Shown: positions 1-64,000, counted from the first letter of the stretch. The stretch: 64,000 nucleotides of DNA from Sphaerodactylus townsendi (GCF_021028975.2 NC_059427.1:16988001-17052000), one strand, 5' to 3'. Translations and numbers: made by a program. Notes: a model not told the origin generated them from the sequence alone.

Positions 1-325
1 AACAGAGGAGAGCAATGAGAATGATCAGAGGCCTGAAGACCAAACCCTGTAAGGAACTTGGGGATGTTTAGTCTGGAGAAGCGAAGCTTGAGGGGAACAT
101 GACTGCTTTTTAAAAGTATTTGAAGAGCAGCCACTTAGAGGAGGGCAGGGGGCTGTTGGCTACAGAGGATTGGACTCCCTACAATGGCTTTTAAGTACGG
201 GCAGAAAGGTTCTAACTGGATACTAGAATGTTTTTTTACAGCAAGAGTCATGCAACAATGGAATCAGCCACCTAGGGAGATGGTGAGCTCCCCCTCACTG
301 GCAGTCGTCAAGCAGTGGCCAGACA
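1..325 (+). mobile_element. Old CR1 LINE 3' fragment
   Basis: Degenerate QRRA.RMI.GL..LG.FSLEKR RT C-terminal motif. Confidence 0.65.
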
Positions 326-339
326 AACATGCTCTAAGC

Positions 340-485
340 CCGTGGTGGCGAACCTTTGGCACTCCAGATGTTATGGACTACAATTCCCATCAGCCCCTTC
401 CAGGATGGCCAATTGGCCGTGCTGGAAGGGGCTGATGGGAATTGTAGTCCATAACATCTGGAGTGCCAAAGGTTCGCCACCACTG
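340..485. mobile_element. Palindromic 146-bp hAT MITE
   Basis: Near-perfect palindrome, TSD ctctaagc. Further copies at 59289-59434 and (degraded) ~5818-5968. Confidence 0.9.
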
Positions 486-585
486 CTCTAAGCTGATTCA
501 GCAATATCAAACACCATATAGTCTGCCTGTTTAAGGTTCCACGGGCTTCCACCTTTATATACTTCCCACACAAAATCATCCGCAC

Positions 586-714
586 CTTTTCTGCTGGCTC
601 TTTGCACATCTGTACACATCACAGGCCAAAGAGTTTGTAGCTGGTCTGCTTTTTCATCCCGTACAGTATTTAGCCAAGGTGTCTTTTCTCTCTTCAGTTC
701 CAGGGCCAGTGTTT
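586..714 (-). CDS. TRIM-A exon 6 (long linker)
   Basis: tttcag|(E)TLALELKREK...DVQRASRK|GTGCGG; 129 nt, phase 1-1, parallels TRIM-B exon 6. Confidence 0.6.
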
Positions 715-1202
715 CTGAAAAAGAGGTCGGACGCCTCTATTTTCACTATTATTATTGTTATCGCTGTTTTTAAGGTTTTAATAATTTATATTTATATTTT
801 ATGTTGTACACCGCCCAGAGCCCTTTGGGGATGGGGCGGTATAAAAGTTTAAACAATAAACAAACAAACAAACAAATAAAAAAGAGTGATGATATTGTGT
901 CATTTTTGCACATTATGGCTACTTCCACACAGCAATGGTTCCCCTTTGAGTGCTACAGTGAACATACAGGTTACAGGAATGCAGCGTGGCAATGGAGAGT
1001 CCTCTACATGTTTTCAACAATTCTCAACCTGTGTAGAGCCCAGACAGGCTGGAAATTACCTCCTTTCTCTCACCCACCCCTTGGCCCCAACTGAGAGCTG
1101 GGAGTTTTATACTTACTTTGACTTTCCATTGAGTACTTACCTGACAGGAACATACCTTCTCCTGTAGTCACAGAAATGTGCTTTACTAGACTTATTCCAT
1201 AC

Positions 1203-1315
1203 CTTTGAATTTCTGGATAGTTTCCATTAGAGCCACATTCTTCTGAGCGATAGCATTGAGCTTCCCCAGAGAAGGAAACTTTTTTAAAGGCTCACAACAC
1301 TTTCTTTTTTCACAC
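1203..1315 (-). CDS. TRIM-A exon 5
   Basis: cctag|(R)CEKRKCCEPLKKFPSLGKLNAIAQKNVALMETIQKFK|GTATGG; 113 nt, phase 2-1. Confidence 0.8.
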
Positions 1316-1674
1316 CTAGGTGAGAACAAACCCTTCAGGTCAATCAGTGCTGAACAGCATTTGCTCAGTCTCCAATATCCAAAAAATATAGGGCCTTGAC
1401 ACCCAAGAAGCATAAGGGAAATGCAGGTAATTCTTATGGCAAACAGTATCTACCTGGACATTTTGCTGCACCACTAACTTTGGTGAAATTTCAAACATTC
1501 AAGCATCAGTACCTTCGACATGGCGAGAAGTAGAATTGGTCTGTGGAAGGACACACAGCCAGCATCACCAAATGATGTCCTCTGTATGCTGGGTAGTGTA
1601 AATGCACATCGAGGCAGTTCAGCAGAAATCTGCTTATTTAATTTACTTCATTTAACCCCATTTAACCCCAAAAA

Positions 1675-2252
1675 AAGTGCAGAGAAGGGAAACAAGGATG
1701 ATTGAGGGACTGGAGCACCTTCCCTATGAGGACAGGCTGCAGCGTTTGGGACTCTTTAATTTGGAGAGGAGATGGCTGAGGGGGGATATGATTGAAGTCT
1801 ATAAAATTATGCATGGGCTAGAAAATGTTGACAGAGAGAAATTTTTCTCTCTTTCTCACAATACTAGAACCAGGGGGCATTCATTGAAAATGCTGGGGGA
1901 AGAATTAGGACTAATAAAAGGAAACACTTCTTCACGCAACATGTGATTGGTGTTTGGAATATGCTGCCACAGGAGGTGGTGATGGCCACTAACCTGGATA
2001 GCTTTAAAAGGGGCTTGGACAGATTTATGGAGGAGAAGTCGATCTATGGCTACCAATCTTGATCCTCTTTGATCTGAGATTGCAAATGCCTTAACAGACC
2101 AGGTGCTCGGGAGCAACAGCCGCAGAAGGCCATTGCTTTCACATCCTGCATGTGAGCTCCCAAAGGCACCTGGTGGGCCACTGTGAGTAGCACAGAGCTG
2201 GACTAGATGGACTCTGGTCTGATCCAGCTGGCTTGTTCTTATGTTCTTATGT
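1675..2252 (+). mobile_element. Young CR1 LINE, 5'-truncated
   Basis: CR1 RT C-terminus (LFNLERRWLRGDMIEVYKIMHG) and (TTCTTATG)n tail. Confidence 0.9.
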
Positions 2253-2746
2253 TTAATGGGGACCCAATGTGACTTACACTGTTTTCCTTTCCTCCATTTT
2301 AACCTCACGAGAACCACGATAGGTTAGGTTGACAGTCTGTGACTGGCCCAAAAGTTAAGTCCCCTGGCGGAGGAGGAACTCAAACCAAAGTCTTCCAAAT
2401 CTCAATCTGATGCTCTAACCACTATGCACGTAGGCTCTCAGGAACCTATGACCCTCTAGCCTTTATGAGAATAGTAAGCATCTCAGTTGAATTGTGAGAA
2501 CCTCTGATGCACTGCAGTCAACTCTGCTCACACATGAAATCCCTTGAACAGTGATGAGTGCATGCACTCTCAAAGTTTGAATTCAGTGTCTGCCAAGTGA
2601 AAGATGTCGCCATGGCGCTGGATATCCGAACCAAGCCTTAAAGAGAGCACTGGGGATTAATCTCTTTCAGTGATCAGCACTTTTTTCTAGCGGCAGAATT
2701 CTGCCAAACCAGTGCCTTGGATTCTTCCAAGCTGCTCCCCCTCTTC

Positions 2747-2887
2747 GGCTCATTCCGCACATGCAGAATAATGCACTTTCAAACTGCTTTCAATGCTCTT
2801 TGAAGCTGTGCGGAATGGCAAAATCCACTTGCAAACAGTTGTGAAAGTGGTTTGAAAATGCATTATTTTGCGTGTGCGGAACGGGCC
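2747..2887. mobile_element. PIF/Harbinger-like 141-bp MITE (family of 7 copies)
   Basis: TIR ggc(t/c)c(a/c)ttccgcaca with 3-bp TSD. Other copies: 10126-10276, 18290-18430, 21169-21309, 25402-25542, 26626-26766, 54167-54307. Confidence 0.85.
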
Positions 2888-2971
2888 TTCCTCTTCTGAA
2901 GGTAACTTATCCAAGATAACTTATCAGCATTCAGTGGATTTGTTATCTGTGGCTAAGGAAGCAGAAGGGAA

Positions 2972-3318
2972 AGAACATAAGAACATAAGAACTAGCCTGC
3001 TGGATCAGACCAGAGTCCATCTAGTCCAGCATTCTGCTACTCGCAGTGGCCCACCAGGTGCCTTTGGGAGCTCACATGCAGGATGTGAAAGCAATGGCCT
3101 TCTGCTGCTGCTGCTGCTCCTGAGCACCTGGTCTGCTAAGGCATTTGCAATCTGAGATCAAGGAGGATCAAGATTGGTAGCCATAGATTGACTTCTCCAT
3201 AAATCTGTCCAAGCCCTTTTTAAAGCTATCCAGGTTAGTGGCCATCACCACCTCCTGTGGCAGCATATTCCAAACACCAAATCACGTTGCGTGAAGAAGT
3301 GTTTCCTTTTATTAGTCC
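2972..3318 (-). mobile_element. Young CR1 3' fragment
   Basis: Reverse complement of the same 3' end. Confidence 0.88.
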
Positions 3319-3424
3319 AAAAGATTTTTGTGTTTGGTTGGAGTGGGTTTGGCTTTGTATTTAAATTCTTATTATTTTGCATAGTGCACACTTTGCAATC
3401 AATGAAAGAACAAGAAAGCACCTA

Positions 3425-3447
3425 CTGGTTAAAGATCTGTTGACATC
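3425..3447 (-). CDS. TRIM-A exon 4 (23 nt, DVNRSLTR)
   Basis: ctctag|GATGTCAACAGATCTTTAACCAG|taggtg. Canonical 23-nt size; the donor appears to lack one G. Confidence 0.65.
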
Positions 3448-5310
3448 CTAGAGAGATAAAGGGAGAAAAGCTTTGTATTATTACATTATGAGCGTGACAG
3501 CAAATAGTGCAACAAGATTTATGGATGATATATTTCTTCACAGAAACAATTCAGGGGTTCGTACTTTTCCAGAAAAGTGTCTCTGCACCTGGCACAGCTT
3601 CACCTAAGATGATGATTAACAGGCCCTCTCCCAAGACATTTTGAAGAAAGGAAAGGGACGGCAGTTTTCTCCTCTCTTTTACTTTTGACTGTGGAATGCC
3701 ACCTTTCATTGCCGGAATTGAAAGCAAACATTTCGTGGTTGAGTGCCTATCAGAAAGAACCTGCAGGGGAACTCTATGATAAATGCGCAGTGGAGTGGGG
3801 GGACAATTTGGATATCCTCACCCTCCAATCTCTACCTTTTGTTGCAGTGTTCAAGGCAGGATTTGAACAAGGGATTTTGTGCAGTGTTCAAGGCAGGGTT
3901 TGAACAGACAGAGTTTCCTCTCTACCCCCACTTTTCCAGCAACTGTCAAGCATTCCTTGCTTGCTGGAAAGGGGTTACCAATTCTGGGCTGAGAAAACTG
4001 TTGGAGATTTGTAGGGATATCCTGAGAAGGGAGAGAGTTTGGGAAGAGAGACAAACCTCACAAACGGTGAATAACAGAAGACCAAATGGAGCATCTCTTA
4101 AGAGAAACTAGAAGTTATATTCTTTGCTCATTATTCCTGAAAGCAAGAATCAAAGTGTATTGTTGTTTTTTATTTTTAATATTGTTGTTAAAGAGACTGG
4201 ACCAAGCTAAGTTAAAATGATAGGAGTTTTAATGCTGGGAAGCTTTACAAATAATAGTAAAGGAATACCTGGTCATACTACTGTTCCTCTTAGTTGATAT
4301 GTATCCTAGTGTAACAGTTAACTCTAAAATTATATACGATTTAATCAAATGTCTAAGGAGCTTGAGGAGAAATTATTGGCAAACTTTAAAGCAACTTGAA
4401 TTTGAATTTGTCTTCATTCTCATTTTTTGATTATGTTGTCCTTTCTTTATCATTCTCCTTGTTTGCTCAGACAACTCATATAGTTTCAATTTTAGTTTCT
4501 ATACCAGGATTCTTTTTAATATATTAATATATGTAAAATTGTACATTGCTTTATTGTTGGAAGCCACCCTGAGCCTCCCAAATTGATTGGGAATAAGGAG
4601 GATATGTCAAAGTCAAATAAATAAATAAATAAAGTTACAGAATATTACTACTATTCAGATCCATTTCAGTCAATAATACATATATGTATTTTTTTTTTCT
4701 TTTGTTAAATTTATGAAAAAATTAAGAAACATGTATTGAGAACCAAAGAAGCGTGGATGAGCATTCTTTCAGGAGAATCAATCTCTGCTGCATGGAAACT
4801 TCAGCTGTAATTCCAGGAAGGATCTTCGGAGGCTCTACCTGAAGGTTGGCAACTCTAGCAGGAACTGACACTCCAAGAAAAGGAGAATTCACAGACCACA
4901 AATGCTATAATCCGCCACTATCGGAGATATTTATTAGAAAAACTGCTACATGAGAACTTGAATGAAGAAGCTGCAAAGACTGTAAAATATTATACAGGGT
5001 ACGATTGTGCACTGTATATTGTGCAATTGTTGGAGATTTGGAAAGGGACAGTGGTATTCGAGTATAATAGGTAAAAGAAGCACTTTTAGTAATAGGTGAT
5101 ACCAAGAACTGGTATATTTAAAATAGTAGCTGATGACAAGGCATTTGTGGTATTTGTCAATAATCATATGGAGGTAGAAAGCCACAAAAGACAAAATCTA
5201 CTTCCCACAAAATGACAAATGTTGTTGGGCGCTATGTAACAACCACAAATTAAAAAAGCAGTTGCTGAAGAAGAAAAACTTAGAAGATGACATCAACTGG
5301 AAATCCTCAC

Positions 5311-5556
5311 CTGCAGAAATTCACTGGCAGGTGGCATGACAATCCCTCTCTAAATCTCCAATAAAGGTCATCAAGATAGAGAGGAAATGTAAGAGAGTTG
5401 GTGTATCATTTTCCTTCTGCGCCATCTTCACCTACCTCTTCTAGGTTGCTTCCAGCTGAGCTAGCAAGAAGGCTTTCCTGCCTGAGAAAGAGGCGTGAGT
5501 TTTCTGGAACCTTCCCGCAAAACGCAATGATACTGCCTTTCAATCTTAATCTCTTC
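5311..5556 (-). pseudogene. TRIM-A exon 3 (coiled-coil), frameshifted
   Basis: ttccag|EEIKIERQ ... PASEFLQ|GTGAGG. 246 nt vs 231 in the paralogues; in-frame stop; homologous peptides are split across frames. Confidence 0.75.
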
Positions 5557-5979
5557 CTGGAAGTCAAATAAAGAACAAGAGCAAGGGGAAAAGAAACCCA
5601 GCAAGTCAAGGCGAGAGATTTTATAAAACAAGATTCAGGCCCCTTTCCTTGCATTAGGGACACCTACTGGTAGTGTGGTTTCCTTATTATTTCTGCAGGT
5701 AGACAGTGCAGCACAATTGCAAGAGAGTTTCCACATGTTATGTTAAGTTTCTGTGGCTTCGTTTCTCCCTGCACTATTTGCCACAGCAACAATCCCTATG
5801 CTCTCTATAAGTTTCTAGTGGTGGCCGAGAACCTTTGGCACTCAGATGTTTATGGACTACAATCTCCCATCAGCCCCTAAGCAATTGGCACAAATGCTGG
5901 CAGGGGCTGATGGAATCTGCAATCAGAAACTTTGTCTGGAGTGCCAAAGGTCTCACCTAATACCACTGACCTCCTAGAG

Positions 5980-6189
5980 CAGCGATTCTCAACCTGTGGG
6001 TCACAACCCCTTTTGGGGGTTGAGCGACCCTTTCACAGGGGTCACCTAAGATCATCGGAAAACACATATTTCCGATGGTGTTAGGAACTGAGACACCGCT
6101 CCTCTATCGGTCTCCAGGCGGTTGGAGGTCACCACAACAGGAGGAACTGTATTAAAGGGTCACAGCATTAGGAAGATTGAGAACCACTG
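5980..6189. mobile_element. SPIN-like hAT MITE
   Basis: cagcgattctcaacctgtggg...gaggaactgtattaaagggtc..ttgagaaccactg; TSD ~ctctagag. Confidence 0.8.
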
Positions 6190-6284
6190 CTCTAGAGGGA
6201 GGAGGTTTGGGGGGTTTTTTTGAAGGGTACTTGACTTATCATTGCACTGCTACATTTATGTCCTTTTGACAATGTCCCATGCTA

Positions 6285-6445
6285 TTCCAATCTTGTCAGA
6301 TCTCAGAAGCTAAGCTGGGTCAGCCCTGGTTGCTACCTGGATGGGAGAGCACCAAGGAAATCCTGGGGCTGCATGCAGAGGCACACACCTCTTAAGTTGA
6401 AAAACCCACAGGATCACCAAACAGCAGCTGCGACTTGATGGCACT
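6285..6445 (+). mobile_element. 5S rRNA-derived SINE, degenerate
   Basis: atcttgtcagatctcagaagctaagctgggtcagccctggttgctacctggatgggag. Confidence 0.7.
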
Positions 6446-7882
6446 TCCTGTCTTAAGTCCTCTCCCTTGCCCCAGTTATTATTGTTTCAATGGGTCACAC
6501 ATGTCACCCATTTGTAAAAAGGTAAGGTTCTTTCCCCACATATCCTGGGATAATTTGGGACTTGTAACTTGCCAGGTGGGTGCAGGACATACATACCAAA
6601 TATTTTGCAGTACCGTTCTGCAGGGTCACTTTATCATTTTGGGCAGTCTGTTTTTCTGTTTTCAGATCCTGTAGCTGCACATAAATTTCATTCTGAGCAA
6701 AAAGAACAAAATTTTTTACAGTCATCAAGAGCAACTTCCACCCAGGCGAACGGGCTAATCAAGGGGGCCATACCGTCTGGCACAGGAGCTTTGAGATATA
6801 GTCATTACTCATACCACCCCAGCGGACCCCAACAATCCTGTTCCTTGTAGGGTAGAAAATGCCAAAGTACACAAAACTTAATTTCTACAGAACAGTACCT
6901 ATAGCAAGTGCTCAATTATATGGGAGCAGAAGAACAGAAGTTTGGCTTTATAGCCCTCCTTTCTCTCCTTTAAGGAGTCTCAAAGTGGCTTACAAACTCC
7001 CTCTCTTCTCCCCACAACAGACACTTTGTGATGTAGGTGGGGTTGAGAGAGTTTGGAGAGAACTGTGACTGGTCCAAGGTCACCCAGCAGGTGGAGGAGT
7101 GGGGAATCAAACTCGGTTCTCCAGATTAGAGTCCGCCGCTCTTAACCACTACACCACACTGGCTTCCCCAATTTATTTTTAATTTTAAAGCACCATCAGC
7201 AGACAACAGTTTTGAACACAGAAGCATGCCAAAGAAGAGGATGGAGTTTGAGCCTTTACTTCTTGTGACATTTATTCAATCTTAATCAAACACATACACT
7301 CACACTAGGAGAAGAGAGATACGGAATCCCCCTCATGGGACAAACAGAAGGCTGGGGCAGAGCAACAGGGGCCAGGTAAACAGAGCAGGGCAAAGGTGAT
7401 CAACTTGGAACTATCTACAACTGCTGCTGGAAGTAAATTAAATTCAGAAAAAAACAGTAAATAGATCCACTCACAAGCCTCCTGTGTGACATGACGTTTG
7501 ATCCTACAATAAGCTACCTGAATAAATTTTTAAACAGCAAAGCCAAATCCACCACAACCAGTTGAATCCAGCTATGATTCTTCCTTCATATAACCCTGCA
7601 AGGTAAGCTAGGTTTAGACTAGAAAACCTGTGAGGTTCATGCTGAGTGGGGGATTTGTCCCCTTTGACATTCTCACAATTGTTTTCACGCATTTGCCAAT
7701 GGAAGCATCTCTGACAGCAATTTTGACATCAGGAATGAATGGGCCAGTGAAGAAGATGAAGAGAAGAGTTTGGATGTATACCCTGCCTTTCTCTACTGTA
7801 AGGAATCTCAAAGTGGCTTACGAATGGCTTTCCCCTCTCCTCCTTATAATAGACACTGAGAAAACTGTGACTATACTCTGTT

Positions 7883-8068
7883 CAGGATAAAGATGACAGG
7901 ACATTTGTGAATTCATTCACCATTTCCTAGACCATCTTTGTTTTAGAATGGGTCCAAATGCTTGGGAACAGAACTAGGCAGGCACCTGGACCCAAGAGGA
8001 GCATTCTAGAACAAAGATGGTCCAGGGAATGGCAGATTAATTCACAAATGCCCTGTCATCTTTATCCT
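7883..8068. mobile_element. Palindromic MITE inserted in a SINE
   Basis: Long inverted arms caggataaagatgacagg..cctgtcatctttatcctg. Confidence 0.7.
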
Positions 8069-8582
8069 GATAGCCCAAGGTCACCCCAATAGGCTTCATG
8101 TGCAGGAGAGGGGGAACAAATTCAGTTTACCAGATTACAGTCCACTGCACATGAGGCGTGGGGAATCAAACCTGGTTCTCCAGATTAGAGTCCACCATTC
8201 TTAACCACCTCACCATGCTGGCTCTTTCATTGCAAATGCCTTAACAGTCCAGGTGCCGTGGAGCACAGCCAAGGTAGCTGGCCATTGCTTCTACATCCCC
8301 ATGAAGGAACTCCCAGGCACTGGTGGGCCACTATGAGAAAGAGCTGGACTAGATGGACTCTGGTCTGATCCAGCTGGCTTGTTCTTATGTTCTTATGTTC
8401 AGGATAATGAAAGCATTTTCTTCCAGGCCAGACTGCCCAGGGATCCTGAAAGCATTTCGCATTCCTAAGGGCATAGGATCACTGGGGAGGGGAGGGTGGG
8501 GGAAGCTGTGAATTGCTCAGGGGGTTGGACTAGATGACCCTTGGGATCCCTTCCGGCCCTATGTTTCTTCGTTTCTTCTTAC

Positions 8583-9008
8583 CTTATATTCCCGGGCTGC
8601 CTCCTCCAGAGGAAGAACCGTGTGAGCCCTGTGCTGTCTGGATTTGTCACAGACCAAGCAGAGGAAGGCGCGATCCTCCTTACAGAAGACTTTTAGAGGC
8701 TCTTGGTGTTCCTCACACATCCTCTCCGCCCTGGATCCAGGAACCAAGTCCGGAAGACTCAGCCATCTCACCAGCTGTGCCCCCTTCCTTCCAGTAGTCG
8801 CCCCGCGGCTACAGCTGCTGCTGCTCCTCCTCTTCGGAGGACTTTCCATCCCCCGTGGGAGGCCGACCAGGTTTTCCTCCGGCTCTCCCATCTTCCGAGC
8901 AGCACAAGCTGGCCAAACCTGAGCGCAGCCCCTGTTTGGAGACACCGGACTTTCTGCAGTGCTCCAGGCAGAACAAGGATCTTCGCCTTTTGCAGAGCCG
9001 CTGGCCAA
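8583..9008 (-). CDS. TRIM-A exon 1: B-box2 preceded by a RING-like segment lacking most Zn ligands
   Basis: CEEHQEPLKVFCKEDRAFLCLVCDKSRQHRAHTVLPLEEAAREYK then GTAAGA donor. The start position reads TTG; the first in-frame ATG is at MGEPEENL. Confidence 0.75.
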
Positions 9009-9049
9009 GGCTGCCCAGCAAGCCCCCCCCCCTCCCCCCGAGAAGTTAA

Positions 9050-9062
9050 AGTTTCGCTTTCC
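9050..9062 (-). promoter_or_regulatory. ISRE/IRF element upstream of TRIM-A
   Basis: AGTTTCGCTTTCC matches AGTTTCNNTTTC; CCAAT box (gattggctga) at 9114-9123. Confidence 0.7.
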
Positions 9063-9296
9063 TACGCAGCCTGGAACAGGAAACTGGGTAATATTTTTGT
9101 TCTCTTGTGTTCTGATTGGCTGAAATGAAAAAGGCTCTGCCTGCCTGCTTGGGTTGGCAAATCTTTTTTTTCCCCCTTTTCCAGCCGGCTTTCTTTAACA
9201 GAAGATTGAAGTTGCAGACATTGGCAGGAGATGAGGTTGAACTCCTCCTCCTCTCCTTCCAGCTCTAAACCACCTGGGCGTAATCCAGGGCCATGG

Positions 9297-9988
9297 TGTT
9301 ACCACGCTGCCCTTGGTAACTTTTACTAACTCCGAAGTGCCCAGCTCTCGGCAGCGCCCAGGAACCCAAGCAAGACCCGACACGGCGAGTATAATAAACA
9401 AAGAAGGTTTATTGAGATGCTAACCTAAGTGTCAGCACCTCAGTTCCACCCAGCCACTGCACTGCCTAGCAGTCTTACAACATCTTAAATACACTTCCTC
9501 CCGTCGGGAGCCCGGGAGAACCCAAGACAGCCCACCTTCACCAGCTAGCCACATTAACAAAAAATCTAAAACAACCAATCATGCATTTTGCAACATGCAG
9601 GAATCCAATCAGAGATTCTGATGGGTGCTGTCCCCTTCTTGGATTTCTGTGCCGGTAGAATATTAGGGACAGAAAGGCGATGACGTATGCCCTGGCGGGA
9701 GAATCACAAAGGGTCCTTCAGGTGTTTGGGGTCAGGAAATGGAGCTTGATGACGAGCTTGATGACGCTGGCCCCTTATCTGCCTACTGATGGGATTAGGC
9801 AGGGCGAGGCGCTTCTTCTCCTTTTGTTCGCACCCATCAGGACCCTTTACACGTGAAAAGGGTGGGCTCAGGTGGAGCCGGGATGTGTCCCTGCCTTGAG
9901 CCAAGGAAGTTCCATGCAGTCAAAAATACAGAGAAACTTATAAATCCTGCTTTCCTACCTAATACAGTCGGCTTCTATCTAACTAACA
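9297..9988 (-). mobile_element. Probable solo LTR upstream of TRIM-A
   Basis: TGTTA...TAACA ends, minus-strand TATTTAA (9485-9491) and AATAAA (9408-9413), CCAAT motifs. No clean TSD. Confidence 0.55.
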
Positions 9989-10682
9989 TAGCAATAAAAC
10001 ATAGTTGAATCTTCAATTCAAAATCCAGAAGTGGGATAAATTCGCCTTTGGCTCCGCTATCATTGGGTCAGCTGGCAACCCTGCCTCCACCCCTCCCAAG
10101 AGTTACCCCCCCCACACTAATCTAAGGCCCCTTCCACACATGCAGAATAATCCACCTTCAATCCACTTTCACAACTGTTTGCAAGTGGATTTTGCTATTC
10201 CGCACAGTAAAATCCAGCTGCAAGATGCATTGAAAATGGATTGCAAATGCATTATCCTGCATGTGAGGAAGGGGCCTAAATGTGACTTCCCCCCCGAATA
10301 AACGTGCATAGGATCGAACGGGTTGCACAACTGCAATACTTCCAAGTAGACACACTCAGGACTGGGCTGTCAAAGAACAGTCCTAGGCTAGGCACACTTT
10401 GCTTGAGAAAAAAATCTCTGTGAGTATAACAGGACTTCTCAGTAAACATACTAAGGTACAAGTTGTTGGGAGAATGTACACCTCACTAAAACATTTTAAT
10501 TTTTTTCCCCCTTTCAGTCTCTTAGGAAAAAAGTACAAGGCATGAATAACTCTCACAGTCCCTCCTATTTCACCTTTGCCTGTCGTGGAGATGTGAGGCA
10601 GTTCTGAATGGCATAGGAGTATTGCCATGTGGTGCAGTGGTTACAGTGGTGGGCTAGGATCGCAGAGCCCGAGGTCTATACT

Positions 10683-11302
10683 TCGTAGTGGGATCCAAAA
10701 TTTTTAATACCGTGTTTCCCCGAAAATAAGACAGTGTCTTATATTAATTTTTGCTCCCAAAGATGCGCTATGTCTTATTTTCAGGGGATGTCTTATTTTT
10801 CTGTATTCTGTTCGTCGGGCATGCTTCCAAGCAAAAACTTTGCAAGGCCTACTTTCGGGGGATGCCTTATATTTTGCACTTCAGCAAAACCTCTATGTCT
10901 TATTTTCCGGGGATGTCTTATATTCGGGGAAACAGGGTAACAGGTTCCCACGGTGGTGGGATTCAAACTGTGGCGTAGCGCCAGCGGAGCTGGGCGGGGC
11001 ACGACGGGGGTGTGGCCGGGCATTCCGGGGCGGGGCATTCCTGGGTGGGGCTGTGGCAAGGACACAGCCGCTGCGCCAGTCCTTGGGAGGAAACGAATGC
11101 ACGCAGGCGCAGGCTGTCACGCACGCCGCTGTACCTCCTGCTAGACTGCTTCAAGTTCTGCGCGCTACTGCTGAGAGGAGGGGCGTAACTAAGGCAAAAA
11201 TCACGTGGCAAAATCACCAATTAGTTCCCCCCTCTCGGCACACACAAACAGTTAGTAACCTACTCTTGGGAACCTGTGAGAACCTGCTGGATCCCACCTC
11301 TG
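10683..11302. mobile_element. hAT element (cagtggtgggatcc family) carrying a nested Tc1/mariner-type MITE
   Basis: TSD tctatact; nested element at 10710-10937 with TA duplication. Confidence 0.85.
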
Positions 11303-12824
11303 TCTATACTGCCACTCTGCCATGGGAGCGCAACTTACTGGATGACCTTGGACCAGCTGGGTACTCTCTCTCATCTTGACCCACCTTACAATGTTACTGC
11401 TGTAAAAATAGGGGGGCGGTAATGTGTGCCTCCCTGAACTAAAGAATGTACTAAAATGTATTAATGTCCATTTTTAAAATGTACTAAACCCATCAATAAT
11501 ACTTTCTCCTGCACCCCATCAGAATAGGTTGGTCAGGTGCTCCTGAGGTGGCAGAAGCCAATTACCTCTGAGCTGATGAACAAGTCCAGCCAACCCCATG
11601 ATCCAACAGAGAGATGGGATTATGTTATTATTGTGTAGATGTCATATTATGGAGGGGGGGCTCCATATTACATTACTCTTTTTGTTCATCTTTAAATGCT
11701 TTGCCTGCTTCCTTTGGTTCTTTTTTTTTGGGGGGGGGGGGGCTAGTCCTGTTTCTGTGCCTCCAGCAGAAACATGGCATGCAGAAGTGAAGCCCATGAA
11801 GCTTTTTTTGTGGGGGGAGGAAAGGCTATGAAAATAAGTAGCACAAAAAGCTTCCGCCGCTAAATTGTGGCGTGTCAGGTTGCCATTAATGGGTTCTGGA
11901 GGAGGGCTAGTCAAAAAGCTAGCAAGCAGCTCAGAGGAAGATTCTGGAGCACTGGAATTTTGCGCATAACTCCCAAGTTCCAAACTCACGGACTCCAGTC
12001 ACCTTCTGACACCCCTACCTATTGCCACTACACTACACTATCCTATTGCCACTACACTATTCCAGGAAATAACCCAACTTCTTAAACATCTATCCACATT
12101 CACACTAAATGGCTTTACTCTGAGCCAAATAACTGGTCTATCAAGGTCTATTTTGTCTGACTTTCACCTGTTCCTTTTTTTAAAAATTGGAAGTGTCACA
12201 GATTGAATTTTGGGGGTTTCTGCGTGCCACTGAGTCACAGCCACTTCACAGAGAATGGGAAGTAAGAATAAATAATGCAAGCAGAGAATTACATGGATTT
12301 ATCTGAGTCATACTTGCATATAAATCTTCACTTTAATAGGCATCATATGCAACTGGAACAGTTTCATATCAAAATCAACATGAAAATACATTGTCTTATC
12401 ACTGACTTTTGAATTTTTTTCCAAAACTAGAAAATGGTATACAATTTGTATGATTTTATATGATTGCATGAAATTGCAGAACTAGAAAATGGTATACAAT
12501 TTGCATGATTTTATATGTGCATAGCATGATTTACTATAATTTGGCACAATAGTTGGAGTTTCTCTTCAGAGGATTCAGACATTGTTCCATAGTATAAATA
12601 TTTGTCCTGCCTTAGGATAGGTGATCAACAGTGCATTTCTAAGAATATTTCCTGAGAATGTACTGCCTACTGAATAGATATTATGAGTAGACCTGATCAT
12701 TTGCAAGTCGTACGTATCCTGTACACTTCTACTGTTGTAAGAGACTGTCTCTGTCAAAAGGCAAAAAAATCATCCTGTGTGTGAATGTGTTTCTGCTTCA
12801 CTGCAATTTGTCCAGGATAAAATC

Positions 12825-13339
12825 TCACTGGTAAAGTCTCAGCTCTGTTCCTGGCCATACCCAGAGCCAAGGGAGGAATCTCTCCTGACCAAAAGTAGCA
12901 GATGAAAAAACATAGATCAAAGCTGCTGTATCGGCATCAAAAAAGGCCACCTGATCCTCTTCATAGTCCAGAAAAACCTGGATCCTCCGGGGCCAGCTGT
13001 TCAGGGACAGGGTGGTCACAGGGTAAGTCAGAGCCTCAAAGTAATCTCCATACTGTTGTAGTGCCCAGATCTGCTCCTCAGGGCTAGGGATGATTTCTCC
13101 TTTTCGCCTCACAGATTCTTTGGCGAAGCCCACAGCCCAGTATCTCCCACTCCCCACTTCAACTTCCCAGTAGTGTCTCCCTGATATGAATCCCTCACAG
13201 CCCAACACGCATGGATAAGTATCAAATCTCTCGGGACTGTCAGATACATCCTGCCATATATCTCCCAGTCGCACGCTCTTCTGGTCGGCAGAGAGGATGA
13301 GGAATGGGTTTGCAGTATCTGGGTCCAGAGTCACATTCA
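12825..13339 (-). CDS. TRIM-B exon 7 (PRY-SPRY/B30.2)
   Basis: VNVTLDPDTANPFLILS..SGRHYWEVEV..IQVFLDYEEDQVAFFD. Confidence 0.95.
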
Positions 13340-16300
13340 CTTGGAGGGTAGAGAACATAGGAGAAGAGAGTCAGAAGTAGTTGCGGCAAAGAGTGAAAAT
13401 CAGAGCATAAGTCTGGTCATGTCAAACAATAATGGCTGTAGCCAGTGGTGGGATCCAAAAATTTTAGTAACAGGTTCCCATGGTGGTAGGATTCAAATTG
13501 TGGCGTAGCGCCAATGGGGCTGGGCGGGACACAACGGGGGCGTGGCCAGGCATTCCGGGGCGGGGCATTCCGGGGCGGGGCTGTGGCAAGGACACAGCCA
13601 CTGCGCAGGTCCTTGGGCGGGAAACGAATGGACGCAGGCGCAGGCTGCCACGCACGCCGGTACACCTCCTGCTAGACTGCTTCAAGTTCTGCGCGCTACT
13701 GCTGAGAGGAGGCAAAAATCACGTGGCAAAATCACCAATTAGTAACCCCCTCTCGGCACACACAAATAATTAGTAACCTACTCTTGGGAACCTTTGGGAA
13801 CCTGTGAGAACCTGCTGGATCCCACCTCTGGCTGTAGCTGAAATGTGTACACAAGAACTCACCTCTTCTGCCTGTTCTTTTTGCAACCTCAGCAAAGGGC
13901 AGGTCAAACAATCTTCGCCTCCCTTTTGGGGTCCCCAGTGCATGTTTTAACAAGGATGGGCTTTTCAGTTCAGACGGCAGAGCGTCTAGTGAGGGAAAGA
14001 GAAAGAAAAAGTAGCTTCCACATGCTCAAGTGCTTAGGTCAGTGGTCCTCAAGCAGGAAACTCTTTCTACATCTTCTTATCAGCTGAGGAGCCCATAGGT
14101 TTGCCTGGAGGTTCAGGAACACATTGTAGGGCACACAATTCATGTAAGGCTTATTTGGCCCTACTGTCACTTTAGAACAGGGCCCCCCAACCTTTTTGAG
14201 CCTGTGGGCATGTAGGATAGTGAGCACAGCACAAAACAGGAAGTGGAGACAACAACAAAAATGGCTGCCGCAGGGATATAATTTTAAAAACATACTGGAG
14301 AAGAAGAGTGAAAGAATAAAACCAACACTATGGCGGCAGCTTCCACTGAAATACTGTTATTTTAATCTGCATCGCCGATCACCAGTGGCCAAACAGAAAT
14401 GCTGATGGACAAGCACCTAATCTAGTCCCACCCCCTTTCTAAAAATACTTAGTGGGCACCAAGAAAGATGTTCGTGAACATCACACTGGGAATCCCTGCT
14501 TTAACATGTACAGAGAATGCGACCTAGAACGCACCCAACGTTCCCAACATTCACACATTCATTGTCATGGTATGTAAGCCATAGTTCAAAGGAACTTGTC
14601 AGTCATTACTGATCTTCTCACTAAAGAGTCCCAATAACCTTCTCAGAAGTCTCAGGCATCCCTGTAACTCAATTTGAAAATCACTTGAGCGGGACATTAC
14701 TGCAGACTTCACACATGGAGAAATTAGTACCATCAAGATCACAACAAACTGGGCTGCCGGCTGGGAGCCGGGGGGCAGGCTTGGGGGGAGGGTGTTCTCG
14801 GGCTTCATTGGTCCCGCCCATGTCGATGATGACATGGGTGGGTCTGAGGGCATCCAAAGACGACAAGGCAGCAGGACTTGCCATCTTCCTGGTCACGTGG
14901 GGAGGGGGGCGATTTTGCACTCCCATGTTAGTGGCGCCCAGAGACAGAGGGTACCCCTCATCCATAGGCAGATATGCCACTGGGGTGGGGTCATGTGGGG
15001 CTTTTGCCCAGAAGGACTTCTGATTGACTGCAGATTTTTTTAAAAAATGTTGCTTCAGCAGCAGCTTCCACTGAAGCACAAGGACCTTCACTGTGTGACT
15101 TAACGTAAGCTTTGCAGCCATTTTTTGGCTGACTCTACCTCCTGAGGCAGTCATTTTATAGATGGCCCACCACACTGTCAGAATTCCAGAGGTGCCCTTG
15201 GGATAAAAAAGGATGAGGGATCCCTGGGCTCGAGACTTACTTTTTTAAAAAAAATGAAAGCCAGGAATTCAGAGAACCTGCTTAGCCAATCGTTACAATG
15301 GGATCTTAATATATTAGCACCATTTTTTTAAAATGAAGTCATGATATCGATGTAAGCATGCCCAAAATACCAAAAGGATGTATGCACTGTCATGCTACCA
15401 TGTACGCCACAGATGACAATAACACGCTCCCTTGAAAAATTCTGATTATTATGGGTGTAATGGAGGATAGAAGGGTAGATTAAAAATATAGCTATATGTA
15501 TAAAATAATGACCAAAGCAGCACATGCAACAATAGCTTTAAGCTGGAAAGAAAAGAAAAAATGGACAATCCAGAAATGGTTGGAATATATCTGGGAACAA
15601 GTGACACTGGACATTTTCGATATAATAACAAAAAATAAACTGTGGCAAGATAAACAGAATGAAATTCTGAAGATATGGACAATATATGTGGACTGGATGA
15701 AAGAAGCTGGAGTCAATGAGGTGATATGGGAGAAGAGATTACAAAGAATGAACTTACTGCTATTTGTTTGATAAAACAATGAAGAAAATACAGGGGGGAG
15801 GGGAAAATGTATTGTTTGAAAACGAATGAAGAAAAGTATTAATATAAAATGGAATATTCAAATGATACGGTAAAAAATTATAAAAATAAAAAAAATTCTG
15901 ATTATTTAAGGCACATGATCAACCCAAAAGCAAATATACAAAGCAATAGCCCATTTCAGCCAGTAATATTATTTCCTGTTTGTTCCAGCTCTGATACCTT
16001 TGAATTTCTTTCTGATTTCTTCTAGATTCATGCTTTCCTCAGAAAATGCATTCAGCCTTTTTTCTAGATCGAGATGATGCTCCATTGGCTGCTGGATCTT
16101 CTGATGTTCACACCTGGAAGGAGATAAAGGCTGAAACCTACATTCTGGAACAAGATTACTACGAAATACCAGACCACAGCCACACAGCCTGGAAAACCCA
16201 CCACCACCAGTTGAATCCGGCCGTGAAAGCCTTCGACAATATGTTCGACATGTTTCCCAATGCTGAACCTGTTGCCCAGGTTTAGTACAGTAGCGGATAA

Positions 16301-19300
16301 TTGCCTACTTCAGGTTGCCATCAAAAGATGGTAAGAGCAAGGAAGGAAAGATCACATACCTGTTTAAGATGTTTGTGAGATCCTGGAAACAAAGAGAGAA
16401 ATGGAAAGTGAAATAATGCTCATCAAGACCACTCGTGCCTCTATCGCTATTTATTGGGGCCATCATATGGTGAAGGCCTGGTCTTCGTATGCAGTGGAGG
16501 CCAGAATAAAATGTGATGCTAGCGAGGCAGACAGCTTATCCATGCAATTGGCTCAGGGTTTTATTTAAGGCATGCTACAACCATGTGTGCAACCATGTGT
16601 GCTTTATCAACACAGCAGCACAACATCTGTAAGAACTACAGATTTCTGGGGTGTAAAGTAAGCACATGTAGCTTAAAAGTTTCTAATGAATATGTCCCAG
16701 CCTTTATACCGCAGCACTGATTTTAACAGTGTGAAGGGCTGCTTTCCATGGTTGTTTACATCTCCTTTGCAAAAGCAGAGGTCTGTTTTGTAAATGGGTT
16801 GTCTACTTTGGCAAAATATTTTTCAGGGAATTTTGAACTGATAGGTCCTGAACTGATAGGTCCTGCAAGAAATGAATGAGTGACAGGATTATGCTCATCT
16901 TTGAAGTATTTGTTTCTCCCCAACAGGCAATATAAGAGATGACCCTCCAAAGATCTTGAGGGATATGCTCTAAGACTGCTTTCAAGTACTGTGAGGCCCA
17001 AGATCAAACATTTCAGATAAGCTTCTCCCACAGTTGATGTTATGAACACCTCACATCAGGGAGCTGCCTTTTTGGCATATATCAAAAATATTTTTGTTGT
17101 ACCATTTCTGTGTCAAGTTCAGTCAACAAGGGCATAAAGACAGTGTTTGTGGATGGCTAACTGCCCAGTTATAGAAGTCATCTTCACTGACGAATGACCA
17201 GACTTGGATAATCTGTGAATTATGATTGAAGTCTAGAAAATTATGCATGGGATAGAAAATGCTGACAGAGAGAAATTTTTCTCTCTTTCTCACAATACTA
17301 GAACCAGGGGGCATACATGGAAAATGCTGGGGGGAAGAATTAGGACTAATAAAAGGAAACACTTCTTCACACAACATGTGATTGGTGTTTGGAATATGCT
17401 GCCACAGGAGGTGGTGATGGCCACTAACCTGGATAGCTTTAAAAGGGGCTTGGACAGATTTATGGAGGAGAAGTCGATCTATGGCTACCAATCTTGATCC
17501 TCTTTGATCTGAGATTGCAAATGCCTTAACAGACCAGGTGCTCGGGAGCAACAGCCACAGAAGGCCATTGCTTTCACATCCTGCATGTGAGCTTCCAATG
17601 GCACCTGGTGGGCCACTGCGAGTAGCAGAGAGCTGGACTAGATGGACTCTGGTCTGATCCAGCTGGCTTGTTCTTATGTTCTTAATGTTATCTGGTTAAC
17701 TGAAGCAAGAAAGTCAAAGGACATGGGAAGGCAAATAAAAAAGGTTCCCTAGAAATATGTCCTGGGATCACATATGGGTGATCAATTAGCTCCTGAACAC
17801 AAGCAAAACCCTTATCTCCAAATTCCAAAGGGAGTGGGGAAGGGGTGCAACTTCACACCAGCAGCCTACCTTGTTCCTCATACATGTTCTCACCTGCAGA
17901 AATTCATTTGCTGGATGGCTACACTTCTCTTCTATCTCACTGATGAGGTCACTGAGATTTGAAATCTCTTCCGACAGTTTGAAAGTGATGGCCTTTTTCT
18001 CCTTTATCAGCTCATTCTCTAGTTGTTCCATCTTGGCAAGCAGAAGTTGTTCTTGATCCCCCAGAAACTGATGCAGCAGCTTGAATTCAGACACGACCCT
18101 CTTCCCTTCATTGCCCAACCTTTCCTATAAGGAGCAGATACAAAGAGTGAGTGGGCAACACAGCTGAGCATTTCATAATACAGTTCGTAAGACTCATTCA
18201 GACCCAAAGAGAACATTATGACTTGTGGAGGAAACTACCAGGTCTTATATTAATTTTTGCTCCAAAAGATGCATTAGGGCTTATTCTCAGGCTCATTCCA
18301 CACATGCAGAATAATACACTTTCAAACTGCTTTCAATGCTCTTTGAAGCTGTGCGGAATGGCAAAATCCACTTGCAAACAGTTGTGAAAGTGGTTTGAAA
18401 ATGCATTATTTTGCGTGTGCGGAAGGGGCCTCAGGGAATGTCTTATTTTTTCCATGATTTTGCGCCCCCCCCCCCATGTGACCAGATCAGCTGCACCAGG
18501 GAATATGTAACTAGGGCTTATTTTTGGAGTAGGTCTTATATTCTTGGTGGAATGCTTTACCATCTGCTGTCTGGGCCCTGTGGGACCTTGGTGAGTTCCG
18601 CAGGGCCTGTAAGACCGAGTTATTCCACCGGGCCTTTGGGGATGCCGGCTGCAGACTGCCTGCCCCCTCTGCAGCCCCCACGACAGTTTTGCCATCTTCA
18701 GCATTGCCTGATCGCTGATTCCATCCATTTTTGGGCAATGCTGGCCCTCCTGGCCTTTGGGTTGGGCGCCATCTGTGCATGCATCTGTGCATGTATTTTT
18801 ATCTGTAATTTCTGGAATTGCTGTTATAATGTATTTTAATGTATTTTAATGTTTTATCGTTATATTGTATTTATGAGACCTTATACTGTATTTGTTTTAT
18901 GTCTCATTGTACACCGCCCAGAGCCCTTCGGGGGTTGGACGGTCTATTAAGCCGAATAAATAATAATAATATATTTCAAGCATCCTCTAAAAATTCCAAA
19001 ATATAATGCTAGGGCTTATTTTCGGGGTAGGTCTTATTTGTGGGGAAACGGTATCTCCTGATGTCATAGAAGCATTTGAATAATCAGGATGAGGGAGGCT
19101 GAACAACATATAGCTGCTAAAGCCCTCCTCTCACATTTCCATTCAGAATCATAGGACTAAATAGTGTGTGTCCACAAGACCAGGTTACACAGTGACCCTT
19201 AATGCATGTCTTCAGTCAAGGTTCTCTTAATGCTATCATTAATATATTCATGGTTTTGCTTCATTGTGTTTGAGGGATTAATACAAAATGAGAGCAACTC

Positions 19301-22068
19301 TAGATGAACCCCCAGCTATTGCATCGCATGTACTTATTGCAAAATTACATAAGCTACTGGGGATCTATGACCATATGACAAGCAATTCAGCTGCAAAGAT
19401 CAATTCAGGGAGGTTTTGGATCAGGGCAATGGCCTTCAGGAAGGGGAGAACTTGATTCTTCCCTCCTGCACTGTTTCCCTAATCAAAAATTCGATCTAGC
19501 TGAGTTTTGGGGAGCAATTACTGATGGCAGCGCCCAAGATTCTCCTGGGGGCTGTTTTGGGCCAGAGAAGTTATGTGGGTTAAGATTCCTCTCCTACATA
19601 TGCTTGTAAGTGTGGTGAAGTCACATCCAACCTATGGTGACCCCAAGAAGAACAGGCAATTAAGCAGAGGTCGTTTGTAATTGACTTTTTCTGCAGAGGG
19701 CTCCTTAGAGGCCCTTCTTTCAAGCATGAACTTCTTAGCTTCCAAGATCTGGCAAGATTGGCTTTATCCCTCCCACACTACAATCTCAATCCAAAGTAGG
19801 CCATTTCTCTTGACAGCCCAGATGTCAGCCACAATTGTTAAATTGACCTTCATCAGAGTTGGGCACCCAACCAGTAATGGTTGCCTCCATTTTTTTCCAC
19901 GACCAGTGGCATGATAGCCAAGGATTCACAAATGAAATCATCCCATTTGTTTCACCTCCATACTCGGAGACGGTTCCCTTGTTGATTTGCTGCGGTTGTT
20001 GAGGCACCGACAGAAACATCATGGGCAACTCTAAATTGATGGCTTACTAGAAATTGCCTGCTTCTTCTCTCTTCATCTATCTTCAGGGTCTGGAGTTTGT
20101 CTCTCCTTTGCCTCAAGGTCTTCAGTTCCATCTGAAACTGGTACTTGGGAGAGAAAAAAAACATTTCACTGGGATGTAAGGAATTTGTATGGAGGCTGAA
20201 AGAGAATAAATGCCCTATAAATTATTAGAGAGCCTTTGTTATTATTCAGTTTTCCTGTATGTGATACATGCAATGTTAGAGACAGCATAGTGTAGGGCAG
20301 GTGAACTCCAATCTGGAGAACCAGGTTTGATTCCCCACTCCTCCATGTGAACAGTGGAGTCTTATCTGGTGAACCAGATTTGTTACCTCCCTCTTACATT
20401 GGTGCTGGGTAACCTTGAGCTAGTCACAGTTCCTCCGAACACTCTCAGCTCCACCTACCTCACAAGGCATCTGTTGCGGGGAGAGGAAGGGAAAGGAGTT
20501 TGTAAGCACCTTTGAATCTCCTTAAAAGAGAAAAGTAGGGTATCAAAATGAACTCTTTTAATTCTTATTTCCTATAACTACACAATAACTACTGTAAGCT
20601 TTTTTAAAAAAAGGAATCCCTTGCTCAAGCCATGACTGAACAGACAGAAAGAAAGAAAAACAGAGAGTTAACTGTCTGAACTACTTTGAAAAAGGTTCGG
20701 GAGAGGTAAAAAAAAAGATGAAATGGGAATATGTTCTCAGGTCCTGGATAGCTTTAAAAAGGGCTTGGACAGATTTATGGAGGAGCAGTCGATCTATGGC
20801 TACCAATCTTGACCCTCCTTGATCTCAGATTGCAAATGCCTTAGCAGACCAGGTGCTCAGGAGCAGCAGCAACAGCAGCAGAAGGCCATTGCTTTCACAT
20901 CCTGCACGTGAGCTCCCAAAGGCACCTGGTGGGCCACTGCGAGTAGCAGAGTGCTGGACTAGATGGACTCTGTTCTGATCCAGCAGGCTAGTTCTTATGT
21001 TCTTATCTCCAACCGCTGATTTTTCTCATATTTTGAATACATAAATATTCCTTATAAAAGTCAGCCCAGTGTAATGTTCTGATCAGTTAAACCTATAATA
21101 TTCTGCATGAAAAAAACTGGTGGTATTTTTTGTTAATTGCTAACCATTTCCATACCCCAGCCAACATAGGCCCCTTCCGCACACGCAAAATAATGCATTT
21201 TCAAACCACTTTCACAACTGTTTGCAAGTGGATTTTGCTATTCCACACAGCTTTAAAGAGCACTGAAAGCAGTTTGAAAGTGCATTATTCTGCATGTGCG
21301 GAACGAGCCATAGAGTCATGGTTAGGGTGTCAAACGGGATCTAGGAGACGCAGGTTTGAAGCCCCGCTTTGCCAATGCGGCCACTTACTCTTTGTCAGCC
21401 TAACCTACCCCACAAGGCTGTTGTGAGGCTAGAATGGTGGGAGAACGAGCTCCCTGGAGAGAGGGCATACTAAAAATGTGTGAAACAAATAAGTTTTTTC
21501 CTGAATAGCTTCTCTCTCTCATGAAGCCCTGAAGTGTGGCAGAGGACCCTGAACCTCAGTTGATGAGGCTTCTCCTAAGATCCCTTTGTGAGCTGGGAGA
21601 TAATAATGCGAGATAATTGCCAGCGAAGAACAGAACTACCTTATAATCCTGGGCAGCCTCCTCAACAGGGATCACGGTGTGATGCCGATGTTCCCGGGAG
21701 ATTTCACACAACAGGCAGATCTGGATTTTATCATCTTTGCAGAAAATCCTCAGGAGTTCCTGGTGCTTTTCGCACAGTCGCTGCTCTTCCCGGTCTTGCA
21801 CCCCGGCTGCTTCTCGGTGCCAACACTGGACTGTTTCGGCAATTCGTGCCAGATGCTGGTTGTCCGAGGAGTTTCTTAGCGGGTTGTTTTCCCCGCACTC
21901 AGGGCAAGAGTAAGACGCATCTCCCTCCACTTCCTCCCAGCACTGTGCAATGCAGGCTCGGCAGAAATTGTGCCCGCAGGGTGTGGATACAGGGTCTTGG
22001 AAGTAGCCTAGGCAAACGGGGCACGAAGCTTCCTTCTTGAGGTTGGCGAAGAAGGGGGTTGCATCCAT
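12825..22068 (-). CDS. TRIM-B: RING/B-box/coiled-coil/PRY-SPRY E3 ubiquitin ligase (TRIM27/39/7-like), ~510 aa
   Basis: Exons 22068-21640, 20143-20048, 18124-17894, 16382-16360, 16113-15998, 13985-13863, 13339-12825. All are AG/GT bounded and join in frame. Confidence 0.92.
13443..13830. mobile_element. hAT element (cagtggtgggatcc family)
   Basis: TSD gctgtagc. Confidence 0.88.
13863..13985 (-). CDS. TRIM-B exon 6 (123 nt linker)
   Basis: cactag|(D)ALPSELKSPSLLKHALGTPKGRRRLFDLPFAEVAKRTGRR|GTGAGT. Confidence 0.8.
15490..15895 (+). mobile_element. L1-type LINE 3' end
   Basis: Trp-rich ORF2 C-terminus (IALSWK..WLEYIWE) and A-rich tail. Confidence 0.6.
15998..16113 (-). CDS. TRIM-B exon 5 (116 nt)
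   Basis: CEHQKIQQPMEHHLDLEKRLNAFSEESMNLEEIRKKFK|GTATC. Confidence 0.88.
16360..16382 (-). CDS. TRIM-B exon 4 (23 nt)
   Basis: ttccag|DLTNILNR|GTATGT. Confidence 0.85.
17222..17683 (+). mobile_element. Young CR1 3' fragment
   Basis: ORF 17243-17497 and the same tail; shorter copies at 8229-8399 and 20744-21006. Confidence 0.9.
17894..18124 (-). CDS. TRIM-B exon 3 (231 nt, coiled-coil)
   Basis: ERLGNEGKRVVSEF...CSHPANEFLQ|GTGAG. Confidence 0.92.
20048..20143 (-). CDS. TRIM-B exon 2 (96 nt)
   Basis: YQFQMELKTLRQRRDKLQTLKIDEERRSRQFL|GTAAG. Confidence 0.9.
21640..22068 (-). CDS. TRIM-B exon 1 (C3HC4 RING + B-box2)
   Basis: MDATPFF..CPVCLGYFQDPVSTPCGHNFCRAC..CPEC..CEKHQELL..AAQDYK|GT. Confidence 0.93.
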
Positions 22069-22084
22069 GATCGTCTTCGCCCGC

Positions 22085-22097
22085 AGTTTCGCTTTCC
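22085..22097 (-). promoter_or_regulatory. ISRE/IRF element upstream of TRIM-B
   Basis: Identical AGTTTCGCTTTCC just upstream of the ATG; CCAAT box gattggctga at 22139-22148. Confidence 0.72.
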
Positions 22098-22631
22098 CCA
22101 CTCCGCTGGGATTTGCAACGGATTAGCTCGGTGTCTCTGATTGGCTGAGAGGAGAGGCAGTCGATTCCTGCACACGGCAAGGAAGAACTACGGGAGCAAA
22201 TCAGAGTTTAAAGCTAGAACTTGTTCCCTTTGGGTGGCAGCAGTTCTACCCACCAATTCCCTTTGGGTGGCAGCAGTTCTGCCTACCTTTAAGATGGAAA
22301 TTCTGACCTCCAAAGCGTCTGCTGTTTCCCCTTTTCTCTGGAGTCTGTGGCACAAGGAACTGCTTTATGCTGACTGGGACGATTGGTCCCTGTCTTCGCT
22401 CTGGTTGGCTCTGACCTCACTCACAGGCAGGGCATTTCCTAATCCCGATACCAGTTAAACTAGAAATGCCAGGGAGGTGTATGTGCTGNNNNNNNNNNNN
22501 NNNNNNNNNNNNNNNNNNNNNNNNNNNNNNNNNNNNNNNNNNNNNNNNNNNNNNNNNNNNNNNNNNNNNNNNNNNNNNNNNNNNNNNNNNNNNNNNNNNN
22601 NNNNNNNNNNNNNNNNNNNNNNNNNNNNNNN

Positions 22632-22849
22632 AAATAAGACAGTGTCTTATATTAATTTTTGCTCCCAAAGATGTGCTGTGTCTTATTTTCAGGGGATGTC
22701 TTATTTTTCTGTGTTCTGTTCGTCGGGCATGCTTCCAAACAAAAACTTTGCTACGTCTTACTTTCGGGGGATGCCTTATATTTCATAATTCAGCAAAACC
22801 TCTACTACGTCTTATTTTCAGGGGATGTCTTATATTCGGGGAAACAGGG
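22632..22849. mobile_element. Tc1/mariner-type MITE (left end lies in an N-run)
   Basis: Near-identical to 10724-10937; ends ggggaaacaggg|ta. Confidence 0.8.
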
Positions 22850-24483
22850 TAGGTAGGTAGAGTCAGTTTGTCCGCAGAAACTGCAGCCCATGTTGTCTTT
22901 TGAAATTCTGCCAATGAGTCTTTAGAGTGCTGGATTGTGGAGGCCTGTGAGCAAAAGTTTGAGGTGCAATTGGATAGTTCTCTTTAAGCTTATCCTTTCT
23001 CATCGGGTTATTGTGAAAAATAAAATAGGGGGGGGGATAATCATTCATGCTACTCTCAGCTCCTTGGAGAAAGGGCAGGATTTAAAAATACACACACATT
23101 TAAAAATGCAGTGTCTTGAGATAATGTCAAGGAGACCTTTGTGGATAAATCTAATTTGGGGGTATCAGTTGCATGCCTAGCCCGCCTCCAGTAATCAGGC
23201 ACATGCGTCACTTTTTAACTCTGGTCTTGTTATCAACTCTAGTCGTGTTACACACTGCCACAAGTTATAGTCATGGCCACTATCTTAGATATCTTTAAAA
23301 GGGGTTTAGATCAATCTTTGGAGGGTAGTCCAAAATCAAAAGCCATGTCATGTTTTTAAAACCTCCTGAACTAACACAAGATTTTTACAAGTGTTCATGT
23401 TCCCCAGAACTCCTCACCAGATTGGATGTTGCCAAAAATGAAATGGATTTTATACAGCAGGGCTGTTCTTATGGGTTTACTTCCATTATCTGTAAAATGG
23501 GCGCACTGCTGGCATTTTTGCTGCAGTAATTTTTGAAGATTTAAAAGCTGTGATCTGTGGAAGTCCTTGGAGACAAAATTTCTAATTTCTGTGTGTCCTT
23601 TTTCCTTATAGGCAATAAGCAATCAAAGGGATCAAAAGGCCAGGCTATTATAATGCACATGCCCTCACTAGTTGACTACTGTTATCTTCATAGTTACTCA
23701 CATGCTAAATGAGTGGATCCCACCCAACACATGCAAATCAAGCTTGCTAATTGCACCCTTTACACTTGTTAACAGGCAAATGGTTCTTATATACTCCACT
23801 TACTTTACTACCATCAGATCCTCTGAAAATGCGAGCCGCAGATGCAGGCAAAACTTCAGGAGAAAATGCTACTAGAACATGGCCATACAGCCTGGAAAAC
23901 ACACAACCCCCCAGTGATTCTGGCCATGAAAGCCTTCGACAATACTTGTCAGGGATGCTCTACTGATCCTGCATTGAGCGGGGCGTTGGACTAGATGGCA
24001 TGTATGGTCCCTTCCTATTCTATGATTCTAAATTTAAAAAAAAGCAGTGATGACAGAGAATTCTGCTTAGCTTTCCAATACCTGTCAATTAATCTCCTGG
24101 CAAAAAGGGCACCTTGATTAATCTAAATTCACATTAGTTCTGGCACAACAATAGGATGCTTTTAGAGAATTTTTGCGTTGATTTTCCTTTTATCACCTTT
24201 CCCCCCCAAGTCCTGCCCTGATGAGAACTAAACATGCTTCCCCAATGATGGAATGTTGAGAGCAGTTGAGCATCAGTTAAGGGGGTGGGTGGGGGGGGTG
24301 GGGGGGAAGAGATCAGGGACAATTAGCCTCCCTCACTCCCCCCTTCCAGGTTTCCAGCTTGGGTGTCTTATTAAACCACTGATTTTTCTCTCCAGATTGC
24401 ATATCTCTTTTAGGCCTTCCTGCAGTACACAGAGGGTTACATTTCTCAGCAGCTGGAGCGCTCAGCCGTAATCCTCTGTCTGG

Positions 24484-24494
24484 CTCAGCCAATC
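24484..24494 (+). promoter_or_regulatory. CCAAT (NF-Y) box upstream of TRIM-C
   Basis: ctcagccaatc ~50 nt before the ATG; the same motif precedes the paralogues. Confidence 0.5.
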
Positions 24495-24539
24495 GGCCAG
24501 AATGACGAAAGAGCACTGAGCGGAGAAGTCAGAGCTACC

Positions 24540-24950
24540 ATGGAGAGTCCTGTGGAAAGCCTCCACAAAGAAGCCACTTGCTCCATCTGCCTGGAGTATT
24601 TCCAAGATCCCGTTTCTATCCCCTGTGGGCACAGCTTCTGCCGGAGCTGCATCACCTTGTGCTGGAAAGAACGGAACACCAATTTCTCCTGTCCTCAATG
24701 CAGGGAGACTGCCCTGCAGAGAAATTTCAGGCCCAACCGGGAGCTGGGCAATGTGGTGGAAATCACCAAGCGGCTGAATCGTCAAGCCTTGAAAGGGGCA
24801 GGAGGGGAAAAGATGTGCGAGAAGCATCAGGAGGCTCTGAAGCTGTTTTGCAGTGAGGAGAAGAACCTCGTCTGTTATATCTGCAGGGAGTCCCGAGCAC
24901 ACAGAAGCCACACTGTGTTTCCCATTGAGGAAGCTGCCCAGGATTATAAG
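24540..24950 (+). CDS. TRIM-C exon 1 (RING + B-box2)
   Basis: MESPVESLHKEATCSICLEYFQDPVSIPCGHSFCRSC..CPQC..CEKHQEALKLFC..AAQDYK|GTAAC. Confidence 0.94.
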
Positions 24951-27900
24951 GTAACACATAAGGCTGCCTTGTACTGGTTCATTACAGTCAATATTGAATA
25001 GAATGGCTGCGGCTTTCCAGGATCTCAGACTGAGGTTTTTCACATCACCTACTGCTTATTCCTTTTTAACTGGAGATGCCAGGTATTGAACCTGCGTGCA
25101 AAGCAGAGCCTGTTCCATTAAGCCATAGGGCAGACCCTTGAGATAAGCATGTGACATCTGGTAAGCATCCTGATTTGCTGTGGGGGTAATAGTGGTTAAA
25201 AGTGGCACACTCTAATCTGGTGAACCAGGTTTGTTTCTCTGCTCCTCCACATGAAACCTGCTGGGAGATCTTGGGCCAGTCACAGTTCTCTCAGAACTCT
25301 CTCAGCCCTGCCCATCTCACAAGGTGACTGCCATGGGGAGATGAAGGGAAGGTGATTATAAACCCTTTTGAGACATTTCAAAACAGCTTTTTTGTGTGTC
25401 TGGCTCATTCCGCACATGCAGAATAATGCACGTTCAAACTGCTTTCAGTGCTCTTTGAAGCTGTGCGGAATAGCAAAATTCACTTGCAAACAGTTGTGAA
25501 AGTGGTTTGAAAACGCATTATTTTGCGTGTGCGGAAGGGGCCTCTGTCAGCATGAGGATGCTACATTTGGATTATCCTAATAGAGCCTCCTCCACACCAA
25601 AAGGAGTGTGCATGTTAAATTTCTCCTCCTGGGCAGCTTCTACAAGGGGACAAGATATTGTGATTTCCCTGTTGCTGGTGCAGCTATACCTAAAAAACAG
25701 CAGCCACAGAGCTTCCACATGGCAGGTTTCCCCCCAATTTCTCTGCCCCAGTCCCCCAGAACCCTCCAACCACCCATGGCTTTGCAATTTTTAAAAAAAG
25801 GGAAAATTCTACCCATCAAAGATAAATTCAGTCTACTCCATCTCATCAAATTTTTCTTCACAGTATTCCACACTTTTACATAATTATTTTGAAATAACAT
25901 AGAGTTCTTATTTGTTAGCCACTCTCCCAAATACTTTTTCCCACTATGCATCCAGATAATTGAGATAATCTAAGCTGTGATACTTGATCCATGTTTTTAG
26001 TCAATATCTTTGTTTTATTCTAATTCAGTTTAAATCCCGCCAAATCCCCAAATTCTTTTATTTTTCCCAACAAACTTTCAACGTTTTGTACTGGTTCTTC
26101 TAGTGTCATCACTAAATCATCTGTGAAGGCTTTCAGTTTATAATGCTGCTTACCCACTTATTTTTCTCTCTTTCTCACAATACTAGAACCAGGGGGCATA
26201 CATTGAAAATGTACTTGTCGCTACTTTCTTGTCGCTTGTCTTATAATACTCCATCGCATTCAGTATTGTTCTAAGATTGTCTCTCAGATGTCTTTTTGGT
26301 TACCCACCCCCCCTCCCCCCCGATTATCGTGTAGGAAAGTTCTTAAGAAGTTTTTTTAACCTTTTTGCCAAGATTGCTGCCAACAGTTTGTAATCATTAT
26401 TTACAAGAGATATTGGTCTATTTAATATCAGTTAAATCTTGGTCTTCTTTAGATATCAGTTGGCATCTCTCCATGAATCTGGAACCCTCCCTTTTTGTAA
26501 AATCCCATACATAATTTCAAGAAGAGGTTCCATTAATACATCTGCAAAGGTTTCATAATATAATGCAGGTAGCCCATCAGATCCTGGTGATTTATTCAGC
26601 TTTACCTGCTTCAAAACCTCTGTTAGGCCCCTTCCGCACATGCAAAATAATGCGTTTTCAAACCACTTTCACAACTGTTTGAAAGTGAATTTTGCTATTC
26701 TGCACAGCTTCAAAGAGCACTGAAAGCAGTTTGAAAGTGCATTATTCTGCATGTGCGGAATGAGCCTTAGTTCCATAGTTGAGATTGGGCCATTCATTAT
26801 CACTCTTTGCTCTTTGGAAAGTTGTGCTGTCTTGTTCAGCTAAGTACTCCTCTGGTCTCTTTTAGAAGTTAGATGAGCGAGTCTGGTTAACAGCAAAGTT
26901 GTGTGGATTTAAGAGCATGCAAAGTATATGCAGGTAGGGAAGCAGTAATTGTTGACATTGTTTTGTTAAATGAGATTTAACCTACTGGGGAAAAAACTGA
27001 ACAGTTAATTATTATTAATTGAATATATCTCAACATCAGTTTTGTTCTGTTTAGAAGGAAATCTACAGCCGACTCCAGAGTATGAAAGAAGAGAGAGAGA
27101 AACTTCTGGGATTAAAACTCACTGGAGATCTTAGACATCAAGAGTATCTGGTAAATATCTGGTAAATTGATATAGCTTAGCAAGCCATAGATGCTGTAGA
27201 TATGTCCATACATATCTACATTTTGGGTTGCCAACTGCAGGCTGGGAAATTTCTGGAGATTTGGCGGTGAAGCCTGGGTTGAGTTTGGGATGGGGTGGGC
27301 CCTCAGCTGGGTATAATGTCATAGAGAACTGATCTCTGTGGTCTGGAGGTAAGTTATAATTCTGGGAGCTCTCCATGCCCCACCTGGTAGTTGGCAACTC
27401 CAACATACATGATTGTGTCTGAGTGGTCCTTGGATGTCACTGTGTAGCACTCACAATATATGGCATGCACTCCGACCTTGCGTTTATCCTTTGGTAGCTC
27501 GCAGCAGGGAAACAGCAAGATCCCCGCAGATGACAAGCACATATACAAAACCCCTGTTCTAACCAGTGTACCTTTTTAAAGTACTCCTACATCTCAAGTT
27601 GTATATTCAAACATTAAACCATGTGAATAGAATGTAGCCTAAACTCCAAAGAAATTAGATACACTTACATAAACTGAAAATATTATCTTTCTGATTGCAA
27701 AAGAATCTAACATGAACAAGCAGGATGCACAAAAAGACTTTCCTTATGTACGAGTTTACAACAGGCCACTTTTTATCATGCTCGCAAGTAATCTCTGGGT
27801 GTAACACATATGCCTTCATCCTGTCATCCAGTTTCCAACATTTTGTCACACCCTAGGGCAGCGATTCCCACCAGGGTTCCAGGGTTTCCTGGGGTGCCGT

Positions 27901-30900
27901 GAGCATGTCCCAGGGGTACTGCGGCAATGCTACCGGCCCCCCTCACTTTTGTGGTGTCTCCTGCTGGCACCAGCAAGGATATGGAGCTGGCCCAGGGGGC
28001 AGGGCCTACCACAAGGTCAGCAGCCACTTACCCCCACCCCTGTGCTTCCCTTCACCCTGGGAGGGGAAGGTGGGGGGTGACAAGCAGGGGAACTGGGAGG
28101 GGAAAGTGCGGGGAGGATGGCAGGGGTACCGTGAGATATGAAGAGTGAGGTCAAGGGTACTGTGACGTCAAAAAGGTTGGAGAACACTGCCCTAGGGTAC
28201 AACTACACAGTACACTTTCCTGAGGTATGCCCCTGCATCAAGTAAACTGAGTAGTTCCGGAGGCAAGGTGTTCACAGACATCCAGTTCAGTTTGGATTGG
28301 CTCTACAGGATATGGGGAGATGGTATGAATTGCCCAACCTGGGTAGGGAAATTCCTGTGCATTTGATGGTGGAGCCTGGGGAAAGCAGAATTTGGGGAGG
28401 GACCTCAATTGGGTATTATATATATAATGTCATAGAGTTCCATCCTTCAAAGCAGTAATTTTTCTCCAAGGTCAGTATAGTATGGAGATCAGCTGTAATT
28501 CCAGGAGATCTCTAGGCCCCACCTGGTGTTTACCATATTCAAACCATGAATCGTGAGGGGTTTTTGGCTTCTACAAGCATGTTGGCATTTAGTGAAGGGG
28601 ACAGAGACCAGAATTTAAAAGTGTGACTGGAAAGGATAACATACTAGGAGACCATTTGGGTGACTGGTCCACAATTGTGTCCACAATCACACAACTTTAA
28701 AAGAAAATGGCCAAACATCACATACATGTGGTCACTTTAAATCAGAGGTGGGATCGAGCAGGTTCTCACAGGTTCCCGAGAGTAGGTTACTAATTATTTG
28801 TGTGTGCCGAGAGGGGGTTACTAATTGGTGATTTTGCCACATGATTTTTGCCTTAGTTACGCCCCTCCTCTCAGCAGTAGCGCACAGAACTTGAAGCAGT
28901 CTAGCAGGAGGTGCACCGGTGTGCGTGGCAGCCTGCGCCTGCATACATTCGTTTCCCACCCAAGGACCGGCGCAGCAGCTGCATCCTTGCCACAGCCCTG
29001 CCCAGGAATGCCCCGCCCCCTGAATGCCCGGCCATGCCCCCGTCATGCCCTACCCAGCCCCATTGGCACTACGCCACAGTTTGAATCACACCACCATGGG
29101 AACCTGTTACTAAAATTTTTGGATCCCACCACTGCTTTAAATGATTATATTATTAATCATTGGATTCCTAGGGGCCTTAGAATCCAAAAAGCTCCAGCCA
29201 TTTTCAGAGGATGAGTTTAAAAGTAGGTGGGCTGCAATCCTTAACAAATGTTCACACGATCTCATGGTATCGCTCATAGAAAGCGCTATGGAAGCAGTTT
29301 CATTAACAGAGAAATTGATGAAAGTAACATTGGATAAACTTGAAGAGATGGTATCTAGGGAGGAATTTGAAGCCAAAATGAAACATTGGGATTTAGAAAG
29401 CAAAAAAGTCTGTCAGATAAAATCAGGGAGGCTAAAAGAAGGAAAGTTGCCCAGATGATCCTCAGTGGTCTGGGGTGCAGATTTCAGACCTGTAGCTGTT
29501 TAGCAACAGAGTGATTCAATTCCATTTTCTGGGTGCTAGTCCAGAGAACATCTTCAAGACTACATCTTCAAGACTACTTTTTTAGCTTTAGAAGCTTCAT
29601 TATTGTGGGTTGTTAGCATACACACCAAAGATACAGAAGAATTTTTAAAATTTGTACTTGTGATTAGTGATGGAATATAACCTCGTCAAGCTTATGGAGA
29701 TGTGTTGCAGTCCTTCCCACCTGTGAGTTCAGACCTTCCTCCATCCATACCCCACTCACTCTAGTAATGGACACTTCACTAGTATCAAATAGCAGGGTCT
29801 GTGATATTAAATGTGCACTTGGAAGAGCAAGACCACATCAACGCAATAGACAAGGAGTATCTGCATGAGCAAAAAAATGCCAAGCTACCGGACACAATTC
29901 AAATGATTTACAGATCCAAAATTTGAAAAAATAAGAATTCATAGAATCTGTTTTTCTCATTGTTCTGAACCATTGAATCTCATGGTGACTTTTAGGGGTG
30001 GGCCAAAGAACATAAGACACAAGTTCACTGGCATATCCTGAATTTTGCAGTCAGAACTTTGGATATTTTAGTCCTAAAATGTCAGATTTGTTGTTCACTT
30101 ATTTTTGGGAAGTCCATCCGATCTTGCATTCAGGTGACATATTGTTTCAGCTATTCATAAAGAATAGGTTGTGTGTCAGAACAGGATGGTACCCAAGCTA
30201 CCGGACACAATTCAAATGATTTACAGATCCAAAATTTGAAAAAATAAGAATTCATAGAATCTGTTTTTCTCATTGTTCTGAACCATTGAATCTCATGGTG
30301 ACTTTTAGGGGTGGGCCAAAGAACATAAGACACAAGTTCACTGGCATATCCTGAATTTTGTAGTCAGAACTTTGGATATTTCAGTTCTAAAATGTCAGAT
30401 TTGTTGTTCACTTATTTTTGGGAAGTCCATCCGATCTTGCATTCAGGTGACATATTGTTTCAGCTGTTCATAAAACCAAGGGGCTGCTGATCTCCCCAAT
30501 GCGCTGGCTGCTGACCCTTCCTTCTTTTACATCTGTGCATCACAGAAGCAAACAGAATCTGAGAGGCAGAAAGTCACCTCCCAGTTTGAGCAGCTGCACT
30601 ACTTCCTGGAAGAACAGAAGAGGCTCCTGCTGGCTCACCTGAGTGGACTGGAGAGGGAGATCACTCGGCATCAGAAGGAACACGAAGGGGCGTTTGCAGA
30701 GGAAATTGGCTCTCTCAGCGCCCTGATCAGTGAAGTAGAAGAAAAGTGTGGACAGCCAGACAGTGAATTCCTGTGGGTAAGCCTGTCCACTATTGCTTGG
30801 GAATATGTAGGCGTTGTGCAAGGCACACTATGTATGAATATTAGAACAGTTATAAATAAAATTCCCAGATATTATTGCTTAATGCCTGCTTGGTCAGACA

Positions 30901-33900
30901 GAAGTGAGATGGGTATATACACAACACCTTTCAAGAACACACAACACCACAGACAAAATAGAAGGGGGGAGTGTGCAACCATGCAAGGGTTTGGAGGTCT
31001 TTATCCTGATAAGGACCAACAAGACTGCCAGCAGATTAAAAATATATATAATAAAACTGCATCGTGAAAACCACTAATATCACAAGAAGCATGTCATTTA
31101 AACAATTAAAACCAGAGCTAACAGGCTGAGAGGTAGATGTTGAACAAGAAAAGGCGTCAGGCCAGGGGCCAGAAGAAGACACAAGGAACCTGCAATGCTT
31201 GCACACCCAACTCTATCAAGCATAGAGGAGACAATGGTGTTTTTCTGCTGATGAAAAAGGGAGGGAGGATCCCCTTTAAACACCTCCCAGAAAAGGTGAT
31301 GCTGAAGATCTTGAGACCTGCATGGATAAAAGCCATTAGAGACAGGGGCTGGTAATAAGGAGAGTTGGGTGGGATTAAGCCAAAAAGCTATTGGACCCAA
31401 CCCACTACCTCTAGATGTAGCATCTTCTATTACCATAGTCCAGTGACACATCTTGTGAAATCTTTCCTTCTATGCAACTCTGAAAGAAAAGAGATTTCTT
31501 TCCCTTTCAGTCTTTTGGGATTATATAGCAAAAGACTGAAGTAATGATACTGAGCTCTGACCTGCATAGCCCAGGCTAGCCCGATCTCATCAGATCTTAG
31601 AACCTTTTTGAGACCGAGTGCCCAAATTGCAACCCAAAACCCACTTATTTATCGCAAAGTGCCAACACGGCAATTTAACCTGAATACTGAGGTTTTAGTT
31701 TAGACAAATGGTTGGCTCCGAGGCGTGTGTTACTCGGGAGTAAGCTTGGTGGTAAGTCGGTGGCTTTGCTTTGAAGCAACCGTGCAACTCTTCCAATGGG
31801 TGAATCACAACCCTAGGAGGGTTTACTCAGAAGCAAGCCCCATTGCCAGCAACCGAGCTTACTGCCAAGTAAAGGATCGTGCTTTAGTTCTTCGCATGAA
31901 AATCAGTGGGGCTTAACAATACTTAACAGGGTTACCTACACTGTTTCCCCAAAAGTAGTTCTAGGTTTAATGCTAATAATCGTGCCCAGCAGCCCAGGCC
32001 AGCCTAAATGTGGGGGGGGGGGAGGATTTGTTTGCATGTGCCCACAGAGAGGGCTCTGAGTGCCACCTCTGGCACCCATGCCATAGGTTCGCCACCACTG
32101 TCTTAGAAGCTAAGCAGGGTTAGCCCTGATTAGTATTCGGACAAGAAACCACTATGGAAGTCCAGGTTCAGTATGCAGAGGAAGGCAATGGCAAACCACC
32201 TCTGAAGGTCTCTTGCTTTGAAAGCCCTATGGGGTATCCATAAGTCAGTTGTGATTTGATGGCAAAACAAAGCCCCTCCCTTTTTTTACCTTGGCAGCCT
32301 ATAGGCTTTATTATAAATTGATTCAATTGCTTGCCCATCTCTGCCATCACAATTACTGAATACAATTATCCTGAATACAAGTATTCCCAGGTGTCACTTA
32401 ACCTGAATCTTGCCCCACTGATGTTATCTATCTTAGAATAGCCGGCACTTGTCTATTTCTGTATCACTGTATACAGAACTTTCTTGTGTCAACTTTCTGA
32501 ACTTCCTAGTGTCAATCTTCTGAATTTTAATCACATAAAATTATTTCTTTATTTTATTATTTTATTACATTTATACTCTACCCAATTCCCGGCCAAAGTC
32601 AGGCTCAGGGCAACTTACAAGTAAAGGGTTAAAATCAGAGGTGGGATCCAGCAGGTTCTCACCAGTTCCCGAGAGTGGGTTACTAATTATTTGTGTGTGC
32701 CGAGAGGGGGTTACTAATTGGGTCTGCTTTTCCGTTAGAAATTCCATTAGGTCCAAAAATCATAAAGTTCCTTGTTTAAGGAAAGTATCTTTCTTTTGCT
32801 TTCTAGAAACAAAATTAAGTATTTGAAAGTATTAAGTATTTGACAGGCAGTCAATTAGAGGAGAAGTAGTTGTTTCTGTTGGCAGTAGATGATAGGACTT
32901 GCTATAATGAGTTTAAATTATGGACAGAAAGATACCAGGTGGAAATTAGGAACTTTTTTTACAGTAAGAGTTTTTTACAGTAACAGAGAAATTATTAATG
33001 CCCCGCTCCCGGAATGGCCGGCCACGCCCCCGTGATGCCCCGCCCAGCCCCATTGGCGCTACGCCACTGTTTGAATCCCACCACCATGGGAACCTGTTAC
33101 TAAAATTTTTGGATCCCACCACTGGTGAAAATCCACTACAATATCAGATAGAATCACAATTAAAACATTGCAGTATAAATGCAGTTCTAAGATGGTTCTA
33201 TTTTAATCCTTAAAACCAAAGATGGTCACCAATTAATAAATCCCAAACCAGAATATCAATTTCTGTTTCTCCTTTCTATTCTGTTTACTGTGGGGGGGGG
33301 GGGGTTGTGCGAATGGGGGGGCAGATGCACCAGATGAAAGATGCAGATGATGCTGACAATGGTAATATAAACAGAAGACATGGGAGGCTGGCTACTTCAG
33401 ATGAAATACACAATCACAGGACTGATTTACCTGATAACATAAGAGTGTGCATGGGAAATGTCTTTGCAATCATTAAAAAGTGTACAATCTGCTAGCATGT
33501 ATCCTACCTTAGGATGAAGGAAGTACTTCTAGCCTAAGAAACCTTCCTCATACTTAAGTGAGTCTTCTACTAAAGGAAGAACCTCTTAAGTTGGAGGAAG
33601 ATATCAAACTTTGCTCAATGGAGTGGTAGAATGCACACCAGTGTTACCAGATGCTCTGTTTGTTGCATATGAGACCATCTTCTTCTGTGATCCGGCAAAG
33701 CAAATGTACACATTTTTTCACATGCATCCACCACAATTCACTTATTTTTCACTGGTTTCCCCCCTCCAAATAATCAGTGGTGTACACCAGTGGGTTTCCA
33801 GTATGGATCTAAAATACTGAGAAAGTAGCTAGAATAGCTGATTCTTGTGGCATGCTCTTTCTCTCCCTAACCCCATTTCATTTTTTCCCTCTAGGATATT

Positions 33901-34301
33901 AAAAACACCATGCGCAGGTATGTGGCACCCTGTGATCGGAGGCACATTTTCCCAGAATGACGCCCACCTTCATTCTGGTGGAGGTGGTTTGTTTGTGACT
34001 GAGAACCCCTGGCTTCTGGTTTTGGGATCAACTGTGCAGCAGCATTTTTGGGATCAAGAATTAAAATTATTGCTATATCAAACATCAACATAATGGAAAT
34101 TATTTTGCTGTTTGTAGGTTTGATAAGAAGCAATTTCAGGCACCCGAGGAAAAGTCAGTTAAGGTGGAAAAGGGATTACGTGAATTCTCTGAGAGGAACG
34201 TTGCTCTTGCAGAAATCCTGAACAACTTCAAAGGTATTGAAGTTTGGCTTCATCATAGATTTGTACTGAACGTTGTGTCAGAAACTTCCATGAGTGACCT
34301 G

Positions 34302-34372
<71 letters not shown>

Positions 34373-36830
34373 TGTATGTGTAAAACTAAATACTTGTTGA
34401 TCGAAAGCTCTTGAAATTATTGCCATTTATTGATCTTTTTGCTGATTTATTGACCTTTTGATAAATGTACAGATTCATTCCTGATTTATGACCAGTTCTC
34501 TTCCTCTGTCTTTTCTGGTATCTCTGTCAGTTCCCTTCCCATTACATCCCAACAGAAAACAGACCCTTCTCATGCATCTGGGCTGAAGGAGCAAACAGGG
34601 CCCTCAGCTCAGACAACATGACTGTTTAAGCATTAAGATACCTCATTTCAGCATTGAATCACTGTTTACAAATAACATATCACTTCTCTTCTTTTAGACA
34701 CTCTGCCGTCAGAAATGGGAACAGAATGGGGTAAGTATCTGGTCTAACCCTTGCAAAAAGACAGGTCTGCTTCTATAAGCAATGGATTATTTGGAGTGCA
34801 GATCCCAAATGTAATACGTGTCCTGTTTACATCCAGATAAGATTACTGCAACGTGCCTTATGTGGAGCTGCTCAGAGCCTGCTCTTGAAGTGTTCAGAAA
34901 CTTTGGTTGGTGCAGAATGCTGCAGCCAGGATGTTGACTGAAGTGAGCGGGCTTAGACTAGACCAGGGGTAGGGAATCTGTGGCTCGAGAGCCACATGCG
35001 GCTCTTCTGCCCTTGCACTGTGGCTCCACGAGCCGAGCCGCCAGCCCCATCCTTGCCCGCCCTGCAGGCAGCAGGGCAGGCGCACCAACTGCCCATGGTC
35101 GGCTGGGCCGCACCGTGGGCTTCCCCTCTTGCCCCCCCCCCCCCGTTGGAGCGGGGCGGGCGCTTTCCCAGCAGCCGGCGAGGCTGAGCCGCCGGCTTCA
35201 TCCTTGCCTGCCCTGCAGGCAGCAGGGCGGGAGCATCCATGTGCTTCTCAGAATGAGCGGAGTCAAAGGTAACCCCCCCCCCATATATATATAGTGTTAT
35301 CTTTATTTTAAATGTCAAAAATTATTTGCGGCTCCAAGTGTTTTCTTTTCCTGTGGAAAACGGGTCCAAATGGCTCTTTGAGTGTTAAAGGTTCCCTACC
35401 CCTGGACTAGACTAACTCTCCTTAGGACTGCATTGTGTATCACCCTAGCCCAGTGATTAAGCATGTAATCCCATGGCCACGGGTGCCCAGAGGTGTGCAC
35501 CTCTTTTCGAGCCCCTCTCTGTGGTGCATCGCACACAGAGTTTGTCATGTGGGGGGCGGAAAATCACACACCCCACACAAACATCTAGGCTGGCCTGGGC
35601 CACTGAGCACAACATGCGCGCACCGCGGTGAGCAGGGAGGACTCGGCTGGCGGGCCTGGTGCCTGTGCTCTGGGTGACTGCTGCCCGAGGGGAGAGGGGC
35701 AGAGGAGACAGAGATGCTAGAGAGGCACAGAGTGGTGCATGCAGGACTTGCTGGAGGCTAGACCAGGCTATCCCCCACTCGAGCAGGTGGGGAGGAGGAA
35801 GAGGGAGCCAACCGTTTTTTTCTAAACTAAAACCTCAGCATTCAGGTTAAATTGCCAGGTTGGCACTTTGCAATAAATAAGTGGGGTTTGGGTTGCAATT
35901 TGGGCACTCGGTCCCAAAAAGGTTCGCCATCACTGCCCTAGCCTTAGCCTTCCTACACTGGCTATCCTTCAAACTCTGCCCTACCTAAACATTGCCCAAA
36001 ATCCCCAGGAGTTTCCCGAAAGGGAGTTGGCATTCCTAGAGCCATTTCTCACCTGCCCACAAAGCTGCTTTTTGAAGCTAATTACAGGTCAAGGGATTTG
36101 ATGCAAAAAGTTCTGTACCAAATGAGGTTAGCTCAGCATTGCAGAAGGAGCTTTTGGATTCTTGTGTCACCTGTGGAACTTTCTTGCAATTCACAGACAT
36201 GTAGTATAAGTGAAACATTCATACGCTCTATCCCAAGATAATTCACTTTCAGTTAGAACGCAGACAAGCAAGTAGTTTCCCCTTACAGAATGTCAATTCC
36301 CTTCCTTTCTTTTTCCAGTCAATGTAACCTTGGATCCAGACACAGCAAACCCCCAAGTTATAATTTCTAAGGACCGAAAAAGCGCCAGATGGGATGTCAC
36401 CAGGACCGATGTCACGCCTAGCACAAAGCGATTTAAGTCCTCTTGCTGCGTGCTGGCTTCGGAAGGTTTCACATCTGGAAGACATTACTGGGAAGTCAAC
36501 GTGGAAGACGGAGGCATCTGGGTCGTAGGGGTAGCCAGAGGATCTGTGGGGAGAAAGATGGAGCTGAAGTTGACCCCAGAGGAAGGGATCTGGGCCTTGC
36601 AAGGAGATTTTGGTCAATATCATGCTCTCACCATCCCCGTGACCCCCTTGTCTCTCAGCTACACCCCCAGGAAGATCCGAGTGTTTCTTGACTACGAGAG
36701 AGGGCAGGTGGCCTTTCTAAATGCTGACACAAAGGATTCAGTCTTTACTTTTGCATCAATTTCATTTGCTGGAGAGGTGATCTTCCCCTTTTTTAAAGTG
36801 CTGCTTTCCCAGCTGACGCTCGATGGCTGA
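24540..36830 (+). CDS. TRIM-C: RING/B-box/coiled-coil/PRY-SPRY E3 ligase (TRIM27/39-like), ~473 aa
   Basis: Exons 24540-24950, 27055-27150, 30546-30776, 33895-33917, 34118-34233, 34698-34730, 36319-36830; in frame with canonical splice sites. Confidence 0.92.
25790..26850 (-). mobile_element. L1/Tx1-type LINE RT fragment
   Basis: LNKSPGSDGLPALYY..VPDSWRDAN motif. Confidence 0.75.
27055..27150 (+). CDS. TRIM-C exon 2 (96 nt)
   Basis: KEIYSRLQSMKEEREKLLGLKLTGDLRHQEYL|GTAAAT. Confidence 0.88.
27859..28189. mobile_element. hAT MITE
   Basis: TSD ccctaggg. Confidence 0.8.
28600..29870 (+). mobile_element. Degenerate Penelope-like element ORF
   Basis: DYIINHWIPRGLRIQK / RWAAILNKCSHDLM / YTKDTEEF peptides, split by a hAT insertion. 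Confidence 0.55.
28743..29134. mobile_element. hAT element (same family) inserted in a Penelope-like ORF
   Basis: TSD ctttaaat. Confidence 0.88.
29880..30473. repeat. ~281-bp direct duplication (offset 313 bp)
   Basis: 29880-30160 vs 30193-30473, with only a few substitutions. Confidence 0.9.
30546..30776 (+). CDS. TRIM-C exon 3 (231 nt)
   Basis: KQTESERQKVTSQFEQLHYFLEEQ...CGQPDSEFLW|GTAAG. Confidence 0.92.
31555..32265 (+). mobile_element. 5S rRNA-derived SINE (5S-Sauria-like), split by a hAT
   Basis: cccgatctcatcagatcttagaa|gctaagcagggttagccctgattagta plus gaggaaggcaatggcaaaccacctctg tail. Confidence 0.75.
31603..32100. mobile_element. Same hAT family, nested in a 5S-derived SINE
   Basis: TSD tcttagaa; left TIR truncated. 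Confidence 0.8.
32636..33124. mobile_element. hAT element (related subfamily)
   Basis: TIRs cagaggtgggatcc/ggatcccaccactg; TSD gttaaaat/gtgaaaat. Confidence 0.85.
33895..33917 (+). CDS. TRIM-C exon 4 (23 nt)
   Basis: ctctag|DIKNTMRR|GTATGT. Confidence 0.85.
34118..34233 (+). CDS. TRIM-C exon 5 (116 nt)
   Basis: FDKKQFQAPEEKSVKVEKGLREFSERNVALAEILNNFK|GTATT. Confidence 0.88.
34303..34368. repeat. (CT)n microsatellite
   Basis: Seen directly in the sequence. Confidence 0.95.
34698..34730 (+). CDS. TRIM-C exon 6 (33 nt)
   Basis: ttttag|(D)TLPSEMGTEW|GTAAGT. Confidence 0.85.
34964..35404. mobile_element. hAT MITE
   Basis: TIR caggggtaggga; TSD gactagac. Confidence 0.85.
35451..35935. mobile_element. 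Same hAT family, opposite orientation
   Basis: TSD ccctagcc. Confidence 0.8.
36319..36830 (+). CDS. TRIM-C exon 7 (PRY-SPRY)
   Basis: VNVTLDPDTANPQVIIS..TSGRHYWEVNV..IRVFLDYERGQVAF. Confidence 0.95.
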
Positions 36831-37042
36831 CGGGAACACCTGTCAGAGATCAGTTCAGATCTTTTTGTCATATAAATGTCATGGGCAAAATGGGAGGATT
36901 AAACCCAACCTTCGGTGCATGTTTATACAGAGCTGTAAAGTGGGGACAGAAATATGTTTTATTGATTGGGAATTAAGGAGTGGCAGTCATTCTGGATTTA
37001 AAGCAGATCACAAAGGTATAAGGCATTAGATACTGATAGGAC

Positions 37043-37490
37043 CAGTGGCGTATTTGCCTAGGGACAGGGGGTACCCTCTGTCCCCGGGCGCCACTGATCT
37101 GGTCACATGCAGGGCGCAAAATCAGCCCCCCCACGTGTCCAGGAAGACGGCAAGGCAGCAGGAAGTCCTGCTGCCTTGTCATCTTCTGGCACCCTCGGCC
37201 CCACACATGTCATCATCAACAAGGAAGTTAGAGGACCCCCCAAGCCTTGCCCCCCTCCCAGTTGCTGGCTCCCCCCCCAAGGCCCGCCTCCTCCTTATAA
37301 AAGCAAAGGCCCCAGTAGGGAGCCTTCCAGTTGCTTCTGTCCTCCCCAGAGGGGAGGGCAAAATAGGGACTGCCGGCTTGGAGCCGGCAATCGGGAGGGG
37401 GCAGGGCTCAGGGGTGGGCCCTGCCCCAGGCAAAGTGCCCCCCCGGAGAACGGATGTCTCCAGGCACCATTTCACCCTGGTATGCCTCTG
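37043..37490. mobile_element. hAT-like MITE downstream of the TRIM-C stop
   Basis: TSD gataggac; related copy in opposite orientation at ~14740-14982. Confidence 0.8.
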
Positions 37491-37989
37491 GATAGGACCA
37501 ATGGCTGCCAATGGCCTTTTGCCAGATTTAATCAAGATACAGATTTGCATGTAAGAAGTCATAGACCTCTATTTATTTTCCCTCTCCCTAATTATTAAAC
37601 TCTTGGAAATAAGTCACCCCAGCAACTTTCCTAGATTCACAGAGGGTCTAGTGCAATCATTGTACTATTACAGGATTTTAGTATCCATTTCCCCATTATT
37701 AAAAATATCCAATAGCAATTAGTTTTATACAGGTAATTATAAAGTGGGAGAGATGTTGTTGAATCCAAAAACTCGGCTTATGCTTATAGCAGCAGAAGCA
37801 GAGAAGCTATGTTTGATTCTAACATTTTCATGTTTATTTATGCTTGACACATTGCCTTTTATTACAGCCATCCCTAACATAGTCTTTGGTCCCACTTAAT
37901 GTAAGTGCACAGTCTTAAATCAATATAACTTTTAACTGGCGGGCAAGATTACATTTACCAGTATAATTAAATAGCAAGAACTGGATAGA

Positions 37990-38640
37990 TTTATTTATTT
38001 ATTTATACTTTAGACTTTTATACCGCCCTATCCCCGGAGGGCTCCGGGTGGTGTACAATATATAATAAAATACAGTCATAAAATCATAACAATTTAATTA
38101 AAATCTATAAAAGCAGCGAAAGACTAACTGTAATACTGATAATTATAGGTGTAAGTGGCGCCCAGCTACCTATTATTAAATCCTTTCCCAAAGGGAGGAT
38201 CGGCGAGTCCCTTCAGATAGTATCAGGCCCGGATGTAAGAGCCAAGAAGGGGGGGGGGGCACCATCAGCGGCCGGTCCCTCCAAAGGCCCGGCAGAACAG
38301 CTCTGTCTTACAGGCCCTGCGGAATTCACCGAGATCCCGCAGGGCCCGGATAGCTGGTAGGAGAGCGTTCCACCAGGCCGGGGCCAGAGCCGTAAAGGCC
38401 CTGGCCCATGTGGAGGCCAGCCGCATCATCGAGGGGCCAGGGACCACCAGTAAATTGGCCTCCACTGAACGAAGAGGCCGTGTAGGGACATATGGGGTGA
38501 TGCGGTCTCGAAGATACGAGGGTCCCAGGCCGCATAAGGCCTTAAAGGTCAGTACCAACACCTTGAAGACGATCCGGAACTCTACTGGAAGCCAATGTAG
38601 CTGGCGGAGCACAGGCTAGATGTGATCCCAGATGGCGCTG
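37990..38640 (-). mobile_element. L2-type LINE 3' end
   Basis: LRQLHWLPVEFRIVFKVLVLTFKAL..GPSYL motif and (TAAA)n tail. Confidence 0.85.
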
Positions 38641-40400
38641 CCTGTGAGTAGATGCACCTATGTTCTCAGTCACTGTTGGCTCATTACTATTTTGTTGTGG
38701 GTCAGCCCCAGGGAAGTGAGGATTCCTCAGAAGAAGAGCTGGCCCTGAAGAACTCAGTCCAACCAGAGTTCCAACAGGGTGAGACTTCAACTCAGCCAGA
38801 GCCCCCAAAGGGTAAGAGCTCAGGCCAGTCAGAGCCCACCTGTGTGGAATCGAACAGCAGGCTGACCAAGGTTCAGAACCCAAAGTGTGACAGAAGCACC
38901 TCCTGTCCCTGACTCAGAACTAGCTGAGGATTAATGGGTGATTAGTCTACCATGGTCTCTTGTGCCAGCGAATCTATGTAGACAGTGTTGCTAAAAGGAG
39001 ATGCAGGCTAAAAGGTGTCGTGCTTGTTTACTAGTTCACTGGCAGGTATTTGAACAAGAGAGGAATGAGTATCCACAGGATGAGGATTCGTCTCCTATGG
39101 GAGAGCTATTTGGGAAGCAGGCAGATGTGGATACAACTGTGCAACTTGACTGCTGTCTTGCTGACAGGACTCCGTGAACCTCTGACTTCCAGACCAGATC
39201 CGTTGGACTTTGATCTTGTGTAATGGATCCTCGGCCTCCTGTTTTGATAATCAAGGCTTTTGACTTGGCAATTCCTGACTCTCTGTCTGGCATTTCTAAA
39301 AAGGTTCCTGCTTTTGAGTTGTCTGTAGCTTGGTTGGCTCTCTCACTACAGGCAAGCCTGGATACTGTAAACCAACACCCCTGGCCTGCAGCCTAGACCA
39401 GCACGTATTTTCAATTAGACCAGTCATATAGTTTTACAATCAAACATTCCATAAGTGTATAACTATTTGTCAGCCATTATCTGATTAACCTTATCTTAGA
39501 TTGTACCTTTCACTGAAGGCTGATCTCATTATCCTTTTGCCACTTTGGATTCTTTGTTCCCTTATTAAAATGGTTCTTCTATCTCTTGGATATGTTCCAG
39601 ACTTCCCTGTCGGGTTGCTTCCCCACAGAGATTATGCTCTGTTCTGGCATCTGTGCAGGAATGTATTTGTGGGGGTCGGATGGGGTAGGGATAGAAGCAT
39701 CTGCATGGCATCTTGCTCTAATTGTCCATTTGTTTTGGGTATATACTCCTCCAAACCTGCTTTGCAGTAATCTTTTGAGGCACAGTGAAGTCCAAGCACG
39801 TTATCAGGCCATTCTGGACAGAAGGTGCTTATTTTCAACGGTCTCGCCAGCAGCCCCTTGTAAATTTTGTTTGTTCTGCTGTTTTAAAGGCTGCTTTATG
39901 CAGTGCCTTGGAATCCCACTATTCTTTAACTTAGATGGTGATGACAGCCATTGATTAGAGCATTCCAAGAGTAAAGCTGGAGTAAACAGATGTTCTACAA
40001 GTTGATTCAAGAAAAGAGAGGGGTATGGTATCACAACAGAGCCCAAGCATGTCACATTACATGAACCTGAGTAAAAATTCATGTTGGAAAAAAATCTCAA
40101 ATTTTTAACTAAATAAGTAAGTTTATTGAAGGAATGACATGGAAATTGGAGCCCACCCAATTTAAAAGGATAGATGGAATTTTCATAAAACTTCCCTGCT
40201 TGGATCTTGGTAATGGAAAGGCAAGTTTCATCACTCAGAAGTGGTTTGCCATTGCTTGCCGCTGCTCATTTATCCTCATCAGCTGCCATTTTTCTGCCAT
40301 CATGCCACCAGAGGGCTTTTAAAAAAAATCAATAATTGTTACTTCACTGTGCTACAACAGCCCTCATCTGGAGAGTCCAGAAACTGAGAAGGGTTCGGCC

Positions 40401-40885
40401 CAGAGGTGGGATCCAGCAGGTTCTCACCAGTTCCCGAGAGTGGGTTACTAATTATTTGTGTGTGCCGAGAGGAGGTTACTAATTGGGTCTGCTTTTCCGT
40501 TAGAAATTCCATTAGGTCCAAAAATCATAAAGTCCTATTGTTTCCTACGTGGCTGGTTAGCGAAGGTAGAAAACGGGATAATTCTCCCTGTTGGGCTGTT
40601 TTAAAAACATGTTTTAGAAAGATGGTAAAGTTCCTTGTTTAAGGAAAGTATCCTTCTTTTGATTTCTAGAAACAAAATTAAGTATTTGAAAGTATTAAGT
40701 ATTTGACAGGCAGTCCATTAGAGGAGCAGTAGTTGTTTCTGTTGGCAGTAGACGATAGGACTTGCTAAAATGAGTTTAAATTACGGACAGAAAGATACCA
40801 GCTGGAAATTAGGAACTTTTTTTACAGTAAAAGTACAGTACAGTAAAAACAGCAAAATTATTAATGCCCCGCCCCCGGAATGCCC
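40401..40885. mobile_element. hAT element truncated at the left array junction
   Basis: Collinear with 32636-33015, then switches abruptly into the array spacer. Confidence 0.8.
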
Positions 40886-41638
40886 TCTTGGCAGAGCATT
40901 GGACCCCCTCGGAGGTTAACGGTCCTCGGGAAGGGAAGAAAATTCAGCATCGGACACCTAAAGCGTTCCTTGACCCTTTCCCGACCTCTATTTCTTTTGC
41001 ACCCTGCACTGCTCCTCCGGACAGGGGGGGGGGGCTGGTGCCAGGGTTTTGCTGTGCTCCATTCTGTGTGCACAACGATCCTGCGAGGTAGGTCAGGCCG
41101 AGTGGGTGAGAGGCAGGGGCGCTTAGAGTCCCCAGGCCGCCTGCCGGGCTCGCACTGGGGCTTTCCAGAAGCTAGCCGCACACTGCAGCCGCTGTGATGG
41201 CAGGAAGGCTCTGTACGGCTCGGAAAGGCGGCAAAGCTTTTCATGCTCAGGTGGAAGGTGAGGTGGCACTGTCGAAGCCGTGATCCCTCCCCCGGTTCTG
41301 GACAGGAGACTGAAGCCATTGGCGAGCAGTTCGACATGGCGCCCGGGCGGAGAGGTGATGGAGGAGTCTTGGAAGCGTCAAGAATGGGCAGCAACTGCAA
41401 GGGGAGAAGAGAGTGAGAATGGGCCAAAGGGCATAGCTGCTTGGAGGCAAGGGAGGGGAGGTGGCTCCTTTGTGGGGCAGGCCCAGGGCCGTGAGGTGTG
41501 CCGGGGCCTGGGACGCCTCGGCTGGTCCTGGGTTGAAGAGTGGTGCATGCTGGGCCAGAGTCCGCAGAGGCAAAAGGTATCTTGCACCTGGGCGGGGGTG
41601 TGGAGGGGGACAGCAGCCCGTTCAAGTGAGGCACAGGA

Positions 41639-41758
41639 NNNNNNNNNNNNNNNNNNNNNNNNNNNNNNNNNNNNNNNNNNNNNNNNNNNNNNNNNNNNNN
41701 NNNNNNNNNNNNNNNNNNNNNNNNNNNNNNNNNNNNNNNNNNNNNNNNNNNNNNNNNN
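41639..41758 (+). rRNA. Putative 5S rRNA gene copy 1 (inside N-run 41639-41787)
   Basis: Sequence not visible. Inferred from the fixed 149-nt slot, the upstream GGGCGG near -49, the GCC start seen in copy 3 and the 5S fragment at the array end. Confidence 0.55.
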
Positions 41759-42841
41759 NNNNNNNNNNNNNNNNNNNNNNNNNNNNNCGCTGTGCCGGCC
41801 CCTCGCTCTCTCTTTTCCTCCTCCCCGCCAACGTCGCCCCGTGTGCCGGAGACCATCAGCCGCCAAGGCACCCGTTCCTCACACAAACATTCCCTTCACC
41901 TTTGGTGCACACCCCCTGACAAAAAGGTGTACCGCCGCTTGGAAAGGGGCCAAGGGGTTTCCCCTGGATTTTTCTCCCTGCCCGCTGCGCTCACCCAAAG
42001 GGCAAGACTCTCTGCTCGAGGCCTCTTGGCAGAGCGATGGGCCCCCTCGGAGGTTAACGGTCCTCGGGAAGGGAAGAAAATTCAGCATCGGACACCTAAA
42101 GCGTTCCTTGACCCTTTCTCGACCTCTGTCTTCCCTTTGCACCCTGTCCTGCTTCTCGGTGGGGGGCGGGGCGGGCGCCAGGGTTTTGCTGTGCTCCATT
42201 CTGTGTGCACAACGATCCTGCGAGGTAGGTCAGGCCGAGTGGGCGAGAGGCAGGGACGCTCGGAGTCCCCAGGACGCCTGCCGGGCTGGCACCGGGGCTT
42301 CCCTGACCCGAGCCGCAAACTGTAGCCGCTGCGATGGCGGGAAGGCTCTGCACGGCTTGGAAAGGCGGCAAAGGTTTTCATGCTCAGGTGGAAGGTGAGT
42401 TTTCCAAAGAGGATGCGGAGCCGCTGAGAGGAAGCATCGATGCATGCGCTGCTGTATTGGGGAGCTGGCACTGTCGAAGCCGTGATCCCTACCCCGGTTC
42501 TGGACAAAAGACTGAAGCCTTTGGCGAGCAGTTCGACATGGCGCCCGGGCGGAGAGGTGATGGAGGAGTCTTGGAAGCATCAAGAATGGGCAGCAACAGC
42601 GAGGGGAGAAGAGAGTGAGAATGGGCAAAAAGGGCGTTGCTGCTTGGAGGCAAAAGGGAGGGAGGTGGCTCCTTTGTGAGGCAGGCCCAGAGCCGTGAGG
42701 TGTGCCGGGGCCTTGGACGCCCCGTCTGGCCCGGGTGGAAGAATGGTGCGTGCTGGGCCAGAGTCCGGAGAGGCGGAAGGTCTCTTGTTCCTGGGCGGGG
42801 GTGTGGAGTGGAACGGCAGCCCGTTCAAGTGAGGCGCAGGA

Positions 42842-42961
42842 NNNNNNNNNNNNNNNNNNNNNNNNNNNNNNNNNNNNNNNNNNNNNNNNNNNNNNNNNNN
42901 NNNNNNNNNNNNNNNNNNNNNNNNNNNNNNNNNNNNNNNNNNNNNNNNNNNNNNNNNNNNN
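42842..42961 (+). rRNA. Putative 5S rRNA gene copy 2 (inside N-run 42842-42990)
   Basis: Same inference as copy 1; lies 1203 bp downstream of it. Confidence 0.55.
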
Positions 42962-43692
42962 NNNNNNNNNNNNNNNNNNNNNNNNNNNNNCGCTGTGCCG
43001 GCCCCTCGCTCTCTCTTTTCCTCCTCCCCGCCAACGTCGCCCCGTGTGCCGGAGACCATCAGCCGCCAAGGCACCCGTTCCTCACACAAACCATCCCTTC
43101 ACCTTTGGCGTACACACCCAGCCAAAAAGATGCACTGCCACTTTGAAAGGGGCCAAGGGGTTACCCCTCGATTTTTCTCCCAGCCCACTGTGCTCAACCA
43201 AAGGGCAAGACCCTTGCTCCAGGCCTCTTGGCAGAGCGATGGGCCCCCTCGGAGGTTAACGGTCCTCGGGAAGGGAAGAAAATTCAGCATCGGACACCTA
43301 AAGCGTTCCTTGACCCTTTCCCGACCTCTATTTCTTTTGCACCCTGCCCTGCTCCTCCGGAGGGGGGGGGGGCTGGCACCAGGGTTCTGCGGTGCTCTAT
43401 TTGGTGTTCACAACGATCCTGCGAGGTAGGTCAGGCCAAGTGGGCAAGAGGCAGGGGTGCTCGGAGTCCCCAGGCCGCCTGCCGGGATCGCACTGGGGCT
43501 TTCCTGAAGCTAGCCACACACTGTAGCCGCTGTGATGGCGGGAAGGCGGCAAAGCTTTTCATGCTCAGGTGGAAGGTGAGTTTTCCAACGAGGATGCGGA
43601 GCCGCTGAGAGGAAGCATCGATGTGTGCGCTGCTGTGTTGGGGAGGTGGCACTGTCGACGCCGTGATCCCTACCCCGGTTCTGGACAGAAGA

Positions 43693-45315
43693 TGTTACAG
43701 CGAATTGCCAGTAACAATAAGTGATTTCAGCTCAGCAACTTAATGAGGCGTAAGAAGCAGGTGTTTCTTTAAAGCAGGAAGGATTTTATTGCAAGTGATT
43801 TCTTGGCACAACTCAGCAAAAAGGACCCCACATGGCTGTGCAACAGCCCCTTTTATACATTTCCCAGTAACCCAGAAAAGAAAGGAGGTGTGGGGCAATC
43901 CCACGCCCACAGTCCAAAACCCAGGAAGGAGGCGGTCTCCTTCCATCTAATACAGAGAAAATACCCTAGAACAGTGATGGCAAACCTTTTTGAGACCAAG
44001 TGCCCAAACTGCAATCCAAAACCCACTTATTTATCACAAAGTGCCAACGCGGCAATTTAACCTGAATACTGAGGTTTTAGTTAGAAAAAATGGTTGGCTC
44101 TGAGCCATGCGTTACTCGGGAGTAAGCTTGGTGGTAGTTGTTGACTTTGCTTTGAAGCAACCATGCAACTCTTCGAACAGGTGAATCACGACCCCAGGAG
44201 GGTTTACTCAGAAGCAAGCCACATTGCCAGCAACTGAGCTTACTCCCAGGTGAAGGATCGTGCTTTAGTTCTTTGCATGAAAATCAGTGGGATTTAACAG
44301 CGCTTAACAGGGTTATCTATACTGCTTCCCCAAAACTAGGTCTTAGGTTTAATGCTAATAATCGAGCCCAGCGGACCAGACCAGCCTAGATGTGTGTGTG
44401 TGGGATTTCCCCCCCCCACACACACACACACACATGATGAACTCTGTTTGTGCGTGCCCACAAGAGGGCTCTGAGTGCCATCTCTGGCACCCGTGCCATA
44501 GGTTCGCCATCACTGTCCTAGAACACCAAAGGGAGAAAACAATCCCTTTGCACATGCTGAAGAGATCAAATCCCAGAAGCAAAAGCCTGCACCTCCTTGC
44601 CTGAGGTGGTTCCTTGGGAGTGTTAGACAAAGACAAGTTTAAATGATCCAATGAATTCTTGGATCCTGAAAGTAAGGATGTGAACAGTCCAATGAGCTTC
44701 TGGATCCTGAGAGTAAAACTTCAAACAGTCCAATAGCAAAACAGGATGACATCTTCCAAGGCTGGGTGACCCTTGGGTGCTGGCAACAGATTCGATTAGC
44801 AAGTCCAAAGAGGGTCGTTGTTCTTATCAAAGGGCCGGCTGGGCGTTGGTCTAAGCAGCATTCCAGAGTCAACTTCCTTGTCACATAATATCAGACCTTT
44901 ACTGGCTATTGCTTCTATTCTCAGACACTAATTTCAAAAATAACATTTCTAACTTAAACATTAGGAAAACCTTAAAGGATAAACACACATACTTATACTT
45001 ATAGGCAGCACTGTACATCTACCTACTGGCAGGGCTCGCTTAAAATTAATAGAACCTTAACCTAACTGAAGAACCTTGTTAAACTAAAATCCTAAACTGC
45101 AGGCATAAACTTAACTAAGAGGAGCTTTTACCACATCCTAGAATGACACAAACACAAGGGAAACCATATAGCCTTGGCACAATCATGCATATACATTCTT
45201 TGTAAACCTTATGAAGGCTTCTGAACCACACAAGTCTCCGTGTCCAGGCATGGAGCCAGTGTACTAAGCAACCTGACTTCAGGAAATTATTTTGTTTATT
45301 TTCCTGTCGATAACA
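43693..45315 (-). mobile_element. Solo LTR inserted in an array spacer
   Basis: TGTTA...TAACA termini; 4-bp TSD AAGA (43689-43692 / 45316-45319); the spacer resumes exactly after it. Minus-strand TATAAAA (43851-43857) and AATAAA (43785-43790). Confidence 0.85.
43972..44515. mobile_element. hAT non-autonomous element (OC1/Charlie-like) nested in the solo LTR
   Basis: TIRs cagtgatggc..gccatcactg; TSD ccctagaa/tcctagaa. Confidence 0.85.
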
Positions 45316-45647
45316 AAGACTGAAGCCATTGGCAAACAATTGGACATGGCGCCTGGGCGGAGAGGTGATGGAGGAGACGTGGAAGCGTCAAGAATGGGCA
45401 GCAGCCGCGAGGGGAGAAGAGAGTGAGAATGGGCCAAAGGGCATAGCTGCTTGGAGGCAAGGGAGGGGAGGTGGCTCCTTTGTGGGGCAGGCCCAGAGCC
45501 GTGAGGTGTGCCGGGGCCTTGGACGCCCCGTCTGGCCCGGGTGGAAGAATGGTGCGTGCTGGGCCAGAGTCCGGAGAGGCGGAAGGTCTCTTGTTCCTGG
45601 GCGGGGGTGTGGAGTGGAACGGCAGCCCGTTCAAGTGAGGCGCAGGA

Positions 45648-45767
45648 GCCNNNNNNNNNNNNNNNNNNNNNNNNNNNNNNNNNNNNNNNNNNNNNNNNNN
45701 NNNNNNNNNNNNNNNNNNNNNNNNNNNNNNNNNNNNNNNNNNNNNNNNNNNNNNNNNNNNNNNNNNN
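45648..45767 (+). rRNA. Putative 5S rRNA gene copy 3
   Basis: GCC is visible at 45648-45650 (bird/reptile/amphibian 5S begins GCCUACGG). It is followed by 130 N and 16 visible nt, completing the same 149-nt slot. Confidence 0.6.
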
Positions 45768-46591
45768 NNNNNNNNNNNNNTGGCTCCTGCAGCAGTCGCT
45801 GGGGCGGACCCTCGCTCGCTCTTTTCCTCCTCCCCACCACCGGCGCCCCGTGTGCCGGACACCATCAGCCGCCAAGGCACGCCTTCCTCACACAAACATT
45901 CCCTTCACCTTTGGTGCACACCCCCTGACAAAAAGGTGTACCGCCGCTTGGAAAGGGGCCAAGGGGTTTCCCCTGGATTTTTCTCCCTGCCCGCTGCGCT
46001 CACCCAAAGGGCAAGACTCTCTGCTCGAGGCCTCTTGGCAGAGCGATGGGCCCCCTCGGAGGTTAACGGTCCTCGGGAAGGGAAGAAAATTCAGCATCGG
46101 ACACCTAAAGAGTTCCTTCACCCTTTTCCGACCTCTATGCACTCTTACCTGCTTCTCCGGAGGGGGGGGGGGCTGGCACCAGGGTTCTGCGGTGCTCTAT
46201 TTGGTGTTCACAATGATCCTGTGAGGTAGGTCAGGCCGAGTGGGCGAGAGGCAGGGGCGCTCGGAGTCCCCAGGCCGCCTGCCGGGCTCGCACTGGGGCT
46301 TTCCTGACGCTAGCGGCACACTGTAGCCGCTGTGATGGCGGGAAGGCTCTGCACGGCTAAGAAAGGCGGCAAAGGTTTTTATGCTCAGGTGGAAGGTGAG
46401 TTTTCCAAAGAGGATGCGGAGCCGCTGAGAGGAGGAGGCCTCGATGCGCGCGCTGCTGTGTAGGGGAGGTGGCACTGTCGAAGCCGTGATCCCTCCCCCG
46501 GTTCTGGACTGAAGCCATTGGTGAGCAATTCGACATGGCGCCTGGGCGGAGAGGTGATGGAGGAGACTTGGAAGCATCAAGAATGGTCATT

Positions 46592-46609
46592 AGGGTCGGG
46601 CCTGGTTAG
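46592..46609 (+). pseudogene. 18-nt 5S rRNA internal fragment terminating the array
   Basis: AGGGTCGGGCCTGGTTAG is identical to the vertebrate 5S internal control region (..AAGCAGGGTCGGGCCTGGTTAGTACTT..). Confidence 0.7.
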
Positions 46610-48150
46610 CAGTGGCATAACTAGGCAAACTGGAGCCCTGGGCAAAACCGGAGTTTGATGCCCCCAGGCGCGTGCCCGGTGCAACGTGCAACCCCCCGGT
46701 TCCCTTGTAGCTACGCCCAGTGCCATATCTAGGCAAACTGGAGTTTGCCCCCCCCCCATGGGCAGCCGCCCTCCCCCATTGTGACCAAGCATTGATTTTT
46801 TTACACCAGGTCGTTTCAACGTCACTATCACATTATAGAACATGCCCCAACTCACAAACTGAGCACAGCAATAGGCCGTGCCACACAGCAGAAATAATTT
46901 TTTTGAAAACATTTTCAAAATGCTTTCAAAATGTTTTATTACTGCTATGAAAACATTTTATGGTGTTGTATCCAGTCCCCCCAATTGGGGCAAACCGCAT
47001 CACTTTCAATGTTATTTAAACTGAGCACCCCAGATTCTCCCTTTAAGGTGGATTTAAAAAGAGAACCCGGGGGGGTTTAAAAGGAAAATCTGGGGACATT
47101 TGGGGGGTGCTTGCTGTCAGAGGTGAAATTGTTAAGCTAGCAACTTTCAGCGTATCTTTAGGAGACTCTCCTAATGATATCACCCATGTTTGGTGAAGTT
47201 TGGATCAGGGAGTCCAAAGTTATGGACACTCAAAGGTAGCCCCCATCTTCTGGTAGCTCCCCTTTGGGAGTCCATAGCTTTGGACTCCCTGGACCAAACT
47301 TCACCAAACCTGGGTGGTATCATCAGGAGAGTCTCACCAAGATACCCTGAAAGGTTGGTACTGCTAGCTTAACAATTGCACCCCTGATAGCAGGCACCCT
47401 CCAAATTTTCCCAGATTCTCCCTTTAAATCCACCTCCTTTGGCATGGACTTAAAGCAGTGGCTCTCAACCTTTCCAATGCCGTGACCCTTTAATACAGTT
47501 CCTCATGTTGTGGTGACCCCCCAACCCTAATATTTATCCATTTTACAGATGGAGAACACTGATGCAGAGAGTCTTAGGTGACCCCTGTGAAAGGGTCGTT
47601 CGACCCCCAAAGGGGTCCCGACCCCACTGGTTGAGAACCACTGACTTAAAGGGAGAATGTGAGGTCCCCAGTTTAAACATTGAAAGTGGTGCTGTTTCAG
47701 GGTGGGGGATAAACCACCCCAAAACAGCATCACTTTTGATTCTCTCTTTAAGGTGGATTTAAAAGAAGAATCTGGACTTCCTAGTTTAAACACCATTGAA
47801 AGTGATGCTGTCTGGGGGTGGATTCTACTGGAGGTGTTTTGTGAGAGATGATACTGTCATTTGTTTGGTAAATGTTTTGCTGGGAGTGATTTGTGAGAGA
47901 TTTACATGCTTAATACCCACTTGCACTGGCTTGGAGCTGTTTCTCAGGCTAACAACCTACCTCATAGGGTTGGTGTGAGGACAAAAATAGGAAAGAGAGT
48001 TGGTGGGGAGAGAGCCATGTATGTTTTGCTGGGGGTGGGAGGTGTTTTGTGAGCTGGTGTAAAAAAATCATTGTTTGGTCGTGGTGGGGGAGTGTGACCG
48101 CCAAACTCAGGTTTTGTCCCCAGGCTCCAGTTTGCCTAGATACACCTCTG
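46610..48150. mobile_element. hAT-like element(s) at the right array junction
   Basis: cagtggcataactaggcaaactgg ... ccagtttgcctagatacacctctg inverted ends; contains the SPIN MITE. Confidence 0.6.
47456..47643. mobile_element. SPIN-like hAT MITE
   Basis: cagtggctctcaacc..gaccctttaatacagttcctcatgttgtggtgaccccc; TSD acttaaag. Confidence 0.85.
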
Positions 48151-48759
48151 TGAATTGCACAGCATTGATAACCACACAGATAGGTACCTGCCAACTGCAG
48201 GTAATCTTGCAAGTCTCGGGAAATTGGTTAGACTTTAATTCCAGTCATTGTTTACACTGCTAAACTGTCCGTATGGTGAAAAGCCCCTTCACTCACGCAC
48301 ACAAATGAAGCTGCCTTATCCTGAATAAGCTCATTGGCCTATCAAGACCAGTATTGTTTATTCTGACTGGCTGGCTCTCCAGACTTTCTGGCTGAAGTTT
48401 TCCACACCATTTCCTACCCGATCCTTTGACCTGGAGATGCCGGGGACTGAACATGGGACTTTTTCCAACCCAAGTCGCAAAAGACACAAGATCCTCCCTA
48501 GGAATTTTTGAAAGTAAAACCATTTACTCCCGAGTCCCTTACGCTCATCTCAACTAGGAAGACGCTGCAAACGGATAATGCATCCAATACACTACAGATA
48601 ATGCATCAAATATAATTCAAAAAATGCATCAAATACAATACAAATAACGCATTAAATACAAATAATACAATACAAATAATGCATTAAATACAAATAAATA
48701 CAACTAATTACGAATCCTTCTATTAGTGATATGCTCGAGCTCATCACAGTTCAGCCTTC

Positions 48760-49450
48760 ACAGCTCCGATGTTTCCAAAACACCCGACCCACATTTTCCC
48801 CGACGGCTCCGCTCTGGAACCGCCTCCCGGGTCCGTGTGGTGGGCGTCCCGGGCGCTTCCTGGCGCTCTCCCTCGGCCAATCAGATGCCCCCTAGCGAGC
48901 CACATGTGGCCTCCCCTCCACGAATCCTCCCTTCCCCATCATGGCTGGCGAGAGCCCTTTGGAGATCCTGCAGCGGGAGATCACCTGCTCCATCTGCCTG
49001 GGCTACTTCAAGGAGCCGGTCTCCATCGACTGCGGGCACAACTTCTGCCAGGCCTGCATCACGCAGTGCTGGGGGCGGTCGGACGACGAGAACACGTCGT
49101 GCCCGCAGTGCCGGCGCTGGTCGCGGAAGAGGAGCTTCAGGCCCAACCGGGAGCTTGGCAACGTGGTGGAGGTGACCAAGCGGCTGCGGCTGGAGGCGGT
49201 CCACGCGCTGGCCGGGCAGCGGCTGTGCGAGAAGCACCAGGAGCCCCTGAAGCTCTTCTGCGAGCAGGACGAGACGCCCGTCTGTGTCATCTGCAGGGAG
49301 TCGCGGGTCCACAAGGCCCACCCCATGCTGCCCATCGAGGAGGCGGCCCAGGATTACAAGGTGGGTCCGCCGCCCCCTTTACCTTGCCCCGGTTCCCCCG
49401 TGTCACCGGAGGCCGACCCTTTGGAAGAGCAGAGGCGACCCTGCATTTGT
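48760..49450 (+). promoter_or_regulatory. CpG island over TRIM-D promoter/exon 1 with CCAAT box (ctcggccaatcag ~48872)
   Basis: Visibly dense in CpG and GC compared with the flanks. Confidence 0.65.
48941..49360 (+). CDS. TRIM-D exon 1 (RING + B-box2), CpG-rich
   Basis: MAGESPLEILQREITCSICLGYFKEPVSIDCGHNFCQAC..CPQC..CEKHQEPL..AAQDYK|GTGGGT. Confidence 0.94.
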
Positions 49451-52400
49451 CACCACCAACCTCTGCTGCCTCCCTCTTCGCCATAATCCTGTGCATCTCC
49501 ACTCAGAAGCACCTCTCGTGGTGGGGTTTGCTAGATTGCTGTGCATGGGATTGCAGTTTGTGCAGGGTTACCAGGCCAGACAACCGACTCCCTCTCTGTT
49601 CCACTCAGATCTGTCCACAGTGATCCATGCAGTGGTCACGTCCAGGCTAGATTACTGTAATTCACACTACGTTGGCCTGCCCTTTAGACTGCTCCAGAAA
49701 ATGCAACAGTTGGGAGAGTGCTCACCGGGACTCTGGTCAGGGAACATATAAGATCTGTATTCTGCTGACTGCACTGGTTCCCATTTGAATTTTGGTGTTA
49801 ACCTTTGAGCAGAACCTTTGTATCTTCAGGACTGCATCTCCGCACACAAGAGGACTCTTTGATCCTCTGATAGCAATCTACTGGTGGTCCCTGACCCCAA
49901 GGACATTCAGCTGACTTCCACCAGAGCCAGGGCTTTGGACATCAGGCTTCTGAGGGATATAAACTAGTTCTTCAGAGCCTGTAAGACCAAGATGTTTTGC
50001 CAGGCCTACAGCTAAAGCCGCTTGGTCCATATTGTGTTATACTGGCCCCAAGACTCTACCCCCTCCTCTTCCAGCCTGTAGGACTTTGAAACTATGGCAA
50101 GAGTTAGACTTAATATTTATTTTATTTATTTATATCCCGCCCTATCCCTGCAGGGCTCAGGCAATGTATTCGCCAAACCGCCATCTGAGAAATTATTATC
50201 CATTAGAAGGTTTTTATTTATTGATATAGCGTTTTTAGATTGTGACTTAAGTATGTTTGTTATCTGCCCTGAGCCTGGCCTTGATTGGGGAGGGTCATCC
50301 TGGTTTCGCATTTGGGTGAGAGACCCTTTGGCAGTTTACCCAGAAACAAGCTGTCTGGCAGGGCTACATGGGTCCTTGGACCCAGCAGAAAGGTAAACCT
50401 GGGTGAAGCAGGTTGTGATCAAGAGCAGCTTTAGAAGAAGAAGAAGAGTTTGGATTTATATCCCCCCTTTCTCTCATGTAGGGAGACTCAAAAGGGCTTA
50501 CAGTCTCCTTGCCCTTCCCCCTGTGAGGTGGGTGGGGCTGAGAGAGCTCCGAAAAGCTGTGACTAGCCCAAGGTCACCCAGCTGGCGTGTGTGGGAGTGC
50601 ACAGGCTAATCTGAACTCCCCAGATAAGCCTCCACAGCTCAAGCGGCAGAGCGGGGAATCAAACCCGGTTCCTCCAGATTAGAATGCACCTGCTCTTAAC
50701 CACTACGCCACGGCTGCTCCTGTCTTCTGACTTGGGGAAGGTTGTGGCAGCAGAAAGCAAGCCTGTCTGAAAGAGCAATGGCTCTCTGGGCGGCCCTAGA
50801 AGGATGGAACTAATTAGGGTTGCACTGTAAGGCTGTGATCCTGAACAGACCTTTTATATGGGACTAAGCCCCCTGGAAACCAGTGGGAGAAACCTGCATA
50901 GGATCAGGTTGCAAGCGGTCAAAGCAGAAAACAGCCTTCCCAAAATCTGGTGGGGGTGGGGATGGGGGAGAGGTTCCTTAATGCCTTCCTAACATGTCTT
51001 TTGGTCTATGTTCAGAAAAGAGTTGCCATCCACCTGAAAGCCCTGAAGTACAGGAGAGAAAAACTGAAAGAGTCTAAAGAGGACTTGGAGTGCAGAACCC
51101 AGGCCGATCAGGTAGGTTCTTGTCTCAGTTGTCCAGGAAGATCCGAGATGTGAGGGATGCCTCTTTGTTTTCATGCTGGGGAAAGAGTGAATCAGTTTGG
51201 AATGACTAAAACCCAGTCTCCTCAGGTGCCATCCTTACTGTAGGGCGCTTTTACCTTTCACTTGTAGGTTTAATTAAGCGAGGGCGTTGACAGTATGACG
51301 GGTCTTATCATGTGCAGCCGTTGTGTCCCTCACAACAGGATCTCATGGCTCTTGAGGACACAGGCTGTGATGTTTTGGGCCTGTTTTTTTTTCTGTTGCT
51401 GCCCTGGAAGGGATGAGGCAGGTACCTTCCAATGAGGCTGCGCTGTTGGAAGTTATTTAAGTGTGGAACGCTGCTTGAGCAGGCAGCTTGAAAGAGTTAA
51501 GTCTTATCTGCATTATTAAATAGCCTGTTGTAATCACCTGCTGTAATTAATAGACTAGAATCATAGGTGTCAAACAGGCCCTGATGGGAACTGTAGTCCA
51601 TTACATCTGGAGGGCCGTGAGTTTGACACCTGTGGACTAGATGGTTAGTTTTGTATTTTGTCAATTGTTGCTTTCAGCCTTTGGTCCTGCGTACGTTGAG
51701 AGAAAGACCAGCTATATAAACATTCTAAAGAAATAAGTCTTCTCCATTTCAAGGTTTTCTTGCCCTTATCAATAGTATTTCCCTCTTTACTAAGCATACA
51801 TATTCTCTGCCCCCCTCAACTAAAGCAATTTGTGCTCCTTGCATTAAAAAAATGATCTGTGTGCATCCCCTCTTTCTTTGTCTGGGGTCATCAGAGCTAA
51901 GCAGGGTTCTCCAGTAAGAGAATAAAACTGCTGATATCATAAACTGGAGCACCTTCCCTATGAGGAGAGGCTGCAGCATTTGGGACTCTTTAGTTTGGAG
52001 AGGAGACGTCTGAGGAGGGATATGATTGAAGTCTATAAAATTATGCATGGGGTAGAAAATGTTGACAGAGAGAAATTTTTCTCTCTTTTTCACAATACTA
52101 GAACCAGGGGGCATCCATTGAAAATGCTGGGGGGAAGAATTAGGACTAATAAAAGGAAACACTTCTTCACGCAACGTGTGATTGGTGTTTGGAATATGCT
52201 GCCACAGGAGGTGGTGATGGCCACTAACCTGGATAGCTTTAAAAGGGGCTTAAACAGATTTATGGAGGAGAAGTCGATTTATGGCTACCAATCTTGATCC
52301 TCTTGGATCTGAGATTGCAAATGCCTTAACAGTCCAGGTGCTCGGGAGCAACAGCTGCAGAAGGCCCTTGCTTTCACATCCAGCACGTGAGCTCCCAAAG

Positions 52401-55400
52401 GCACCTGGTGGGCCACTGCGAGTAGCAGAGAGCTGGACTAGATGGACTCTGGTCTGATCCAGCTGGCTTGTTCTTATGTTCTTATGTTCTCATAGTCACT
52501 GTCACTGGTTGGATGGGAGACAAACAAGGAAGTATAGAGTTGCTATGCAGAGGAAGGCAACAGAACATAAGAAAAGCCATCCTGGATCAGAGCAAGGGCC
52601 ATCAAGTCCAGCAGTTTGTTCGCACAGTAGTTAACCAGGTTCCTTTAGGAAGCCCACTAACAAGGCAACTGCAGCCTCATTCTCCTGCCTTGTGTTCCAC
52701 AGCACCTAATATAACAGGCATGCTTCTCTGATACTGGAAAGAATAGGTGTGCATCATGACTCGTATTCATTTTGACTAGTAGCCATGGATAGAACTGACC
52801 TCTGTGAACATATCCACTCCCCTCTTTAAGCCTTCCAAACTGGCAGCCATCACCACCCCATCTTGTGGCAGAGAGTTCCACAGTTTAACCATGTGTTGTA
52901 TGAAGAAATACTTCCTTTTGTCTGTTTCGCATCTCTCTCCCTTCAGTTTCCGCAGATGAACCTACATATTCTAGCATTATGAGAGAGGGAGAAAAGCTTC
53001 TTCCTGTCTTCTCTGTCCGCACCATGTATAATTTTACAGACTCCCTCAACCACCTTTTTCCCAAGCTAAACAGCCTTCAGCTTTTTACCCACTCATCATA
53101 GGGTGGTTGTTCCAGCCTACTGATCATTCTGGTTACTTTTTTCTGCATCCCCTCAAGGTCTGTAATATCCTTTTCTAAGTGTGTTGATCAGAGCTGTTCA
53201 CAGTATTTCACGTGTGGTCTCACCATAGAGTTGTACAAGGGCAGTATGATATCAGCAGTTTTATTCTCTTGCTCCTTGTCTAATTATGGTCAGTGTGGAA
53301 TTTGTCTTTATCAAAGCAGCTGCTCACTGGGTTGACATCTTCATTGAGCTGTTGACTACCACCCCAAGATCCTTTTCTTGGTCTGCTGCCGCCAGTGCAG
53401 AGCGTATCAGTGTACATGTAAACATGGGATTATTTGCCCCAATAGTGGTGTCATCTGCAAACTGGGCCACTTTGTTGTTCACCCCCAGCTCCAGATCATT
53501 GATGAACAAGTTGAAAACACCAGTCCCAACACAAATCCCTGAGGCGCGCCACTGCTCACATCCTTCCATTGTGAGGACTGACCATTTATTCCTACTCTCT
53601 GCTTTCTAGTTTAGCCAGCTCTCAATCTGTAAGAGGACTTCATGACTTTGTCAGAGGTCTTTTGGAAAGCCAAATGTTCAGTGTCCACAGGCTCAGTCTA
53701 CATGCTTATTGACTCTTTCCAGAAATTCTGAAGAACCTACCTTTGCAGAAGCCATGTTGGTTTTTGGTCAGCAGGGCTTGTCTTTCTATATTCTTGTCAA
53801 ATCTATCTTGAATAATGCTTATATCAATTTACCTGGAACGGACATTAAGCTAATTGGCCTGCAATTTCCTGGATTCCTCTGGAACCCTTTTTATAAATGG
53901 GTGTTACATTGGCTAATCTTAGGGACATGTTGCATATCATCATTAAAAGTTCAGGAGTTTCCTGTTTAAGTTCTTGAAGAGCTGTAGGATGAACTGGTCC
54001 TAATGACTTGTTAGTTTGCAGTTTGTCTGTATACGTTCTAGAACTTCCTGCCTTGTTACCATTGTTTGCCCCAGCTCCTCATTCTCCCCTCCCCAAAACA
54101 TCTGTTCAAGAAAAGGTATCTGCCTGGTATTTTCAACAGTAAAGACAGATGAGAGGAATTCACTTAGGCTCATTCCGCACATGCAGAATAATACACTTTC
54201 AAAATGCTTTCAGTGCTCTTTGAAGCTGTGCGGAATGGCAAAATCCACTTGCAAGCAGTTGTGAAAGTGGTTTGAAAACGCATTATTTTGCGTGTGCGGA
54301 AGGGGCCTTAGCTTCTCAGCAATCGTTTTATCCTCCGTATTCCTTTACTAAGGTAATGGCAAACCACCTCTCCTTGTCTTTTGACTGGAATGCCCTGTGG
54401 ATGGGGCTGCCATGAGTCAGTTACAACTCAACGGCACCATCTTCCTCATTCTTAGATGAACATCTAGAGGTTCACTATCACTTGTCACTCTGAGCAGCGG
54501 CTGCCTAGTTCACTTGCTGACTTGGTGGGGTGTGGGGGAGAGACCAGAAACTTTAGCACCTGTGCCTGGACTTTTTCAGCCTGAGCTAGACATATCCTTT
54601 CCCTGCTCATTTCAGGATGATGTGCAAACTGAGAAGCAGAAAGTAGAGTCTGAGTTTAATAAAATCCACGAATTCTTGGAGAAGATAGAGCGTTTCCTGA
54701 TTATTATGCTGAAGAAGTTTGACAAAGAGATTGTGCAGAGGAGAGACGGAGCTTCTACTAAACTCTCGGAGGAGATTTCTCGCTTGGATACCTTGATCAC
54801 AGATGTGGAAGAGAAATGTCAACTGTCAGCAAGTGAATTCCTGCAGGTGAGGTTGCCTTAGGGCTCTTTGCGCTGTTGGCTTTCTGCATTTCAGCAGTAA
54901 AGCCAGCAATGTGGGACTCAGTGCGGGTGGAAAAACCTTACTGAAGATTTTACACCCAGTCCCTTGTTTAGACTGTGCTGGTTTGAAATTAGATCAAATC
55001 TCTGTTAGGCTTTGTTTGCCACCTAATTTCTGTGCCCTTTGGCAATTTTTCTTTCATAAAAATATGAGACTGATCTTCTTTCTCTGTTTCCCCTTTCCCA
55101 GGACATCAGGAACATTTTGAGCAGGTATGTAGTTCTCTTGTAAACATCTGTCACCTTTTATTATGGCAGGGAGAACTGAGGAAGTCTAGACTTACATAGA
55201 ATCATAGAGTTGGAAGGGGCCATACAGACCACCTAGTCATACCCCCTACTCAATGCAGGATCAGCCTAGAGTTTCCCTGGCAAGTATGGTTGTGCCATTG
55301 CTTGAAGACTGCCAGCAAGGGGGAGCTCACCACTCCCCTGGGCAGCCGTTTCCACTGCTGAACGACTGTCATAAGAACATAAGAACTAGCCTGCTGGATC

Positions 55401-58400
55401 AGACCAGAGTCCATCTAGTCCAGCACTCTGCCACTCGCAGTGGCCCACCAGGTGCCTTTGGGAGCTCACGTGCAGGATGTGAAAGCAATGGTCTTCTGCT
55501 GCTGCTGCTGCTCCTGAGCACCTGGTCTGTTAAGGCATTTGCAATCTGAGATCAAGGAGGATCAAGATTGGTAGCCATAGATCGACTTCTCCTCCATAAA
55601 TCTGTCCAAGCCCTTGTTAAAGCTATCCAGGTTAGTGGCCATCACCACCTCCTGTGGCAGCATTTTCCAAACACCAATCACACGTTGCGTGAAGAAGTGT
55701 TTCCTTTTATTAGTCCTAATTCTTCCCCCCAGCATTTTCAATGAATGCCCCCTGGTTCAATGAATGCCCCCTGTCACTATAAAAAATTTTTTTTTTTAAA
55801 TATCCAGCTGGTACATTTCTGCTTCGTTATAGCAAGTTTTCGCCTCTGCTGCCAACAGGAACAGTTCTTTGCCCTCTTCTAAGGGACAGCCTTTCAAATA
55901 CTTCAGATACATCTAACAAAAGATTTTGAAGAGCAAGGTTCTCCCTGGGACATAAACCTTTAAGTGTTGCAAAGAAACTGCAACTTATTTTTGCTGGGAA
56001 AAGTTGTCAGGCTCCGTTTCTCTGCTCCACATGGCATGGGGTGAACAATGTCCAACTTGTGCTAAGCTTGGTTGTTCTTTTTCCCTGTTGGATGCCAACT
56101 GCTGAAATATCGCAAGAAACTACAGTTTGTGCAGAGTACGTCCTGAGCAGGGGAGCAGCCCTTGAATGAACCTGTGGATCTCTTGATTGGGTCTCATTAC
56201 GTTCTTGGCAGAAATCAAATTTCTTACGTTGATCATCAGAAAAGAGAATTAAATCTTTGGTTGTTTTTAAAAATCAGTAGCATTATGAAACTTTTTTTTC
56301 CTTTTCTGCTCCTGTCATTTTGTGATGTATAAAATGGAGAGTTAAACTGTCAAAACAGAGGATGAGGAGGAATCTAAAGAACTTGTTCCATTCCTTCTAA
56401 TCAACTGCAAAATTACTTTAGCCCTTTCCCCCACTCCTGGCCTTGATGGAGAGACCTTGCAATGCTGAGGCTTTGGTGACTTTTTCTCCTCTCAGAAGGG
56501 GTCCGAGGCAACTTCCATGTTGTTCGGTTGTAACCCCAAATGCAACAGATGAAAATACATAATCCACATCATAAAGAGACAAATTCTTTGCAAAACTGTC
56601 CCTGGTTACCATTATCCAAATATCCTCTTCAAAAAGTGCCATCTTTACTGGCCTTGCTGATGCTATACAAAACATTTCATTTGCGCCAAACAAACTTTCC
56701 CATTAGCAGATGGAATATGTATGAACATTCTGTAACACTAGAATATCTTAGTCAGTGATTTGGGAAGGGGACCTGCAGATAGGCAAACTTTCACCTTTTA
56801 TGTATATATAAGGCACGTCTGTTCCTGACTACAGAATAATGGATCCATTTTCGATTCTAGGTGTCAAGAAGGACAGCTGCCGCAGCTTGTGACAGTTCCT
56901 TCTTCTCCAACTGACCTGGAAAAAAAACTTGGACATTTCAGCCTGAAAAATATTGTTATCAAGGAGGCTCTGGAGAAATGTCAAGGTACCAAAAAGAAAA
57001 TGAGAGTTTGTAGTCACTTAAAATATTCACGAATTTCCTGACAGTGTTTTTATTGAGGTGCTGTGTGGTTTCCGGGCGGTATGGCCGTGTTCTAGCAGCA
57101 TTCTCTCCTAATGTTTCACCTGCATCTGTGGCTGCCATCTTCAGAGGATCCTTTAAAGATTCTAGCCGCAGATGCAGGTGAAACGTCAGGAGAGAATGCT
57201 GCTAGAACACGGTCATACAGCCCAGAAACCACCCAGCACCTCAGTGATTCCGGCTGTGAAAGCCTTCGACAATACAGTGTTTTTATTTATTTATTGGGTG
57301 AATGGGGAGTGTTTTGTTTTGTGGGGCACACAGGTATGGACCTCAGTATAGTGTGTTCTACCTGAAAGAAATACCACCTTAATGCCCAGAATGAAATAGA
57401 AACTATTTTGATGACTAAGATGAATTAGAAGGAAAATGGGGGAGAGCAGGCAGATGGGAAGGAAAAATGAACTTTGGTGAAAAGTGCACAAAATCTTAAA
57501 AGAAGAAGAAGAAGAGTTTGGATTTATATCTCCCCTTTCTCTCCTGCAGAAGACTCAAAGGGGCTTACAATCTCCTTGCCCTTCCCCCCTCACAACAAAC
57601 ACCCTGTGAGGTGGCTGGGGCTGAGAGAGCTCCGAAAAGCTGTGACTAGCCCAAGGTCACCCAGCTGGTGTGTGTGGGAGTGTACAGGCTAATCTGAATT
57701 CCCCCGATAAGCCTCCACAGCTCAGGCGGCAGAGCTGGGAATCAAACCCGGTTCCTCCAGATTAGATACACGCGCTCTTAACCTCCTACGCCACTGCTGC
57801 TCCTAAGTGTGCCGATCATGGGGGAATACCAGCTGACCACCTGGGCCCATCATCTTTCTATTCCTCCTCCCACAGCACACATCTCTGACATTTTTTCTCT
57901 CCCAGCCAACTCAATCGTCCACTTTACCCACAGCAACCATACTGATGTTCTTGAAGTTAATGAGAATCTTTTCCCCCCTCAGCTGCTGTAATATCAGACC
58001 ATTAACATTCTGGGGAGTTGCCCTCTCCTGCCGATTTAGCTGGTCTGTGGAATCTGAATTTTTGTTTGTGCATTTTTTATTAATCATCCTCTTATGACTT
58101 GTGAGGGATTGTGACAGAAAAAGAAGAAAGCTGAGATGGGTGGCCTGCCAATTACTGAGTCAAATGCCATCTTCTGTATCTGACTGATAAGCTGTCCCCA
58201 TCCCCCGTAAAAGCTGCAATATATGAAGAGACTCTAGCGCTTATATTTGCTATTCCCTCCCCCACACTCATAGTTTATGGAAGGGTAAGGCATACTTTAA
58301 AAATAAACAATTTATATCCCGCGCCAGCGTAACAGAGAGGTTTGAGTCTCTTTCTCTTCCTTCCCTCTCTAGAGATAATGATATCAGAATTGGCAAAAGC

Positions 58401-61090
58401 AAGGACAATGGAAACAGCAGCTAAACAAGGTATGTGGACCTCTTGTTCTGTTCCCAGGAACATTCAATTATGGCTCGAGAAGGGATTATGGGAACAGTCC
58501 CTCCGTCCAGCAGACAAAGGGTTATACTCTCATCTAACCTTTAAGGCTGCCCCCCTTGTAGCTTACAAAGAGTTGGAAGTTTTCTCCCCTCATTACTGTG
58601 TCAGCATCCAGCTCCAGATCTTCAAATACCTGTAGATGACATCAGTTTCCCAAGTGTCCCCCTGCCCATCCTTGGGTCTTCCCTTTACCTTAATTTTTAT
58701 TTATATTATTTGTAGTCAAACTCACTGAGACTCGAGGCAGATTAAATAGTATCCATGGCAAGCGGGAAGCTGCATGGGGATGAGCTCTGCATGAGGCCAA
58801 TTAAACCTGCTTTAAAAAATTTTGAATTTACAAACTCTTGGACTATGCTTTGGAGGGTGGCTGCTATCATCTGATCTCCGGGAGTTCTTCTGTTATTCCA
58901 CTTTCCCCGTGTAAGAGGCTTCAGGGTCGCCATTGCTTTCACGGCCTTCAGTGTTGAGGAAGCTAAAGCCATTAATTAGCCGCTGCAATTCCTCCCTTCC
59001 CTCTCCGCTGCTTGACAATCATTCATGACTGACAAATCTAAACCTCGTGTTTCAAAGAAGAAAATAAGTTCAGTGACATCAGCCACCTCAGACCAGCCTA
59101 AATGGGCTGATTTGTTCTACCTGTCTTGGGAAACACTGACCTTTTAGAGGGAAGGAAAGTGGCCGAAAGTGAAAGCAACTCACTACATACGCATACAGCT
59201 GACCAAGATCTTCTTGATGAACTAAACTTAGAGCCTCCAGAGCATTTAGCAACATCAGAGAAAGAAAGCAATGCTTCTCCTTCTAGTGCCGTGGTGGCGA
59301 ACCTTTGGCACTCCAGATGTTATGGACTACAATTCCCATCAGCCCCTGCCAGCATGGCCAATTGGCCATGCTGGCAGGGGCTGATGGGAATTGTAGTCCA
59401 TAACATCTGGAGTGCCAAAGGTTCGCCACCACTGTTCTAGTGACTTTTCTTCCAGAGTGCTCTTTGAACTTGCCGACCAATGCCCCCTAACTGCTGAAAC
59501 TTTACAATTTGTAATGGGAAAGCTAGATACAATGAGTACCAAACTTCCATCTTTTTAGGCCTCAGCCTGAACCACTATTTGAACAATAAACTGCTTAATG
59601 GACCAGTTTATTAATTCCTCAACCTTCCCCATTTATTGGTTGGTTGGTTTTTGCAAGCCTCTCTATCTTGCATTGGGATACTCTGAATTAAGATGGATAA
59701 ATAAAATGGTAGCCTTAAAGGGTCCAGTCGTACTTTCTGCATAAAATCCTTGGCTTGCCCCATTCTATTCCCTATGCGGCCCTGTGCTTAGAAACAGGCC
59801 AGCATCGGCTGGAAACTCTGGCCTGGTGCCGTACATTCAAGTTTTGGGCCAGGATTTGTTTTAATCGAGATGAACTGGACTATACATCCCAGGGATGCTC
59901 CATCCTCCACACAACCCAGTGGTGGGTTAAAATCGAGCCAAACTTAATGAGTTGGGCATTTCCTTGGAGGACCTGCTAATGTTAACAGAGCAGGAGGTCT
60001 ATGGGGCTATCAAGAAGAGACTTTTTGATAGAGAGTTTCAACAGATGCTAGAGGAAGCTAATAAAACCTGTTCCCAGATCTCTCTGGGAATACCTGTGGA
60101 TAGATTAATTGTAGCCCAGTACCTTTATCTCCTGGTTGAGGCCCGGTGGCGTAGAGCAATCACCTTAGCTAGGTGTAATGCCCTGCCTTCTGCCTTTAGC
60201 CTTGGACGCCACCTTGGAATTCCACATAAAGAAAGGAAATGCCCGTGTGGCATGGGTTCTGTGGAAACAGTATCTCATATGCTGTTGAATTGTCCTTTTT
60301 ATGAGATAGATAGGAAGAAGCACATAATCCCCTTCCTGCATGGAAGTGAAGGCATTACAGATAAACAGAAGGTTATATATCTTTTAAACAGCCACAACTA
60401 CGAGCTGTTGGAAGCGGTGGCTAAATTTTTTAATGGTGTTATTTTAACTCGTCAGAAGTTGTAAAGGCTGTTATTATCTTGCAATGTTATTTAAATGTTA
60501 AAAAAATAATAAATAAAATTGTAGCCTTCCTTGTGGCAGAGCCCTTCTGACATTGTTTCTTTTTCCCCTTAGCCATCATAACTCTGGACCCAAGCTCGGC
60601 TCACCCCACGTTTGTGGTGAGTGAAGACAGGAAGAGTGTGAAGCAGGGAACTGCGTGGCAGGAGCTGCCTGACACCCCTGAGAGATTTGACACCGCCGTC
60701 AATGTGCTGGGCTGTGAACGATTCACCTCAGGCATACACTACTGGGAAGTGGAAGTGGGGGATGGGCAAAACTGGGCTCTTGGTGTCTCCTGGGAGTCAG
60801 TGAAGAGGAAAGGCGATATCATCATGTGCCCTGAGGAGGGGATCTGGGCTTTGGGGCTCTGTGGGGATCAATATAAGGCTTTTACTTCACCTGAGACATG
60901 CCTCACCCTAGATGAACCCCCAGAAAAAATCCAGGTTTTTCTGCATTATGAAAGGGGTTGGGTGGCATTTTTTGATGCTGATTATATGTCCCTGATCTTT
61001 ATTTTCCAGTCAGCTAAATTCCTGGGGGAGAAAGTCTGTCCTTTCTTTAAAGTGTTTAGTACAACTACAGAGCTTAAACTGTGTCCCTGA
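48941..61090 (+). CDS. TRIM-D: RING/B-box/coiled-coil/PRY-SPRY E3 ligase (TRIM27/39/7-like), ~489 aa
   Basis: Exons 48941-49360, 51016-51111, 54616-54846, 55102-55124, 56861-56985, 58373-58429, 60573-61090; in frame with canonical splice sites. Confidence 0.92.
49580..50015 (+). mobile_element. Degenerate L2-type LINE fragment
   Basis: VIHAVVTSRLDYCNS motif. Confidence 0.75.
50433..50720 (-). mobile_element. tRNA-derived squamate SINE with (CTT)n tail
   Basis: A/B-box-like head (gtggcgtagtggttaagag..ggtttgattccc). Copies at 57501-57803, 6928-7166, 7750-8226, 20278-20560, 25182-25375. Confidence 0.8.
51016..51111 (+). CDS. TRIM-D exon 2 (96 nt)
   Basis: KRVAIHLKALKYRREKLKESKEDLECRTQADQ|GTAGGT. 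Confidence 0.88.
51943..52488 (+). mobile_element. Young CR1 3' fragment
   Basis: ORF 51980-52297 and tail. Confidence 0.9.
52560..54345 (-). mobile_element. Older CR1 RT fragment
   Basis: FNLFINDLELGVNNKVAQFADDT and EKDLGVVV motifs. Confidence 0.8.
54616..54846 (+). CDS. TRIM-D exon 3 (231 nt)
   Basis: DDVQTEKQKVESEF...CQLSASEFLQ|GTGAGG. Confidence 0.92.
55102..55124 (+). CDS. TRIM-D exon 4 (23 nt)
   Basis: tcccag|DIRNILSR|GTATGT. Confidence 0.88.
55371..55755 (-). mobile_element. Young CR1 3' fragment
   Basis: Reverse complement of ~52104-52488. Confidence 0.9.
56861..56985 (+). CDS. TRIM-D exon 5 (125 nt)
   Basis: CQEGQLPQLVTVPSSPTDLEKKLGHFSLKNIVIKEALEKCQ|GTACC. Confidence 0.85.
57050..57275. 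mobile_element. Inverted (head-to-head) Penelope terminal repeats
   Basis: Palindrome centred on gaggatcct ~57148; ends gaaagccttcgacaatac. Single arms at ~23817-23945 and ~16170-16241. Confidence 0.75.
57501..57803 (-). mobile_element. tRNA-derived squamate SINE
   Basis: Highly similar to 50433-50720. Confidence 0.8.
58373..58429 (+). CDS. TRIM-D exon 6 (57 nt)
   Basis: ctctag|(E)IMISELAKARTMETAAKQ|GTATGT. Confidence 0.8.
59289..59434. mobile_element. Palindromic 146-bp hAT MITE
   Basis: TSD ttctagtg. Confidence 0.9.
59725..60520 (+). mobile_element. Non-LTR retrotransposon 3' end (RTE-X-like) with CCHC knuckle
   Basis: ERKCPCGMGSVETVSHMLLNCPFY followed by an aataa tail. Confidence 0.7.
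60573..61090 (+). CDS. TRIM-D exon 7 (PRY-SPRY)
   Basis: IITLDPSSAHPTFVVSEDRKSV..TSGIHYWEVEV..IQVFLHYERGWVAFFD. Confidence 0.95.
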
Positions 61091-63350
61091 GTAGAGTTTC
61101 TAGTTCCAGGGTGGGGCTTGGGGAGAGGGTTAAACCTCAGTCAGCTATAAAGCTATAGACTCTCCCCCTCCAAAGCTGCCATTTTCTCTAGCGGAAATGA
61201 TCTCCATCCTATGGTGATAGTTTGTACTTCTGTGAGATCTCCAAATCCCACTTGGAGGTTAGCAATCCTGTCCCTGAGACACCAATTCTGGTACTTTGGC
61301 CTTCTTCATCTCTAACCATGCATCATTTTATATGGAATTTTGGAATGGCACAGAATTTTGACTGGGAAAAAAAAGGCCTTCCACTCTCAAAATAAGCAAA
61401 AGAGCAATTTTCTTCATTCCCTTCCTGTTTTTTTTTTAAAACAACAACATCAAGTATACATGATTTGAGCGAACCTTCGGTGTCATAAATATTTAGTTGC
61501 AGGCTGAGCATTAGTATGTTTGTATACACTTCTAACTTATATTACCTTAGCTAACATTTTAGACTGGTTATCCTTTTTTTTCCATCTCTTGCGCCAAAAT
61601 GTAAATATATATTTTTACTTAGGAGCATACCCTGTTCATTTCAGTGGGCCACAGCTCCATCTCAAAAGCTTGCATCTGTAGTATTAGTAGTCAGGACTTC
61701 CTCTTCAAATTCTGTTCCTTGCCTCTTTTCTGTTATTCATCCCATTCCATAGTCTGTTCCATAGTCTCCTATACTGCACATCAATCTGTTTCGTTGCCAT
61801 TTTTGAACATCCCCTCTCTTTATCAAGCTCAGAGCATGTCACAGAGAACTTTGAGAAGGAAGGTGAGATGCTGATAAGGGCTCTTTAATGGTTCACTCCC
61901 ACCTTAGCTCGGAAAGTGGCTTGTGGAGGGTGGATGGATAAAACGGGGCCTAGGATGGGGATAGGCAAGAGAAAACCATTGATAAAGGAAAGAGTGCTGG
62001 ATCCGCCCCCCCCCCCCAACCAAAAAAAGAAAAGAAAAGAAAATACCTGTTTCATTATTGGGCTTGGTGTATTGTCTGATGTCTCAGGATGCATCCAGCT
62101 TGCTGAAGGTGAGTTGGTTAGGATGCGTTTCTGTACCTGTATGGGAAACTGGAAACCTGGGTTGTGCAACTTCCTGCTCCATGATAGAGAAAAGGTAGGA
62201 TAGAAATGTAATAATAAATAAATCTGAAGCTATGGCCTTGTAACCTAATGAGCAAATGATCCCCTCCTCCCCCACCCCCGCGCTTCCTACCTTTTATTAT
62301 TGTTTCTAAATATGGCAGTTGTGGCAAAGTTTTTGGTTTCTCTTATTATTTGACATAATGTAACAATAGCCAGTGGTAGAATTTAACCTACTTGACCTGT
62401 AAGCATTGTCTCTGCAGTGCAATTCCCATGCTGTTCTTGCTGGTCAGCTGTGCAAACAGAGAAAGACTGTTCTGACAAGTTCCCGCCAGAACAGCTGATA
62501 TGTTTCAGTGTGTCCCCACTTCTGTGTGAATCCAGACAGTAACAGAATTCCATTCTCAGAACTTCACACAGCTGGCAAAACCTCAAGGTTAGAGTGGATA
62601 AGCAGGTGCTAGAAGCCCAAAGCAAAAAGCCACAGTCCCCAACAGCTCCCCCTCCCAACAGAAACAGCATCCTGACACTCCCCTCTTTTGCCAAGGTCCC
62701 ACACTTGAATGTAGTGGACACTTGAACGTTGCTGCCTTATATTGAGTCAGACCATTGGTCTATTGAGGTCAGACTCATCTCCTTTGCCTGGCAGTATCTC
62801 TTCAGGGTCTTTCAGGAGTAGTTTTTCGCTAGTGAGCTTATTGACTGGGAATTTCTGCATGCAGGGCTGATTTAGTACTAATGAAACATGGCCCTTCTCC
62901 TGAGAATGACAATGGAAAGGTAAACAAAGCCTCAGGTTGTTTCTTATCGGAATATAGTGTCATGATCTTTCAGGCAAAAGAATCATTTTTCAGTGTAAAT
63001 TTTAGGACAGTTGTTGAATTTCATTTCGAGGCTTGTCTTTTTTTTAAAAAAACCCTTCGTATTCTGATAACTGTCCCCTTCCCTTGACCAGCTCCTGAGA
63101 TTTCTGCAAGCATTAATCTCACATTTTCAAGACTATCTTCAAGGAATTAGAACTTATTTGTTCTGTTATAAATGCTGAGGTTTATCCAACTGCTGGATTC
63201 TGTGCCTGATGCTAAATACCCGTCACCCTACGATAGAAGCCTGTTGCGCTCATCAATCTGACTGCTCTGGCTATGCTGCACTTGTTTTGTTTCCTGTAAA
63301 CTTCAAAATTCTTCTAAAGGTCAAATGTCATTCTGGCAATTCTAAACAGA

Positions 63351-63739
63351 GGCCCTTTCTGCACGGGGCCAAAAACAGCGGCCCAGGGACGGAAAAACAC
63401 CGGTCCCTGGGGAGCTGTTCGCACAAGCAGCGCTGCAGCAGCACCGTCCTGTGCGACCCCGAGCGGTGTGAAGGCACCGCTTTCCACCTCCCTTCCCGAG
63501 GGAGGTTTTTGGAAGGCGCTGCTTTCCCATCCCCCCCCCCACTCACCTCGTCCTCCAGCGTCAGTCTGAAGGGCTGCTGAGACCCGCCCACGCAGCCCTT
63601 CGACCCCGTGCGGAGCCGCCTCTTCTGTGCTGGCCTCTGCGGGGGCCGCTCGCACGCTCCTGTGCGAACGGCCCCCTCCCCTCCACCGGCATAATTTCTG
63701 CCGGTGGAGAGGTGCCCTTTCCGCTGTGCAGAAAGGGCC
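63351..63739. mobile_element. PIF/Harbinger-like GC-rich MITE
   Basis: TIR ggccctttctgcac; 3-bp TSD aga. Confidence 0.75.
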
Positions 63740-64000
63740 AGAGTTATATACATTGACCTCAGTGAACATAGAATGGTGTAAGGATTGCACGGTCTGTTGC
63801 TTAATTTACTTGGGCAAGATTTGAGTCCAGTAGCACCTTAAAGACCAAGATTTCCAGGGTATCATGTTTTGAGAGTCAAGTTCCCTTTGTCAGATACTTG
63901 GAATGCAAAAAACTGGTTGTTGGGGAAGTGTCTTGTGTGAAATTGCTGGAAGGGTGGGGAAGCTTTAGATTCCTCATCAAGCTGTATCCTTTAAAAAAAC

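What the first reader, a model, noticed from the sequence alone, without database searches (positions are those of the whole stretch)
40884..46609. Hidden 5S rDNA mini-array embedded in a TRIM/B30.2 immune-type gene cluster
Seen: a GC-rich 1203-bp unit repeated about 4 times, with N-runs always in the same 149-nt slot. In the third unit the slot begins with a visible GCC, there is a GGGCGG box ~49 nt upstream, and the array ends in an exact 18-nt piece of 5S. Known: bird, reptile and amphibian 5S starts GCCUACGG, and 5S genes occur as tandem units with GC-rich spacers. Inference: three 5S genes plus a broken fourth sit between TRIM-C and TRIM-D, invisible to annotation. They could be an orphon, or the collapsed edge of the main 5S locus. 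Pol III/TFIIIC sites here might insulate C from D.
Basis: partly seen in the sequence, partly recalled or inferred. Interest (0 to 1): 0.78.

Follow-up and report, generated by a model that had tools for sequence, protein, structure and literature searches.

The report
Probable small 5S rRNA gene cluster
Between two immune-type TRIM genes of a gecko lies a short, worn tandem repeat that most likely carries three 5S ribosomal RNA genes, whose letters this scan masked on purpose; it is a side copy of a family with tens of copies, so an ordinary kind of feature.

Summary
The repeat is real. A GC-rich unit of about 1203 bp occurs about 3.6 times at 40884-46589. A 149-nt slot sits in register in three units. 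It is fully N in two. In the third it shows GCC, 130 N and 16 visible letters. Equal slot lengths show the N runs are masks over real letters, not gaps.
- head-to-tail gene-plus-spacer layout;
- a visible GCC start;
- GGGCGG at -49 in all three units;
- no snRNA-type promoter or 3' box;
- CpG-rich spacers;
- read and contig depth giving tens of copies per genome in four runs under four different coded organism labels.

I put 5S at about 0.75-0.8.

- The fourth unit stops about 250 nt before its slot would begin, so the 18-nt 5S-like piece is out of register. It abuts the end of a very high-copy inverted-repeat transposon.
- Unit 3 is split by a 1.6-kb mobile-element insertion.
- Unit spacers differ by 5-9%, so this is an old side cluster, not a homogenised array.
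- "Hidden from annotation" is an effect of this scan's masking.
- The insulator idea has no support.

In human, the 5S array also lies about 146 kb from TRIM17. Interest is low to moderate.

The parts
40400..40883 (+). Left neighbour: a copy of an inverted-repeat DNA transposon (MITE-like), truncated at the array junction. The fuller copy at about 32636-33130 continues for a further 115-130 nt.
40884..41638 (+). Partial unit 0: the 3' 755 nt of a spacer. It carries a 67-nt deletion relative to the other units.
41590..41595 (+). GGGCGG box at -49 of slot 1. The same box is at 42793-42798 and 45599-45604 for slots 2 and 3.
41639..41787 (+). Slot 1: 149 masked letters, the putative 5S rRNA gene plus its immediate 3' flank.
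41788..42841 (+). Full spacer, 1054 nt, GC 62%, CpG o/e 0.67. Together with a slot it makes the 1203-bp unit.
42842..42990 (+). Slot 2: 149 masked letters.
42991..43692 (+). Spacer of unit 3, the part before the insertion. It carries a 20-nt deletion.
43693..45315 (.). Insertion of about 1.6 kb that splits unit 3. Its ends are TG...CA and it is flanked by a duplicated AAGA (or ACAnAAGA). It contains a ~540-nt repeat also present at 31601-32108.
45316..45647 (+). Spacer of unit 3, the part after the insertion. Its last ~190 nt are identical to the matching part of the preceding unit's spacer (before slot 2).
45648..45796 (+). Slot 3: visible GCC, then 130 masked letters, then 16 visible letters, 149 nt in all.
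45797..46589 (+). Truncated last spacer. It ends about 250 nt before the position of a fourth slot.
46592..46609 (+). 18-nt 5S-like piece, out of register with the array, between the array's end and the transposon terminus. Its origin is unresolved.
46610..48151 (.). Right neighbour: a composite element with inverted ends (CAGTGG... on the left, CAGAGG... in reverse on the right). Raw-read depth is in the thousands. No target-site duplication is visible.
36330..36830 (+). PRY/SPRY (B30.2) last exon of the upstream TRIM gene (TRIM-C).
48941..49486 (+). RING + B-box first exon of the downstream TRIM gene (TRIM-D), 2.35 kb from the array's end.

Best explanation
The block is a small, diverged side cluster of the genome's 5S ribosomal RNA gene repeat. 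Three gene slots are separated by GC- and CpG-rich spacers of about 1.05 kb. It lies in the 12-kb gap between two class-IV TRIM genes of a gecko.

Inferred mechanism: each slot would be read by RNA polymerase III from an internal type-1 promoter (TFIIIA, then TFIIIC and TFIIIB), starting at the G of the visible GCC and ending at a T run that lies inside the mask.

Inferred history:
- A few units were copied out of, or left behind by, the main array of tens of copies, and joined to a transposon-rich intergenic stretch.
- The units then drifted 5-9% apart, with some exchange between them.
- One unit took a 1.6-kb mobile-element insertion.
- The last unit was cut off in its spacer, beside a high-copy inverted-repeat element.

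Shown: the repeat, its register, the mask-not-gap nature of the N runs, the copy number of the family, and the neighbours. Inferred: that the slot is 5S, and whether these copies are expressed.
For: - Head-to-tail 1203-bp units with a constant 149-nt slot.
- A visible GCC at the slot's first three positions in unit 3. From my own knowledge, sauropsid and amphibian 5S RNA starts GCCUACGG, while human starts GUCUACGG. A local match to human would then begin at +4, exactly where the unit-3 mask begins.
A 120-nt 5S gene is the obvious human-like item of this size that occurs in tandem.
- GGGCGG at -49 is conserved in all three units. There is no octamer, PSE core, TATA or snRNA 3' box in the array.
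- Spacer GC is 62% and CpG o/e is 0.5-0.67, against 0.31-0.38 in the flanks.
- Copy number: raw-read depth on the spacer is 11-26, against roughly 0-4 on nearby unique sequence. Collapsed spacer contigs have depth 524 against 23, and 618 against about 20. That gives tens of copies per genome in several relatives.
- Pairwise spacer identity is 91-95%, with a mosaic pattern.
- 5S genes form a single FISH locus in another gecko (PMC4524605).
- The human 5S array lies about 146 kb from TRIM17 and TRIM11 (PMC5203791 and PMC6221133).
Against: - No letter of the gene beyond GCC was seen, and Rfam finds nothing in the visible sequence.
- The mask (130-149 nt) is longer than a 120-nt 5S gene, and I cannot explain its exact ends.
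- No T-run terminator is visible. The 16 visible letters after the unit-3 mask lack one; it would have to lie inside the mask.
- Tens of copies is at the low end for a vertebrate 5S family.
- Units 5-9% apart are unlike an actively homogenised array, so these copies may be pseudogenes.
Confidence: 0.75

Rival explanations
1. This is the edge of the main 5S locus. The real array here is tens of units long and the assembly has collapsed it to 3.6 units.
For: A near-uniform variant of the same spacer, at 20-30 times single-copy depth, exists in short-read contigs of relatives and is not seen in this window. Edges of tandem arrays are known to be less homogenised (general knowledge).
Against: The window is continuous: the N runs are masks of exact length. 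Adjacent units differ by 5-9% and so are easy to assemble. Both ends abut other sequence and then unique TRIM exons.
Confidence: 0.12
2. The slot holds another conserved small RNA gene, not 5S: an snRNA such as U4 or U12, a pair of tRNAs, or a Y or vault RNA.
For: The mask length of 130-149 nt is nearer to U4 or U12 than to 5S. The gene letters were not seen.
Against: There is no PSE core, octamer, TATA or 3' box in the visible flanks. From my own knowledge, none of these RNAs starts GCC in vertebrates, and they are not known as 1.2-kb tandem arrays of tens of copies in sauropsids. tRNA-Sec in the same window was not masked, so short tRNA-sized matches seem to escape the mask.
Confidence: 0.08
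3. The 18-nt piece at 46592-46609 is the relic of the fourth unit's own 5S gene. It would have been brought next to the spacer by a deletion of about 310 nt and then cut by the transposon.
For: A 5S fragment lying 2 nt past the last aligned base of a probable 5S array is unlikely to be a coincidence. The transposon's inverted-end symmetry starts only at 46610, so the piece is outside it. One contig of a relative aligns only from 46614 (record 3).
Against: The piece is out of register. Nothing to the right of the transposon continues 5S or the spacer, and no target-site duplication is visible. This genome is noted to carry SINEs with a 5S part (scan notes s1-753651 and s1-758303), and 5S-Sauria SINEs are known in lizards (PMC10946416). 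The depth bin that holds the piece is about 4000-fold.
Confidence: 0.35
4. The N runs are ordinary assembly gaps and the slot is an artefact.
For: The scan's program labels them as gaps.
Against: Three slots have exactly the same total length, 149 nt. One of them is partly visible. All are in register with a 1203-bp repeat, and the lengths are not round numbers.
Confidence: 0.02

Closest known systems
Vertebrate 5S rDNA tandem arrays (for example the human 1q42 array of 2.2-kb units, and Xenopus somatic and oocyte 5S repeats)
   Same: Head-to-tail units made of one short gene slot plus a GC-rich non-transcribed spacer. A multicopy family. In human, a neighbourhood of TRIM genes.
   Different: Only three slots. 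Units are 5-9% apart rather than homogenised. One unit is split by a transposon. Gene letters were not seen.
5S orphons, minor 5S loci and 5S pseudogene clusters described in many animals
   Same: A few diverged units away from the uniform main family, bounded by unique DNA and transposons.
   Different: Whether the genes here are intact or expressed is unknown. The position of the main array in this genome was not determined.
5S-derived SINEs of squamates (5S-Sauria, Piskurek et al. 2009, cited in PMC10946416)
   Same: They could explain an isolated 18-nt 5S-like piece beside high-copy DNA.
   Different: No SINE body or tail follows the piece. What follows is the terminus of an inverted-repeat element.

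Membership tests
5S rDNA tandem repeat | A gene of about 120 nt that matches the 5S rRNA covariance model (RF00001), with box A, the intermediate element and box C | not testable with these tools
   The visible letters give no hit.
5S rDNA tandem repeat | Head-to-tail units of one gene plus a non-transcribed spacer, with the gene in register | tested here: met
   1203-bp period; a 149-nt slot at the same unit position three times.
5S rDNA tandem repeat | Transcript starts GCC... (sauropsid/amphibian type) | tested here: inconclusive
   GCC is visible at the first three slot positions of unit 3 only. Three letters are weak evidence.
5S rDNA tandem repeat | Pol III terminator (T run) directly after the gene | not testable with these tools
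   The expected place, +121 to +125, is inside the mask. The 16 visible letters at +134 to +149 have no T run.
5S rDNA tandem repeat | Multicopy family in the genome | tested here: met
   Spacer depth is roughly 10-30 times single-copy depth in one raw-read run and two contig runs, and higher but less reliably in a third contig run.
snRNA gene array (Pol II, or Pol III type 3) | Proximal sequence element near -55, octamer enhancer, TATA (type 3) and a 3' box after the gene | tested here: not met
   Simple pattern scans of the array on both strands found none outside the insertion. The patterns are crude.
TFIIIC/Pol III chromatin insulator | Bound TFIIIC with a measured barrier or enhancer-blocking effect | not testable with these tools
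   No binding or expression data were available.
Class-IV TRIM gene cluster (the context) | A RING + B-box exon and a PRY/SPRY exon on the same strand | tested here: met
   Pfam hits at 48941-49486, 60614-61090, 36330-36830, 21556-22101 and 12825-13358. The best PDB relatives are BTN3A/2A, TRIM15, TRIM7, TRIM11 and TRIM21.

The most novel reading that the evidence does not exclude
The link between 5S genes and B30.2-type TRIM genes is ancestral to amniotes. On this reading the gecko mini-cluster marks the old 5S site, as the human array sits beside TRIM11 and TRIM17. The uniform main array has either stayed nearby or moved away, leaving this relic. A bolder version is that the Pol III units act as a boundary just 2.35 kb upstream of TRIM-D.
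Probability: 0.12. Interest if true: 0.45.

Novelty: new member of a known kind. Interest (0 to 1): 0.25.

Why it matters
If the slots are 5S, this is one more minor 5S locus. It is useful for annotating the gecko genome and for tracing how 5S units escape the main array and decay. The only wider point is the possible old linkage of 5S genes and TRIM genes, which is also seen in human. That is cheap to test by synteny, but I could not test it here.

Tried and rejected
- **Rfam.** Searches of the whole window at gathering scores, of 40000-47600 at E up to 10, and of 201 nt around the 18-mer all gave no 5S hit. That is expected with the gene masked and only 18 letters visible.
- **tRNA scan.** Only tRNA-Sec at 29449 was found.
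- **Gap reading.** Rejected, because the slot length is equal in all three units.
- **Fourth gene in place.** Rejected on register.
- **Transposon remainder.** I looked for the rest of the left-flank transposon, or of 5S or the spacer, to the right of the array and of the 46610-48151 element. Nothing was found.
- **TRIM orthology.** PDB names give a mixed list (BTN3A, TRIM15, TRIM7, TRIM11, TRIM21), so orthology with human TRIM11/TRIM17 is undecided. A scan note of a histone H1 gene 120 kb upstream (s1-743368) would fit the human 6p22 region at least as well.
- **Literature.** I found no published unit structure for gecko 5S rDNA. A 16-nt core of the piece occurs in six papers, at least three of them on 5S or Pol III transcripts. 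The held text of the newt paper did not show it.
- **Masked letters.** I did not lay reads or contigs over the N runs, or within 170 nt of them. I did not look at other copies of the masked places, including the fourth N run at 22489-22631.
- **Large protein searches.** Not used, as nothing rested on them.

Full report
**What is there.** Reading 40500-47000 and the repeat search show a GC-rich tandem repeat from 40884 to 46589. Alignment of the spacers gives a full spacer of 1054 nt (41788-42841). Together with a 149-nt slot this makes a 1203-bp unit. The block is laid out as follows:
- a partial spacer, 40884-41638;
- slot 1, 41639-41787;
- a full spacer;
- slot 2, 42842-42990;
- a spacer split by an insertion of about 1.6 kb (43693 to about 45315);
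- slot 3, 45648-45796;
- a last spacer that stops at 46589.

That is three slots and about 3.6 unit lengths.

**Gaps or masks.** The window has four N runs, of 143, 149, 149 and 130 letters. In unit 3 the slot shows GCC, then 130 N, then 16 visible letters. That totals 149, exactly the length of the all-N slots of units 1 and 2, measured between the same conserved flanking words. Gaps of estimated length would not reproduce this. The N runs are therefore masks laid over real letters, and the sequence on both sides is continuous. I laid reads only on a stretch that starts 170 nt beyond the nearest N run, and I looked at no other copies of the masked places.

**What the slot most likely is.** Direct proof is out of reach. 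Rfam finds only a tRNA-Sec gene in the window and nothing 5S-like in the visible letters. The indirect evidence is coherent:
- The layout, one short gene slot in register per GC-rich spacer, is that of 5S rDNA.
- The slot begins GCC in the one unit where its start is visible. From my own knowledge, sauropsid 5S RNA starts GCCUACGG and human starts GUCUACGG. A local match to human would then start at +4, which is where the unit-3 mask starts.
- GGGCGG sits at -49 in all three units. Simple scans find no octamer, PSE core, TATA or snRNA 3' box in the array, which speaks against snRNA-type genes.
- The spacers have 62% GC and CpG o/e of 0.5-0.67, against 0.31-0.38 in the flanks.
- The spacer belongs to a multicopy family (see the next paragraph).

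**Copy number.** In raw reads of a relative (X14, about 2% of the run read), depth on 45950-46557 is 11-26. On nearby unique bins it is roughly 0-4. In contig runs, a collapsed spacer contig has depth 524 against about 23 for single-copy contigs (X7) and 618 against about 20 (X10). That is tens of copies per genome. The collapsed variant is about 90% like the window's last unit. At the listed variant positions it agrees with the other units in the window, not with the last one.

**State of the cluster.** Pairwise spacer identity is 91-95%. Some segments are shared between non-adjacent units, and there are private deletions of 67, 20 and 7 nt. This is far from a homogenised array. It looks like an old side cluster (an orphon-like locus) or a decayed array margin. 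Whether the three genes are intact or expressed is unknown. All three are still human-like enough to have been masked, which is a weak point in their favour.

**Ends of the block.** On the left, the array starts inside a copy of an inverted-repeat transposon whose fuller copy lies at about 32636-33130. The copy beside the array lacks its last 115-130 nt.

On the right, unit homology stops at 46589, about 250 nt before a fourth slot would begin. A few unmatched letters follow, then the 18-nt piece (46592-46609). At 46610 begins an element with inverted ends that runs to 48151. Its raw-read depth is in the thousands.

The 18-mer occurs once in the window and is far beyond chance. A 16-nt core of it appears in six papers, at least three of them on 5S or Pol III transcripts. 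It is out of register, so it is not simply a broken fourth gene in place. It may be any of three things:
- a rearranged relic of a 5S gene;
- a scrap of one of the 5S-bearing SINEs noted elsewhere in this genome (scan notes s1-753651 and s1-758303), and known in lizards;
- part of the neighbouring element.

I could not decide between these.

**Context.** The array lies between the PRY/SPRY exon of one TRIM gene (36330-36830, +) and the RING/B-box exon of the next (48941-49486, +), 2.35 kb from the latter. Earlier follow-up notes of this scan call the genome a gecko; I did not test that. In another gecko, 5S genes map to a single chromosomal site.

In human, the only 5S array is at chr1:228.74 Mb (hg19). 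TRIM11 and TRIM17 are at 228.59-228.60 Mb, about 146 kb away. So 5S genes beside TRIM genes are not odd in themselves. Whether the gecko TRIM genes are orthologues of those human genes is untested. PDB relatives are a mixed list led by butyrophilin B30.2 domains, and a scan note of an H1 gene 120 kb upstream would fit human 6p22 as well.

**Verdict.** The 5S reading is probable (about 0.75-0.8) but unproven here. The 'fourth gene', 'hidden' and 'insulator' parts are not supported. This is a new member of a well-known kind of feature, of low to moderate interest.

Noticed in passing
window 29449-29536 (+): A selenocysteine tRNA gene (anticodon TCA). Rfam gives 55 bits against a gathering score of 47, and ARAGORN finds it too. 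It lies inside the TRIM cluster and is not masked.
   Followed up: partly
window 22489-22631: A fourth N run of 143 letters, about 390 nt beyond the start of the RING/B-box ORF of the minus-strand TRIM gene at 21556-22101. It is followed by a stretch with repeated GTCTTAT(T/A)TT motifs that looks like a SINE tail. It may be another human-like small-RNA-derived piece.
   Followed up: no
window 32636-33130, 40400-40883, 28743-28828, 11217-11302, 13735-13831: A family of short inverted-repeat transposons whose ends begin CAGAGGTGGGATCC. One copy is cut off by the array.
   Followed up: partly
window 46610-48229 and 50358-50500: Very high-copy repeats. Raw-read depth is 600 to 27000 at about 1-2-fold genome sampling. 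They include a foldback at 47144-47353 and a ~190-nt piece (47451-47643) that also occurs at 5980-6194.
   Followed up: partly
window 44387-44435: A palindromic (TG)n...(CA)n microsatellite inside the insertion. It gives weak chance matches to mir-297 and mir-466 models, far below their gathering scores.
   Followed up: yes
window 48534-48837: Almost no raw reads from the related species in run X14 lie here, just upstream of the TRIM-D first exon and partly over a tandem repeat at 48575-48703. The stretch may be diverged or absent in that species.
   Followed up: no
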